In this document: positions 1 through 64,000 of the stretch, one piece after another | How the letters are laid out: the number at the start of each line of letters is the position of its first letter | Position numbering within the stretch: position 1 is the stretch's first letter | Origin: Styela clava | Lineage: Eukaryota | Length of the DNA stretch: 64,000 nt | Reading direction: 5' to 3' | Assembly: GCF_964204865.1 (NCBI RefSeq) | Contig: NC_135263.1 | Coordinates: 11,284,001 to 11,348,000, forward strand | Translations under genes and position numbers: made by a program | The notes under the pieces: generated by a model | Seen by the model: the letters and a program-made list of their open reading frames with translations, nothing else | Databases searched by the model: none | Told to the model about the DNA's origin: nothing

Positions 1-154
1 TGCAAAATCATTTATCTTCATCAATTAGAATTACAGCTTTTGCAACCTATGCAGACGCCATGATTCAATTACTGCAATAGGTTAGTTTGAATAACTGATA
101 TATTTATCCTCTCCTGCATCTTCGATTATTGGACACGAAATGGACCTATGTACT

Positions 155-232
155 TATTGTTGTTGTTGTTATTGTGAAAAATTCGTTTATGTTATCAACT
201 ACTGGGCCATTTGCTTTGATTGTTGTTGTTGT
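155..232. repeat. Two short (TTG)n tracts
   Basis: ttgttgttgttgtt runs at about 157-170 and 220-232. Confidence 0.5.
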
Positions 233-634
233 CACTAGAAGGCTATTACTTTTGTTTATTCATATAAATCATTGCTTATTCCTTTAAATAATTCTGTGGG
301 CTCTATAGGATTCGTTTTTCACTTTGAAGTTTTGTGTGATGACATCATCAAGAATAAAATTGCACACCATGTGGCGGTGGCGAATTTCAGCGATCTGGTG
401 TCCAACATACCGGACTGCCAGATACTGCTTTCTTGTTTTTCATATAAATTTTGACTATTGTCCCATCTGCATTGTTAATATGACGAAATCAATGGGAAGT
501 TGCAGCAAATCGAATTGATCGCTTGTTATCTATAGCCCACATTTAAATAAACTGGATCAAAACAGAAGTATTCTTGCTTTTAAAACCTCTTACACCATTA
601 TGGATGTCTTAATTGGGCAACAAATATTACTCAC

Positions 635-3600
635 TTTCGTGCTATACACTAAGAATTGCTTAACACTTTCACCACTTCCAGATGCTTCGTCCATAGAGTA
701 CGATTCGCCCAGATTTTCAGTTTTGAGCAATCTGTCAATATCGTCATTCAATGCATCCATATAATCGTCTTGTTCATCCATGTTTGTCTGAAATACAAAA
801 TCTTCAATTTCAGATGTGGTAATTGGGTGGTGATCCTTTTTCATTTCTTCATGTAAATTCCGATTTAACATATTCTGAGAAATTGATATATTGAGAGATC
901 TTTTTTCAGACAAAATGGCAAATTTAAATAAATCTAAGTTAAAAAAATATTCAATCTCATAATAGAGTTGCACATTTGCAACCTTGATTAATGTATTAAA
1001 GACAGGTTTTCATTATTTCCTGCAGTATAACAATTATTCTCTGTAGTTCTTTATTACTACGGTACCATAATACTTGTTTATGGGCGCATTATAAACTACT
1101 TGGACTGTACAAAAGCGAAAGTGCGCATAACATTAGATGAGGATCCATAGAATAAACATTGAATAACTAAAATATATTTATGCAAAGTGTTGAGGGAAGA
1201 AAAAATATGCGAAGGATGGAAATAAACGAACAAAGTTGGAAACCACTGTATCAAGGGTAATTGTACCAAACTTAGCATATGTCATGGATTACAAGGTACA
1301 TATACTAGAACTGGTACATAACTTTACTCCGAGACCCACAGAAATATATCTTTTTAAATTTTGATTAACAAAATCTGTTGACTTGATAACCATTGAAGGC
1401 AAATTACCCTGAACGCCATGGATTTCTTTCCATATTTATCCAATTTGTTCAATGCAATGTGTCCAACTGATACGTTTGCCAACTGTCTGGTCGCTGATAT
1501 AAGTTCTTGTGTCATTGGTTCTACCAGATCCAGGAGGAAGTGAGTGCATTCGTCACAAGCTAAATAGAAAGAAGAAAAACAATAAAACAACTTTCAATGA
1601 GCAACTAGCTACTCCCAAATAAGAAATAGGCTCACTTTAATATATATATTTCTATTACTTTAAATAGTTGAGTAAATGAAAGTTTGTCGAAAATGTATCA
1701 AATATAGATAAATTATTGTCCTATCAGCAAAATTGTACATGTATACACTAGAAACGGACAATTCTAACTTGGATAATTCCGAAAAAATCCACAAATAGAA
1801 ATGTTGCACCCATACATTTGCACCCGCAGATTGCAGCACATTATTAGATGGACATTTGCACCCACGAACATTTGCATCCGCGGACATTAATTTTTGTATT
1901 TATCAAGTCAAAATAAATGTAAACTGGAAGTCTATCTAAAATCGACATGTTTTCAAAACATATAAATAAATACATACGTTCACATTCCTCTTGTCCACGT
2001 GGTAATACGTAACGTTCTAGTTTGCATTGGTCGCAGTAAGGTCCCATTACTCCAGGAGGACATTTACATTCGCCCGTGATAGGATTGCATTCTCCATCGT
2101 TGAAGCAATTGCAAGCTAATGAAGAGTTAATATAATTGTAAAGTATATTGGCAAACGAGTCAGAATCGTTACTTTTCACATTAAGATGTGGAAAATCCTC
2201 CCGCAAACCTTCTCTAACTGAATTTCACTCTATTACGCGTGTTACACAATTCATGTACGCCTATATTTAAAGCATTTACAGTGTTATAGAAGGTATCTAT
2301 AACATTTATTTTATATTTACATACATATACAAAGTATTTTATAAATCTAAAATACCGGACTCATTTCTTACATTTGCAGCCAATTTCCGAGTAATCCCAA
2401 TGTCCATGTTCACATTTTTCACATTTTAGTCCAACAACATTGGGAGCACATTCACACTGTCCCGTTGCTATATCACAGGCAGATGTTTTGGCGCCAATTT
2501 CACAATGGCAAAGCTGGCAACCGACACAAGAATTCAAGTTGTAGTAACCTGTAAGTTATAGCAACAGGTTTAGTCGCCGTAATTGAAAAATCAATGTACA
2601 GAAAGTATGAGAGTACTGGAATGCGACCGTTGTTGAATACAAGCAATTCAACAGCCATACATATTATACGGTTTCCATATTCATCTTGGTGAGAGAAAAG
2701 CCTATAAAACGACCTAATGGGGTAGCGACGCACGGCTTTCGTTCCACTATAGGCCGAATATATGGGCTATGATGACGGAAAAACCCGTAACATACCAGCG
2801 GGATTCGAACTTTCTAACCCATACATGGTAAAAACGGTGCAATGACAATAGTGTTGTGAAAGATTAGCACGATGCGCCAACCGCCCAGTGCTATTATCCT
2901 AATTTTTTATTTTTGCTGAATTTTTAAATTTCATATTCCAATGACGAATAAATACCAATTCAAACAAGTTAAAATAATTTGGTCACGCTCCTAAATCCAG
3001 ACCTACATTGAATCACATATCTACAAACTCAGCACGTACCCTCTTCACATAATTCACAATGCCAACCAATGACATGTTTCTTGCAATCGCAATCTCCGTA
3101 TACATGATCACATTGCAAAGCTCCGCATTCGTTACATGGACACTTGGTGCAGTTTCTTGCTTCAACTGCATCACCGTAATAACCGTCTGCACACCTTTCA
3201 CAATATTTTCCTCCCGTATTAAACTTACAATCTGAACATTCTCCTGTGAAAAGAATAAACAGTAAAATGCTGGTTATCTTTAAGAAACTAGATTTTTACC
3301 AAGCCTATCTACATTTTTTGGACAAAAAAATATTTGGGTGTTTCAAATGTACCATAATGCTCGTACATCAAGCATATTTCAATTCCAAATTCATCAATAT
3401 GTGCCAATCAGCGCTAAAGAGCCACATTTTTTTTGTTATTATTGATATTTGTAGAAAGTTAATAAAAAGCATTAAATTGGCGAAGTAATCCATACCGACA
3501 GTTAAAAAAATGCTATAGTACTAATGCAAGTTGTTATGTCACATTTTTTGTTGTCAACCAAATCTTTTGACCTCTATACTCACAAATTACTTGCTCTTTT

Positions 3601-6600
3601 TCATTTTAAAAGGAAATTACGCTCCTTCGAACAAGAATAAAACTTCCAGTAAAATGATGGTGCGATCACGGTTAATTCAAACAAATACAAAATGAAAACA
3701 CTTCCGATAATAGGTATACCGTATCCCATACTTCAAAACTGGTCGTGGCACCCACGCGACCCTGAAAACCCAAAAATAAACGAAAAACTTGCAAATTAGG
3801 TCATACGTACCTGTCTCAGTGTTGCACGTCTCCATATCGTCGCCAATATCTAGATTGTTGTGGCAATTGCACGTCTGGCATTTACCTCCAATGACGTGTG
3901 GGTTTCCGAAGTATCCGGTACTACAATACTCACATCTGTCTCCTGTGTATCCTGGCTCGCAATTGCAAACTAAACCATCTGAATGATAAAAAGACAATTT
4001 ACACGTGAGAACCTTGATAATATTAATCTTTCATCTTGAAGTACAGCAAGTCATTTTGATTCATATTAAAATGAAAATTTGGACGAAAATGAAATATTGA
4101 ACAGGTATTTCTTCATAAAAAATATTGTATTTATATTTCAAATGCACGCCCCATAAAACAACACAATTCTATGTATGTAATGTTCTGAGAATGTTTTATT
4201 TAAGACGACATTTGAAACTGGATTCTCAATGTACACGATTTCTCGTAAGAAGGCCGCAAGACATTTATTCGGTCTGTGATGCTGGGAATCACCAATATCG
4301 CGCTAGGACTAGCCTTATTCGATATTTATTGTTGTCACATAGACTCTGGTAAATACTGGTATACGTCAGGCTTTGAATTACAGCAAGTCAATACTAATAC
4401 TAATAGAGAAACAATCTGAGAGCATTGCAAATTACCTTGTAGAAGCTACTAACTGGGAAAATTTGTATTTGATATCTATCAAAATATCATGGTTAAACTT
4501 GGAGTAACTTTTCAATGTCAATTAATAGAATTTTCATTTTTAAAATCTATAGAGTACTAAACTGACTTTCGAGTCTTACTTGCATTTCACACAACTTGCA
4601 TTATATATAAGTAGATAGTGTTCAGTATTGGAATATCGTAACGGTTGAGGTACGATAATAGATCCTGCCAACTAAGATCTTGCGCAAGCCAACTCAAAGT
4701 TAGGCTGGGTGCGAAATATCTTTTTCGAACCCTAGTACACTACAATATGTAAATATGAACCCATTGTTGTAACTCACCTTCATCAAATTCGCAAGTTTTT
4801 GCAAAATTTCCCGTTTCGGTTGGATATGGACATGGACAAATTCTGCATGCGTCGGGATGACGACTCATAGGATTACCATAATATCCATCCCGACATTGCT
4901 CGCATTTGTCTCCAATCTGAAAAGAGATACATAATTGATTGAAAGTATTTGAAACGGTTTATCGATCAAATAACAAACACACTTTTATAATCTTAAAGTA
5001 TGGGATATGTTATCTACTTTCCTGGTTGTTAAACCAATGTTGTTTATTACGAAAACCTGTTGTACTGCATACCCTTCTTACAGAAAGTAGGCGCCAGAAA
5101 CCTCTGGCTTTACAGACCATTATCATTTAAGTTTAGTGGAAATATTCAAATTAAGCCACGTGATACCTAATACCACCGTTGCAATTGAAATGGTATAACT
5201 TTAAAAAATGGCAGCATAAGTTTTGCAAACATTTTAATTGTTTTGAAGTGCTCAGAATTTTCAATTGTTTTTTGTTTCAATTGATCCAAAATCAATCATC
5301 AAATAGCAAAAACCCAAATAGAATTTCATTAATTGTGTGATACAGAAGTTTCTCATTGTCAACATTTTCCCAAATAATAACAGTGAAGCAAGCCTTTAAT
5401 TTACCAAGTGAAAGCGTTTAATGATACCGTATTATGAAGGCAATCCTCTCTATCAATGAGTCCACCCTTGTCATCACATTTATCACAATGACCAAAACAA
5501 TCACATTCTGCACAATATCCTAAGTAAGGTCCTCTCGCTTCTCTGTAATGACCACGGGCACAAAGCTGACAAGATTCACCAATGTATCCTGGGAAGCGTC
5601 AGACACAAAATTTGAACAAGATTAAAAATAACATGAGCAAGTAAATACCGGTTATAAAGATGGGGAATAAAGGAAACAATTTAAGCAACAAAAATCTTTT
5701 GTATTCAGTAAAAATAAGGCAGCTTTTATGGATGCAAAACGATACCGCTTTTTCTCAATGAGACAGTTTTTACATTCAAAAGGCGGTTAACTCGATATAA
5801 ATGACAAATAGAAGACAATTCCACTTGACTTTGGTTCAAGCTATTTATATGCAAGATTAACTAGCTTCGAATTCTTAGAGTTGATAACTTTATTCAACTA
5901 TTTCCAAGTACACGATTTCACCAATGTTTTCTGATTTATAAAACGACTCACATACCAGGAGGACATTGACATTCTTCCACAGTAAGTATCGTAGGTGCAG
6001 AATTCAAAAGTGCATTGTAATCCGTGGTCGTCATACTAACATCAGATATGCTGACACTAACAGCTTGCAGATCGTCAGTAGCATGAATACGTAGTGACGA
6101 TAAAGGACTGAGTACCATCATCATTTCTTCGCGAGTTACTTGGTTGCCTGATTAAATTTACAATTTTTTTTTTGATATTTTGTAAGTAAAAATAAACTGA
6201 TATACGGTACTGTATTACTGTTAACTCATTGAATTTATGAGATGTTTCAAAACCATCACTCTAAATAAGGCGCTGGACAATAATATTTCCTTCTATGCTA
6301 AGGTGAACAATAACTTGTCGTTCATTCGGTATGAAGGTCAGTCTATATTGAACCTTACCTGTACTTTGATGAACAAAATTATTTTCAGTTAGAAGTACGG
6401 AAACTTTTCCTTCATATTCATGTTTAATAAGCCTGATAAGCATTCCATTCCCCTGTAAAAATCAAACGACAGCGGTGAAATTCCTGGTGCATGGTATCAT
6501 TTTTGACTAAGCTAGAAGGAGACATTTTAATCCAAATAATAAAAGATATTGGCTAAGAAAAACTCATTATAACTCAATTCCTGACGACTAGAGGAGATAT

Positions 6601-9600
6601 TAAGTAAAATGAAAATGGGAAACAGTAATGTAAACGTAGTATTGTTCACGATAAGGTTGAAATAAATTCAAGGCATAAAACATAATGCATACTTAATATT
6701 AATATATTTGAATTCAAATGAAATAATACCGCTACCAAAAAATATTAGTAAGATTTGTTATGTTGTAGTCTAACGGGGATTGAGTTTATAGGATATTATT
6801 GTCCGATGGAGAGAAAAAAATTGTACGCACTCGGCAAAATCGAAGTTGGGTATTTCTAAGAGTGCTTTTCGAAACAAAATGTATTTTTTATTAAATCTGG
6901 TATTGCGTTAAAATATCTATTTATGAAAGAGTGGGGTTCTATTCAATTCATTCATCGCAATGCCATTGTTTTTGAATCCTTATCATCCAATTTTAAATTG
7001 GATAGTATTAAATAGTAGTAACACTTCTTTTTTAATTAAATATATTATATTCCATCGTTTTACTTCCTATTTTAGATTACATCAAACGACGTAACATAAT
7101 ATAAGCAGAGGCTATTAATGTTTCAAATAACGCCACAAAAAATAAAAATAAAATACCTCTAATACGACACTTGGTGGCCCCGCGAGCAGCGGTGCTGGGT
7201 TATCCGCAGGCGACGGAACGTAACTAGAGCTTCCAGCATCGCCTCGTCCGCCCCGTCTAGATTCCGTTACGTAGAGCAAAGTTCCCCCATAAGAACCAAC
7301 TTTATCTCCTAGATACTGAACCGGTGCAAACCAGTACAAACTGGGTCTGGTCGAGTCTTTTATACCGCCGTTTGCTTCAATATCAACAGTTGCGGTTTGG
7401 CCTTCAACGAGTACTTCTGGAAAGTCCCTATTATGATGATAAATGATTTTTAGCTCTTGAAAAATCGAATAACGTCGACTGTCCTTTTAATAGCAATTGT
7501 AATAATGTAATGATTAGTATTTGATTGTGTGTTCAAGCTTTTCTCTCTATACTAAAATACTTAAATATAGAGAGCTGCTAGATGGAGGCCCTTTCCTATC
7601 CTTTGCAATGATTGGTGCACTCCCGGAGATGGAATAGACTTGAGTATATTTGCTATAGGATAGTTGGGATTCGATCCTAGAATCTATTATCTGGGAAACC
7701 AACCAAAGTATAAGCTGCAGCGTATGGGAATACTCCAGATCTTTGTAACTATAAGCTATGCAATGTAAATTGTATTGAGTTATTTATATACACTAATAAC
7801 TTCGCACAAGAAATTTTCAAAATATTGCCAAATCAAATTACAGATGGATAAAAAGCAAATTTCAATAATATATATATTATATCCATTCACTAAACTTACA
7901 AATGCTGCCTGCAATTATATAACCAACAAAAGCAGTAGAAATCTCATACCGGCGAATACAAAAATACAAAATTAACTTGCTTACGTTTTCAAATGAAGTA
8001 AAGTCCAGCCATTCATTTCGATAATTTCCGTTTCAGGGTACAAAGTGCCTGAACATTCGTCAGATGCGCCAAAGCAAAAACATTTAGTGCAGCCCAATGG
8101 ATTCGCGAAATCCATGTGGAAAGTACCCTGGTACAAAAAATGAACTTTTTCGATTAAATTTAAAGTGATGTTATAAAGTAAATAGCAAATAACTTAGACT
8201 ATTATGGCCGAAAAGGGTCTGTGTTTTAGAGTTTTTGAAAATGTTTAAATATGCAATGTCGTCAGTGACATTAACTAGAGGTCCGTACCGACGTAATCCC
8301 TAAAGACGGCAGTTGCGACGTCACAGTTTGAATTTATGATACAATGAAGATTACACATCCAAAATATGGTAATGATTGTTACAATAGTATGTTTGCTACT
8401 GATGTGTCTCTTATATTTTCTAATAATATTTCAATATGGCTTGATATCAAATTGTGGTCAAATAACCAATCACTCACCGATTTACATCTGTCACATTGTT
8501 GTCCTTCTACATTATCTTTACATAAACATTGTCCATTGACATGATTGCATACCTGTGAAACACTCCCGCGTGGATCACATTCGCAAGGTACACAATCAGG
8601 GAAAGCAAAAAATCCAGGTTTACATTTATCGCACCTAAAAAAAATATTGAGCTAAACTAAATATATTATACAGTAATTTTGAAGTATTTTTGATTTAGAT
8701 CCCAGAACAATGTCCAATTACTGTTTATTTCATTCTAGGAAAATTGCCTAAATCAGCCTCTTGCATAAAAAAGCACGTGTAACACATTTGAAATTGATGA
8801 TGATAAACCACTCAGTACAAAATAAAACAAATTTCAACGAGGGAATGCAAGCCCAAAAGCATCTACAACTTTCATTTAGGTATGTAGTTACCAACATAAC
8901 TCTCAATATTTGTAATAACAGTCTAAGGTAACCTCGGAATAGGATTGTGATTCTTAGCACGTCTTGACTGTTAACCAGACAAAATTTTTATGGATAATTG
9001 GTGATATTGTACAGATGAAGTGTTCGGCACTACTTGTCGAAAATATTAAAATAATTTTATTTTAACGACCGAATGTGCACTGGTAAATGGCGTTCAATAA
9101 CTGATCTTGCTGTGGGATTACGACTTCATATAACCCGATCGAAAACTCGCTCTTATATTCTCAAAATTCTGGTCACCAGCAGTCAAACTTTTTAAGTTTT
9201 TCCACATTTCGTTGGTGTTTACTGAGTGAGAGTAAATATGTGGCTTATTTACATTTTTGGAAAAAAAATAATTTGACAAACATAGAGTACTATCTTAGAC
9301 AACGGTTACCAGTCAAAACTAATGACAACCGTTGAATAATTCCAATCGGTTAACCAATTATACTTAGGAACAATCCATTTGTTTTCACTATATACTACAA
9401 CTATTTCGATCAGGTAATAAGACGCGAATATAATCATACATATGTCCTTCCACATTTTCTTTGCATCGACATTGTCCATTCTCTTCACTACATCCAAGAT
9501 CTTTAGCATCTTCCACTCCTTTTCTATTACAATCACAAGCAAGACATCCAGCAAGAGGATGAAAGGAATGAGTAAAAGGCAGACAACGATCACATGATGG

Positions 9601-12600
9601 CATATCGGTATTTGGTGGACATATACAATTACCGTTCAACTGAAATTCAAAATATATATCAATGCCTAAATACAAAAGTTGCTAGCTAAAAGGCTTGTTC
9701 GAAATGGAGGTTGAAATGGAAATATAATTTTGCAATATTGTATGTATGTTACGTGTTTATGTCTAGGATTATTCCAGCATTATTTCTGGTGAAATACAAG
9801 GCAAATGCACAGGGTAATTTTAAACGTATTGAAAACACAACACAATTTTATACAACTGTCCGCTCGTGTTTTTTAACACTGCTATTATACTCGAAAATTA
9901 AAATACCTTGATGGACAAAATTTTGTATGAACGTTATCCCCATTTCAATACTTAGCTTACCTCGTCGCAAAGCTGGCCAGTACAATTGCAAGGTTTGCAG
10001 TCAGGATAACCATAATACCCAATGTTACAACTCTCACAACGGTTTCCTATTACACCAGGTTTACATGGGCATTGACCGCCATATTCCTGTCAAATTTAAT
10101 AGAATTGATTTTAGTAGGATGCAAACTGAAACTTTTAGTTTGTAAGATTTGTAGTTTTTTTTTTTTGTTAAATAATTTATAGGCAGGGGCGGACCCGAGG
10201 AAGATCCACAGAGGCAGCTGCCCCGGGTAACACGTTGTAGGGGGCAGCAGATCCAAGCTGTAGAGTTGTTCGTTAATCTACATGTTTTAATCGATTTGTT
10301 TCATTTTAAGTAAAAACAACAAATCTATAATTTGTTTATCCTCCGAGTTATTTAAGTTCGGTATAGGGGCATCCTTATTATTCTTATCCCTATCAAACTC
10401 GCCTTGGGCAGCAAAAACGTTTGGCACGCCTCAGTTTATAGGTGTATGAAGCACACATGGAAACAACCAAAATTTCATAATACTCGTAAGTGCTGAATAT
10501 CGACTTTACAGTTTGCAATTCACAGTGTTTATTTACAAATAATGGCATATGATGGCTGTTACCAGATAATAAACAGAAAAACGTCATTTTTCAAATGACA
10601 ATGGTAATGTTTTGATTTACTCACTGAGCAATTAGCGTTCCCGTCAATTGTGCCCTCTTTTGAACAATCGCAGTATAAAGCTCCATCGTTAAATTCCATT
10701 GTTAGGGAGAATACAGCAGATCGACAAAATTCAGATGGTGTGTTGGTTAATTCAATCAAACCCTGAAATTGGAAACAAGAAAATTTTAATTGATTTCCAA
10801 GAGTTAATTAAAACAAACAAATTTCGGAAATATCGATAAGTTTTAGATATAATATAGATCAGTAAGGACAAGCTTAAACACTATACAAATAGAACAGTTT
10901 ATATAATAACTGCATAATGAATCCAATACTTCTGAACTGACATATTTACGATTATCTTAGAATGATATATGACAGTTGAAGTCAAATAAATCAAGTCAGC
11001 CTTACATCATTATTCTCCGCATAAACGGCGACCCGGTATTGAGTTTAACATGACTTCTGATCAGAGAATTCAGAGACTGAAGTTAAAAGTTTTCAAAGAG
11101 ACCCCACTTAGATTCAGAGAAGATGATATGGCCCAGACTTTAAAATCAGCCGAAGCAATGTAGGGAGTAAGTACTGACCACAACACTAACGTGCAGATTC
11201 GCGTGATTCATTCATGGCACTGGCTAAATCAGTGAATTTTTTATATATGCACTCACTTTTGCTCCAACTTTGTAACATTCTTCAAAAAACTTTCGAGTAT
11301 TGTCGATTTTCATCAAATCTAGAATTTCTGTGCGATAGGAATCTTCAGGTATAGCAAGAACGTAGTCCAGCCAAAATGATTTACCTATCGAGATGAAAGA
11401 TTGAATCGATATAGACGGACTTATTTGAAAAAATAATAATAATTTGGGCTGTATTTTCAAAGCATCACAAATTGCAAGGAACAAAAACATTGAGCCAACA
11501 AGATGCATAAAATGAGGAAGAACGACAAGAAGAATAGACGGGTATACACACAAACGAACATATATACATAAATACATATATAACATACACACACACATGT
11601 GGTAACAAAACCACATTACAAACAGCGTAATAATTTACTTTGATTCTAGAATAATATTAAGTAAGTTTTGACAACATCTATTCAACAATTTCAAAATTTA
11701 AAACATTTAAAAAAAATGTAGATGCCTCGACCATGCTGTTCGTTCGTTACCTTTCGGTACTTGGATCGTCATCGTTTGAGTTGGATTCATGATATCCAAT
11801 AAAGCAGCACCGGTATCTGAGACGACAACTGCTCTGCAACCATCGCCATCGGGACAAAATGTAGCGTTCGCTGTTCCTTCGTGAGTTATTCCACCAGAAA
11901 TTACAACAGACGGTTGAAAGGAAAGTTGGTGTGGATTGTAGTAGTGTAGAATGAATACGTATCTATCAAATAGTGTGAAAATTGACTTTCGACTCTTCCT
12001 ATAGCCATATACTAGTGGAAAATCTACGACTTTATTTTGGCTTACATTCAAAAGTTACAAACATTCTGAGCCAAATTTCCTAAGTTGAAATTCTATTCCA
12101 ATTTCATTTTCCGAAAAGCACCGTAAAAACACGAAAGTTGCAAGTTATATGAAAATCTTGAAAAGAAAATGGAAGTTGTGGTATACAAGCACCCCTCCCA
12201 AACAGTGTTTAAGAAATGTCTGGTTCGTGTAACTATAACAGTAGTATAGAAAATATTACTCATAAACTAACAATACAAACCTTCCTGGGTCGAGATTCAT
12301 TTCAATCTGAATAGACATGTTGCCAGAAATGAACATGGTATCTATGTTTTCATCTGTAGCTGAAGGAACCTTTATGTCGGATGTATTGCGTGCGCCAGCC
12401 TCAAATTTCCGACCTGTTTCTGGAAGTGGATATGACCATGCAATACACCTGGCATACAAACATGTTAGCAGTCAATGTTTCGTTTGGCTAAATTGTTATT
12501 TTTCACGGGGTTGTCGGTCGTTGTTGTGGAAATTAGCTTTCTCCAAAACTAATGGACCAATTGAAATTGTAACCATGGACTATTAATTCCAGTTTTATCA

Positions 12601-15600
12601 ATTTTTTTCCCCATGATGTTCGGTATTTCACCCCAAATTTTGCTATTATAGCACATATTGCACCATCGTGTGGCATTCCACCAAACGAGTCCACCACCTT
12701 CTCGACTAACCCGGTGTTTAACCACAGCCTTGTTGGTACAGACCGAAGTTGCTACCTTGGTGAACTTAATTTGTAATTTTAATTCGAAGCATTTAAATGA
12801 GTAGATACAAAAAAGATTTTCGCTTAAGCTACATTATCTACGCTCAGGTATTCGATCTTCGTGTTTACAGCTTAGAGATTTTTGTTTGAAAAATTCTGTA
12901 AACAACAATAACAAATTCAATAAAAGTACTTGAAGTATAGTTTAATTGGTTACAGTTACACAAATAATAATTCACCGCTGATTTAGCATAATTAACAGAT
13001 GTGAATAAACATCTGATAGCAGTTCATAACTAAAAAAATTGATAAAATTATAGAACATACTCGTCAAAATGGTTTCCATCTTTTGCAATGCAACGTCGTT
13101 TTGGTTGAACGTATTCTAATGACCATTCGTTGTGGGGAATTGCATGAATGCCGTGAACGTAAACTACTTCTCCAGCATCAATGCCCATTTCTATTTCCAT
13201 GTTTGAAACGGATATATCGAATACCTATAGAATAGAATTTTTAGTGTTGAGAAAAAAATTGCGCTATTACCGATTATTCGTGACTTCACTCACCGCTACA
13301 TCATTGTTGGATGTCAAAGCTACTTGCCGACAAAGGAAAGAATATCCACAGGAATACACATTAAATTTTGTATCATTAAACGCGTGACCAGCGCCATCAG
13401 TAACTTGCATCTCAATCGTTTGCATCTCATCAACCAAACTTGCGTATTCCACAACAAGGACATATTCTCCAGCGCTTTCGGGACTCAGTGTTGCTGAAGC
13501 TTTTCTGTTACCCTCGATTAAACTGTTTCCATCTAGAATTACCATCAATGGATGGGAAACAGATGGCTGTGCATGCCTAAAAAGTTATAAAAACGCACTG
13601 ATAATGGAGACATAAAAATAAACGAGAGAGAATGGGGTGGTTGTAAGAAAAACAGCAAAGGAGAGAAATGCAGACAGATATATCATATATGGCGAGAGAC
13701 AGAAAATGATTGTTTTGGCAGAAAAACGATTCACCTTTCTTCGTCAAGGAAATCCACCAATACGGCATGAGTTCCAGAATCCAAATTTGGGTGAGAATAC
13801 ATGATACATTCTTTCCCTGTCGATTCGGGTGTTGGTTTACAGGGTTCCGTAATTTCAGCTTGCAATATACCAGGCTCGTAGTATTCAGATGGTAGCAAGA
13901 TAAAATAGTCGATCAATAGGCCTGAAATTTTGAATAGAATATTTTTAAATCATTTTATTTATTTTCGTTTCAATATTCATATTAAGCTTTGACTGATTGA
14001 CTCATTTATTTTTAACGTACAAACGTCCGCAGCATTCTGATATTAAGTTGAAATAATCATTTTAATTTTGCATGAGCCTTTTTCTTAAATTATTATGAAC
14101 AAAAGTTTACATACCAGAATCTCCCTGAATTATAACATTCCATTGACCTCTATTCAACACAAAAACATCCTTCATAATCATCATGGTAGGAATCGGTCTC
14201 GAATCAAACACAGTTTCAAATGTTTGAGAAGAACCTAGTGATTCATCCAAATGAAAGAGGTTACTTTTGTGAGGCTTACTAAGCACACTCTTGTTCTAAT
14301 GTAAGATCACGAGCCGTCAACAAAAATTGAAAATATCATCCATAAATGAGTGACAAGAGACAGACCACTGACATTCAATGTTTTACATAGAGACATATAG
14401 CAGAATTACTAAAAAAATTCGGGGCTCCGTTAGTATGTGCACCAAGATGGCGCACAACCTGAACCGTAACCTGGTACACATACTATGTTCAGGTTGTGCG
14501 CCATCTTGGTGCGCATACTTCCAGAGCTCCAAATTTTCATGTGTATTTGTTTAATATAGAATCGCGAGTCGCCGTCAAAATAGTCGATAGGTGAGTGATA
14601 ACGGACAGATCACGAACGCCCAACGTAATGTCATTATTTACATGTTGAAAAGAAACTGTAATATGATCAAATGAATAAAGGGAGTTTGAAACAAATTCCA
14701 GTGTTTGAAATTTTTTAGCGCTGAATGTTGTTAACAAACTGCAAGGTTTAAATAGTAAATGATTAAGAAATTCCTAGTTAATTTTATCGATGTTATTTCA
14801 GACTTTAGGTTTTTAGCTGGAAGGGATAACCGATAAAAGTTTTTCATACGTTCAACCACATAATTGATAAAATTAATTTACAGGCTTACCAACTGAAGTG
14901 AGAGGTGAAATGGTAATGTTTGCAACACTACTGTCTCCCGGTTGCACATAATAGATAAGAATCCTGTACAGACCACTATTCTCTACAATCACTGGTACAT
15001 TTATCTCTGGCTGTAAAAAAAAATGTGATATTTGCCACATTGTAGTGTTTGAAGATTGATGATCCATATCTATGTCTAGGTTGAATATAATTGAAGATAA
15101 CAATGTTTTGTAATAATCTGTTCGCTTTTTAATCAGAAAGTAGTAATATTACAATAACGTAATGATTGGTATTTCATCTTTATAAAAAAACAAATTCGGT
15201 CTGACCTGAATGTCTGAAAACTCTCCATATCCTTTCATACTATAGCCTGGAAATTGCGTTTCATTGAATCCAAATCGCAAAATACTGTCATCTAATGTAA
15301 ATCCGTATTCAACTTCGTATTTATGATGAAGCAGAGTTGGGTAATAATAACCCGGTAACACACTTTGAAAAAAAACATTTACAGATTATTGACATATAAT
15401 ATTCTTATTGTCAGTTTGAAAATTTGAAAATTTGAAAAAAAAAATTAAATTTGCTAAAGTTTGCTACTTGCTATATACCGATCGATGATAAAATAAAGTG
15501 GGTTTAATCAGAATATAAATTGCTCAAAACGGAATGGGCGCTTTTACATTTGTCATGAAAATTATTCATAAACTCTGTGGTTGTAGATAGATCGCCATAT

Positions 15601-18600
15601 AACTATTATGGAAATTAGGATGCAATATTTCGCTACATATAGGTCATTATATGAAAAGGTGCAAAAAAAAGTTCACGCAATTCTCCAAATTCAAGGCTCG
15701 GTTTGACTTGAAAAAATCTTTATTGCGTCATAAAGATACAAGAAGAAAGCTGATCAAGACTAAACACCTGTCACATTGGCGTCCTGATACTCCTAACTTG
15801 CATCGACATTGCCCATCTACTGAATCACAATTTTCGTTCACAGCGCCTCCAGGATCGCACTCACAACCTGAGCAACCAAAATAATGCTTTTCCTCCAAGC
15901 CAAAAAAGCCTGAATCACACAAAGAACATCTTTGGCTGTTTGTGTAAGTTTTGCACCAGCAATCACCGTCCTATAATTGAAATTAATACAAATACCAATC
16001 GACTAAAAATCTACGATATATTCGTAAACTCCAAAGAAAATTACCGCAAAGTTACACGCCGCCACGCCATCCAGCGTCCCTTGGAGTAAACAATTGCAGT
16101 CAACGCATCCGGAGTTCAAGTCATAGTGCAAAGGCGCACATTGGTCGCAGTATTTACCAATAACATTTTCTTTGCAGTCGCACTGGCCCTTTATAAAATA
16201 ATATGAGTAACAAGGAACAGCGTATGGTAAGCTGTGAAATCGTAACGTGAATTCCATATTATCAACTCACTATAGTGAATGCGAGGCATTCTCTTGATAT
16301 AAATGCCTTTATCCCTCTCCTGTCGCATTTACAATCTTCACATTCGGGAAAATTAAAATACTCTGGAGCGCATTGATCACACCGAGTGCCAACAACGAAG
16401 CTTGTGCATGTACATTCTCCAGTTTGCTGGTCACAAGTAGTGCGACGTGATCCTCGGAGATCGCAATTACACGGAATGCAGTTTGGATAGCTTAATTAAT
16501 TATAAAGAATTGCATTTAGTAAACATTTTCACTTCAACAGTTTAAGACGGATGATCATTGCATTGTAATGGTATATCACAGCCCGTCAATATAAGTCTGC
16601 GAGATTAAATCTTAGGCGTCGCAAATTTTGAAAATAGAACAGTTTATTTACTTTCCTATCAATCAACATGTTAATTCAGATTCTGATCTGGCCATTAGGA
16701 CCATTTCATGAAAAAGTAACAGATAAACTTCAGTTCTGTGACATCCATATAAATTACGGGATTCTAACCCGACTTGTTGAACAAATTAGTAACCTTTCGA
16801 ATATGGTTTTAGTTGGTGTAGGCCTACTTACAAGTTTATTCACGGCGCGCTTGAAGTCAACATGACTAAAAATATCAAACTTTGCATGAAGGTCATGTAC
16901 GTCAACATGTTTTGGAAATTCAATTATGAATATATTAAGACCAAAATAATGGTTGGTTATTAGACATGGGCTACATTTATGTAAGATGTCACTAAATATA
17001 ATGAAAAACAGCAAAACGAAAATACATTACTTGTAAAACTCTGGTACACATTCGTCGCATTTTAATCCTTGGTAGTTGGGAAGGCAATCACATCTCCCAA
17101 TCTCAGCATCACATAAATTGCTTGTACTTCCAGTGCTTGAGCACTCGCATTCTGCAGAAAAATCAAAAATATATTTTGCATCATTTCAGTTCCTCATTAC
17201 CATAATATTTGCTCACGCTGAGCTAGCATTTGGAACGTGTTCCGCTATTATTCAACGAAGATTGCCATATATATTTTTAATAATAAGACACACCTTTACA
17301 TTGTGGAAAATCAAAATACCCCAATATGCATTGGTTGCAAGAATCGCCAGTAACTAACTCTGTGCACAAGCATTCTCCGGTTTTCGGGTTACAAATCTAA
17401 ATAAAAATGAAGTAATGATTGAAATAGAAGTATAAATATAAGGGTAGGGAGTTTATTAACCATGTCAGGGAGATATATATACGAATTCACCTGTTCTGTA
17501 GTAAAGGTTGTCAAGCACGCACAACTTTGACAAAACGGGTAATCGTAATATCCTGGAGCGCACTGATCACAATCAAGTCCTCCGAATCCCTCTTCACAAT
17601 CGCATTGGCCAGTGTATTGATCACAATGCGTACTCGTGGCCCCTTCTCCAGTACAAGCGCATACTGTGAAAAACAAAATAGTTTAGTATCGAAAGTTTAA
17701 CTGCAGTAATCAAAAACGACTGTGTAAAACGAGATGGACTGAGCCCTAAAAATTAGCTATCGGAACTTTTTATTGGCAGCTACCAGAAAGAATTTGACCC
17801 AAAATGTTGGTTTTAAAAATTTGAAACGGTTTGCACGAGTCAACTCGCGAAAATACTCTTGAAAAAGTTCGCAATTTCGGAGTACTTTTCTGGGGTCAAG
17901 GGTCGGGAAACATTCACCAAGTGGCTGCAAGGTTTCATTCCATATTCGTAAAGGAAAATGCTTGCAGACAACTCTTTAAAATTCGAGAGTGATGGTATTT
18001 TGAAAAATCGATAAATTTTATATAATGAACGTTCATAAAGGAACTTCCAGTAGTGAAATGTAGACTACAAGTCTCCAGCAACCTTTATTCGTCCACTACC
18101 AATGTCGCATAGGCATAGAAATCATCATGACTGTATTTATCGTATTACCAAGGACTAGTCTGTGAGTTAGCCTATGCCTACGTACTGGAGGGTATGACAA
18201 ATGTATAATGTTCTTTCGCCTTCTATATTAGCAGTCTACTCACGAATACAGTCGGGAAAGTTGTAGAATCCTGCAGCGCACTCGTCGCAGTACATTCCAG
18301 CATAGTTGTACTTGCAAGGACAGGCGTCGTGTACAGGAAGGCAGACGTTGTCTCGTGTACCGTTGTAAAAGCACGGGCAAGCTGAATGGTAAAATCGTGT
18401 TCATATTTTCAAACCACTGTTTTTCTATTCTAAATTATGCATGCTATAGGTTTAATCGCGTAATTCGATAGTCGATAGTTCGAAATAGTGCATGACTAAC
18501 TTCCGTATAGACTGGATACAGTTCGGCAAAATCGTCTAGTTTCCGGGGATTACGGGTTCACAATATAAGTTAATTGATCTTACGTGGGCATTCCGGAAAC

Positions 18601-21600
18601 AAGTGATAGCCTGTTGCACATCTGTCACATCTATCCCCCTCGTATTGCTGTTGACAGTAGCAGCGACCCGTTTCTGACTCACAAGTTCCAACCGTAAATG
18701 CGCTGTCACATTCACATGCTACAAAAGAGAAATTTTTGTTGTCTGCAGATATTCTCGAATATGATGAAAGGTTATACAATATATATACATTTATAAACGA
18801 ATACAATTCTAAGGAAATTTAATCTAAATATCTCAAAATACCAAAGGATCTGAATAAGACGAAATGATGTGGTAATAAATGTCAATATGTTGTTTTAATT
18901 AAGTCGACGGTTAGATTTCTCGATCTCACTGACCGATTAATACATGATTCTGCTCATGAAAAATTACAGACAAGATGAGTTAATAGCGTTTTATTCCAGT
19001 ATCTTTATGGGTCATAGTGATATCAAATTGTTCATCTAATTCTAATACGTAATTTAGCTCTTGTTTGAAATACATTGAACTTACATCTACACCCGTTAGG
19101 ATCTCTTAGATCGACATCTGCCGGTCTGTAATAGCCATCCATGCACTGCTCACAGTTTATTCCGGCAGTGAAGTGGGAACAATTTTGGCACACTCCGCCT
19201 CCTTCGTAATTCCCATTCATGTCCAAAGATTGTCTACGAATAGCTACTTGCTCGTCGTAATAACATTGATAGCTGTGCCCATGGCAGTTACAGGCTAAAA
19301 AAAAAATTCGATGCTTTTCTATGGATCAACTTTGCAAATATATGTTATTCTACCAGAAACTTGAACAATTATTAGTAGATCGCAAATGAAAAAATATGCA
19401 AATTAAATTTCCTGCATTTCTTCACTAAATCGTGTCAAAAATTAACTATTTTATAGCCCAAAGTTTCGCTGTGTTTAGTCAACATCTATTCGAATACATA
19501 TATTCAAAATCACTATATTCCAAGTTCAGAAAAACCACTTGCTAATTTAAATTACCTTCGCATTGATTTGAACTTTCCGGCACTGCAGCTTTCCATTCTC
19601 TTTGAAAATAGCCTGGGCAACAATACTCACAGCTATTTCCACAGGTGTTGTGTCGACATTCACATTTAAGCCTATATAAATGGTATGGTTCCATTACAAT
19701 TGAACCCACGTACATTTGAACCCGTAATTTGAACCCACGACAATTACACCTGCATACTATTGCACCTATGGAAATTTATTTTTTACGAATATTCGAATAT
19801 TCGAACCCATACTAACCCTAACCCATGGAGCTTAGCACTCTCATATAGATTGAAACCGCGGATATACGGGTGCAAATGTATGCGTTCAAATGTACATGGG
19901 TTCAAATGTACGATCACCAAATTGTATAAATGAGGCAAAATAAGAATTCATCTTGAACATGAATCCGGTAAAATTGTAAATACAACAAAAGGTTAAAAAA
20001 ACAAGAGTAGGTTTATGGTATTTTTTTTTTAATTTTTCCACTTTTTATCAATCGAAATTAAAATATTGTCATCATCTATCATCATGCACTACGAACGTGA
20101 AATTCAAATAACGATTTTTTAAGATGGGTTATAAATCCATGCTGTCTTACTTGTATTTATTTGCAGGATCAGACAAGCACGTATCAGCATGGCCATGGCA
20201 AACACACCGACCTCCAATGCTGATGTCTTTGATACTGTAAAAATACTGAAAAGAAACAATTTTACAGGATTTGCAAAACATGGAATATCAAATTCACAAA
20301 TAATTTTTTAAAAACTAAATACCCTTCTTGTAACGGTTGGATCTTGTCTTTGAACAGCCATCAGGTGTCCGAGGAGCGTCTTCGTCCGAAGTAGTCTTAA
20401 CCTCACATCGGTGGCTTTGCTCCATTCTTGCAGAACTGGGGAGTGAGAGAAATTTCTAGCGCCTGGGCGACGATTTACCATAGAAACAATGACCTGGAAC
20501 AAATTTTGTAAATTTATCCCCAAATAGTAGTTTCGTTCACGCTAAAACAATATCATACCTCGCCACGTTCCAACGGAACAACATCTGAATACTCGGATGT
20601 ACAAATAACGGTATCATCGCTTGTAATCTCTTCAAATGCATCGATGCCAAACAGGTTATAACAATCGCTGTTGCTATTGGCAAAATATTGCCAAGGTTGG
20701 AAGGTTTTACCGTGATCAGACGATCGTTCCAAAACCCAAGTACCCGCTCTGGGTGAGTTTGCAAACTTGATTATGGCATATGCAACATGAAACACCTGTT
20801 ACAAAAATGTTAATTATGAATCGCCAGGTTATTTGTTATGCAATTTTTCAAAAACCCGCTGTTTTTTGACTTTGGTGGAAGCAATATTAACTGGAAACAA
20901 TTGTCATCAATTGACCTGTAAAGAACAGGAAGCCATTGCTTTATTTTCTAATTATATATCGAGCGCCAATATCGTTATGTTGTACTCATACAAACTCTAT
21001 AAGCAGACCCTCTGCTGTTGTTTCAAATGATCACAGATCCTAAAAATCTTTTACTTTAAACGAAATTATATAAACTCACCTGTCCTAGGTGTAATGTGAT
21101 GTTTATTTTATTAAATTCATTCCCTTGAGACAGTGGCGGACTTTGCCACCATTTTTCAGTTCCATCTATCGCGTATTTAATTGGATGGGACTTTGTTGTA
21201 TCGTTGGCGTCACACATGTCACAGAACTGGCCTTGGCGTAAATTTTCGTTGTATAGAAATTCGTTCGGACCTCCAGTTAACTTACAGAACATTTGTTCGC
21301 CATGTTCACCACACGTTGCAGTCGATTCAATTTCTTTTCCTGTGAAATAAAGGTCGCAAAAAAGGTATTTACTGAGGATATCACGATGTTTCTTGTCTGA
21401 TGGAGATTTTAACTTCTAACAACAAATCTCACTACTACTCCATAATTCGGTCGAATCCATGAGATCCAATATAACGTCGAATTTAAATTAAAAAATTGTT
21501 TTAAAACGAACAAATGCAAACGGTAATTTACCAACTATTGCTTAAATTTTCAATAATAGCCAGCATACCAGTAGCAATGTTGAAGTAAGGAGGAGTTAGT

Positions 21601-21686
21601 ACATTTGGTTCTTTCGGTACCCTCAGTTGTCCTTCGGTCTTGTCCCAGTTTGCTGCAACAAGAAGCAGCACTGACAACCACAACAT
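635..21686 (-). CDS. Laminin subunit alpha (alpha3/alpha5-like), gene B, tandem paralogue; 3' end unresolved
   Basis: Exons: 21686-21569 (signal peptide [12 protein letters not shown]), 21339-21080, 20795-20559, 20493-20323, 20245-20151, 19671-19556, 19294-19085, 18718-18584, 18381-18244, 17663-17491, 17396-17294, 17151-17031, 16490-16271, 16188-16045, 15970-15768, 15362-15206, 15010-14890, 14234-14115, 13921-13735, 13576-13294, 13224-13061, 12448-12281, 11962-11751, 11384-11257, 10762-10625, 10086-9961, 9639-9440, 8634-8478, 8127-7985, 7427-7157, 6452-6359, 6147-5956, 5588-5428, 4916-4778, 3978-3811, 3243-3040, 2548-2372, 2115-1978, 1559-1408, 787-635. Most exon lengths equal those of gene A or differ by multiples of 3, and no frameshift was seen. 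Confidence 0.92.
1801..1887. repeat. Tandem acatttgcaccc units, same family as 19686-19918 (one arm only)
   Basis: About five copies of an (ac)atttgcaccc-like unit, mostly at about 15-bp spacing. Confidence 0.6.
2667..2890 (-). mobile_element. Possible tRNA-derived SINE in a gene B intron
   Basis: The minus strand has an A-box-like GGTTGGCGCATCGTG near 2868-2882 and a B-box GTTCGAATCC at 2810-2801 in a GC-richer island. No complete cloverleaf is evident. Confidence 0.45.
14414..14537. mobile_element. Short hairpin MITE-like element in a gene B intron
   Basis: 33-bp arms agtatgtgcaccaagatggcgcacaacctgaac (14432-14464) and gttcaggttgtgcgccatcttggtgcgcatact (14487-14519) with one mismatch, plus looser outer arms aaaattcggggctc and gagctccaaatttt. 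Confidence 0.7.
19686..19918. mobile_element. Foldback/MITE-like element with internally repetitive inverted ends
   Basis: The left end has tandem units of about 15 bp (acatttgaaccc-like). The right end has the reverse complement (gggtgcaaatgta, gggttcaaatgta). An aaccctaaccc run lies in the middle. Confidence 0.65.
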
Positions 21687-24520
21687 TTTGCAGTAGAGTG
21701 CTTCACTATTTTGTTTTATAAATAATAAAAAGATAGAATTATGAATTACTCATATAATTTATTTCGATTAGATTTATTGCGACTCCTTTTCAAATGTTGT
21801 ATAATAAATGAATGGAAAATAGTCAAGTAGTTTTCCGATGCTAATTGCCTTGGCATAACAATCGCGACTATTTTTCGTTTCTGTTAATTGGACCGCTTCC
21901 AAATACTCCCAAAAGTAACTATCACTGTGAGATACGTATATGTCTGATGATATCAAATTCTAAGTATTTCGTAACAAATATGAAACGCAAGTGCTGCTGC
22001 TACATTAAGAGTATAATCACACAGTTTTCTAATTGACCTGAATGCCTTGCCTTTTTTGTATTTGAATGCTTGACTCCCAATAATAACTGTACTATTCCAT
22101 AACGCCAAGAAAAACTTAAGTCCTTCTTTTCGAAATTGCAAACGGGCATGACGACTATTGATATCCAAGATTTTCTTTATTTACGTTATCTTACAGGCTG
22201 CAAACCCTCCGATAACTCTTCCACTGAATGCTGATTTTTCTATCGAACAGTACTTTGGAAAGGCAGAAAAATCACTAGTGAGATACACGCACAAGTCGCG
22301 TCATTTCTCTTGCTACGTCGCCTCATTTCACCCAACAACTTCCTAAAATTTACTTCCTGAAGTGCAAAAACCATACCTATAAACATGCTAATCAAAAATG
22401 TGTTGGCCTACTTTAATTGTTATTTGTGTTCAAAAATGAAAAAGGCATATGTGTCCGTAGGAATCCAGAATTTTTTTTTATCGAATAAAAAAGCGTCCCT
22501 TTATAATAATATTTAGCCAATATAAACCAAATTGAGTTGTTGGTTCTTTACATTTGACGGGCGTAGACACAACCGTACTGGCTGGCGATAGAAACATCAT
22601 CTTTATTACTCACAATTTTACAGAAATGAAATGGCGCCATTCTGTTTTGAGGACAGTTTCCAATCAAACTATATATTTCGGCAATCGGTTAGTAGTAAGT
22701 TTAATTCTTCTATTTTTTATTAGGCGAAGTTTATAACGTGAAATAAATTGTTATTATTGTTATTATTATTTGCTCCAAAATGCCAAAGTTTCGAATATCG
22801 TGGGACTAAATAATTTCACTTTTACTATATCACTCTCAAAATCAGATATATATAAAAGCTAATGTAAAAAATAATTTTTTGGACAATTCAGGATGTCTAA
22901 CAAAGCCTTAAAAATGACTAAGAGGGTCCTAATACAGATTTCTTTATTGCGTACAAATTTGCTCGATATAAAAGAAAGGAATGAAGAAATTCAAGTCAAT
23001 ATGAACTAAGAAAAGAACCTTTTTTACAACCAGTTAAACAAAATTACGAGAAAAATAGAATCACACAGTTTTACTGAGTAAGGAAAGCGGCGGGCAACCA
23101 AAGCTAGTTATCAACACTCAGGGTTCTCATACCTAATTGAATCAATCAGATAAAGAGTTCATAAACCACAAGTACCTTTATCTTTCCCCGCTCAAAATTG
23201 CATTCGATAATATAGAATTATCAAAGTTCTGTTATGTCGCAGATTTCACAGTCATACTGAAAGAGAGAATTGATTATTATTAATAACAATCTAGTCTTGT
23301 CTTCATTGATTAAAAGTTTGAACTGGAATGCAGGGCTCAATCTTATCAGAACTTAGGTGACTGTTTGGTGGCCATCCAGTGAAATTCATATTGTCGTTAG
23401 GGCTAGGCATTTCGAATCGAATAGTAAATTAATCGAATCGGTTCAGACAAAAATTTCAAATTTTCGAACTCAATTTTCAATGTGGAGCCATATTTCAAAA
23501 TGCTATTTTGCCATAAGACTTTTTCTTCCCTGTGAGTTATTGATGAAACATGTTTGTTATCGTGTGTGATAACTCGGCAAAATGACTGAATGACATATTA
23601 TGTTTGACTGACTGGCTGACTATGACAGATCGACTGGCTACGTTTTCAGGTATTTGTATGTCTACTCTGGAGGACCTGCCCATTACAATACGCCACATAC
23701 AATTGCATCCTTCAAATATGAACCTTAAACCGGAAAACGTAGGTCTTCAGGAGTCTTGGGGGTTTCAGAAGAGCTTCAAGCTACGGACTTAAACTTTACT
23801 TTTTCCGGATTTCTCCCAATCAATCGCGTGTAGCTCAATATCAATTCTAGCCCTTTTAATGTCTTTATATGCCAGGGGTGGCAAACCTTTTTCAATAAAT
23901 GGGTCAAAAATTATATTTTTATCGCGGAACAGAAGAGAGTGGGTCACAGATATTTAATCAATGTTTGTATATATAAGAAACTTCTAAAACAAATCTTATA
24001 CGCTTCTGTTGGTGTAGTTTTGGGCTTGTCAAAGCGGCACTTCTATCAGGGACTTATTATGGCGCTCGAATTTATGAAATTAGAGTACGAAAACAGGCAT
24101 ATGAATTACCAAAAACATTTAGGCAAATTATTGATGCGGCAAACTATTTTACGGTTCCAAAGAGTTTGGAGGGAATTCCACTCTGATAGTGTTATATTTT
24201 TCGATCAGCTCTCAACCACATTAAGGCACTTTCACACTGCTCCATTGATATTTTAAATTTCTGGGTTTTTATTCCAAGTCTGAAAGATTTTTTTTTTCAA
24301 CGGCATTGTAGGCTAGAAACTAGCAAAATGCAAAGTAGCATCTAGTTCTCGTATAACCCCTAAAAACAGTCTGCAGATGCATATCCGAAAAAAATAAGAC
24401 GTTGCGAGAAATTAACTGATCAATTGCATTGTTATGTCATAAACGATGTCAGAGCCAATAGCTAAATATTGGTACACAGCAGTGTAGAAATGCGTCAAGA
24501 CTTGAGGGTTTTGAAAATTG

Positions 24521-24903
24521 CCAGACAGGCCCGAAAATTAACAATTTGAATATATATGAGTGATCGCAGCCCCAACTGACGGTACCTTATAATAGTTTAC
24601 TAGATTAAGTTGAGGCCGGTTTTGTATGATTTTTCATTTTATTCGTGTCTTGGCTTGGTGGGCAACAAATAAAACGCGGTGGGTCACAAAGGGCCAGTGG
24701 TTCGCCATCCCAGACAGGCCCGGAATTAACCATTTGAATATATGTGAGTGATCGCAGCCCCAACTGACGGTACCTTATAATAGTTTAGTTTACTAGATTT
24801 AGTTGAGGCCGGTTTTGTATGATTTTTCCTTCTATTCGTGTCTTGGCTTGGTGGGCAACGAATAAAACGCGGTGGATCACAAAGGGCCAGTGGTTCGCCA
24901 TCC
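24521..24903. repeat. Near-identical direct tandem duplication of about 190 bp
   Basis: Unit 1 (24521-24709) and unit 2 (24710-24903) both run ccagacaggccc...gatcgcagccccaactgacggtacc...cacaaagggccagtggttcgccatcc. Confidence 0.9.
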
Positions 24904-25025
24904 CTCCACCTAAAAAAAAGTTTTATGCACAAAAGGACTGCTGTCTTGTTTGATACCCATACTGAACTACAATCCGAAGCAGAAGTAAACTTGAATCAAG
25001 AAAACCAAATAGTATTGAGATTAGG

Positions 25026-25031
25026 TTTATT
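25026..25031 (-). terminator. Putative poly(A) signal for the membrane isoform of gene A
   Basis: AATAAA on the minus strand about 270 nt after the stop at 25299. The hexamer is common in AT-rich DNA. Confidence 0.4.
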
Positions 25032-25298
25032 AGAAATCACTGACAACGAAAGATATCATCGCAGGGCCAACTTAACAAACATACTGTAAACCATAACAAA
25101 CTGTTAAAAAAACATATCCTTAGTTAATTAAAATGTGTCACATGTGGGAACGGCTCACAATACAACATTAAGACGCCTAGCGTTCGTAGGTAAATTATTA
25201 TCAGCCATCATATTTAATCACAAGAAGCGTGCTTAAGTACAAAACACATACATATAGTATCATACAAAATATTTACATTTCACAATATCATGGATCAA

Positions 25299-26114
25299 TT
25301 ACCAATCCATTTGAGCAACGCGCTGAGCTTGAACATCATTTAGAGGTGCTTGTTCCATTGGTGGAGGAGGTGGATTTGCTGGAACCGAGCCGGCCCCACC
25401 TGCAAACAAGCCCCCTTTCATGACCGCAGACACAACGGCAGCAAAAAGAACCACGCCTACAATAACTCCGATAATGATGAGAATGGCTGGTACAACACTG
25501 GAGGATGCCACATCATCTTCAGCAAAATTTTGAGCCTCTTCTTTTGGATCACCATAAGCCTCTGCTTTTAGTTCTCCAGGTACATCATCTTCGACTGATA
25601 TAGGTTCATCAGCTGTTTCAGTGTCGTCCGATTCTATGTCAGCGTTGCTCCCTACTTGTTCATTTTCGTTCTTTAAAGTTTCACCAACAACCTCTTTCGA
25701 ATTTTCCATTTCTATATCAACTTCTTTGATATCAATTACTTCATCACCCATGCCAGTTTCTTCTTCCAGAACAATCTCGACATTTTCTTCTTTGATTTTC
25801 AGTTTTGGATCTTCAAGTGGTGGATCAACAACAACTGTTTCTTTAAGTATGTCTATCGATACTTTCTCATTTGGTTTATCGTTGGCAACTGGTTTTTCAG
25901 AATTTATCATTGAATCATCGAGATTACCAATTTCTTTACTGCTAACATCTGCATTCTTATCCATCAGTCCTGTATCCGTATCATCAAGTTTTCCATCAGA
26001 TTTTAAAACCGCTTCATCAGGATCATCAGGTACATAGATGAGACGTGCATCTTCTATATCGAAAGTACGCGGCGGTCGTACTTCTTCAGTTTCAACCACT
26101 GGTTCCTCCACACC
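25299..26114 (-). CDS. Alternative terminal exon of gene A: acidic stalk, transmembrane helix and Pro-rich cytoplasmic tail
   Basis: Acceptor ttttgaag|GGTGTGGAG at 26114 is phase 0 and in the frame of ORF 25299-26162. It matches the phase-0 internal donor GATGAG|gtacca at 27954. The exon encodes about 205 aa of D/E/V/K-rich sequence, then VVPAILIIIGVIVGVVLFAAVVSAVM (about 25419-25496), then KGGLFAGGAGSVPANPPPPPMEQAPLNDVQAQRVAQMDW*. It has no ATG-led signal peptide of its own. Confidence 0.8.
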   Translation of the reverse strand, partial: GVEEPVVETEEVRPPRTFDIEDARLIYVPDDPDEAVLKSDGKLDDTDTGLMDKNADVSSKEIGNLDDSMINSEKPVANDKPNEKVSIDILKETVVVDPPLEDPKLKIKEENVEIVLEEETGMGDEVIDIKEVDIEMENSKEVVGETLKNENEQVGSNADIESDDTETADEPISVEDDVPGELKAEAYGDPKEEAQNFAEDDVASSSVVPAILIIIGVIVGVVLFAAVVSAVMKGGLFAGGAGSVPANPPPPPMEQAPLNDVQAQRVAQMDW

Positions 26115-27472
26115 CTTCAAAACATTGAAAAATAATTGTAAATCAAAAGCAAGATTTGACAATAACGAATAAATTATACCAAAATTTTCACTCTAATTAA
26201 TTACTCACGACATGGATGAAAAAATCAATTTTTTTTCATCCATTTAAATTGTGTGTGATTGAATCAAATCACAGTCGATCCGTATCAAGATGCAGTGAAT
26301 GAAGTCTTTTCTGAAGACGCATGATAGTAGACTTCAACATGCTTCCGAGCATGAAGCAGACAGAACCAGCGCTCTATTAGTTGCAAGCTTCAGCACATTA
26401 GTTTGAAGCGTAGATGATAGAAGCATGCACACATTATTAGTAAGTTGACAGCTGCGAAGTTGCATTGAAAATATGTATTCAACACCTCATGACCACAAAT
26501 TGTATTGTTTGATTCAATCCAGATAATTTTATTTCAAATTTCTAATTGATAATTGAAAAAGCACACACAAAATTGATGAAATTTGGCAAATGAATTTGAA
26601 ATAATTTACAAATTCAAAACACTGGGCGACGAATTATAAAGTAAATAAACAAATCGCTGATGCTAGAATCGAAAATATCAATTCTTAATATCAGGGCAAA
26701 CTTTAAAAAATGAAAAATTATTTGAATTTTTATGGGTCATGTAAAAATCCCTAAGATAAAAGTTAACACGAGATGTATCCAGTGAATACTAAAGCTACAG
26801 AGAATACTAAAACAAAGCAAAACAGAACTACTTATGCTGATCGAGAAGGCTAAAAAGGAATATATACAAATGGGAATGTGCTTCAATACCATGGTAAGCA
26901 AAAGGACAAGAGCTACATTTACATAGTTTAAAAATGCTGGACGTTTAAGTACAATCGGAGTTGTGTCCAAAAGTTTAAAAAAAAAACAAGATCGTTCCAG
27001 AAAAGTGATTTATAAAAGATAGAATTTGCAAAACAGTTCACAATTTTTTCGGTCCTATTCGGAATGTACATTTTTGTGCACAACATGAATATTATCAAAA
27101 GAATCAATCAATGATATCAATAGTGGAATATCAAATAACCTTAAAAATGCCTGATCAAGTATACCATGTATAACCATATCATCAAGATGTGATTGATCTA
27201 CTGCTAACATTAATAATATCGCACTATACTACTACATTTCTTTGGATTCTAACATCTAGCAGGCTGGATATGTTAATCGATATACATATGCATTCATTTA
27301 GTGTCACCCATATTTAAATGTTTTGTTAAAACACCATCATGTGTTGCAATGAACTTCAAATATATAGGGAACACTGTTTTGACATGAAGCAAGAATACCT
27401 TAGTCAAATTTTTAATTTATGATGTAACAATATCATAATTTAGAAACCCTTGTCGCATATTAAAACAGTGTA

Positions 27473-27478
27473 TTTATT
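27473..27478 (-). terminator. Putative intronic poly(A) signal for the secreted isoform of gene A
   Basis: AATAAA on the minus strand about 465 nt after the stop at 27942, inside the 1.8-kb intron before the TM exon. Confidence 0.3.
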
Positions 27479-27941
27479 TTGATGAAAGCACTGACATCAC
27501 CAGTAATCAAAGTTAGCAAAATTAGTAAAAAATTATGATATTTCAACCCATCAATAAATTTCTACCTATTAGGAATATATAATATCTACCTAAAAGACAA
27601 TATGCAGTCTAACAAGATGATGAAATACACTGATATTAGTAAGCAAAAGAATGTTATTTCTACACACGAAATCAAAAGTCGATTTATAAGCCAGCCAGGA
27701 ATGATTCATGTGGCAGATTTTGTAATCAAGCAATATTTTAATATGATAAAAACACACACAATTACAGAAATAAAAATGAGGCAACATTTTTGTTTCCAAA
27801 ACATGGTAATTGTGAAATTTCGTGCAAGCGCAATCCCATTAGATTAATGAGTCTTCAATCAAAGTTATGGCGATGTGATGCTATCTTATTCAATTGAATA
27901 AGAATGTGACATCTGCAAATTTAATTTTGTGCAGCGGTGTC

Positions 27942-30900
27942 TCATTTTGGTACCTCATCTGGTGGCACAATATCTGGTACTACAGTTGCTGCCAGTGGAG
28001 TAGGTTCAGGTTCTCTTGCTAGTCCTTCCATATTTTCAACATTGGGATAATTGTCTGCTATGCTAATAAATCCCTCATCTTTGGCGTCAATGGGCGGAAT
28101 GTCCTAAATAAAGAAATAATAAGAATTATTTTATTGATTAAGAGTATGTGAGCCGTGACGATAATTCATTTCTATCATTTATAAAAAAAGGTTTCATACA
28201 TCTCCATCACATCCAGGGGTGACTCCGATTCTTTCGTAAGCTTCGTAAATATTGAAAGTATATCTTCTATGGAAAGATAAGTCTCTGATGCATCCGCGGT
28301 AGTTTGTATTGATGTTCTTTACATATTGACTAAATCTGTAAAAAAAATATGAAGTTTAACGTTGAATAATGATTTACTTTTCCCACAAAAATTCGAATAA
28401 AAAATCAGTTTAACTTACTCTTGTTTGATGTCATTTCTATGAATTCCGCCAAACCAGACATCGCCTTGAATATTTGGTGACCAATCCGTGAAAGTCATGT
28501 TTATGCTGAGCCTGTTGTGAATTGTGATGAAACATTTGTTAATACAAAAAATGATGTTGGTTCACTAAATTATGTTTAATTGCATTTTATATTAGAGCGT
28601 TTTACTTTTTCAAACTCTTGTCAAAATATATTGTTGTGTAGTTTCTCATTTGCATTCTGGACTTATAATAATAGGTACAAAGTTCTAATCTAAAACAAGC
28701 CAAGATTCTTATTGAACTGACACTGTATATGTCCTCATAATCAAATAATAACGAGCCCAAACTTATACTTACTCAGTGTTGAGGACCAAAGCAATCATCT
28801 TTACGTTTCTGCCAACATTAACTATTCCGATCTTCACGTTGAAAGCTTGTGCAATGGTGGATACATCTGGGTATGTGTCAGTGCTGACTCCTTCTTTAGG
28901 TTCATCCCAACCAAAATTGCAAGACAAATGCAATTTTCCATCTCTAATTTCCAAAGCAAAGAATTGATCCTAAAATGATAATGAGAAGTAGAAAATTTTA
29001 TTCACTGTATTCAAATGTGACATTTGGCAATTGTTATTACTGTGAATATAAAAATAACATACCACGCTCTGTCCGACGAAAAGAAGCAGGCCATCATGTT
29101 GTTTAGTCAAAAATTTGAAGCTAACAAAGCTGATTCCAGTAGTATCTGCATAGGAATTTAGTTGGCGAAGTTGTGTTTCACTTGCTCGAATGTAACTGTC
29201 AACACCTCGGAAACGCCAATATCTATTGCTAGTTGAAACGCTGAGTGGTGATTTGCGTCTGAAATGAAAAAAAGAGCATAAATTAGGGAAATGAAAGATA
29301 CTAGGATAAAAAATAAAAACATATGTTTAGTATCCATAATGTCAATCAAGCAACAAAAAATTAGATTTCAAAATAAGCAAACAGATATCGGATTTGACCG
29401 TTCAGACCAAGAAAATCTAAAACAATTTATTCTTGATGAGCGTCCAGTCCTAGAAAAAGTTTTGACTAAATCTTGATTCATGTTTCCATAACTAAATACG
29501 TTATCCTCTCTTAGTATAACAAGGTTTGTTACAACTCACCCTTCTCCAGCACAGGTTTGACCAGGCTTTGGACCATTGTATGAAACAAAATTCCAGAGTC
29601 CAACACTTTCATCATTAACTTTAACACCCTCAATACATCCAGTCATTTGATTGTTTTGTATTTTTCCTGGTAGCTGTTAGTAGAAGTATATATGTTAGAG
29701 ATTTGGTATGATTGATAATTATCTAGTTTAGCATTAAATTCATTTCCTCATAGTAATATTGAAATACAAATATCTTTATGAATATCTTTAGGTAGCTAAT
29801 TGAAACCATTTCAAATTTATATCTTACATAATTTCTTACAAAAATTCTGAATAATATACCGGTAAGTGAAAATTTGTCAGAAGATATAAAAAAAATTCTA
29901 ATCACCTCCAATCACGAATACGCTTATTGAAAAGTCATTTCATGACTATATAAATATATTCATGCATTTATAAATTTAAAATAAAACTACATGCAACTAC
30001 ACCATTTAATTTAATGACATCTGAATTTCCAGTTCAGTATAGTACTAGGACAAATTAATGACTTTGATAAAACTATAAATAGTTTTGTACCGGCATGGGT
30101 GGCAAACCACCAACAACAAATGGCGTTGTCTCCCTTGGTAGAGACGATTCTATTTCAGCTGCATCTGTTTTTCCAGTCTGGACTTTACTAGTTATGGCAC
30201 CAGAATTAAACAAGTCTCCACGCCCTTCTATAGGATTAGGGTAAAATACTTCCAGTGATGCATCATTTCCATTTCTGCAGAGAAAATGATGAAATGAGAA
30301 TATAACACAAGATGACATTGTGAAGGTGAAAAATGCACCTATGTTCAGTATATCATAAAATGTATTATGGTATCTCTGTTTGTCATGATGTTGCACGTGT
30401 ACACTGTTAAACATAACCATGTTTTATGTGTGCCATTTAGTCTTGTTCATAGTACAACTCAGAAACTGAAACTGCTTTAGTAATGTTACTTGTTTTGTAA
30501 AGAAGTCATTTCCATCATAACTCCCAGAGTTAACTTTAGCACAAAAAACTAGCTTTGCACTAGATATTTGCTCAGATGGGTGCCTTTGTTGTTATGTACA
30601 GATGAGTATATAGGAGAAGATAAGTCAAGTGTGGAAATGAAGATTTGATTAAGATAACTGCTTTGAAAGAGATTAATAGGATGACAAAAAAATGCAGATA
30701 GCTTGAGAAGAATGATCATCCATATTTCAAAATTTGATGCTCACAGCTGATGACGCTTGTACATGTAAACAAACTGTTTATACAATGACATATGTGATGA
30801 TGAGATGTCAGTGTTTTAAACATTACTGTTGTTTGGCTGGTTTCGAAGGGGTGTCATAGTTCTACCGTTTCAGGCAGTTTTTGATACATCAAAACACGCC

Positions 30901-33900
30901 AACCCATCATAAAATCACCAAAACTTAAATTATGATGATGACTTCTGCTACACTATGAAATATTGCTTCATTTCTGATATCTTCAACATTGTGAGTGCAC
31001 AAATGCTGTGCAACTTCACTCATTCACCAAATCCACTCATATCACCATACAACTTTCACCATTACATACCACTGGCAATGGATTGCCCCCTAACAAGAAG
31101 ATGGTCTTGTGGGAGACCAGCCTTTCTGGTGCACCAGGCAAATAATCCGCCCTTGTTCTTCTATGGCGGCCTCTACGATATCCATCAAGGTTGAAAACTT
31201 GTAGTGATCCAATCTTGTTTTTTTTTCTTTGTTTATTAAAATGTGTTTATGTGTTATGTGTTCGTACAAACGTGGATAAGTTTAAAACTACGAGGTAACA
31301 AGATTTTATATAATTAAATGATGCACCTTCAAATAATAACCCAATTTTATTTCTGATTTTCCAGCGAATTACACAGATTCAGAGAATTAGTGAAAATATA
31401 AAACTTTGACACTATTACTTTATTCAACTTCACATACCTTTCTATGACAATACGATGCCACGTTTCATCATTGATTGCTGGATGTGTACCAATAATTTCA
31501 CCAACACCAGATCCAACTTTATAATAATAGTGTACTTTGCCTCCAATAGTTTCCAAAGCGATGTAATCCCCAGAAGCAGTCTGTAAACAAGTAGGAGTGA
31601 TATAACACCATTTCTTATATAAAATATCTTTATGCTTTATATATATATATATATTATACATACTGAAGCATCTCCTAAGTATAAGAGAGAATTGTCTGGT
31701 GATTTTGAGATGTTGACGTACATTTCAATCTTGATGTTGTCACTGAGATCAAATGACTGTGGTGGGATGTGAACTTGTGCATATTCAGGCTTGGCATCTG
31801 CAGCAGCAAGAGGTACATGCTTGAATTGCATTGATACCTTGACCTGTAAAACAGAATGTTCTATGTTGAGATTCACAATGAAAAACAGAAGCTTCAGAGA
31901 GTAAAATTTCATTGAGTCAATAAAAAATTTTGCCTCATAATTTTGTTATCCAAGTCGTCATTCAAAATTATGCAAGGTACCAGTTTTTAACTTACGCTGT
32001 CAGCACGGCTTCTTGACAATTCAATCTTCTTTCTTATTTCACCTATTTTTTCATCCAATGCAAGATCTTTAGGAAGTAAAGCGATTCTAGCAGCACGTCG
32101 ATTAAGCTCTTCCACTTGTGCGTTCATATCAGCAATTTGGTCGGGTAGATCAGCCACTAAAATGACAATTTAAAATGTGAATCAAACGGGTGACAAAATC
32201 AAATCCTATTTAACATAACTAATGCATTTGTAATATGATTAGAAAACTTGGAAAGCGCCCATTACCGATATGAAAACTAATCCTAAATTCCTCTCCGTTA
32301 ACAAAATGGTCTTTTAGCATGCCATATGCTTTTTCTCAACTACAAACTTATTCAATCTGTGTCATTTAATAGCTAACTGTTACTTTTGCATGGGGAACTG
32401 AGAAACAGAGCCAATCTGACACTTACATATGTCTTGAACATCAGTTAGCTCTTGATTAAGTGGAATATTTGGATCAGGAGCTTGGTCAATCTTGTCTTGT
32501 AATTGTTGTGCTGCTCTCAAAGCATCATCAGCAATATCTGAAGCTGCTGCTGCATCTTCTTTTGTTTTTTGTATTTTGGCATCAATATCACCTGAATGAA
32601 AAAAAAATGAGTATAGGCATTTGAAGAAACATGTATGTGTGCTGAATAAATCTGAAAGCTTTTGTGAATGTTACATCTTTCATACATAGAAAATATCACA
32701 ATATGATATTTTCTTACCATGATCTAAAGTAGTAGCACCATCTTTCACTGCTTCCATTCTTTTAGAGAGATCTTTTGCCAAAGAATCCATTTCCTGAGAA
32801 CTCTTCTTGGCAGCCTATTAAATATATTGAATATATGTCTATGTCAAATCTTGTTTCATTAATTGAATGTTAAACAGCATGTACCATCATATATATCATT
32901 CAACTTACATTAAGATCATTCTGAAGATCACCAATTTTGGTATTGAGAATATCTTGTACTTCATTGAGAAGTTTCCCACTGGCAACATTTGCTTCATCAG
33001 CTGCTTTACCTAAATTCTTTTCAGCTACATCGTCTCTTGCTTCTGTAGCATCCTACGAGAATAATACAAATTTTTTACCACAAAATTCTTCATAATTTTC
33101 CTTGTAAAAATATGTTAAAAGTTGGTATTATTGCTGGTCATTTTGTATTTCATCAGATATAAATTTAAACTTACCAAATCTGCCTTGTCAGCTGCCTCTC
33201 GTGCATTTTCCATAACATTGATAATATTCTGATATCTGTTTGCAGCTTCGACTGCTCTAACATTACGAGGATCATTCTTTGTTTCTTCAACCAGTTGTGA
33301 AAGCATATCGGCATCATTCTTCAACATGTTAGCTTTTTCAATAGACTATAGAATAAAGAAATTTTGATCAATAATCAACAAGGATGCATAAAGACATCAA
33401 AACTAAGCAAGTTTAGCTGAAAACCAGCGAAAAGGACTGCTGAATATTATTGACTAAAACTGCATCTTGTGTAAAATTGAGACTAGTCAGGTAAATTTTG
33501 ATTTCGAAAGCAGGCATAAATATGGGTTACGTTTCACTGACCGACTAAATCACTAGATATTTGAGAACACTTTATTACTGGCAAGTAATGCAAAAAACTA
33601 ACCATATTGACAAGTTCCTCCATTCCTTCTAATCCCACAACATAAGCATCATAAACAGGTTGAAGTTGATCAATAGCTTCGAGTAAAGCATCGCTGTCCA
33701 ACACACCAGGTTCATCAATACCACCTCCATTTAACACATTCTGTGCATCACCAATTATTTGATTGATTTCTTCAAATTCAACAGTAATTCCTGTAAAAAA
33801 ACAAAATATTGATGTGATATTCAACCAACTAAATCAAAACCCGCCATGAAATAACAAATTAGACACTTACTGTTAATGGCATCTCTGCCTGCTGTGAGTG

Positions 33901-36900
33901 CTTTACTATTGGCGGCATTCAATGTTGCTACTTCTGTTACAGTTTTAATAGCATCATTCAAATGAGCTCTTAATTCTTTCATTTTGGTCAATTTGTCACC
34001 GAGATCTTGACTAACGTTTCCAACTCTTTGATCCAAATCCTCGGAAGGCAGAGTGAAGTTGATGTTTACTAGTCCAAATACTGAATAAAGAAAAATATTT
34101 CATATGAAAAAAAAAATGATTCATGTTTGACACTGAAAAATAAATTAATCTTTTTCTATGAAATAGCAAGTATATTTGTAAGCATTCGTTAGATCATATT
34201 CATACTTACAATAAATAACAATATTTATATCTGTTTTACTTACATTCTTCTGCTTGAGCTAGTTCAGCATCAGCGACCTTCTTCATAGGTTTAAATACTC
34301 TCATCTTCATTCTTGTTAACAACATTTCAGCGTCATATAATTTTTGAAGATATTCGTCATTGTCTCCTGAAGCATCTTCCTCAAGCTAGAATTGTAGTAC
34401 GAAAATAAGTTAGATATAATCTTGAGTAAAAATTCTCACAGCAAACCACACAAATTTCAATAGAAAAATAAACAGTAAACAACTGCATGCAACTTATCTC
34501 CCCAAATCAATAAGGTAAAACCAAAACTGTGAAATTCAGTCAGTGCTTCGAACGATCTTTCAAATAAGCTTCAGTGTAAGAAATAGTGCTTTTGTAGCTA
34601 AGCTATGCCCATCATTTAATGAACGATCATAACGCTCATATAGCTAAAATTTTCCTGGTCTATCAACTTAGTATTATGGTGTTTGTTTGTACCACATGCA
34701 TGGATTCTCTCCTTAATTTTTTTTTTAAAGAGCCAACACAATGGATTCTATGCTCAAAACACAATTACAAAGAGTAATTAATTATTCAGAAATAAATGAT
34801 ATCTATTTTAATAATTAAATCCTTGTGACTTTATTTATAAAGCAACCCTATTGTGCTCCAAATAGACAACAAATAAAAACACACACAATAAATTCATTCA
34901 GATTCAAAACATTCACAAAACAAATGCTTGCAACATTCAGTTTTGCGAACCTCATAAGCTGATCCTTCTTCCATAAACATGTCTGGAATCTGGGGGTGAA
35001 TTTATTAATTATATTAGTGATTGAAGAAATGGAAAATGTTAGTAAAGAGTTGAATAGAAAGAAAAGATGGATAATGATTGAATAATTATCTGAATTATAC
35101 AATGAAGAAGATGGAGTAAATTAAAATATCTCATGTCAAATATGGTCAGAATATTCTGCAACTCTTTTCAAAAATTTAGTTGGAAATTACAAATTATGAT
35201 GAGAATCAATAAGTAAATGAAACAATGAGATTGACAATGCAAAATCATTATGATATCAAATTGTTATGTAAATGCAATTTTACTTTGAATATATCAAGTG
35301 TTCGATAAAACAAAATCATTATTACCTTTTCAAGAAGATCTTTTGAATCTGTTGAAAACCCACCGATTTCATCATTAATATCAGTGGCATTGGCATCTAA
35401 TCTTAACATTCTTCCACTAGTCTTTTCAATGCTTTCTTGAAGTGCCTCAGTTTTATTGCACATAGCAGCAACCTAGAAATGAAAGTGTTGAATACTCATA
35501 ATTTGCTTCAATATTCCAGGTATATTGATGTATTAATTCTTTAATAAAATATTAGGCTTTTGATTATATTTTGGACAGCATTGAGACAAGCGAGTAACTT
35601 GTTGAAGGGGTTTTTGTTACAGGTATTCTAATGATCACATCTATAATGTGCTATTACACAACTATTACATTTATCCATAAAAATTGATGAATGCAGTTAA
35701 GTTACATAATAATAAACTTGACACAAACAACAGAAATTATACAAATTACATGAACTGGTTACACTACTATATGGATTTTTGAATATCATGTGTGGAATTG
35801 TCGATTCCCATTTTTGATTACTCATTGCTTAAGAACTACTGTTCTTATTCGAAATAATATTATTAAAGTAAAATACAAAATAGCATATCTTTTGAGACTA
35901 TGTTATTTTAATTTAAAAGTACTACTTTTTTCAAATACTACCAGCTATAGAGCACAACTACAGTCTAAGCAAAATAAAGCAGCATGCAAGCACTCACTGC
36001 AAGTTCAGTTTTTCCTACAGCAGATTTAAGCGCAATGTAAGAGTCTTGTTCCTTGGAAGAAGAATCGACAATAGGTGCAGGTAAACCTGATGCCTCCTGG
36101 CAAGCAATTATATTAAGCAAAATTAGGCACTACATGCAAGCGGAATAATGTGATTGCAGCAAATAAAGGGTGTAAAAACTAAACTAATGCTTGTCCTAAT
36201 GTCTTAGAACAAATCTAAGAATGTAGGGATGTCATTATATAACCAAAAAAGCATATTCAAATCTTTTCAATCCTTTTGAATCAAAGCAAATTTGAATGCA
36301 AGCGACTTGCAAAAATATCAAACAATTGTTTTAGATGAAACATTGAAAATGCGCTAATCAAAATTGCAATTCAATGACTTGGAATCATTGCAAGACTGCT
36401 TAAATACTCTTTTTAACAACTATGAACTGAAGAATTATTACAACGAAAAGATGACCATAAGAGAAGAAATCGAAAATTCAAGTTAGTCTCTTATGTACAG
36501 TAATTATTATGTTCTTATATTGAACATAATCATAGTACTTCATAAAAAAAACTCAAAATAATCAAAACCAATCAAACTTTAGCAAATAAAATGAAAGCAT
36601 CTAATGAACAGAAAGCAGCAATGCATAGCGGCATTGTTTATCTAACAAAAAATATTAAATTAATATATTTCTATTTGCTACGACTGTAAATCTACACAAT
36701 AAAATCTTTGCTATATTAATCACAGCAAAGTAGTACTATGTTATCACCCAAAGCTACAATCCTACTAAATATGCTATAAGGAAATATTACCTCATCCTCT
36801 TCAGACATTATCATATCATTCAAATCATTAATTTCGGCATTCAAAAGCTTATCAGCATCATCACTAATGTCATTCATATGTTGTTCTGTCTCAGAAATAC

Positions 36901-39900
36901 GATCCTAAATAATAATATTTCAATTAGGAACAGTGCTATATAAAAACTTTGAGATAGAAAATTAATCATATGTATACGGTATCTTTCATTCAATATATCG
37001 AATATAACTTACTTCGACATCCTCAGAGCGGTCCGCGAAATCTTCAAGTCTTTTTGCTGCTGCAACTCCAACTGATACTTTTGACAACTTAAGACTGGCG
37101 CTAGCTACTTTTTCCGTCATTGGCTCAATGGTGTCAAGAAGATCATGTGTACAGGTGTCACAGCCTAAAAACATCCAAAATGTTCTTCAGTAATGTGGCA
37201 TATTGAAATAAGCCCTAACTTTTATAAGTAAATATGTATATACTCACTTTCACATTGAAGACCGCCTGGTGGTAGAATGTGACGTTCCAGTTTGCATTGG
37301 TCGCATTGAGGGCCAGTGATACCTGGTGGACATTTGCATTCGCCATTGACCGGATTACAATCTCCATTGTTTCGACAATTGCAGGCTAAAAATATATGAG
37401 AGTGTCAGACTTCCATGAACATTCATGTCAATTTTTTTTAATTATTTGCTGACAGAAGATTTTAGAGGAACAAGAAAAGATGAAACTTTGTGTTGAAAGT
37501 TTGAACTTCTCTTTGTTGCAGGTTTAGAAACCTTCGACAAATTTAAGTGCCGACTGGGTTGGAACATTGTTGAAATTTGGCACAGAGTGCTGATGGAAGT
37601 ATCAAAATGTAATAATTAATGCTGCTGTGGTTTTGTGGACATGTTGGAAAACATGGCAGAGATGGTAAAGGGAACTATTATATATAAAAATAGGGACATG
37701 TTGGAAATCAAGAAACAAGTTTAATTATTATTCATTTGTGGAAATAAAGCCTGTTGCACTCACGTTTGCATCCCATGGATGAGTAGTCCCAGTGCCCTGG
37801 TGCACATTTGTCACATTTCAGTCCGACAACATTTGGTGCACATTCACATGCTCCAGTCACAGTATCACACTCATTGTTTCTAGCACCAATCCCACAGCTG
37901 CAGTCTTGACAACCAATGCAGGAATCCAAATTGTAATATCCTATTAAAAAAAATGTCATGGTAAAAAAAAATCAGTTTATAAAATTTGTAATTGCAATTC
38001 TACGATGCTCGGTACTAACCTGGCTCACAACGGTTACATGAGATACCAATAACATGAGGCTTGCAAGCACAGAATCCATATGTATGATCACATTGCAGAG
38101 TACCACATTCATTGCATGGACATTTGGTACAGTTCTTGGCAATTTTGGCATCTCCAAAAAAGCCATCTGCGCATCTTTCACAGTATTTTCCACCAGTATT
38201 GTACAAGCAGTCTTTGCATTCACCTAGAATGAATGACAAAATTGTATCATATCATAAGTCTATATAACGGAGATTTAGAAAAAAACCGCATTATTTTGAA
38301 AGAAATATATAACTTACCACTTATCGGATTGCAAATTTCCATCACCAAGTTAAAATCAAGGTTTCCATGGCAATTGCACTGTTTACAATCTCCACCGATA
38401 ACTGATGGGTTTCCAAAATATCCGAGAGCACACTGGTCGCACTTTTCTCCTGTGTAACCAATCTGGCAGTGACAGACAACATCACCATCTGGAAAAATGT
38501 TATAAACATAAATTTTGGATCAGTAATCGGGACAAATTGACCAATAATAAACAAAATGACAATTTTCCTACCTTCATCATATTCACAAGACTCTGCGAAA
38601 TTTCCATCTTCTGATGGGAATGGACATGGACAAGGCTGGCAAGCATCTGGATCTCCAGTAGTTGCATCTCCAATGTATCCATCTTTACATTTTTCACAAT
38701 TTTCACCAGCCTATAATAAGTTATGTATAAAAATGAGCATTTTCTGCGTACAATATGGATGAGATAATTAATTTTGAACATCGCCATAAGAATAATATTT
38801 TGAGAAAAAAATTACCGTATTATGAAGACAATCCTTCTTGTCAATCAATTCACCATGTTCATCACAAGTTTCACAATGTCCATAACAATGGCACTCTGCA
38901 CAATAACCCAAATAAGGTCCACGATTTTCTCTAAAATGTCCACTGTCACACAATTGGCAAGACTCTCCAGTGTATCCTTAATAAAATTTAATTTTTTAAC
39001 TTGTGATTCCTACTAATAAATTAAAAACTGTCTTGAGTTGTTCTATTTTTTAAAAATGTACCTTTGGGGCAGCGGCATTCCTCAACGGTTGGTATAGTTG
39101 GACCTGATCCGAGTTCAGCATCATAATCAGTAGTTGACATACTAACATCCGAAAGCCTGACGATGGCTGCATCTGGATCATCAGTAGCATGGATACGCAA
39201 TTTTGACAAAGGACTAAGAACCATCATCATTTCTTCACGTTTCACTGGGTTTCCTACATTAAAAAATACATGAGTTTTATAACAGCTAAAATATTGAAAA
39301 ATAAATGAACAACTTAGTTGTATGTTATAGTATAGAAAATACTTACCAGTGCTTTGATGAACAAAATTTGATTCAGTCAAGTTGAGGAATACTGATTCTC
39401 CATTCTGTTTGTTTCTGTTTATCCAGCCAACAACCATACCATTGCCCTGAAGTAAAACACAATTGGTTAAATCAAAAGCACAAACAAAACTCAGTTTTAA
39501 TAGTTAGGTTTTAATATTATACAATACTAACCTCCAAAATGACTGTTGGATTTGGAGCAGTTAGAGGAGCAGGTTGATCTCCGGCGACCGAAACAAATGT
39601 ACCAGTGCTGTCTCCTCGTCCACCTTGTTCTGAAGTGGTAATGAAGTGTAAAACGCCACCATAGGATCCAATTTGGTCATTCAGATATGCTTTTGGTGCA
39701 GCCCAATACAAGTTGGTTCTGGCAGGTTCTTTAGCTCCTCCATTTTCATAGATATCCACGGTAAGAGTGTTACCATCACTCTGAATTTCTGGTGTATCTC
39801 TGTAATAATGTTTAAAAGATTTAGCAAGCTAAAAATTCTGATATAATAAAGGGATATATTGAGGCACATACGTTTTCAAATTCAAAAGCCGCCAGCCTTC

Positions 39901-42900
39901 CATATCAATAATTTCCTCCATGGGGTATCGAGTGCTGCTACATTCAACTGTGGCTCCAAAACAGAAGCATTTTGTGCATCCGAGAGGATTTTGTTCATTC
40001 AGATAGAAAGTACCCTGTGAACAGAAAAGTGATATTATTAATATTAACAATTCAATCATTAATATTTAGATGTGACAGGCTAAAATAACCCACCATTTTA
40101 CATCTATCACATTGTTGTCCTTCTACATTTTCTTTGCATAAACATTGTCCACTGGCTGGATCGCATGTTTCCGAGATGCTTCCACGTGTATCACAAACGC
40201 AAGGGCTACAATCAGGGAATCCAAAAAATCCTGCTTTACATTTGTCACATCTTAGTCCTTCAACATTTTCTCTGCATCTGCATTGACCATCATCCTTGCT
40301 ACATCCAAGGTCAGTTGCATTTTCTACCCCTTGAGAATGGCAATCGCATGCAACACATCCAGCAAGAGGATGGAAGGAATGTGTAAAAGGAAGGCATTGA
40401 TCACAAGATGGGGAAACAGTGTTGGGTGGACAGATGCAGTTTCCATTGATCTAAAGTAAATAGTACAGAAGTTTTAGAAAATATAATATTATGCAATATT
40501 TACAACAATTGGAAAGCAAATTTTACGATTTAAAAATGTATACATGATGTTCTAAGACCACATTTTCAATCTATATTTACACTACAGTTATTGAATCTTA
40601 CCTCATCACATAATGCACCATCACAATCGCACGGTTTGCAATCTGGGAATCCATAGAATCCTATCATACACCTGTCACATTTTCTTCCAATCACATTTGG
40701 CTTGCAAGGGCATTGACCACCATAGTCCTGAAATAGTAATGATAACTTGGTAAAAATACTGCTTGTTTTCCGGCTGTATTGATTCAGAGAAAATTACAAT
40801 TATTCACACTTACCTCACAATCTACATCTCCACCGCCAACTGTGCCAGCACCAGAGCAATCACATGGTAAAGCTCCATCATTGAAGTCCATAGTTAATGA
40901 GAACACTGCCTTGCGACAAAAGTCTGTTGGAGTTGTCGCAGAGTCAATCAATCCTTCAGTTCCCACTCCATAACATTCATCAAAGAATTTTCTTGAATGA
41001 TCAACTGGTTTTAAGTCAAGTTGATCAGCGTTATAAGATTCCTCTGGTATGGCAAGAATGTAATCCAACCAGAAAGCTTTATCTGTAAATTGAAATAGGA
41101 ATTTTGAAATTAAGATTTAGTAGTTATGACATTAATCTCAATGTTATTTATGGAAAAGTTCCATAATTTTTTCTATAGAATTTACTCTGTATTTAATTTA
41201 AAATTTCTTCTTCAGAGAAATCTTGATAGGCAAATGTTTTTTTCCTAGTCGTTTACCTGCTGGCACTTTAATTGTCATTGTTTGTGGTCGGTTGGTGATA
41301 TCAATAACCACAGCTCCATTGTTAGATATAACAACGCCTCTGCATCCATCTCCGCTTGGACAAAAGGTAACATTTGCAGTTCCTTCATGTGTAAGACCGC
41401 CATCAGAGATGATAATATTAGGTGAGAATGATACATGGTTGGGGTTGAAATAGTGAAGTAAAAATACATATCTGAAACAAGAAAATAATTAGATTGCTAG
41501 GTTAAAATGGTTTTGAGCTGAATGTATTGGTAATTAACTGAATACAGTTCTTTATATAATGTAAATAAATTCAATCATATCATATTTTGTATTGCCAATA
41601 TTTCATATTCAATGATATAATACTTTGAAATAACTTACCGGCCAGGATCAAGATCCATGTCAATCTCTATAGTGTTGTCTTCACCACCAACTAAGACAGT
41701 ATCAACTTCCCCAGTAGTTTCAGTAGGAGGAACAGAATCACCACCTCCTACTTCAATCTTGTGTCCAGTAGCAGAAGTTGGATAAGCCCAAGCAGTGCAT
41801 CTGTAAATATATCATTAAAACCAATTATAATTTGTGAGAAAATTTTCAGTTTTCCAATTTCTATTGAAGAAATTTTTTTCAAATTTATCATATAACAAAC
41901 TACAAATACATACTCATCAAATTCGGGTCCTTCTTTAGTGATGCACTTTCTTTTAGGTTCCACATATTCCATTGTCCATTTTTCATATGGAATTGCATGA
42001 ACACGACTCACATAAACAACATCACCAGCACCAACGCTCAGGTCCACTTGGATATTTGGGACAGAAATATCAAAGACCTAAAAAAGAAATGAAGACAATA
42101 AAGCATTGTACAGTGGTAAATATTCATTTTTAAAGGCTATACATACCATGACATCACTCAAAGGTGTGAGTGCAACTTGCCGACAAAGGAAAAGATACTC
42201 GCACGAGTAGATATTGAATTTCACATCAGAAAATGTGTTTCCTGCTAAATCTGTAACTGTGGCATCGACAGTTTTCATTCTGTCTCCAGTACTTGCATAT
42301 TCAAGAACAAGGACGTATTTTCCTGCGCTGTCTACATCATTCAAAGTCATGGACACTGTATGGTGATTATCACCTTTTTTGTTTCCATCAAGTAAAACCA
42401 TAGTTGGGTGTGCAGTTGTAGGAGAATCATGTCTAGAAAAATATATAAAAATCTTAAGTAACAGTATAATCTAACTCAATATTGTTGAATATAATTCTCT
42501 TAAACAATGACAACAGAATACCAGCAAATGTCAAATATACCGTAAATGAAACTATACAAATACGAACAACAACAATGACATATTGAATCTTGCATCAACA
42601 AGAAAACATTATATCATTCTATATATAAAATAATACATATAATATAATATAGAAATATGCACATCCATATTTTTGTATTTTACTTACTGTGCTTGCTCAG
42701 CGAAGGCCATGGCTGCAGCCTGAGGAGTTCCAGTGAGTGGTATGTGTGTGTACATGAGACAATCTTTTCCTGTTTGAGTTAGTGTTGGCTCACAAGGTTC
42801 TGTGATTTTAGCTTGAAGAATTCCCGGTTCATAGTATTCAGATGGCAGAAGAACAATGTAGTCAATGAGAAGTCCTGAAAAAATATAATGATATGGTTAA

Positions 42901-45900
42901 CAAAGCAAAACGAAATCCAAAAATTTATTACCAAGGATGTCATATAAAATAGGTAATTGTACACATGAATTATACTACAAACTAGCGAAAAGAAAAATAT
43001 TAATAGAAAAAACATTCAGTATTTATAACCAATCTATAATAGGTTGAATTATCGAAATCAGAGACAAAAAATGATTGATAGCAAATCAGTCCAAGACATA
43101 ATTTAAATACCAACCTGGTTCGCCTTCAATAATGATGTTCCATTCTCCACGATTAAGAACAAATACGCTGTTAGCAGTCATCAAAGCTGGACTTTGACTT
43201 GGTTCAAAATCAACAATAAATTTTTGCTCCGAACCTAAATTAGTAAGAAGAATTATTCACAAATGTTCATTTGCTATGGGGTTGAACAAAAATAATCATG
43301 GAAAGCACTCCACAAAGTGACAACAACATAAACATGCATTTTGTGATGAAACACCATAATTAATATTGAAATAAAATGAATGTAATTCTTCAATCAACGA
43401 CACCTAGACTTCTATTTTATTTAAATTTGATTATCTATTACCGTATATGGTCTTACCATCAGCTGTTACCGGTGAAAGAGTGACATTTGCTGAAGTTGTG
43501 CCATCGGGTTGAACGTAATAAAAGAGCACTCTGTACAGACCATAACTCTCCACATTGACTGGTACAATGATTTTACGCTGTGCCAAATCAAACATATGAC
43601 AACATGCAGTTTATTGTAATCATGCATTTATCCTAATGTACTAATAATATTCCTAAACTTATCTTGGGTCTATGAATCTGGGATACTGTCTTCATTGGAT
43701 GATGTGCAATATTTGTGCATCAAATATAAAACAAAAGACATGCAGAGAAAATTCAACTTAATACCATGCAGTATTTATGTTGTGTTGGAGGTCAAAAATA
43801 TGATTACCATTTACCAATCCGAGATGTCCAGAGAATTCAGTTTAAATATAATTTGGTATCAATAATTTTTGAATAAGATATTTTCGAAAATTTATATAAT
43901 CAGAATCAATGTTATATAAACATGTTTCGAATTTTCAAATTTTTCATCATATTTCCAATTTGTGATTAAATAAAACAGCTATGCAAAGCTGTAATGTCAT
44001 AAAATCAAAGTTGTTAGTAATGTGCTCTCATGCAAAACAAAATAGTCAAAAGTGTGTGGATGGACAGACGCATTAAAATAAACATTTCCATTTGCCATGG
44101 TTCGTGCACTGGAAACTCACAATTGGGGCATAGAGGTTCTGCGTCACTGTCATCATCAGTAGAAGTTTTCGGAACAAAGGAAATAGTGGAAGAAAGAACC
44201 CATGAATGAGGGTTGACATAGTACATCAGTATTTTATACAAGCTGTTCTGTGTTATAGTCAGATCCAACACAGCTTTTGGCTGAGCAAGAAATAGAGAGA
44301 TTGGTAAAATCAAAAGCCAATATGATTATCTAAATAACATATTGTGAAAGAACATAAAACAAAAAAGTAGAACCATGTTTCATATAATATACATTGTACT
44401 TTCACTAAAATTAATGCTATGAGAAGGAATAAAAATTCAACTTATGAAATGAATTTCGATAAAGAATTCAGAAATTAATTTTAAACTTGTTTATATTATG
44501 TATACATATACACTGGTGTAATATGCATAGTAAAATATTTATATTGTCAGTACATTTAAAACTATAAATTGTTATTTCTCAGAAAAATAAACAAATTTTA
44601 CTTTGAACTAAAATACTAAATTTACCAAGAAATATCACAGTAGCATGCTTTAGAGAAGTTATGGTTAAAAAAAACTCTATGAAAAACTTTGAAAGGTAAA
44701 TAGGAAAAAAGAAATAGATTTGTGAATATATTTCCCAAACAGAACAGATAGATGTAAAACAATTTAATACACATTTAATTGCACATTTATGAGGATTTTT
44801 GGGGGGATATTCTACCTTTACTAGATGTATATCATTAAATAGAGTATTTGGTCACATACTATTTTAGCTTTATTATGATATAAAAACTAATGACTGTTAC
44901 CTTATTTACATACTTTCTTATTGTTATCGAAATAGCTTTTAGCTGTTTATACAAAAGCACATACCTGGACAAGAGAAAATTCTCCATAACCTTTCATACT
45001 GAAAGCTGGAAAATGTTCTCGATTGAAACCAAAACGCAAGATTTGGTCTTCAGTTGTTTTGCCATCTTCAACCTCAAATCTATGCTGAAGTAGAGTTGGG
45101 TAGTAGTAGCCTTCAGCAACACTGAAATCAGTAAATAAATTAAAATTAATATAGTGAGAGTAGAGAAATATACACAAGTGATAACCTTTTATAAAATAAT
45201 ACCAATTAGTATCGTACCTATCACATTTTCTGCCTGTTACTCCTTCTTTACAACGACATTGCCCATCTACTGTGTCACAATCCTCTGTCATTGCACCACC
45301 AGCATCACACTGACATCCAGTACAACCAAAGTAATGGCTTTCCTCAAGTCCAAAAAATCCATCATCGCACTGAGAGCATCTTTGAGTGCATGTATAGGGT
45401 TTGCACCAGCAATCACCAAACTGAAACAAAAAAGATTTAATAAGTCCCATATTTTATGAGGTAAATGGCTATGCTATGCAGCTCCCTGTATGATAAAAAG
45501 TGGGCCTAAGACTGATCTCCATATTTGGTAACTTAATTAACGATGGCTCGTTAGCAGATATTCATTAGATTCACTTGTCATGGTCTATCATTGGTTAAAT
45601 TTTAGCAAACAATAAACAACTTACCTCTGTATCGCAGGCAGCAACACCATCGAGTGTTCCCTGGAGAAAGCAATTACAATCAACACATCCGAGTGTTAAG
45701 TTATAATGCAGGGGACTGCATTCATTACAATACTTTCCAACAACATTCTCTTTGCAGTCGCATTGGCCCTTAATTCAAAATAAGTGATTCAAATAACAGT
45801 TATCAAAATGTAACCTTAATTCCAACCACAATGTAAATATCACTTACGGTGGTGAAAGCAAGACAGACGCCTGGTACAACAGACTTGATCCCTCTTGGAT

Positions 45901-48900
45901 CACATTTACAGTCTTCACATCGAGGGAAGTTGAAGTAATCGGGTGCACATTGGTCACAACGACGTCCACCAATATATCGGAAGCAGGTACATTGGCCAGT
46001 CACCACATCACAAGTCGTTCGTTGAGAACCTTGTACGTCACAGTCACATGGGATGCAGTTCGGATAGCTATTGATAAAATATGACATCAATCATTAAAGT
46101 TAGTGGCGCTACATAAAGGCAAGCCCCTTGGGAAACGAATGAAATTCGAATCTCATTATTGAAGCTATGATGACCTTACCCCAGTAATACAGTTACCTGA
46201 CAATGGTACAAGTCTGGCTTATTGCTTATTTTCTGTTGGTAATTCATCATGTAAAATAGATGTGGTCGTACCACAAGATCACAAAAACTTCTAAATCGAA
46301 AAAAACTGATACTAGGTCTTACTTGTAATATTCTGGCGCACATTGTTCACATTTAGGTCCTTGAAAGTTAGGTTTGCATTGGCATTTTCCACTCTCCTGA
46401 TCACACATGGTACTTGCACTTCCAGGGCTTGAGCATTCACATTCTTAAAAGAGAATAAAACCATGATAAATTTTCTTCGAATTGCTATATATAAAAATAG
46501 AACCATGAAATACAATACCTTTGCATTGTGGGAAGTCGTAATAACCAGGTAAACAGCGATTGCATGATTCTCCAGTCACCAACTCAGTACAGAAACACTT
46601 TCCAGTATCAGGATCACAAATCTAAAAATAATGGGACATACTTAATGTAATATTCGTAATATTCTGACATTTACCATTTTACGGAAGATAAACTATTACT
46701 ACTTACATCTGAGGTAGTAAAAGCTGTGTAGCAAGCACATGTTTGACAAAGCGGATATTTGTAGTACCCTGCTGCACACTGGTCACAATATAATCCCCCG
46801 AATCCCTCATCACAAGTACACTGTCCGCTGTATGGGTCGCAAATATCGCTAATTGCTCCTTGACCAAGACAAGTGCAGGCTAAAAACACAAAATTAGTAA
46901 GCAATCAAATAAAATCACGCAATTTGATAGAAGTTGAAAAAGACTGAGCAATAGGCAATACATATATAGTTTAGCAGAATACATTGTCTTGAGTCATTGT
47001 ACACAGTCTTGAACTGCAATGCACACAACTTTAAATGAATTTGATCGTCATGAGAAAGATAATTAATAAAACTACTTACGTGTACAATCTGGGAAGTTAT
47101 AAAATCCAGCGGCACATTCACTGCAATATTTTCCAGCAAAATTGTACTTGCATGGACAAATATCATTCTCTGGCAAGCAGATTCCATCTCTGGTACCATT
47201 GTAAAAGCAGGGACAGACTAGAAAGTAGATTGCATCAATTAAATTGAGACAAAAAAACAGGCATTCAAATTTTTGTGCAAGAAAATAAAACAAAAACGTG
47301 AATGTGAAACGAGTGGTGTATATCAAACATATCACTTAAATTAAAATATACTTTTTCAGGTATAAATTTCAATCACCTTCCATGTACATTTCATCTTGAA
47401 GACATGCTTTATATTAACTTCCAAATACCCATATCTCAGAACAACTGATTAGGATTTTATTCAACATAAAATAACTTTTAAAAATTTTCATTTCCAAAAC
47501 CTTCCCAATTCAAACTTAAATATACAAGTAATAAGTGCTAAAAGATTGAAATTTCTGTGATAAACCACACCATGTGAACGAAAGTTTTTTATATGTGAAG
47601 CAACACCAGTCACTCCACCATTTATATTTACCATTATCTCCGAATTCTATCAAGAGAGAAAATAAAAATGTAATAAATTATTCTACTAAATGTATATGTA
47701 TTACTAAATGCACAAACAATCAGATGACTTACGTTCGCATTCTGGGAACATGTGATATCCAGGTGCACATTTATCACATCTGTCTCCTGCGTACTTGGGC
47801 TTACAGTAGCATCGTCCAGTCACTGGTTCGCATGTACCAACAGTGAATGCGCTATCACAATCACAAGCTAAAAAGTAAAAACAAAATAATTAGAAAATGT
47901 GAATGTGTGCACTTTACCATGCATACAAGCACAAGTGACTTTGTGTACAGGCAGGTTGCGTGACATGAATTTGAAGTGTAGGTGCTTTATCCTTGCTGAA
48001 ATTTCCCAAAATGAAACTACTTTTAAGGATAATTTTGTGTTCATCACTGAGTAAACATATATAGTTATATAATAATATCCATATCTATGTTATGCATAAG
48101 GTAATTGTTTTTCCCTTATCTGTGTCACTATATGTTTGCCGCTATATCTGAATCTGAGGAGTATGAAGTAGTAACTAACAATAGATAGGTAAACCCTTCC
48201 TAATCGTGGAGTAAATATATATAATGATCGTCCAAGCCGATGGAATATGAATATGATTTGATCTCGTTTCGACCACTAATTCACATGCTGGTGGATGAGA
48301 CGGACAATCTTAGTTACCCCATGGAGGACTCATTGCTCCTGGTAAAGGTCGATCAAAATCGATATCAGGGTGAGGATAACCTTCACGATCAAACCACCAG
48401 TCGATAGTATGGCCCTCACCACGACCCGTTGACTCAGTCGGAAATCTGTCTACCTTTCCAGGCCCAGGCCTCCATGGTTCATTGGAATCAAAATCAGGGG
48501 AGAATGTAATGGTAGAGCCAAAGGAAGCAGATGGTGTTGAAGTAGTTGGATATATAGCAATGTCATCTCGGGATTTAGGTCCAAAGAAGAGTAGCCAATC
48601 AGGAAAAGCTAAATTGTTAAATGCCTTGAGAATGGAGAAATCTAGCAGTAATATCAAGCCCAAGTAACTTTGGTTTGATCAGAATACATGGTTGTTCGTA
48701 AAATTTCCGTATGTGTTTATTCAGGCCTTAAAATTGGTATTCATAATTCAAACACAATGGTATTTACATAGTTATAATATTTTATGTTTGCCCTATTACA
48801 TTGTTGACATTTCCAAATAAAAGTCCTGAGTTCAAATAAAAAATATATTAAGGTTGATTTAACATATATTCCGTTTAATATTATCTTACTTGAGCTGTGG

Positions 48901-51900
48901 TAGTAAAAGGGGGCGCGTCATTACCCCAAGCTATTGAAAACCTGTTGAAATGTGGGTGGGGTTTTTATATATATATATATCAAAAATGCACTCACGTCTG
49001 CATCCCTCAGGATGTCTTGGGTCAACATTAGCAGGTCTGTAGAAACCATCAGCACACTTCTCGCAGTTGATTCCAGCAGTGTTATGAAGGCAGTTTTTGC
49101 AGACACCACCTCCTTCGTAATTGCCATCCAAATCAAGAGATTGCCGTCTTATCGCGACTTGCTCGTCGAAATCGCATTCAGTGCTGTGGCCGTGGCAATT
49201 GCATCCTGAAATGTTTGATCGAGTGATTATTTCGAAATATATGACAAAAAAACAAAATTCATTTGAACCTATTATGAGAATTTTAAACACTTACGTTCGC
49301 ATTGATTTGCACTTTCTGGAACAGCAGCTTTCCATTCTTTCTGGACAAAACCGGGACAACAATACTCGCAGCTATCTCCACATGTGTTGTGTCGGCATTC
49401 GCATTTAAGCCTGGAAATCATGAAAAATATGTAGGCTATCAATAAGGCACTGTATCGGTAGTATAGATATGACTAAATCAACGAAACCTACTTGTATCTA
49501 TCATCGGGATCTGGCAAGCAAGTATCAGCGTGGCCATTGCAGACACATCTTCCACCAATGCTAATATCTTTGATACTGTAGAAATACTGCAAAGAAACAA
49601 ATAGACATTATAAATGTAAGTAATAGGTAGATTCACCCAGAATTGAAATTAATTAAATGAAAATCTACTCAAACCCACTCTTCTAGTCACAGTGGGATCT
49701 TGTCTCTGAACTGCCATCAAGTGTCCGAGAAGTGTTTTGGTGCGCAGAAGACGCAGTCTCACGTCAGTAGCCTTGCTCCATTCTTGAAGAACTGGGGAAT
49801 GCGAGAAATTTTTTGCGCCAGGACGCCGATTGATGATAGAAACAATTACCTGAATAATAATATTAATAACAACATGATAGGTTTTAGACTACTTCATAAG
49901 TATGTTTGGTTGGTGCTGGCTCAATGCCATTTGGTGGAACTCACCTCGCCGCGTTCCAATGGAACAACGTCGGAGTATTCTGATGTACACATGACGCTAT
50001 CATCGCTAGTAATTTCTTCAAAAGCATCGATACCAAACAGATTGTGGCAATCACTGTCACTGTTAGCAAAATACTGCCATGGTTGGAAAGTTTTTCCGTG
50101 ATCAGACGATCGTTCCAAAACCCAGGTACCGGCACGTGGAGAATTGGCGAACTTGATGATGGCATATGCGACGTGGAAAACCTAATAATAAATTTATAGA
50201 TAATCATGACTGAGCAATAAATAAAGGTTGACCAATACAAGGAAGTACATACCAGGCATTGTTTATTTCATTGCAACATAATGTTTGATTTCTAAAATAT
50301 TTGAATAGAGTCGATAGGACTAACGTAATTACCAATCGCAATCTACATCACATAAGCATGGTGGTCCTGGTATTAGACTGTGTAACATTTTCGTAAATAG
50401 AAGAGAACTAAAATCGATGCCCCACGCTTGGCCTAGTATAGGTGCCGTTGAAAATTTTCAATTAATCACATTGTTATGTTGAAAAGGATTCGACAGGGAG
50501 TATTGGATTGATAACGAAATAATTTCAAATAATGGTTTCGTAAAACGCTGCTTGTGTAAAGATCACATATCAAGCGAATCATTTTCGGGAAGCTCGTAAA
50601 ATTAATCTGTTTAAATCATTTAACACGCATAAAAGTGTTTTCACCTGCACAATTAATTACACATCAGACACAATTAGTAGATTGCAGTTACAACGATTTT
50701 ATTACACTGTGTTTTAATTGAAGGGTTATTGCGATAGATAATACTAGTTATTATGAGCACGCTAATTAAGTTGCAATATTCGTGAGTATAATTGAGGGGG
50801 TTAATTTTTTACCATTGAGCAATTTACATTTGTCAGAGGGTTAAAATGTATTTTGCCATTAAACAATTTACAATCAATACGGCTTTTGTTTCATGTATTT
50901 TTACCATTTGCCGGCTTTACGGCGTTTGTAGCTTAAATTGCCTTGAGGGCACAAATGATATCGAAGGAAAATCTTTAGAATTTTAAGCAAGCGCTATTTT
51001 ATAGATTTTCATTTTTAAGCGATTGGTGTTCAAAATGAACGTAAACTAAAATGAGAAAAATTACCCTCAAAGACCAGCGGGGCGTCGTCGGAAATTCAAG
51101 ATTTGAGCAAAGGTAAAACTATTCAAGCGAAATCGAGAGCGCTTGAGCTTTCTTATCGGTCTTGGAGGAAACCAAGTGCACGCTATGCTGAGCGCGTGAG
51201 CGACAGCAGCATTACGTTAACCTTCCGGTGACCAATTACGACATTCCGTAAAAGTTGAATATAAATCTTGGGACATGATCCGGCAAGTATGGCCAATGGG
51301 TACATTTGCCCTGCAAGTGACGATTTATCTACGCACCATGCACGGCAATTCGATATTTTATTTTCGCAAATATCAAATAATATAGATAAGAACATGAGGT
51401 ACGGGTTAAGGAATTTTTCTATATTCTTACTAGCATACGTCAAAAGTATGTCAACCGCGCCTACACATATTGCTCGTAATATCTGGAATGATTTGTAAGT
51501 AAATTTGGCGTGAAATTTACAAATTTCCCAATACATCTAAATAACAACTTTTCGTGTTGTCCTATGCTACTTATGCACGGTAGAATTTACACATAAGCAT
51601 TCGAGAACGCGCGAAAATTATACGATTGGCAAGTCCAGGAATTGTCGGAAACTTCAAAAATGTCAACATATTTTTAAACTTAATTTGTGAATTTATATAA
51701 TATTGTTTATTTTTGATAAAATCGTGTAAAAAAAATTGTTGACACTTTTGATTATTTTTTCAACAACGGTCAGCAATTAAGGCGATTTAATTGAGCGCAC
51801 GCAGCACCTCATTAACTAGAAAATCAAAAGATCGTCTGACAAGTATCCTATCGAGGAAACGACCGAGACAATTAAACAGTGGTGTTTCCTTCCCTCATAA

Positions 51901-53057
51901 ATATTCTACGTTCCGGGCCAAAATATCATGATCGGTTGGACTTGGCGAATGGTAAAACGAGCTTCAATAACGCGTTTCAACTATGTCCCATAGTAGATTG
52001 TAAATAATTATTGCTAGCTTTTTAAAACAAGGTATTAGAACTTTTTAAACAAGGTGAGCACGATTGTGGTCAGTCGGGACCCGAATTTAGGCGGGATTAA
52101 GCAGTTACATCAAAAGGCCAGACTACCATGGTCTTCCGCAAATAGTACTTGAAGCGAAATACAACAACCGCTTATTAGTATCAGCCAAAATCGATTTTCC
52201 AACAATTAAATAAAGATCATGATTGATGTATATATCTGAGCTGAGCACAATGAATAATATATCTTTTTGTTAGATATAATCAACATGAAACTTTGATACC
52301 AAATTCATAGATGGGAATAGCGAAAACACGATTTTCTTATCAACGTACCTGTCCAAGATGAATTGTGATGTTAATTTTGTTGTATTCACTTCCTTGTGAC
52401 AACGGAGGACTCTGCCACCATTTCTCAGTTCCATCGATTGCGTATTTGATGGGGTGAGATTTAGTGGGGTTTTGCATGTCGCATTCGTCACAGAACTGTC
52501 CCTGATATAGATTTCCATTGTATCCATATTCGTTTGGTCCGCCAGTTAGTTTGCAAAATACGTGGGGTTCGACTTCACCGCATGTCGCAGTCGATTCAAT
52601 TTTCTTTCCTGTAAATGGAAAATAAGCGTGAAGTTGGATATCAATGTTGAAATTGGACAGCAGAATGAACACAAAATAGCTTTCTTCAGATTCAATATCC
52701 AAACGAACATAAAAGCCATAAACGTAAAGGCAAATAGCATGACATATAGGTAAACAAAAATTGACATTTCTGAACATACATATACAGTACATTAATTCGT
52801 TAAGTTTCTTCCACTGAGGAAAAGCTTTGTATTTGTTCGGGAAAAGCAAAACAATACTGTATGTATAGGGAAAAGAGCGATTTATCCATTTGAGAAGTCG
52901 ACAACCCTTAGCCTTGTATCAAATTGTAAGTCATACCTGTAGCGATGTTAAAATATGGCGGAGTCAATACATTCGGTTCTTTTATCAATTGAGGCTGCCC
53001 GTAGCCCACGTCCAGATGTAGGGCGGTCAGTAGTAGGAGCACCGCCAATTTCAACAT
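27942..53057 (-). CDS. Laminin subunit alpha (alpha3/alpha5-like), gene A, secreted isoform with only LG1-LG2 (about 3172 aa, 57 coding exons)
   Basis: Phase-consistent GT-AG exons traced manually: 53057-52937 (signal peptide [20 protein letters not shown]), 52608-52349, 50181-49945, 49849-49679 (LN: [50 protein letters not shown]), 49586-49492, 49410-49295, 49205-48996, 47867-47733, 47217-47080, 46879-46707, 46621-46519, 46443-46323, 46067-45848, 45768-45625, 45420-45218 (11 LE), 45121-44965, 43577-43457, 43234-43115, 42874-42688, 42432-42147, 42077-41914, 41800-41639, 41471-41257, 41082-40814 (L4a), 40727-40602, 40450-40094, 40014-39872, 39799-39532, 39446-39347, 39253-39062 (LE, L4b), 38976-38816, 38710-38572, 38488-38318, 38223-38020, 37940-37764, 37385-37248 (LE), 37164-37013, 36904-36791, 36096-35998, 35472-35326, 34385-34244, 34080-33871, 33790-33603, 33345-33175, 33052-32909, 32814-32718, 32591-32427, 32156-31996 (coiled coil), 31843-31664, 31580-31438, 30274-30091, 29673-29540 (LG1), 29258-29063, 28969-28773, 28511-28419, 28335-28200 (LG2), 28103-27942 (tail ending PPDEVPK*). 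Lengths sum to 9519 nt, a multiple of 3. Domain order matches LAMA5/LAMA3B. Confidence 0.93.
31070..31226 (-). CDS. Alternative (mutually exclusive) LG1 exon, polybasic variant
   Basis: acaaag| ... |gtatgt, 157 nt, phase 2 to 0 like exon 30274-30091. Translates (R)[52 protein letters not shown], which aligns with (R)NGNDASLEV...[11 protein letters not shown]. Confidence 0.78.
34951..34989 (-). CDS. Candidate 39-nt microexon ([13 protein letters not shown]) in the gene A coiled coil
   Basis: ccccag|ATT...GAG|gttcgc, phase 0-0 like its neighbours. It is preceded on the minus strand by about 100 nt of pyrimidine-rich sequence containing TACTAAC. Confidence 0.45.
44121..44280 (-). CDS. Alternative (mutually exclusive) L4a exon
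   Basis: cttgctcag| ... |gtgagt, 160 nt, phase 0 to 1 like exon 43577-43457. [26 protein letters not shown]... is paralogous to [26 protein letters not shown]... Confidence 0.82.
48310..48608 (-). CDS. Extra exon after LE2 in gene A: cassette (48608-48318) or terminal (48608-48310)
   Basis: Acceptor aatttag|CTTTTCCT continues phase 1 from exon 49205-48996 into an open, GC-richer frame of about 99 codons ([16 protein letters not shown]...PPWGN*). A possible donor TGGG|gtaact at 48318 gives an in-frame 291-nt cassette. Confidence 0.65.
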
Positions 53058-54566
53058 TGTGATGCTGCTATTCCAGACCGTTTTCTGCAAATCTATAATC
53101 GCTATCCTTCTCGAATCAAAAATAAAATATTGAATTAACTTAGCCTCGTGAAAAGCGGCTGTAAAATTAACAAGAATAATTTAAGTTTTAATTCTACTCA
53201 ACAAGACGTCAAACACAGCTAGCTTATCCAACTTAGCGCACCTCATCGGCCGGCGGCAATTCTAGACTGAATAGGCGACAGCGATTTCCTCCGTCGGCAG
53301 TGAGCGAATAGTTCAGGTAACGCTTGGTTGGGCCTGAAAGCGATAGCGTTCTATTTCTAAATTTTGTCAACAGGTAATCTGAGCCTCAACAAGCAGACCA
53401 TATCGTTTTCAGTCGCTTTACCAAGATATATTTAAATCTGTAACTCCAAAATGTACAGATGCTTGCTGCCTGACAGTGAGCATTCGAATAAATGTCATTT
53501 TCTTTTTCGAAACAACTAGTGATATATCATATCATCAGATACCAACAATAACACTTGAGATAGACTTGATTCTCATTTATTTTTCTACCGTACTCCCAAG
53601 TCTAATTCCCTTCAACAAGCACTAAACCATTGTTGTGTGGAATGAATGACATTCGTCAGAACCTGGGGTTTTTATCGGCCCGTTCTTTGGCTATTGTTAA
53701 TAATCGCACCACTGCGTGAAAGCGCTAGACATTTGAATTAATGAATTGGTGTCAAACTATACGTCTTATAAAATAAACAGTGGGAAATCAAAGTCGCACA
53801 GACGTCATTGTGTAAACTAGGTCAAATCTCTATTAAAACTGCGATAAAAGAGGCCGAGAATCCTGCAGAGATTAAACAATTAATTCCTTTTGTTATAACT
53901 TTTTTTCTTTATGTATTATTGAGCCTTTGGAAACTGCGTGATACAAATTTTCGCCAACTATAATAATATGAATAAAAATATGACATATACTGTTAAAACG
54001 ATTGAAATTTCGTCAAAATTTACGTCAATAATTTTTACATACAAATGAAAGAATATTAGAATGAATAAATTCATTTAACTTCTTTCGGAATAAAATCATC
54101 TTTTTAATAATTTTATTCCTTATTATTACGTCACAAACTGGCAAAATACATTGAATCACAATTCAATTTAATATGAATGGTCCATTGAACATAGATATAA
54201 CATAAGTAACTTTCTGGTTCTAAGGATGCTAAAACAGGATGTACTAGATATCGTTCATTCAAAAGTACGTTGGTATGCTATTCATCAGACCAAGAAAGTA
54301 TGTTTTCGATTGAATCCACATTTATATAAGTAAGTATTTGACGTAATTTATTAACGTAATTGACGAATACGTAAGTACTGATTTAACTGTTCCCACAGAC
54401 ATATGCTTTACTCTCGAATGTCTACTAAAAAAATCGAGTCTCGGCGGAGTATCCATCCACGATTTCGAATGATTTAGTTTTAGTTGTATATCGTCATAGC
54501 TCCATCAGAAAATAGTTTAAAACTCAATGAATTTTGTGATTATTTTACCAGTCTTATTTCGGTATT

Positions 54567-57500
54567 ATGAATCGGGAAAAGTACCAAGGTTCCGTAAAGT
54601 TAAAGGAATGCTCACAAAACTCCCTTTCATTTTTTTTCTTATCTGTAATCGTGTCGTGATTACAAAAAATGTGGTTGCAGAAGGCTTAGATCCAATGCCC
54701 GAAGTTATGGAAAACCGGTTCATTATCGTCAAGACCCCAATAAATATCGGTGTATACTAGTCTACTTTTCATTTCAAAATAAGCTTTTGATGAAGGACAA
54801 CATGATAGCATTTAAAATCATCCGACAATATAGTTAGAAAATTTTTAATAAATGCATGTGATTATAAAGTGACTAGAACGTTGTTCGTAATTTACTATAC
54901 TTCAAACTATAATTCTCAGATTAGTTCATGTACGTCTGAAGAAAATAGTTATTATGGATACTGTGCTTAAAACGTTAAATCGTTATTTTTTACCCGTCTC
55001 AGTTTTTAACGCCGGGAATATATTAAAACGTTACATCCTACCACGAAATGAAGTTCCTGGAAAATCAGGCTATCATGCTTTCCTCGATAACTATTAATCT
55101 GTCGATAACATAATTGGTATTAAAATCCGAATCATGAGCTTACTGACAAAGTGATTTATCCGAGTAAAATTTCAGTTACCTTGTTCCGAGCTAGGCATAA
55201 GTGCACAATGTAAATCGTCGATATGCACATGCTTTTGGCATTGACAAAACAATTTACTGTCTTCCACAAGAAAACTTTTTGCTTGGGCCATATGCATTGA
55301 GAATGTATCCTACTTATTATACGAACTGTAACCATATGCCCAAATTTTCTCTTAGATGAGTTTGAAATTGTTTCCCCTTTCCTTTCAGAACAGAAGATCT
55401 AGAGGGCGCAGTCAATGAGTTACAATATGTTCCAGATTTTAACGAAACTCGTCAGTTGGAATCGGAAGTTTATGGTGAAAATTATGGACGAAAATATCCA
55501 ACTTTTACCATTCGTGACATGAAGGTACAAGAACGTTGAAATTTGTTTACCATTTTTTTAAAAATACAAATTCTCTAAGTGGATAATTGCCAATACACGT
55601 TGGCAGATATGGGTGGATGATAGTTTTAAATCTGACTGAAAATTTTTACCGAATAATTTGGCAATACGATCGTTGTGGTGTACGCCTAAGTAACAGAAAC
55701 AGAAATGAAATCAATACAGCAAAAAATATATCTCGCCAGTCCAATAAGATATAGAATTCGCAAGTCGCGAGTTTGCCTTAAAATTTGAGCAAGTCTATCT
55801 TGTTGTAGAACATGTTGGAGCGCCTAATCTAATCGCTCTGATTATAATTATATATCGCTGTGTGACTTCATGCAAACGTGTTTCGAGTTACTGATTGCAT
55901 CGTAGTCGACGGCCATCTCAGTTTTCAATTAATATCCCTTTTAAACAAGATAAATCTAATCTGAATAGTGCTGATTAGAAAAGGAAAATGTTTATGAGGG
56001 AAGGTAAATTTGTTAGCTGGGCTTTGTATTATCGGGTTTAAGTATGAACTTTTGGTTGCAGAAATGCGAGTTATAATTCAGATTTGAGTTTGAAAATATG
56101 GTCTGGTAATCGACCAAGATATTATCTAAGATTATGACCCAATAATTGTTTTATGTATCGGTAATCTACACATTTTAGGCAGATACTTCCCCATATATTG
56201 TACTTTTCAAGCAGTTACTCAACGTATACATGCACACCTCGATATGTCGATCCGCTGCATCACGTAGTCGTAGTGTTTGCATCCATTAGAATGAGCGATA
56301 TGGATAGCCGATCTTGCTCGTGTGAGAATCATATTATAGATATGACGGAAATATATGATATGGCGGATCTTATATGATATTTTCCTAATATTATATATAT
56401 TTCCCCCAAGCAATTTTCTCTGGCCGACACCAGTACAATTCGACTTATCCGACATTTGTCCGAAATTAGAAGATCAAAACAATTATGACCTAATGTGTAG
56501 CCGCCAATGATTTGTTCTAAAATTTAATCAAAACAGTCTTATCATTGTTCAGGAGTATAAATTCTGGAAATTTGTTGCCGGAGACGATTGGCGAAAATGC
56601 TCTTCACTGCGGGTTACACCTGGTTCCTTACTTTCAAGTTTGATGGAAAGCTACAGGGATCTAGAAAAAGAAGGGAAGGTGATTTGCCTTCTGTATAGAG
56701 TAGGGACAAGCGTAATTTTATGACACAGCTCTGTCTGTGACTGTTAATTTTTTAAGAAATATAGTTTTGTCAAAAGAACAATAGACTTTGCTTTCATAAA
56801 ATAAATATTCGTTCTTGTTGTTTTCCCTTTACATAGATCCACCGAAATATTTATAGTGAATGGCGAAATTATTATGGTTTTTATAGTATCCTGACCAGCT
56901 AATGCTGCTTGGTGTAGTAAGCCACAAAAATCGACTAGTCTGTTATCCGTCGTTAGAGGCGCTAAAGAACATTGGACGACAGTTTATTTCAATTTATTTT
57001 GTGATATATATAGATACTTCGATATACAACCGACGTCTATGAAAATGTTTTGACGTATAAACCACATGGCTGTATTAGGCCACCAACTTCATCAAATGCG
57101 TCAATAGCAAATTCAGTTTACACGGACAGCACCGAAAGTGACCCAAAAGGTAAGTTAGGGTGCGTAAATGTATAAAGAGGGAAAGAGTTACTAAACCCTA
57201 CTATTAGATAAGTTGATGAGCATCTGTGATTATAAATTTAAAATCTTTTGTTATCAATAAAATACGTTCGTACGCGTATTAAATCTGAGTTTTTATGGAG
57301 TATTTAAAATTGAAGATACTTATTTTTCTTTATCTTATAGTACAATTTACTTTCAGACACTTCTGGCACGCATTTGGAGCTGACAAAAATTTCCTTCACT
57401 TATTATGGCGTTTCTATGTCTCACTTGAAAAAAATTCTCAGTGATGCAGGTATTAATGATGTCAGTGAAGAACAAATAGCAAATCAAAATCCATCTTTCA

Positions 57501-60500
57501 ACTCGAATACAAAATCCCCTCGCAACGTTTCGTGTCTTGATGACCTAACTAGAGAAAATAATCCCTCGCTGATTGAGAGTTCCGTTCAATTGGAGCTAGG
57601 ACCTGACTGGGATATAGAAGCATATGAATATCACGACATGACAGGGAGACAAAGAAAACTAGCGAAGAGGTAAAAATCTGACAAAGTTTGAGTGGTTGCA
57701 CAGCACGCATAAATACAAACTTTTATTGTAAATGTATGTCATCTTTTTGTACCAGTAACTGTGTTGATGTTGATAAGTGTTTCAATTACTTTGCTACGTC
57801 TTGCATTTTGGTAATGTAAGTTTCAGCGCTGAGTTGCAAATAAATAACCAGAGATATCCTGATTTGCTAGGCAAATTGCTTCCAAAAACTTCGCATTATT
57901 GTTGACTTTAAAGGAGAAAGAAATGATTAATTCTATTTCAAATATATATGAATTGTGAGTCTGAATTATCGTTTCAGGAGATTTACACATGGTCAGGTAT
58001 GCTGGATAGGAAAGCATGCTACACAAGCAAACGAGCATAAAACGCAAGAAAACACATTGCTTAATCCAGTGAACAGAAGACTGATGTTGGAAAAAATCAA
58101 AGAACAAAGAGCGAGATCAAAAAGACGAATTGAATTGTAAGTATAACTGTTTTATATCAATAGATATTTTGTCGGATTTTTTTTCATAAAGTTAAAAGCT
58201 CCACTAAGAGTCACAGGAGTGACCAACACTTATTCAGACACGGTACGGATTTTGCAAAAACTATATGTCGTACAGTCGTGGGCATTAGCGCAAGAATTTT
58301 TACCATTTAAAGCCAAGAAAAGCGCTTAGTCATAGCGAACTCTGCTTGAATTGAACCCGTTTGATCTGGGTTGGTTACTTATATTTGCTATGAATTGCAT
58401 TCTCATAATGATTGGATTTATATATATATATATCGGATGAAATTAGCAAAGAAAACAAATTTATAACGATGTAAAAAGATGAATAAGTTTCAAATTAGAT
58501 TTGAATTCTTTGTTGAATTTTCGTTCTTTATTACCTCAAATATTCGAATGCACAATATGATAGCATATATATGTGATATAAATGTCCTTTTCCAGACATG
58601 AAAACGTTAACAAAGCTTTGAAAGAGTCAAATGGGGCCTATGAAAAATGGTGGTTAGAACAAATTGGTGATCCTTTGATGTCTACTGATCCGACGTTTAC
58701 TAAATCTCAACTGACGTTCTTTGGCAATAGCTGGATTGTTGATGGAAACTATAGTGCAAGCGACGAACCCATCCAACAAACAATAGCCACTCGAAATGGT
58801 AAACGAGAAATTCAGGCGCCTATTGTAAACACACCAGCGGCAGATGCATCTCGTCCGCCACTACTGGTTCCGAATTTACCTTCGGTTGATATCTGGAGGT
58901 GTGGATGTGACGTTTGTAATGGCAACTTGTTGAATTTTTCGGGTTCGATTGAAAATAGAGGTCAACTTGGCGGCGTGACTTCAAGAAGTCAAGGCCAAGG
59001 AGGGAGGATTCAAAGAAAAGTAACAGAAGAACATATTGACGTACAATGTGAAAAAGTAAGTGAGGATGTGATGAGAATGGAGGAAAACAGAAAAAGTGCG
59101 GAGAGAATAGAAAAGTGTGCTATATATTGGCAATAAATTTTGATCTATTTGATACTATTCTTTCACAGGTCGTCGAAGTAGTAACAGAGGAACATTCAAA
59201 CAATGGTAATATAACATATATATTATGATTTGAGACATATATATGACTTTGTTAACATAATATTTATAAATAACCATGCAAAAACAAATGTGTTGCAGAT
59301 AAAGATATCACCATTATTAAAAAACCTAAGAAAACACCCGCCACAAAGAAGAAAAAGGGGAAAAAATCAAAAAAGTGCGTATCATATTGATGACATATCA
59401 TAACTTGTCCTACAGAAAAGGCAATGCGTAATATTTTTTTTTGTGAAACAGAAAAACTTCAGAAAAACCAAAACTCAATCCCCAAATTTGGTGGGAGACT
59501 GTTAGCACTTATACAACGCCCAAGTGGAAAACTTCGGAAGGTACAGTATGCATTTTATTTTTCGTGGGTCATAAAAGATTTTCTTAGTTACATTTAGTTA
59601 TGTCTATTTCTATACAGTCTGCCCTCCCACCTCAACCCAATTATACCGAAATGGTTTTGCATTACATATTCTAGATCCGTATTGTGCAGCACGAATTCGA
59701 TCGTCGAGTGTACCACTAAAACGTTATTGCAAAAATGATTTTATCGGCAAGACATGAGTAGTTTCAATTGTCATAACTAGTTTATGGTTTTCGAAGCAAT
59801 AAGAGTGGATTACGAAAATAGTATATGTATAACACTAAAACACTGATTTTTACAGTATTTGTTGACAGTATTTTCACAGTAACTATTGTTGATTTAGATC
59901 CAGAGCAAGTAAACGCAAAGAAAAAGAAATCATCTAAATCTAAAAAGTCCCCAATGGCACAGAAACTCAACGTCAGTTACAGTTTTGATAAACTCCGACA
60001 TAAAAAATCCTCTGTAGCTGTGAAACAGGTAAAAGCATTCGAATTAATTAACAACTAACTAGATTGTTAATTTAAAACGAATATGAGTAATTGACATTGA
60101 TAAAGATCCAGCTTAAATAACCCAAAGCTACCATTCGATATAGAGAGAACATTTACGTCTGAAGGCAGTAATCACACCAGGGGTACACAAGAAAAAAGGC
60201 ACTCTAACTATATCGGAATAGGAATATACTGTATATAACAATTTATTTACGAATACTTTATTGGTAAATTTGAAACCAGTTTCGAAAATTTATATTCGTA
60301 ATTTATATGGATTTTATAATTTAGATTGATGGAACGGGAGACCGCATTCGTTTGTCTTCTAGGAAAGGCAGTACTGGAATGGAAAGTAGAAGCAATAAAT
60401 CTGCCACCACTTCAACGCCAGTGAGTGAACCGAGTGATCATCTGAACATGTGTGCTCTCATGACACATCACATTATTTACAAACATACACCAGCGCAATG

Positions 60501-61059
60501 CACCCCGTATACAAAAATTAAGTTGCCAGCATTACGAAGTATGTGTCAACCATCATCTCCTAAACGAACTGCTACGTTTTCTCCTGATGTGCAAATCGCA
60601 ATCGAAAAGGGAAAACAAACTGAAATGTCGTCTGCTGCACCACCGGATAAAAACTTGCCTGCTCTCGTGGAAACTCCACTCACAACGTCACGGAAAGACG
60701 AAGTGTGGCCGGAGAATTTCAAGTTTGGTTCACTTGATGCTTATTCGCAAAAGCCGGCGTCAAACATTTTCTCAGATGATATTTATGGAGACTCTTGTCG
60801 TGCTTGGGCTGCTTCAGATAAAACAACTCTACCGTCGGTTGCAAGTTTAAAACGTCGAGATGATTGTTATTTTCTTCATCATGTCCCAAAAAACTTTTCT
60901 CAACTTTGCTTTGCTGGATTATCCAAATTTATCATTAGATTCGAAACTGTGATGACTACAACCGGATATCAAAGAGTTGAGAGTCTTACAATAAATCGAA
61001 CTCCCTTTTGCTCATATGCCACTCGAAAAAGAGAATCTAATACAAAGATTTGCAAGTGA
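54567..61059 (+). CDS. Uncharacterised multi-exon protein with Lys-rich linkers and an NTR/C345C (netrin C-terminal)-like segment
   Basis: Phase-consistent exons: 54567-54580 (tentative start), 54681-54749, 55389-55524, 56553-56678, 57014-57149, 57357-57669, 57978-58136, 58596-59055, 59169-59205, 59299-59374, 59452-59540, 59618-59746 (GC donor), 59856-60028, 60325-61059. AATAAA at 61152. The 5' exons are less certain. Confidence 0.62.
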
Positions 61060-61498
61060 TCGTACTATTAAGGCTAATATTAAAGAGCCGTTCTACTTAT
61101 TTCGTATTATATATTTTCTATTTTATTTTGACTATTTTGAACTGTCTGAACAATAAAATTACATTACTTGGCCCATTCCACGCCAGTACGTATCTGAGTA
61201 TTATATTTGCAGCTGGGGTGTTGTAATGCGAATCACATAAGCAAACAATGTGGTTTGTTGTCCTTGAAAAAATATCGTTTATTTTTATGGTAACCTCGAT
61301 GATGGCTAATCATTAACTCCATAGTCGAGTCGCACGTTCCGATGTATAAACCCTCCAGGGAACAGTCCGTAGCCTGCTTTGCAGTATTCGAGATAAACCT
61401 TTTCCAGAAAAAGTGCCGATATCTTACTTTAACATCAAGGCATTAACGCAGATGAATAAGGCTTTTGTTAAGTTATAATCTGAAAAAGAATTGCAACG

Positions 61499-63681
61499 AT
61501 GGCTCCCCAAATTAAGGTAAGCTGAACTTAACAAGTGGCGTACCCAGGATTTGAAATTAATATAAAATTGTGGCGTCATAATATTTTACGCGAGTAAAAT
61601 CTACTGTTATGTTATATATATATTAGTTCTCTGGAAATTTCGTTATTGCGTGTTAAAAATTTATTTCGAAAAACAAATTATGACGTCACAACTAATTTTT
61701 TTTTTAAATCAGAGTAATCTTGCAAAATTGCCTTTATAAGCAAGCATATAAATGGCCTATCACAAAGCCTATTAACATTCCCAACGCAATTGCAGCTTCA
61801 CAGCTTGGACGTACGTTAGTTTATTTTGACGGGTAACTTTGACAATTTGAGGCTGTTTTCAATTCAAATAATTCCAGTTTTATATATACCAAATAACAAA
61901 CCATTGCCAAGTTTATGTTTGTTACAGGTGTCCTTTCTCGTTTATACCGTTTTACGACTGATCTGCATGTACATCGTATCTGTGACAATCATTCAAGGAA
62001 CAAAAAGTATTATTGAATGGTAACGCTATTTCATTAAAATATGTTCTAGTCCAACTTGAAACCAAGTCTCCAAGTTATAAATAACAACAAATGTTCGAAG
62101 AGTAAGCAAAAACAAGCGCTGATCGACCCTGTTAGCCACATAGACCAATATGGATCCTAATTCTAATTAAGTTATGCCGAATGTTCGGTTTCGTTCAAAG
62201 TTTAATATGATATAATTAATTTTGAAATCCGACATCACCAATGTTTTGAAATATTATACGAGTATTTAAAGATCACTGCAGAAATGGCCTGGTGTTAATA
62301 TAAAATGAACGGTCCAATTTAAATGTGGATTATACTTCAGGCAGGTAGATCGAACTGGGGGCAAATCGGAATATATGTGGCGAAATATGTGGAAAAGAGT
62401 CGTTGAATTCTTTGGAGAAAACCATTTTATGATTTTCGTAGCAGGTGAAGTATTTAATTGTCATTCACCAATAAGTATTGCGTGAATGATAACGAACAGA
62501 AATGACAACTATCGCCTTTGTGATTGACGTATTCTCACACCCGCTTTTCGTTCTACTATTCTGGTCAGAAGCATCTTTGCTCCTAGTAATCAATTGGAGC
62601 TGGGAATCTCCGCCAATATGCGGTCCGATGACTCTTCAATATAATCTCTAGTAATTACGGTGCATATCTATAGTAAGATATTTTATAATTTGGTAAAATC
62701 ACACGGTACTCGACGACAATAAAAGTAGTTCCGTAAATGATATTCCAACTCTTTTTAATTGCATATTAGAACCTCGGGTGTCGCTGCTCGATAACCAGCT
62801 TTGGTTCCCCGCAGCTTCCTTTGCCCAGTAAAACTATGTAATTAAATCGTTTTTGAAAATTGTATAATGTATAATTGTATAAGATTGTTTTTTATTGGTT
62901 GGAAAAAGCTCTATTGTAGAAAGCCCCGCCAAAAAAATACCCCCCGCTCAGATTGAAAAAAAATGTAATTATTTTATTACTTAGGGTGATTTCTAGGAAT
63001 GCAGATCGCACTAAAAATTTAAATTTTCATCAACTCATTCGTAACCCGAACCCTGAGTGGATAATTACTAATTTGTTATTTTAAATCATGGCGGGAGTGT
63101 TTTCACAAATCTCACATTTTTGCATTAGTGGCGGGGCCTCGTACAAAAGATCCGGGGAAATAATCTTGACTTGATTGTATATATCATTATCAATCTTGGT
63201 AGGGTAAAGAATGTGTATATATAGCTATAAGACATAGAGATGTAAGATTTTGTTTTTGTTCTGCCAGGTACATATGGTTATTCCGCCACCGTCTTTTGGT
63301 TGTATCATAGCATTTACCTGTATATGGATATGACAGAAAAACCAGCGTTTTTGAGAAAATACAAAATTCAGGAAGGAAAAAATTCACCGGTAACAATATT
63401 TGAATTATAAGGTCGAATTGTTGCTTCGAAGTGTTGAAACATCTAACATTTAAACTTTTAATTATTGTCTCCCAGCTCACACCCGCCCAACTGAAAAAAG
63501 CTCTGAGTGTCATTCTCCCGAGTCAGATGTATGCTATTATGGTAACCACAATGTTTTATCCTATACAAAAATGGAGAGGAATGCCGTATCTTGACCCTGA
63601 GCTGCCATCTGTACCGCGTCTTGTATGGGATGTCCTTATAATAGCGATTCTGCAAGGCGGGATGTTCTACTATAGCCATCG
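61499..63681 (+). CDS. FAXDC2: Fatty acid hydroxylase domain-containing protein 2-like (sterol desaturase family), 5' part; continues past the window
   Basis: Exons 61499-61516 (MAPQIK), 61928-62019, 62341-62444, 63268-63389, 63476-63681. Motifs MDMTEKPAFLRKYKIQEGKNSP and ELPS...FYYSHR are typical of FAXDC2/C5orf4 just before the first His box. Confidence 0.85.
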
Positions 63682-64000
63682 GTACGTCACTCACTATTTC
63701 TTTTCTACCAATCAGTAAAATATGGTTATTGATGGTATATGACTCGAATTTTTTTTATAGATATAAAAAATTTCATATTAACTTCATCTGTGGTAACAAT
63801 TTGACATTTTGATGGAGATTCTACAATTTTTATTCATGACAATCGAGAGTTGTCCATGGGAATCCGGAAACGTCCCATGGGATGGGATGGGACAGTACAC
63901 ATTTGTTTTTCCCATGGGACCTGTGGGACACGAAAACCGTATAATTTTTGGGGAAATTATGGTAAAACCTTTCATTGTAGAATTCGTGTCCATATATATC

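Follow-up and report, generated by a model that had tools for sequence, protein, structure and literature searches.

Organization of the locus

The window, a 64,000-nucleotide stretch of Styela clava DNA, contained two tandem laminin alpha paralogues on the reverse strand, to which all features given below also belong. Gene A (25011–53180), named "laminin subunit alpha-5-like" in RefSeq, was delimited by stop-free stretches, a Pfam scan of its protein (P0001) and RefSeq names. The 5′ part of gene B (1–21750) was traced by stop-free stretches, and about 19 kb more of this gene lay beyond the window start.

The gene A protein was composed of a predicted cleavable signal peptide, an LN domain, about 17 LE repeats, an L4 insert, a coiled coil, LG1, LG2 and an LG3 remnant, followed by a stalk, a membrane helix and a tail. 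The Pfam matches to Laminin_N (3.7e-71), EGF_laminin (1.4e-148, 17 stretches) and Laminin_B (1.3e-21) placed an LN domain, then LE repeats with an L4 insert, as in laminin alpha chains. The coiled coil (domains I/II) was matched by Laminin_I with 52.7 bits (cut-off 34.6) and by Laminin_II with 30.8 bits, under its cut-off of 33. Two LG domains were counted by Pfam, against the five C-terminal LG domains of laminin alpha chains. Laminin alpha chains are secreted and free of membrane segments, which does not hold for the membrane form of gene A and would hold for the read-through form described below. All six RefSeq isoforms of gene A (XP_039265220–226) finished in the membrane exon, which accounted for residues 3196–3466 of the 3466-residue XP_039265221.2.

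The RNA evidence came from assembled contigs rather than reads, in four runs from three studies. The runs are RNA because six other canonical joints were found in the same contigs. Such contigs show neither RNA ends nor strand.

The penultimate exon and its donor

The penultimate exon of gene A (27954–28103) was defined by sequence and joints and comprised 50 codons (DIPP...VPPDE), with phase 0 at both ends. It was closed at 27954 by the donor GAG/gtacca, and the same donor served the membrane exon. The joints at its two sides, 28102/28199 and 26113/27953, were both present in 4 of 4 runs. The exon was aligned with the first LG3 exon of gene B with 32% identity over 44 residues, and also with LG3 exon 1 of Ciona, of a metagenome contig (L006) and of a marine metatranscriptome sequence (P0013), with shared exon borders. 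On these alignments, the 50-codon exon is homologous to LG3 exon 1 and has decayed. The preliminary description had placed it simply after LG2.

Reading beyond the donor gave the codons GTA CCA AAA (VPK) and TGA (27942–27953), a predicted secreted end read from the sequence and from unbroken contigs. The TGA, at 27944–27942, lay 9 coding nucleotides past the donor.

Structure of the membrane exon

The intron of the membrane form (26115–27953; 1839 nt, GT..AG) was removed in contigs of all four runs, where the alignment skipped 1839 letters with CT..AC borders. The joint from 27954 to 26114 had been predicted in the preliminary description. Its shorter side measured 27–30 letters, as expected from the k-1 limit, and its depth was 36–44% of that of the constitutive upstream joints, contig depth being a poor gauge of abundance. 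No other joint entered the membrane exon among the contigs of the four runs. This exon was present once in the 377-Mb assembly, so the joined contigs are not accounted for by a retrocopy.

The membrane exon (26114–25299) was 816 nt long, began in phase 0 at the acceptor ttgaag/GGT, and encoded 271 codons and a stop codon (25299–25301). It had neither its own start, the first in-frame Met being codon 51, nor its own signal peptide, and matched no family in Pfam. The acidic stalk (25497–26114) comprised 206 codons with 31% Asp and Glu, a pI of 4.05 and predicted disorder. It held 64 acidic residues against 19 Lys and Arg, with no Cys and no N-glycosylation sites, and AlphaFold assigned mostly pLDDT values below 50 to its residues 1–206. 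The RNA contigs differed from one another at seven positions in the stalk, six of them residue-changing.

The transmembrane helix (25419–25496) comprised 26 codons, VVPAILIIIGVIVGVVLFAAVVSAVM, with a Lys next and a GxxxG-type motif, GVIVG. It corresponded to P0001 residues 3402–3427, peaked at 3.3 on the Kyte-Doolittle scale and was, besides the signal peptide, the sole such hydrophobic segment in 3466 residues. AlphaFold agreed with hydropathy on one membrane helix, at residues 207–234 of the exon product with a pLDDT of about 90. The signal peptide at the N terminus and the single helix, with the acidic stretch before it and Lys after it, gave the layout and the charge pattern of a type I single-pass protein. 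The cytoplasmic tail (25302–25418) comprised 39 codons by sequence, contained NPPPPPM and ended ...PMEQAPLNDVQAQRVAQMDW.

The 3′ UTR of the membrane form (25011–25298) contained AATAAA at 25031–25026, with poly(A) addition at about 25010. A poly(A) tail was observed in X2, in which 26 unaligned T precede 25010, 16 nt beyond AATAAA, and X8 record 18 covered 25015–26113 with 30 nt over the joint. A downstream helix and tail exon with its own poly(A) site, as in the IgM heavy chain gene, was thus present. The exon, donor, stalk, helix with its Lys, tail and missing start proposed in the preliminary description were all confirmed.

The RNA joint, the poly(A) tail, the RefSeq models and conservation among tunicates support the conclusion that gene A encodes a type I transmembrane laminin alpha chain. 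No transmembrane laminin chain was described in the literature searched. The earlier statement to that effect stands for the literature searched, but automatic RefSeq models with the membrane end do exist.

Read-through transcripts and a possible secreted/membrane switch

In the same runs in which the donor was used (4 of 4), it was also read through. X1 record 4 (26706–27982) and X8 record 21 (27527–27982) continued unbroken over it. Its location inside a terminal exon, shortly ahead of the stop codon, is a feature of the IgM type. Contig depth within the intron, as far as about 26500, was 43, 550–890, 63–103 and 590–707 in the four runs; in the bin 26279–26475 it was 7.6, 66.7, 2.7 and 66.1 in the same order. 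In every run, the initial 1.4 kb of the intron was covered at about 20–50% of exon depth before a drop of about 8–25 fold, while other introns of gene A (bins 29825–30021 and 30416–30800) were covered at 0–2%. The intron stretch 26115–27953 was single copy in the genome, and the contig depth ratios of the two forms were alike in all four runs.

A hexamer scan identified a candidate intronic poly(A) signal, AATAAA (26528–26533), for the read-through form. It was followed by a CA at about 26503 and by a GU-rich stretch, TTTGTGGTCATGAGGTGTTG, and X8 record 19 stopped at 26503, where the depth falls. These data fit a double use of the intron, whose first 1.4 kb would also be the 3′ UTR of the predicted secreted VPK-stop form. 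They support a gene A layout of the IgM type, in which a donor within an exon is set against a candidate intronic poly(A) site.

A different reading, which we regard as rather unlikely, is that gene A makes no genuine product other than the membrane form; the read-through RNA would then be a retained intron or precursor, and gene B would supply the secreted chain. This reading agrees with the RefSeq isoforms, none of the six having the VPK end, with the poly(A) tail that was not seen near 26503 in the contigs of the four runs, and with the canonical secreted alpha chain already encoded by gene B. However, plain intron retention is disfavoured because it would give even cover of the whole intron. 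The depth instead fell exactly at the AATAAA, CA and GU-rich element in all four runs, and the other introns stayed nearly bare. Of the two forms claimed in the preliminary description, the transmembrane chain is upheld by joint, poly(A) tail and RefSeq models; the secreted form is represented by read-through RNA, and its intronic tail was not seen.

Conservation of the membrane-anchored end

The helix and tail were common to 14 relatives, and the membrane-anchored end was found in at least two ascidian orders. The helix followed the consensus LPVxLIVIGVIVGVVLxAAVIS. The last 19 residues of the tail were nearly invariant among the relatives, with invariant Leu and terminal Trp. The NPPPPPM polyproline motif, which the preliminary description had proposed as a possible link to polyproline-binding proteins, was poorly conserved; the conserved parts are the helix and the last 19 residues. 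Conservation of the stalk between species was also poor.

In P0013, one open reading frame ran through the end of LG2, a piece resembling LG3 exon 1, stalk, helix and tail. L006 carried, in this order on one strand and with in-phase splice sites, the LG1 end, LG2, LG3 exon 1 and the membrane exon. According to RefSeq models, a single gene of Ciona intestinalis gives canonical LG1–5 isoforms and, in addition, isoforms X10 and X11, which branch off behind the first LG3 exon. If earlier alternative exons are disregarded, X10 and X11 were the same as the canonical isoforms up to residue 3192 of P0029; beyond it they had a 184-residue stalk, the helix and a tail ending ...PEQAPLNDVQAQRxAQMDW. In these automatic models, the Ciona gene appears to pick either the LG3–LG5 exons or the membrane exon through the donor of LG3 exon 1. 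The membrane exon probably predates Styela, and this deeper, Ciona-type switch would be older than, and different from, the IgM-type one. The IgM-like switch proposed earlier fits the layout and the depth step at the intronic AATAAA in gene A, but not the deeper choice between LG3–LG5 and the membrane exon in Ciona.

It is also conceivable, if unlikely, that the anchor is transient, a precursor being cut in the acidic stalk and the anchor helping to sort the chain or to release it in a polarised way, not to attach it permanently. Matrix proteins with a type I membrane topology are often shed; the long, disordered stalk, devoid of Cys and N-glycosylation sites, would be open to proteases, and an R-x-x-R sequence (RPPR) occurred at exon codons 10–13. 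However, RPPR was absent from the stalks of Ciona, L006 and the others, and the strong conservation of the GxxxG-type helix and of the last 19 residues points to a role that needs intact membrane and cytoplasmic parts. That the 816-nt frame is a separate small gene or a chance reading frame attached to gene A by software alone, as its distance from the gene A stop (1.8 kb past it, and 3.5 kb ahead of gene B) and the missing Pfam family might suggest, was ruled out by the donor joint in four runs and by the lack of any other joint entering the exon; its missing start and signal peptide and the position of the homologous exons after LG2 and LG3 exon 1 in Ciona, L006 and P0013 likewise make it extremely improbable.

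A probable tandem duplication

Gene B retained LG1–LG5 and lacked the membrane exon, of which the genome held no second copy. The Ciona alpha-5 chain was collinear with gene B up to Ciona residue 3775 of 3777, through LG5. The identities were 61.8% between genes A and B, 50.7% between Ciona and gene B, and, over 2611 aligned residues, 52.6% between Ciona and gene A; gene conversion between the tandem copies could partly underlie the higher A–B identity. Comparison of these sequences suggests a tandem duplication in the Styela lineage after which B kept the LG3–5 end and A kept the membrane end.

Proposed mechanism and function

We give the following explanation as a whole a probability of roughly 0.78. 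Gene A encodes a laminin chain of the alpha-3/4/5 type, annotated mainly as a type I membrane protein. Its coiled coil is predicted to join beta and gamma chains. After the coiled coil come LG1 and LG2, the 50-residue LG3 relic and the stalk (about 206 residues), and the chain closes with one conserved helix and a cytoplasmic tail of 39 residues, whose last letters are ...EQAPLNDVQAQRVAQMDW. The anchor is added when the former LG3 exon-1 donor (27954) is spliced to the terminal exon 26114–25299. A second set of transcripts would skip this donor, meet the VPK stop three codons on and end most likely at the intronic signal near 26530, giving a predicted secreted LG1–2 chain.

The anchored chain may enter a laminin trimer and stay bound to the cell that produces it, with the conserved helix and tail engaging a putative partner. 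The anchor may also replace attachment through LG4–5 and dystroglycan. The dystroglycans of urochordates are extremely divergent, without the LARGE modification site and without the conserved dystrophin-binding site (PMC4582122), and POMGnT2 and FKRP were not found in Urochordata (PMC8478517). An anchored chain would offer an explanation for how tunicates cope with so divergent a dystroglycan. As a separate counter-point, LG3 is missing from the gene A chain. Mammalian laminins need LG3 for integrin binding.

A broader proposal is tentative, and we hold it with less than even confidence: tunicates would possess a natural membrane-spanning laminin that seeds basement membrane on the cell's own surface and signals inward via the helix and ...PLNDVQAQRxAQMDW, the dystroglycan–glycan axis having decayed and isoforms having turned into paralogues. 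In current models, secreted laminins polymerise on cells only once integrins, dystroglycan or sulfated lipids have captured them, and the idea of laminin anchorage has been probed with engineered linker proteins. A self-anchored laminin alpha chain, conserved in no fewer than two ascidian orders, would put the anchorage model to a natural test; a covalent tether, if true, would in effect be a laminin–receptor fusion. Ciona chongmague is needed for formation of the notochord boundary. Ciona would offer a handle on cell-autonomous matrix assembly, and each of its two isoforms may account for a different share of the chongmague phenotype. The conserved tail would represent an unstudied short motif, and the Styela locus would record alternative last exons shared out between tandem duplicates.

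Comparison with known systems

When compared with canonical alpha-3/4/5 chains (Ciona 'chongmague', A9YY72, and vertebrate LAMA5), gene A shared LN, LE, L4, coiled coil I/II, LG1 and LG2. The canonical chains end in LG3–LG5 and are secreted, whereas gene A continued with the LG3 relic, stalk, helix and cytoplasmic tail.

The IgM heavy chain gene resembled gene A in a donor a few codons before the stop, an intronic AATAAA and a downstream helix and tail with a poly(A) site, and both RNA forms of gene A occurred in the same samples, as with IgM. The two genes are unrelated; gene A had one downstream exon against two in IgM, and intronic cleavage in gene A is a candidate. In Ciona, unlike IgM, the choice would lie between the membrane terminal exon and further LG3–5 exons.

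Usherin (USH2A; PMC7317166) was similar to gene A in being a type I protein with LN, LE and a pair of LG domains, and in its short tail, which carries a binding motif at the C terminus. However, usherin is without the laminin coiled coil or L4, contains numerous FN3 repeats and therefore does not form part of laminin trimers, and its helix and tail showed no sequence likeness to those of gene A.

Transmembrane agrin and collagens XIII and XVII are membrane-anchored matrix proteins, and the agrin gene also gives a secreted form. These are type II proteins with an N-terminal anchor, obtained from alternative first exons or signal anchors, whereas the anchor of gene A was C-terminal and came from an alternative last exon. 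For agrin, the 'transmembrane isoform' is named in PMC2874008.

Dystroglycan, the receptor of laminin LG4–5, may be likened to the membrane end of gene A in its mucin-like or acidic stalk, single helix and short proline-containing tail; no sequence likeness was found between the two. Dystroglycan is a separate product that binds laminin non-covalently through glycans, whereas the link in gene A would be covalent and within one chain.

Gene A and its membrane exon

Gene A, one of two tandem laminin-alpha-like genes in the window, which covers contig positions 11284001–11348000, spans about 53180 to 25011 on the minus strand. Its last LG2 exon is followed by a penultimate exon of 150 nt (50 codons, DIPP...VPPDE; minus strand), which opens at an acceptor at 28103 and ends in GAG|gtacca at 27954. 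An RNA reading through this donor enters the codons VPK and then a TGA (27944–27942, minus strand). The membrane exon (26114–25299, minus strand; 816 nt, phase 0, acceptor ttgaag|GGT) lies 1839 nt past the donor and was composed of three parts: an acidic stalk of 206 residues (64 Asp and Glu, 19 Lys and Arg, pI 4.05), a hydrophobic stretch of 26 residues (VVPAILIIIGVIVGVVLFAAVVSAVM) followed by a Lys, and a cytoplasmic-side tail of 39 residues (KGGLFAGGAGSVPANPPPPPMEQAPLNDVQAQRVAQMDW). No Cys and no N-x-S/T site occurred in the 206 stalk residues. The preliminary description had reported a phase-0 donor nine coding nucleotides before the VPK stop and an exon of stalk, hydrophobic stretch and tail that lacked its own start or signal peptide. 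Re-reading of the sequence and its composition bore out these features and all of the coordinates and counts; the first in-frame Met of the membrane exon, which had no signal peptide of its own, was codon 51.

When the membrane exon was searched by HMMER against 1.84 billion representative proteins, it matched a 3466-aa protein with 100% identity over residues 3196–3466. This protein was RefSeq XP_039265221.2, "laminin subunit alpha-5-like isoform X2 [Styela clava]", and all six RefSeq isoforms X1–X6 (3438–3471 aa) terminated in the membrane exon. The same RefSeq protein, P0001, represented the spliced gene A product in the domain and hydropathy analyses. Pfam assigned to it a Laminin_N domain, 17 laminin-EGF stretches, Laminin_B, Laminin_I and two LG domains, with Laminin_II slightly below its Pfam cut-off, and gave no family for the membrane exon or the small flanking exons. 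The hydropathy profile contained one strong segment only, near the C terminus, and AlphaFold with an alignment gave, for the membrane exon, one confident helix (its residues 207–234, pLDDT ~90), the remainder being disordered. The top score in the ESM Atlas with the helix and tail was 0.78, which is at noise level, and a tRNA scan of 21000–29000 found none.

Splicing and polyadenylation of the membrane form

Assembled contigs of four sequencing runs from three studies were placed on 24900–30800. The run type was only guessed to be RNA; the runs were taken as RNA because contigs lacked seven canonical GT..AG introns (28102/28199, 28335/28419, 28510/28772, 28968/29062, 29258/29540, 29673/30091 and 26113/27953) and one contig carried 26 T before 25010, a minus-strand poly(A) tail. 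The membrane-form poly(A) site was located 16 nt past the AATAAA at 25031–25026.

The joint from 27954 to 26114, which had been predicted from the sequence, was present in the contigs of all four runs and three studies. Its shorter side measured 27–30 letters, a length to be expected at the branch points of a k=31 graph; record 18 of run X8 (1129 nt) contained 25015–26113 and 30 nt beyond the joint. A retrocopy as the source of the joined contigs was rejected, since the membrane exon is single copy in the 377-Mb assembly. A separate gene or a chance open frame was likewise rejected, because the gene A joint recurred in each run and no other joint entered the exon in these contigs, in agreement with the earlier remark that no other upstream exons are visible. 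The gene A mRNA and its end, together with its domain content, were established, as was a single predicted helix of type I orientation in its product.

Two further features of the splice map were observed upstream. The 29673–30091 splice was found in all four runs, and the contigs then exited at 30276 with a loose end common to all, which places the partner of the 30091 exon beyond 30800; 30247–30773 was covered by low-depth contigs only. Run X1 gave an intron at 28333/28417 with AT..TT borders, whereas the other three runs gave 28335/28419 with GT..AG, and the former probably reflects a shifted alignment at a variant position, not a different splice.

The read-through form

Unbroken contigs crossed the donor in run X1 (record 4, 26706–27982) and run X8 (record 21, 27527–27982). 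Contig depth in runs X1, X2, X8 and X3, respectively, was 155, 1770, 322 and 1786 at the upstream constitutive joints and 62, 629, 141 and 651 at the membrane joint. Within the membrane intron it was 43, 550–890, 63–103 and 590–707 down to about 26500, and 7.6, 66.7, 2.7 and 66.1 in the bin 26279–26475; in the other introns of gene A it was 0, 17–33, 0 and 9–11. The final AATAAA before the drop was at 26533–26528 (minus strand), with a CA near 26503 and a GU-rich stretch after it; record 19 of run X8 terminated at 26503. The 1.47-kb read-through stretch was single copy.

These data indicate a likely second, intronic poly(A) site of gene A, graded as likely rather than proven because depth in contigs measures abundance only roughly and a poly(A) tail near 26503 was not seen in any of the four runs. 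The switch between a secreted and a membrane chain, as first proposed, was supported in part, by the unbroken contigs across the donor and the depth drop at the AATAAA; a tail at the intronic site was not seen.

The read-through UTR or intron at 26900–27620 was polymorphic between runs, with ~2% base differences, compared with ~1% for the membrane exon. Run X3 had an insertion of 14 nt following 27243, and deletions of 1–6 nt occurred between runs at 26908, 26946, 26978 and 27616.

Conservation of the helix and tail

The final 60–190 residues were matched by 14 further proteins (HMMER, E 1e-19 to 9e-5), most of which were open-frame fragments of unannotated eukaryotic contigs, P0002–P0012 coming from ENA and Logan. 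Their stalks varied freely and were mostly acidic, those of P0013 and P0014 being rich in Pro and Thr. The helix (LPVxLIVIGVIVGVVLxAAVIS) and the C-terminal end (PEQAPLNDVQAQRVAQMDW) were near-invariant, and NPPPPPM was kept loosely, as a proline-rich patch. Among the small numbers of differences in the Styela RNA contigs, both of those in the helix and tail were silent and six of seven in the stalk were residue-changing. Membrane and cytoplasmic partners are suggested, as leads only, by the conserved GxxxG-type helix and by the free M-D-W at the C terminus; M-D-W fits the hydrophobic-x-hydrophobic type of end to which PDZ domains bind.

Membrane ends behind laminin domains in other sequences

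The nearest full-length relatives were "laminin subunit alpha-5" of Ciona intestinalis and "alpha 3,4,5-laminin" (chongmague) of Ciona savignyi, each 3777 aa long, with five LG domains and without a membrane helix. The C. intestinalis cluster also included isoforms X10 (3385 aa, XP_026696571.1) and X11 (3373 aa, XP_026696572.1). Earlier alternative exons aside, these matched the canonical isoforms as far as residue 3192, where the first LG3 exon ends; an acidic stalk of 184 residues, the helix LLQIALIVIGVIVGIVVLAAVVSSVL and ...PSPEQAPLNDVQAQRTAQMDW then completed the chain. Because X10 and X11 diverge at this exon end, a single Ciona gene is predicted to produce both a classical secreted chain and a membrane chain through the same donor. 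Both isoforms are clustered together with the canonical isoform and are missed by representative-based searches; a search for long proteins with the Ciona tail exon, to which isoforms within clusters are invisible, returned only P0001.

Linkage of the membrane end to laminin domains was also observed in two environmental sequences. P0013, a marine metatranscriptome frame of 346 aa, contained an LG end (Pfam Laminin_G_2, 2e-05) and a piece resembling the beginning of LG3, followed by a stalk, the helix and the tail. L006, a 61.9-kb eukaryotic contig (Ga0210059_1000224) in a JGI metagenome, has 41% G+C, is apparently from a tunicate, and its LG exons are ~50% identical to Ciona. It carried in order on one strand the LG1 end (645–854), LG2 (2958–7603), LG3 exon 1 (8079–8228) and the membrane exon, which reaches 10534; the LG3 exon 1 donor and membrane exon acceptor are in phase. 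Relaxed tblastn with Ciona LG3 exon 2 to LG5 gave no match in the 5.5 kb that follow the membrane exon in L006. Outside Styela, a position behind LG2 and LG3 exon 1, or a piece like it, was found in Ciona X10 and X11, L006 and P0013.

Gene B and a proposed tandem duplication

Gene B (minus strand) is a complete-looking canonical alpha-3/4/5 gene with LG1–LG5, which starts near 21700 (≤21750) and runs off the window start for about 19 kb further. It ends ...VKSGVSENSCPY, ~18.9 kb before the window start (contig positions 11265100–11284000). Gene B was missing among the protein matches; in the databases searched it may lack annotation or have a faulty gene model. Between the gene A poly(A) site and the gene B start, two adjacent open-frame copies of ~190 nt (24600–24995, minus strand; …GEPLALCDPPRFI[RC]CPPSQDTN…KNHTKPAST) resemble a duplicated repeat or a piece of a mobile element.

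Gene B followed Ciona alpha-5 collinearly as far as residue 3775, with LG3, LG4 and LG5 included; the alignment of gene A with Ciona extended only to the LG2 end. Gene B and L006 were compared exon by exon. The 50-codon exon of gene A shared its borders with LG3 exon 1 of gene B, Ciona, L006 and P0013 and could still be aligned with all of these, with 32% identity to gene B and the best agreement over its first 30 residues. An assembly search, in which the membrane exon was single copy, found no copy of it in gene B. The two genes were 61.8% identical over 2729 aligned residues, a figure that gene conversion between them could have inflated, and Ciona was 50.7% identical to gene B and 52.6% to gene A. 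In the simplest account of these sequences, an ancestral gene with two alternative ends would have been duplicated in tandem after the Ciona split, gene A then losing LG3–5 and gene B the membrane exon.

Proposed function and comparison with known laminin anchorage

The full-text literature searched on laminin anchoring, isoforms and domain architecture described no transmembrane or membrane-anchored laminin chain, as the preliminary description had supposed, and the phrase "transmembrane laminin" occurred solely within "transmembrane laminin receptor". The part of the chongmague literature that was examined contained no mention of such a chain. Anchored-laminin sequences are already in RefSeq, as automatic models under ordinary laminin names.

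The gene A chain would join beta and gamma chains via its coiled coil, and a flexible spacer of ~256 residues (the 50-residue relic and the 206-residue stalk) may tether the chain to the cell that makes it, leaving the LN short arm free for polymerisation. Urochordate dystroglycans are extremely divergent, with neither a LARGE site nor a conserved dystrophin-binding site (PMC4582122), and neither POMGnT2 nor FKRP was found in Urochordata (PMC8478517). The membrane anchor of gene A may stand in for the anchorage that is based on LG4–5.

What the first reader, a model, noticed from the sequence alone, without database searches (positions are those of the whole stretch)
30091..31226. Mutually exclusive LG1 exons switch an RGD loop for a polybasic (heparin-binding or furin-site) loop
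Seen: two exons with the same phases (2 to 0) encode the same part of LG1. Exon 31226-31070 gives [23 protein letters not shown]...[11 protein letters not shown]. Exon 30274-30091 gives [21 protein letters not shown]...[11 protein letters not shown], with RGD at 30214-30222. Including both shifts the frame. The variable motif lies in the same loop after the SLxV strand. Known: RGD binds RGD-class integrins, Arg clusters bind heparan sulfate, and R-x-x-R (RHRR, RRTR) is the proprotein convertase consensus. Inference: splicing toggles receptor class. Alternatively the basic exon adds a cleavage site that could shed the membrane-anchored form. The first exon is missing from the ORF track.
Basis: partly seen in the sequence, partly recalled or inferred. 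Interest (0 to 1): 0.85.

Follow-up and report, generated by a model that had tools for sequence, protein, structure and literature searches.

The report
Candidate alternative LG1 exon in laminin
A sea-squirt laminin alpha gene has, just upstream of a normal exon of its first LG domain, a diverged and still open copy of that exon that could be used in its place. I could get no RNA evidence, so its use and the proposed receptor switch remain unproven.

Summary
The sequence facts hold. On the minus strand, exon B (30274-30091, RGD at 30214-30222) and candidate exon A (31226-31070, polybasic RRGRHRRTR at 31151-31177) both fit between the LG1 exons 31580-31438 and 29673-29540. Both run phase 2 to 0 and both have length mod 3 = 1. 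Only A-alone or B-alone keeps the frame.

B is a real exon. It has a strong acceptor and a 39-42% identical counterpart in the tandem paralogous laminin gene, which has PGD where B has RGD.

A is very unlikely to be a chance ORF.
- Its end-anchored identity to B exceeds all 770 decoy pseudo-exons.
- Its GC content (0.459) is reached by 1.3% of non-coding windows.
- It is single copy, and its donor is good.

Against A:
- Its acceptor is very weak.
- The paralog has no counterpart.
- BLASTP, Pfam and hhalign do not link it to B.

My reading is that A is a diverged tandem duplicate kept as coding sequence, probably a regulated alternative mutually exclusive with B (about 0.5). The rivals are a recently dead relic (about 0.3) and chance (below 0.1). 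The integrin versus heparin/furin toggle is untested. The earlier scan note that names the genome Styela clava was not checked here.

The parts
31438..31580 (-). Upstream LG1 exon ([10 protein letters not shown]...WHRIVIE + AG), phase 0 to 2
   Evidence: Pfam Laminin_G_2 E 1.9e-07, profile positions 17-61. It has a 54% identical counterpart in the paralog. Acceptor 9.8 bits, donor 10.9 bits.
31070..31226 (-). Candidate exon A, 157 nt, phase 2 to 0, 52 full codons with a polybasic stretch
   Evidence: The frame is open only from 31246 to 31040. Donor 7.08 bits, acceptor 1.59 bits. GC 0.459 against 0.27 and 0.34 in the flanking introns, which is reached by 1.3% of non-coding windows. End-anchored identity to B is 4/12 and 5/12, above all 770 decoys. 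Single copy in the genome. No transcript evidence.
31151..31177 (-). RRGRHRRTR polybasic stretch in exon A, holding the overlapping R-x-x-R motifs RRGR, RHRR and RRTR
   Evidence: Purine-rich AGA/AGG/GAA codons. A role as a cleavage site, a heparin site or a splicing enhancer is inference only.
30091..30274 (-). Exon B, 184 nt, phase 2 to 0, 61 full codons, the default LG1 exon
   Evidence: Acceptor 8.34 bits, donor 2.49 bits. The paralogous exon lies at G000:C18:11276969-11277127, E 2.4e-5, 42% identity. Global z 10 against the paralog.
30214..30222 (-). RGD tripeptide in exon B
   Evidence: The aligned paralog residues are PGD.
29540..29673 (-). Downstream LG1 exon ([21 protein letters not shown]...), phase 0 to 2
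   Evidence: 60-63% identical to the paralog exon. Acceptor 8.2 bits, donor 8.5 bits.

Best explanation
Exon A is a diverged tandem duplicate of the LG1 exon now represented by exon B. It has been kept as protein-coding sequence and is most likely used as a regulated, probably minor, alternative that is mutually exclusive with B. Exclusivity would come from reading-frame logic: both exons are 1 mod 3, so including both or neither gives an early stop, and such transcripts would be lost to nonsense-mediated decay. Choosing A instead of B would replace roughly the last third of the LG1 beta-sandwich before the Cys-containing strand. That segment runs from the L-x-V strand to the GG-x-P strand and includes the intervening hairpin and the long rim loop. 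The swap would exchange a long acidic/neutral loop carrying RGD for a shorter, strongly basic one. Shown here: the geometry, the phases, the stop codons, the composition and the homology signal. Inferred: the splicing itself, the decay of non-productive forms, and any change in ligand binding.
For: - Phases and frame logic come directly from the sequence.
- End-anchored identity of A to B is 4/12 at the N end and 5/12 at the C end. Among 770 phase-compatible open AG..GT decoys, 2 reach 4 at the N end, none reaches 5 at the C end, and the highest sum is 6 against 9 for A.
- In a control over 27 real exons with their flanks of 1.5 kb on each side, the A-B pair is the top pair (z 3.67) and the only one with a positive raw score.
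- Eight of the 10 identical anchor residues use different codons, and third positions differ at 10 of 12 sites in the C-terminal anchor. This fits conservation at the protein level.
- Only 4.1% of intronic 52-codon frames are open, and the A frame closes 7 codons upstream and 10 codons downstream of the exon.
- GC is 0.459, which 1.3% of non-coding 157-nt windows reach, whether or not they are stop-free.
- The donor scores 7.08 bits, the 98th percentile of decoy GTs.
- The region is single copy and is not a repeat.
- The same gene holds a second, clearer tandem exon pair of the same design in L4a, with z 6.2.
- A paralog-conserved real exon, L4a_down, has an acceptor that scores lower (-0.59) than exon A's 1.59.
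Against: - There is no transcript evidence of any kind.
- The acceptor (1.59 bits) is below all 72 training acceptors and only at the 78th percentile of random AGs. It has no pyrimidine tract.
- Frame compatibility depends on a run of nine A directly after the acceptor, so a length error in the assembly would break it.
- The tandem paralog has one exon here and an upstream intron of only about 200 nt.
- BLASTP finds no A-B alignment. hhalign finds only an 11-column match with P 0.014. Pfam does not recognise A, but it does not recognise B either.
- A small LG profile built from S. clava LG domains ranks A 303rd of 615, but the profile is weak: it ranks B 3rd at only 2 bits.
- The codon-usage score of A (0.163) lies between real exons (0.37 +/- 0.18) and open intronic frames (-0.09 +/- 0.17).
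- No protein among 1.84 billion representatives contains an A-like segment.
Confidence: 0.5

Rival explanations
1. Exon A is a relic. It was once a functional duplicate of the LG1 exon, recently lost its acceptor, and is no longer spliced. It has not yet accumulated stop codons.
For: The acceptor is the weakest of all those scored and has no pyrimidine tract. The A-rich run at the exon start looks degenerate. There is no counterpart in the paralog. No annotated or predicted protein was found that contains it.
Against: The frame is still open across exactly the exon, the donor is still good, and the GC content is still exon-like. These features decay quickly in 32% GC introns, so the death would have to be recent. 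Real exons of this gene can have acceptors that score as low.
Confidence: 0.3
2. Exon A is a chance open frame in the intron that happens to have compatible AG and GT sites and a few LG-like residues.
For: Standard tools see no homology. Local alignment scores are at shuffle level. About 700 phase-compatible pseudo-exons exist in the window, and the statistic that separates A from them was chosen after seeing the data.
Against: None of the 770 decoys reaches A's end-anchored identity. A-B is the top pair in the 27-exon control. The GC island has p about 0.013. The donor is at the 98th percentile of decoys. A lies in the intron directly next to its look-alike.
Confidence: 0.07
3. Exon A is spliced, but mainly together with B as a frame-breaking 'poison' exon that lowers laminin output through nonsense-mediated decay, not as a protein-coding alternative.
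For: A followed by B stops after three codons. A's strong donor and B's strong acceptor would favour joining A to B.
Against: A poison exon needs no open frame, no LG hallmark residues and no exon-like composition, yet A has all three.
Confidence: 0.08

Closest known systems
Agrin splice site A/y (KSRK insert in LG2)
   Same: Alternative splicing changes a surface loop of an LG domain by adding a short basic stretch. That stretch creates a heparin-binding site and lowers alpha-dystroglycan binding, and it lies in the long J-K loop next to the Ca2+ rim (PMC6450144).
   Different: In agrin it is a 4-residue cassette insert shown experimentally. Here a whole 52-61 residue segment would be swapped by exon choice, in a laminin alpha LG1, and nothing has been shown at the RNA or protein level. 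The basic stretch here follows the L-x-V strand directly, so it may lie in the I-J hairpin or strand J and not in the J-K loop. That placement was not determined.
Laminin alpha2 LG3 RRKRR furin site
   Same: A polybasic R-x-K/R-R motif in a surface loop of a laminin alpha LG domain. [quoted passage not shown]
   Different: That site is constitutive and sits in the D-E loop of LG3. Here the motif is in LG1, in a different loop, would be present only in one splice form, and has not been shown to be cleaved.
Mutually exclusive exons that arise by tandem exon duplication
   Same: Neighbouring exons with the same phases, the same length class mod 3, homologous ends, and frame loss if both or neither is included. 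This description is from my own knowledge of the class. The L4a pair in this same gene is an internal example by sequence.
   Different: The defining evidence is missing: transcripts that hold exactly one of the two exons. The A-B similarity is much weaker than in typical described pairs. No intron-intron RNA pairing above shuffle level was found.
Neurexin LNS-domain splice sites (SS2-SS4)
   Same: Splice-dependent loops on LG/LNS domains that gate ligand choice (own knowledge, not tested here).
   Different: Those are cassette inserts in a different protein family, with demonstrated ligand effects.

Membership tests
Mutually exclusive exon pair from tandem exon duplication | Adjacent exons between the same flanking exons, with identical start and end phases | tested here: met
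   Both run phase 2 to 0. They are 157 and 184 nt, both 1 mod 3, and lie between 31438 and 29673.
Mutually exclusive exon pair from tandem exon duplication | Sequence homology between the two exons | tested here: inconclusive
   End-anchored identity is above all 770 decoys and global z is 3.1-3.7. BLASTP finds nothing and hhalign gives P 0.014 over 11 columns.
Mutually exclusive exon pair from tandem exon duplication | Functional splice sites on both exons | tested here: inconclusive
   A: donor 7.08 bits, acceptor 1.59 bits, which is below all 72 training acceptors. B: acceptor 8.34 bits, donor 2.49 bits. One real exon scores -0.59.
Mutually exclusive exon pair from tandem exon duplication | Including both or neither destroys the frame | tested here: met
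   A+B reads KWK-stop. Skipping both reads [10 protein letters not shown]-stop.
Mutually exclusive exon pair from tandem exon duplication | Transcripts contain exactly one of the two exons | not testable with these tools
Mutually exclusive exon pair from tandem exon duplication | Both exons conserved in related species | not testable with these tools
Two metagenome scans found nothing. The in-genome paralog has only the B type.
Laminin G (LG) domain | Match to the Pfam Laminin_G profiles | tested here: inconclusive
The upstream exon matches PF02210 (E 1.9e-07) and PF00054 (E 2.1e-06). Exons A, B and the downstream exon give no hit alone.
Proprotein-convertase (furin) cleavage site | R-x-K/R-R consensus | tested here: met
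   RHRR followed by T, and RRTR followed by A.
Proprotein-convertase (furin) cleavage site | Exposed in the folded, secreted protein and actually cleaved | not testable with these tools
   No fold of the spliced LG1 was made. Testing this needs a protein experiment.
RGD integrin-binding motif | RGD tripeptide present | tested here: met
   30214-30222.
RGD integrin-binding motif | Conserved among relatives | tested here: not met
   The paralog exon has PGD at the aligned position.

The most novel reading that the evidence does not exclude
A tunicate membrane-anchored laminin alpha chain uses mutually exclusive LG1 exons to switch the ligand-binding rim of LG1 between an RGD-bearing loop and a polybasic loop that binds heparan sulfate or can be cleaved by furin. 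Splicing would then decide which receptors the anchored laminin engages, or whether it is processed.
Probability: 0.1. Interest if true: 0.65.

Novelty: new member of a known kind. Interest (0 to 1): 0.35.

Why it matters
Three full-text paper searches found no described case of a laminin alpha LG domain remodelled by exon choice. The known splice-regulated LG loops are in agrin and neurexins. If exon A is used, this gene would show that a laminin can change part of LG1 by splicing. LG1 belongs to the LG1-3 region needed for integrin binding (PMC2755686). Together with the L4a pair, it would mark this tunicate laminin as a multi-site mutually exclusive exon gene. Without transcript data it is a well-formed hypothesis and not a finding.

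Tried and rejected
- **RNA evidence.** I re-sent a stretch under 6,000 bases once, guessing that size was the problem.
- **Cross-species DNA.**
  - Two metagenome scans with alignments of the flanking exons found no relative.
- **Protein databases.**
  - Exon A against 1.84 billion representatives gave only a spurious repeat protein.
  - Exon-sized queries in the search for homologous proteins found no candidates, even for the conserved upstream exon, so that blank is uninformative.
- **PDB by sequence.** Exon A gave only chance ribosomal hits, and exon B gave none.
- **ESM Atlas.** Nothing usable came back for either exon.
- **LG profile.** An 8-sequence profile built from this genome had no discriminating power.
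- **Structure.** A single-sequence fold of a one-exon LG domain from this genome (L006), meant to map the strands, gave pLDDT 34 and was discarded.
- **RNA pairing.** Intron-intron pairing as an exclusivity mechanism got no support. Inverted repeats were at chance level, and duplex z-scores were -0.1 to -1.8.
- **Alternative acceptors for exon A.** Positions 31213 and 31197 are out of phase and score worse.
- **A relic of exon A in the paralog's introns.** None was found: 218 of 500 shuffles scored as well.
Full report
**What is there.** The window carries a laminin alpha-like gene on the minus strand. It has LN and LE exons at about 53-37 kb, a coiled coil at 37-32 kb, LG exons at 31.9-28.4 kb, and a last exon with a transmembrane segment at 25299-26162. 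I did not check that.

A second, colinear laminin alpha gene starts at about 21686 on the same strand and runs past the start of the window. Exon-by-exon comparison gives 40-95% identity along the whole length.

**The four LG1 exons.** LG1 is encoded by exons at about 31.9-31.66 kb, at 31580-31438, at the position in question, and at 29673-29540.
- The exon 31580-31438 matches Pfam Laminin_G_2 positions 17-61 and ends in phase 2.
- Exon B (30274-30091, 184 nt) and candidate exon A (31226-31070, 157 nt) each supply the third base of that codon and end in phase 0.
- A followed by B reads KWK-stop. Skipping both reads [10 protein letters not shown]-stop. Only A-alone or B-alone is productive.

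**Exon B is real.** Its acceptor scores 8.34 bits on a matrix built from 72 acceptors of the two paralogous genes. Its donor is weak at 2.49 bits. It has a clear counterpart in the paralog at G000:C18:11276969-11277127, with 39-42% identity and global z 10. The paralog has only this one exon between its flanking LG1 exons, and its upstream intron is about 200 nt. At the RGD position the paralog reads PGD.

**Is exon A more than chance?** Standard tools do not link A to B.
- BLASTP gives no alignment.
- hhalign gives an 11-column match with P 0.014.
- Pfam recognises neither exon on its own.
- A small LG profile from this genome had no power.

The likeness is confined to the two ends: SLQVF against SLEVF near the start, and T-x-F-x-x-GG-x-P at the same distance from the end. 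These are the LG hallmark positions (L-x-V and GG-x-P).

Tests designed for that pattern separate A clearly from background.
- End-anchored identity is 4/12 and 5/12. Of 770 open, phase-compatible AG..GT decoys from the window and 10 kb beside it, two reach 4 at the start and none reaches 5 at the end. The largest sum is 6 against 9 for A.
- Global alignment z is 3.1, with 6 of 2000 shuffles as good.
- In a control over 27 real exons and their flanks, A-B is the best pair and the only one with a positive score.

The end-anchored statistic was chosen after seeing the data, so I do not take its p-value literally.

Independent features point the same way.
- A's GC is 0.459, against 0.27 and 0.34 in the flanking introns. 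Only 1.3% of non-coding 157-nt windows reach that.
- Only 4.1% of intronic 52-codon frames are open.
- The frame closes 7 codons before and 10 codons after the exon.
- The donor GTG|gtatgt is at the 98th percentile of decoy GTs.
- The stretch is single copy.
- Eight of the ten identical anchor residues are encoded by different codons. This fits conservation at the protein level and not recent copying.

I conclude that A derives from the same ancestral LG1 exon as B.

**Is it used?** This is the open point.

Against use:
- The acceptor (aataaacaaag|A) scores 1.59 bits. That is below all 72 training acceptors and only at the 78th percentile of random AGs.
- The paralog lacks an A copy.
- Nothing A-like occurs in 1.84 billion representative proteins. 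That blank is weak, because isoforms collapse into one representative.
- Frame compatibility depends on a run of nine A right after the acceptor.

For use:
- The intact frame, the good donor and the exon-like composition would decay quickly in these AT-rich introns.
- A paralog-conserved real exon of this gene (43577-43442) has an acceptor that scores -0.59, lower than A's.
- Several real acceptors here are AAG with A-rich tracts.
- The same gene has a second tandem pair of the same design in L4a: 44280-44121 and 43577-43442, both phase 0 to 1 and both 1 mod 3, with z 6.2. Again only the downstream copy has a counterpart in the paralog.
- The purine-rich AGA/AGG/GAA codons of the polybasic stretch could double as a splicing enhancer for the weak acceptor. 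This is inference only.

I put about 0.5 on a regulated, mutually exclusive coding exon. I put about 0.3 on a recently dead relic, below 0.1 on chance, and below 0.1 on a poison exon.

**What I could not do.**
I did not try again, so read laying was never used.
I therefore could not fetch the DNA around two relatives of the membrane-anchor exon, P0002 and P0003.
- The position of the motifs in the fold is therefore inferred.

**Function.** By LG topology, the swapped segment spans the strand carrying L-x-V, the following hairpin and strand, the long J-K loop and the strand carrying GG-x-P. The fold has strands A to N, and the J-K loop contributes Ca2+ ligands at the ligand-binding rim (PMC6450144). 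My mapping of the motifs onto named strands relies partly on memory of the laminin alpha1 LG4 sequence.

Exon choice would therefore remodel one of the three rim loops and shorten the segment by nine residues.

The polybasic stretch contains RHRR before T and RRTR before A, which are convertase consensus sites. There are two precedents.
- The agrin A/y insert KSRK creates a heparin site in the J-K loop of LG2 (PMC6450144).

The RGD of exon B is not conserved in the paralog. A GGRGD is conserved in the L4b exon of both genes. A specific integrin role for the LG1 RGD therefore has no support here.

**Verdict.** The sequence observation is right, and exon A is a genuine diverged duplicate. Mutually exclusive use is plausible but unproven. 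The receptor-class toggle is speculation. If it is real, it is a new member of known kinds: tandem-duplication mutually exclusive exons, and splice-regulated LG loops.

Noticed in passing
window 44121-44280 and 43442-43577, minus strand: A second tandem exon pair in the L4a region of the same gene. The exons are 160 and 136 nt, both phase 0 to 1 and both 1 mod 3, and share the motif LY-x-x-L-x-YYV-x-P. Global z is 6.2, with 0 of 2000 shuffles as good. Only the downstream copy has a counterpart in the paralog. It is a stronger mutually exclusive exon candidate than A/B.
   Followed up: partly
window 39610-39618 and about 7238-7246, minus strand: An RGD inside GGRGD is conserved in the L4b-domain exon of both tandem laminin paralogs. 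The LG1 RGD, in contrast, is PGD in the paralog.
   Followed up: partly
window 1-21686 and L005 (G000:C18:11274001-11284000), minus strand: A tandem paralogous laminin alpha gene lies directly downstream, colinear exon by exon at 40-95% identity. It has a single LG1 exon at L005:2951-3127 where the upstream gene has A and B. A further LG match lies at G000:C18:11267976-11268212.
   Followed up: partly
window 25299-26162, minus strand: The membrane-anchor exon has two relatives in public assemblies: P0002 (306 aa, Logan) and P0003 (176 aa, ENA). They share the transmembrane segment and the tail ending QAPLNDVQAQRVAQ-I/M-DW, with 66-67% identity over the matched part. Their source organisms and contigs could not be fetched.
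   Followed up: partly
window 30302-30319 and 31240-31257: An 18-nt, 78% complementary inverted repeat lies just upstream of the acceptors of exon B and exon A. Pairing would loop out exon A. It is one of 19 similar AT-rich pairs in 2.2 kb, so it is at chance level.
   Followed up: partly
window 31218-31226, minus strand: A run of nine A begins exon A directly after its acceptor AG. The frame link between the acceptor and the open frame depends on its exact length.
   Followed up: no
window 24605-24932, minus strand: Two neighbouring open frames between the two laminin genes encode nearly the same peptide (GEPLALCDPPRFI-x-CPPSQDTN...KNHTKPAST). This suggests a short tandemly repeated element.
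   Followed up: no

Follow-up and report, generated by a model that had tools for sequence, protein, structure and literature searches.

A laminin alpha-5-like gene of Styela clava with two LG domains and a predicted transmembrane ending: a candidate membrane-tethered laminin of tunicates

Does a laminin alpha chain of the ascidian Styela clava really stop after its second LG domain and, if so, what takes the place of LG3-5? The gene in question (hereafter gene A) lies on the minus strand of a Styela clava chromosome, at positions 53057..25010 of the window, i.e., the whole stretch of 64,000 nucleotides that was analysed. Its product is the RefSeq protein XP_039265221.2 (“laminin subunit alpha-5-like”), with a 100% match over 59 exons by exact mapping, and all 59 exons belong to one intact open frame. 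The full-length protein studied here is this public RefSeq sequence, and the DNA of the window was searched exon by exon. The N-terminal short arm is that of a laminin alpha chain (Pfam: Laminin_N, 239.7 bits; 19 EGF_laminin stretches; Laminin_B, 77.3 bits), the coiled coil is recognised by Laminin_I (52.7 bits, above the cut-off) and Laminin_II (30.8 bits, slightly below the 33-bit cut-off; aa 2625-2732 in the full protein), and a signal peptide is also present. Taken as a whole, the Pfam content amounts to LN, 19 LE, Laminin_B, Laminin_I, Laminin_II and only two LG stretches, as the original prediction had it when it claimed that just two LG modules follow the coiled coil. By its sequence, gene A is a laminin alpha-5-like (alpha3/4/5-type) gene, and it is expressed in three RNA studies.

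The exons from the end of the coiled coil to the end of LG2 are the following (all on the minus strand):

31993..32154, minus strand: last coiled-coil exon (end of domain II), aa 2672-2725; exact mapping, with a weak Pfam Laminin_II match on the exon.
31664..31840, minus strand: LG1 exon 1, aa 2726-2784; exact mapping, 41% identity with LG1 exon 1 of gene B.
31437..31580, minus strand: LG1 exon 2, aa 2785-2832, core of the LG fold; Pfam Laminin_G_2 at 33.9 bits, above the cut-off, and the sole LG match of the window in a genome-wide scan.
31040..31246 (open-frame bounds), minus strand: alternative LG1 exon 3, polybasic version; an open frame that replaces the RGD exon in RefSeq isoform X3.
30091..30273, minus strand: LG1 exon 3, RGD version, aa 2833-2893; exact mapping, RefSeq isoforms X1, X2 and X4-X6.
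29541..29674, minus strand: LG1 exon 4, ending in GQTCAGEG; RNA joint 29540/29258 in three runs and a loose end at 29674, 64% identity with the gene B exon.
29062..29258, minus strand: LG2 exon 1; RNA joints 29540/29258 and 29062/28968, 44% identity with the gene B exon.
28772..28968, minus strand: LG2 exon 2; RNA joints, a sub-threshold Pfam LG match, and a 100% match to residues 3004-3069 of XP_039265221.2.
28419..28510, minus strand: LG2 exon 3; RNA joints 28772/28510 and 28419/28335, 69% identity with the gene B exon.
28199..28335, minus strand: LG2 exon 4; RNA joints 28419/28335 and 28199/28102, 52% identity with the gene B exon.

The C-terminal peptides quoted earlier for LG1 (31840-29541) and LG2 (29258-28199) are indeed found at the ends of these minus-strand exons. 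Gene B (XP_039265769) is a tandem paralogue located 3.3 kb downstream of gene A, which features five LG stretches according to Pfam; it has a single exon homologous to LG1 exon 3 (RGD version) of gene A, and RGD is absent from it. When LG2 exon 2 alone was used as a database query, only XP_039265221.2 and one spurious repeat protein were returned; the tunicate relatives of gene A discussed below were retrieved by a whole-protein search.

Between LG2 of gene A (28.2 kb) and gene B, where the original prediction had seen no LG-like exon, none was recovered with Pfam, with the exons of the paralogue or with an LG3-5 profile. A genome-wide Pfam LG scan of the six-frame translations matches the window only at 31428-31574, and at the exon level LG1 passes the cut-off (33.9 bits), LG2 remaining sub-threshold (14 bits). 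Moreover, tblastn with the LG3-5 exons of gene B gave no match between LG2 of gene A and gene B, and the LG3-5 profile HMM gave no hit in 21000-28200 on the two strands alike (best E 6.7). As a positive control, this profile recovered 12 of the 12 gene B exons, although such a control is biased towards success, gene B being itself one of the nine sequences used to build it. We confirm that LG3-5 are truly absent from gene A and from its transcripts: instead of five tandem C-terminal LG domains, there are two LG stretches, the mRNA ends at ~25010, and no LG3-5 exon is found in the gene or downstream of it. Nor is there an intact LG1-3 cloverleaf in gene A, LG3 being cut down to a degenerate first exon. 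Integrin binding requires intact LG1-3 (PMC2755686), and LG4-5 are the binding region for alpha-dystroglycan (PMC4582122); a loss of canonical receptor binding by gene A (LG1-3/integrin and LG4-5/dystroglycan) can reasonably be inferred. The RGD and polybasic loops, which the original prediction took to fit this loss, are putative substitutes.

Beyond LG2, the features of the 3' end are as follows:

27954..28102, minus strand: Pro/acidic tail exon, aa 3146-3195, putative degenerate positional homologue of LG3 exon 1; in-register alignment.
27943..27945, minus strand: in-frame TGA, 9 nt beyond the splice donor in use, which would end the chain in PPDEVPK; sequence, and unspliced RNA contigs over the donor, e.g., 26706-27982 (run X1).
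26115..27953, minus strand: last intron, GT..AG; joint 27954/26114 in three RNA runs.
25488..26114, minus strand: acidic Pro-rich stalk, first part of the last coding exon; open frame and composition, no Pfam family.
25419..25487, minus strand: predicted transmembrane helix AILIIIGVIVGVVLFAAVVSAVM, aa 3405-3427; Kyte-Doolittle, conserved in 9 other sequences.
25302..25418, minus strand: predicted cytoplasmic tail of 39 aa, ending in EQAPLNDVQAQRVAQMDW; C-terminal motif PL..Q.Q..AQ..W near-invariant in ten aligned sequences.
25010..25301, minus strand: stop codon (25301-25299), 3' UTR, AATAAA (25031-25026) and polyA site at ~25010; polyT loose end at 25010 (run X2), RNA contig ends at 25015 and 25121.

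The Pro/acidic tail exon aligns in register with the first LG3 exon of gene B, Ciona, Clavelina and others. Against a dedicated profile of LG3 exon 1, it scores 4.3 bits, a value that 2 of 2000 shuffles attain; no match is obtained with the broad LG3-5 profile, and BLASTP against LG3 exon 1 of gene B alone returns no alignment. Because the similarity is this weak, the homology rests mainly on position, and the exon is probably a decayed first LG3 exon and no new addition.

The original prediction had the chain end with this Pro/acidic tail and a stop. Exon 28102-27954 and the in-frame TGA at 27945-27943 both exist, but the spliced mRNA bypasses the TGA: a GT..AG joint, 27954/26114, occurs in each of the three RNA runs but not in DNA run X10, and it continues in frame. 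Since the TGA is used only when the last intron is retained, it does not mark the normal C-terminus. RNA contigs of three studies (runs X1, X2 and X8) confirm all splice junctions between the LG1/LG2 boundary (29540/29258) and the last exon; this is the evidence of assembled contigs rather than of single molecules running from the LN to the TM end, and contig depths cannot rank isoforms. The final exon is 813 nt long and encodes the acidic stalk, the predicted helix and the cytoplasmic tail, with polyadenylation ~290 nt after the stop codon. The stalk is ~250 aa long, and aa 3147-3400 (tail exon plus stalk) carry a net charge of -54. The Kyte-Doolittle 19-residue mean of the helix (3.3) is the maximum of the whole protein, the signal peptide coming second at 1.65. 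The last ~17 residues of the cytoplasmic tail are near-invariant, whereas the stalk is fast-evolving, only the last 25-30% of the exon being alignable. Neither a Pfam family for the stalk and helix exon nor a second copy of it was found, the latter having been sought in the genome and in the 40 kb of gene B. By this sequence prediction, gene A is not a secreted chain devoid of membrane anchor, inasmuch as a predicted helix and a conserved tail sit on a spliced exon; the proposal that a transmembrane anchor takes the place of LG3-5 is borne out by this in-frame, RNA-supported exon.

The comparison with orthologues reveals that the architecture with two LG domains and a transmembrane helix (2-LG + TM) recurs in other tunicates. 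Ciona intestinalis, Clavelina lepadiformis and one further tunicate produce, according to their sequence models, both a 5-LG form and a 2-LG + TM form from one gene, and the latter is also on record in Phallusia mammillata and a second further tunicate (Phallusia A0A6F9DIX3; Ciona XP_026696571/2; Clavelina XP_076800374; JGI P0037, P0038 and P0184), each entry having two LG domains according to Pfam. In Ciona, Clavelina and the further tunicate that has both forms, the two isoforms branch directly after LG3 exon 1; within a species, the TM and 5-LG isoforms share a cluster at 90% identity, and their sequences do not differ until that exon has ended. Gene A follows the same tunicate pattern, i.e., LG2, LG3 exon 1, acidic stalk, TM helix and a C-terminus resembling PLNDVQAQRxAQMDW, as judged from junction and tail alignments including Ciona X10/X11, Clavelina X6, Phallusia, JGI P0037/P0038/P0184 and ORF fragments P0001-P0003. 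In Styela, the six RefSeq isoforms of gene A all have the TM tail, and those of gene B are all 3801-3808 aa long. In a quick IQ-TREE run on 18 sequences, the two Styela genes are sisters (SH-aLRT 100) within a tunicate clade (100) that is itself sister to the vertebrate alpha5 clade (99). LG1-2 of genes A and B are 52% identical, a value near that of the coiled coil. Genes A and B of Styela are sister tandem duplicates, of which the former retains the TM ending alone and the latter LG3-5 alone. Gene A does not represent an isolated loss: an alternative isoform conserved among tunicates appears to have become, following the tandem duplication, a gene of its own in Styela. Gene conversion was considered as a cause of the likeness between A and B, and it is not needed: elsewhere a single gene gives rise to both the TM and the 5-LG form, so that a lineage-specific duplication accounts for the tree. 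The 2-LG + TM models exist as automatic annotations, and our search of the literature on transmembrane or membrane-anchored laminin, or on Ciona and Styela laminin isoforms, found no paper describing such a form.

Altogether, we favour a joint reading, to which we give a probability of about three in four, in which gene A encodes a 2-LG + TM laminin alpha chain, resulting from the partition of isoforms after duplication and serving the display of laminin tethered to the membrane. The ancestral tunicate gene would have had two alternative 3' ends, and a duplication in the Styela lineage would then have allowed the two isoforms to be divided between the copies. The gene A chain would be inserted at the ER in type I orientation and, its coiled coil being intact, would use the latter to assemble with beta and gamma chains, from which we infer a membrane tethering of the laminin trimer. 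A polymerisation-competent laminin would in this way be displayed on, and tethered to, the membrane of the very cell that produces it, covalent anchorage replacing receptor anchorage via LG1-3/integrin and LG4-5/dystroglycan or sulfatide, while the conserved cytoplasmic tail may provide a link to a cytoplasmic partner. In addition, a minor intron-retaining transcript may yield a short secreted 2-LG form.

That a secreted form of this kind is the main product we hold to be unlikely: the chain would be truncated and secreted, either through retention of the last intron (ending in PPDEVPK) or through shedding in the acidic stalk, and the helix would only serve transient anchoring or trafficking. 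RNA contigs cover the last intron down to ~26500 and are unspliced across donor 27954 in all three RNA runs; they end near an AATAAA (26533-26528) lying within the intron on the gene A strand, which together point to a possible alternative 3' end and a short secreted form. Because of this intronic coverage, the truncated form may be substantial. Likewise, the Clavelina model CAK8683599.1 stops directly after the equivalent splice point (ending in KETEVEM), and the acidic stalk could be cleaved, thereby freeing the ectodomain. On the other hand, the spliced joint 27954/26114 is seen in 3/3 runs, the TM end is found in 6/6 RefSeq isoforms, and distant tunicates show strong conservation of the helix and above all of the cytoplasmic C-terminus, a pattern that speaks for an intracellular function.

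Far less credible is the view that gene A is a decaying duplicate with a TM ending amounting to functionless transcriptional or annotation noise. The remnant of LG3 exon 1, now a low-complexity Pro/acidic stretch, and the fast evolution of the stalk, alignable only over the last 25-30% of the exon, are what such decay might leave, but the frame is intact over 59 exons, the gene is expressed in three studies, LG1-2 are about as similar to gene B (52%) as the coiled coil is, and the TM tail motif is kept in at least seven sources, including species with the alternative-isoform version. That LG3-5 are missing only because the assembly was deleted or collapsed near 28 kb is a possibility we regard as practically negligible. 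We found nothing in its support, even if the DNA runs examined may derive from the assembly's own sample; DNA contigs tile 24625-29699 and show no difference from the assembly, with which they are collinear at an even depth of ~50-60, hence no misassembly near 28 kb, the point on which caution had been urged. Moreover, RNA contigs of three other studies, with SNPs of their own, are collinear across the last intron and exons, the polyA tail begins at 25010, and other species share the architecture.

A broader version of the membrane-tethered reading is more tentative, and we would put it at somewhat below even odds: the tunicate integral-membrane laminin may seed the basement membrane without a receptor, signal or link to the cytoskeleton through PLNDVQAQRxAQMDW, and maybe substitute for a weakened dystroglycan-matriglycan axis. 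The LARGE site is missing from tunicate dystroglycan (PMC4582122), and neither POMGnT2 nor FKRP turned up in Urochordata (PMC8478517).

Compared with laminin alpha5 and the tunicate alpha3,4,5-laminin, such as Ciona savignyi A9YY72, the ‘chongmague’ gene, gene A likewise has LN, LE, L4a/L4b, coiled-coil I/II, LG1 and LG2; it is 52% identical to the Ciona chain and belongs to the tunicate clade sister to vertebrate alpha5. It differs from them in having two LG domains instead of five; where those chains end in a free, secreted C-terminus, gene A has a predicted type I TM helix followed by a cytoplasmic tail. With gene B, it shares the exon structure and 60% overall identity, LG1 and LG2 being matched exon by exon, whereas gene B has LG3-LG5 and lacks the TM exon. 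The immunoglobulin mu heavy chain offers a parallel, as secreted and membrane products are made from one gene by alternative 3' exons and polyA sites; Ciona and Clavelina, with their branch after LG3 exon 1, and the possible read-through form in Styela recall this switch, even though the family is unrelated and the choice in Styela is largely fixed by gene duplication. Other matrix-type proteins are membrane-anchored, e.g., TM-agrin, the transmembrane collagens XIII/XVII/XXIII/XXV, GPI-anchored netrin-G and usherin, and gene A resembles them in that matrix- or laminin-type modules would be tethered to the producing cell. To our knowledge, no laminin chain with its heterotrimer coiled coil is among them, and they are mostly type II or GPI-anchored, unlike gene A, which is predicted to be type I with a C-terminal helix.

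In the usual view, laminins are matrix proteins that are secreted and then held by cells by means of receptors. If our reading is correct, the gene A-type chain, which even distantly related sea squirts have conserved, would be the first laminin to be an integral membrane protein and a natural test of how far basement-membrane assembly depends on receptor anchorage, the same question that underlies the engineered linker proteins designed for laminin-deficient muscular dystrophy. The Ciona laminin alpha3/4/5 gene, on which formation of the notochord boundary depends, would encode two very different products; mutants and knock-downs probably affect both. Finally, the Styela locus would be a clean case of two alternative isoforms divided between tandem duplicates, in which, after duplication, the unneeded LG3 exon decayed in gene A and the TM exon was lost from gene B.

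The minus strand of the window carries two laminin alpha genes, arranged head to tail and delineated from open frames and Pfam matches:

53057 to 25010, minus strand: gene A, signal peptide and LN domain starting near 53057, end near 25010
21686 to beyond the window's low end, minus strand: gene B, signal peptide and LN exon near-identical to those of gene A

The window, positions 11284001-11348000 of chromosome 18 (C18) and ascribed by protein searches to the ascidian Styela clava, was queried exon by exon, without joining, and the full-length gene A protein is the public P0004 (XP_039265221.2, “laminin subunit alpha-5-like isoform X2 [Styela clava]”, 3466 aa), which was recovered by a phmmer search of LG2 exon 2 against 1.84 billion representatives and is carried without any mismatch by 59 exons (53057 to 25302). 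Its Pfam domains are Laminin_N, 19 LE repeats, Laminin_B, Laminin_I, Laminin_II and exactly two LG stretches. Gene B extends into the 40 kb of flanking sequence (L002) with a coiled coil followed by five LG modules and a stop at L002:1125, and its RefSeq protein (P0032/P0168, 3801-3808 aa) has five Laminin_G_2 stretches. High-copy repeats are found in the gap between the two genes, within 23700-24904: DNA word depth reaches 5,000-50,000 over 23700-24499 (vs. about 55 in single-copy DNA), and two tandem copies of a ~190-nt element, 89-96% identical, lie at 24536-24711 and 24724-24904.

The original prediction stated that gene A ends after LG2, and the peptides it quoted for the ends of LG1 and LG2 are indeed found where it placed them, in minus-strand open frames. 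LG1 exon 2 (31437-31580, minus) scores 33.9 bits, above the Pfam LG cut-off, and LG2 exon 2 has a match below threshold. Scanning all six frames of the 377-Mb assembly for Pfam LG domains returned a single match within the window (31428-31574), the remaining chromosome-18 matches being gene B exons. In tblastn searches with all gene B open frames, the last coiled-coil, LG1 and LG2 exons of gene A pair one by one with their counterparts (39-69% identity), while no gene B open frame has an LG3-5 match in 21000-28197. An HMM search was run with an LG3-5 profile built from nine laminin alpha chains, gene B included, which makes its recovery of 12/12 gene B exons (E from 9e-8 down to 1e-33) a favourable control; over 21000-28200, on both strands, its best E was 6.7. 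All three approaches thus agree with the predicted absence of LG3-5 exons between LG2 and gene B. As for LG1 exon 3, gene A has two alternative versions, one polybasic (31040-31246, minus; RefSeq isoform X3) and one with an RGD loop (30091-30273, minus; isoforms X1, X2 and X4-X6), and the single gene B counterpart is similar to the RGD version but lacks the RGD (GDIFSGGG).

To follow the 3' end of gene A, contigs from sequencing runs X1, X2 and X8 (three studies) and from DNA run X10 were compared with 23700-29699. The first three are RNA, since they display GT..AG joints that are absent from X10 (last | first exon base, minus-strand gene):

29540|29258, minus strand: GT..AG joint, RNA contigs
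29062|28968, minus strand: GT..AG joint, RNA contigs
28772|28510, minus strand: GT..AG joint, RNA contigs
28419|28335, minus strand: GT..AG joint, RNA contigs
28199|28102, minus strand: GT..AG joint, RNA contigs
27954|26114, minus strand: GT..AG joint, RNA contigs

The last joint bears on the Pro/acidic tail and stop proposed as the end of the protein: both the exon (28102-27954) and the TGA exist, but the spliced mRNA leaves the exon at a donor (GAG|gtacca) 9 nt ahead of the TGA and continues in frame into an 813-nt exon (..VPPDE|GVEEPVV..), identically to P0004. A loose end at 25010 consisting of 26 nt of polyT, together with an AATAAA in gene orientation (25031-25026), marks a polyA site; hence, the mRNA ends 3.3 kb short of gene B and LG3-5 cannot fit. 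An assembly deletion near 28 kb had also to be considered, but contig tiling and depth give no sign of misassembly: DNA contigs tile 24625-29699 with zero differences and even depth, and RNA contigs of other individuals, with their own SNPs, are likewise collinear with the assembly.

Beyond LG2, the protein continues with the 50 residues of the Pro/acidic exon and an acidic stalk, whose composition over aa 3147-3400 is 16% Glu, 13% Asp and 9% Pro, for a net charge of -54; a hydrophobic segment and a 39-aa tail ending in EQAPLNDVQAQRVAQMDW complete it. The segment AILIIIGVIVGVVLFAAVVSAVM is the most hydrophobic of P0004 (19-residue Kyte-Doolittle mean of 3.3 vs. 1.65 in the signal peptide). The exon encoding this transmembrane (TM) ending matches no Pfam family, is single-copy in the S. 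clava genome and was not found in the region of gene B. From domain order and signal peptide, the gene A product is predicted to span the membrane in type I orientation with all of its laminin domains extracellular, and its near-invariant cytoplasmic end points to a putative partner inside the cell. Since the coiled coil is intact, and common to the canonical isoform in other tunicates, the chain would be expected to assemble with beta and gamma chains into a trimer that would keep the LN domain for polymerisation and be anchored by the alpha chain's own helix in place of receptors. Integrin binding requires intact LG1-3 (PMC2755686), and LG4-5 is the binding site of alpha-dystroglycan (PMC4582122); it follows from these published needs that canonical receptor binding would be lost. 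For context, tunicate dystroglycan is highly divergent and devoid of the LARGE site (PMC4582122), and neither POMGnT2 nor FKRP was found in Urochordata (PMC8478517).

When used alone as a query, the TM exon retrieved three short ORF fragments (P0001-P0003) with matching helix and C-terminus. Searching with the whole of P0004 recovered tunicate relatives, among which three chains share the two LG stretches and TM tail of gene A: A0A6F9DIX3 of Phallusia mammillata, with 3362 aa, and a pair of JGI proteins with 3318 and 3349 aa. Moreover, isoforms with five LG domains (5-LG) and short isoforms fall into the same 90%-identity clusters in three taxa:

Ciona intestinalis: 5-LG X1-X9, 3752-3786 aa; short X10 and X11, 3385 and 3373 aa
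Clavelina lepadiformis: 5-LG X1-X5; short X6, 3345 aa
JGI organism: 5-LG, 3776 aa; short, 3344-3381 aa

These short isoforms have two Pfam LG stretches and a TM tail at their end, and within each taxon long and short forms are identical through the end of LG3 exon 1 and differ from the next residue on (in Ciona, directly after ..GTILNFRDTE). RefSeq and UniProt already contain such models, automatically predicted and labelled “laminin subunit alpha-5(-like)”, while our full-text literature searches found no description of a membrane-anchored laminin chain or of a tunicate isoform with two LG domains and a TM ending.

The Pro/acidic exon of gene A occupies the exact position of LG3 exon 1 in gene B and other species, the in-register stretch opposite it reading DYINIASGLSN. 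Neither BLASTP against LG3 exon 1 of gene B nor the broad LG3-5 profile matched it, and a dedicated LG3 exon 1 profile yielded 4.3 bits, a weak similarity reached by 2/2000 shuffles. We read this exon as a decayed relic of LG3 exon 1, which stays LG-like in species where it is common to a 5-LG isoform and, in gene A, which no longer makes LG3, would have drifted to a Pro/acidic linker.

A quick maximum-likelihood search over 18 chains and 3399 columns gave a tree in which tunicates form a single clade, sister to vertebrate alpha5. Within this clade, Styela gene A is the sister of gene B (SH-aLRT 100), and the TM and 5-LG isoforms of each species group together on near-zero branches. Segment identities agree with the tree: 68% (short arm), 48% (coiled coil) and 52% (LG1-2) between A and B, vs. 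60%, 33% and 38% between A and the Phallusia TM form. All six gene A RefSeq isoforms have the TM tail and all those of gene B are 5-LG. These data are most simply read as a single ancestral tunicate gene with two 3' ends, which was duplicated in tandem in the Styela lineage and then partitioned, LG3-5 being lost from A and the TM exon from B.

A third product may exist. In all three RNA runs, contigs run unspliced across the donor of the last intron, with coverage down to about 26500 (within 26500-27953, minus); the gene's strand has an AATAAA at 26533-26528, and 26503 is the end of one RNA contig. These contigs, which show neither ends nor levels, are only suggestive of an intron-retaining RNA with an alternative 3' end, predicted to encode a secreted chain with two LG domains (..PPDEVPK*). 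The Clavelina model CAK8683599.1, with a stop three residues past the isoform divergence point, is the read-through equivalent of this form.

Among other isoforms of gene A, X4 uses an alternative L4a exon (43113-44280, minus), X5 skips one 13-aa coiled-coil mini-exon (34951-34989, minus) and X6 is devoid of the 33-aa EASGLPAP.. coiled-coil mini-exon (35995-36096, minus). Both paralogues have an RGD in L4b (Laminin_B; gene A 39520-39828, gene B 7118-7486, both minus), that of gene A, at residue 1659 of P0004, being distinct from the LG1 RGD loop. Finally, LG3 and the LG3-LG4 linker of gene B (L002:6375-6827 and L002:5405-5701, minus) contain long polybasic runs, KRRRKRRLRRKRPK and KKRNGKRRGG..RNKKKSGNR, which resemble furin-type processing sites, of which vertebrate alpha3/4/5 chains have known examples between LG3 and LG4.
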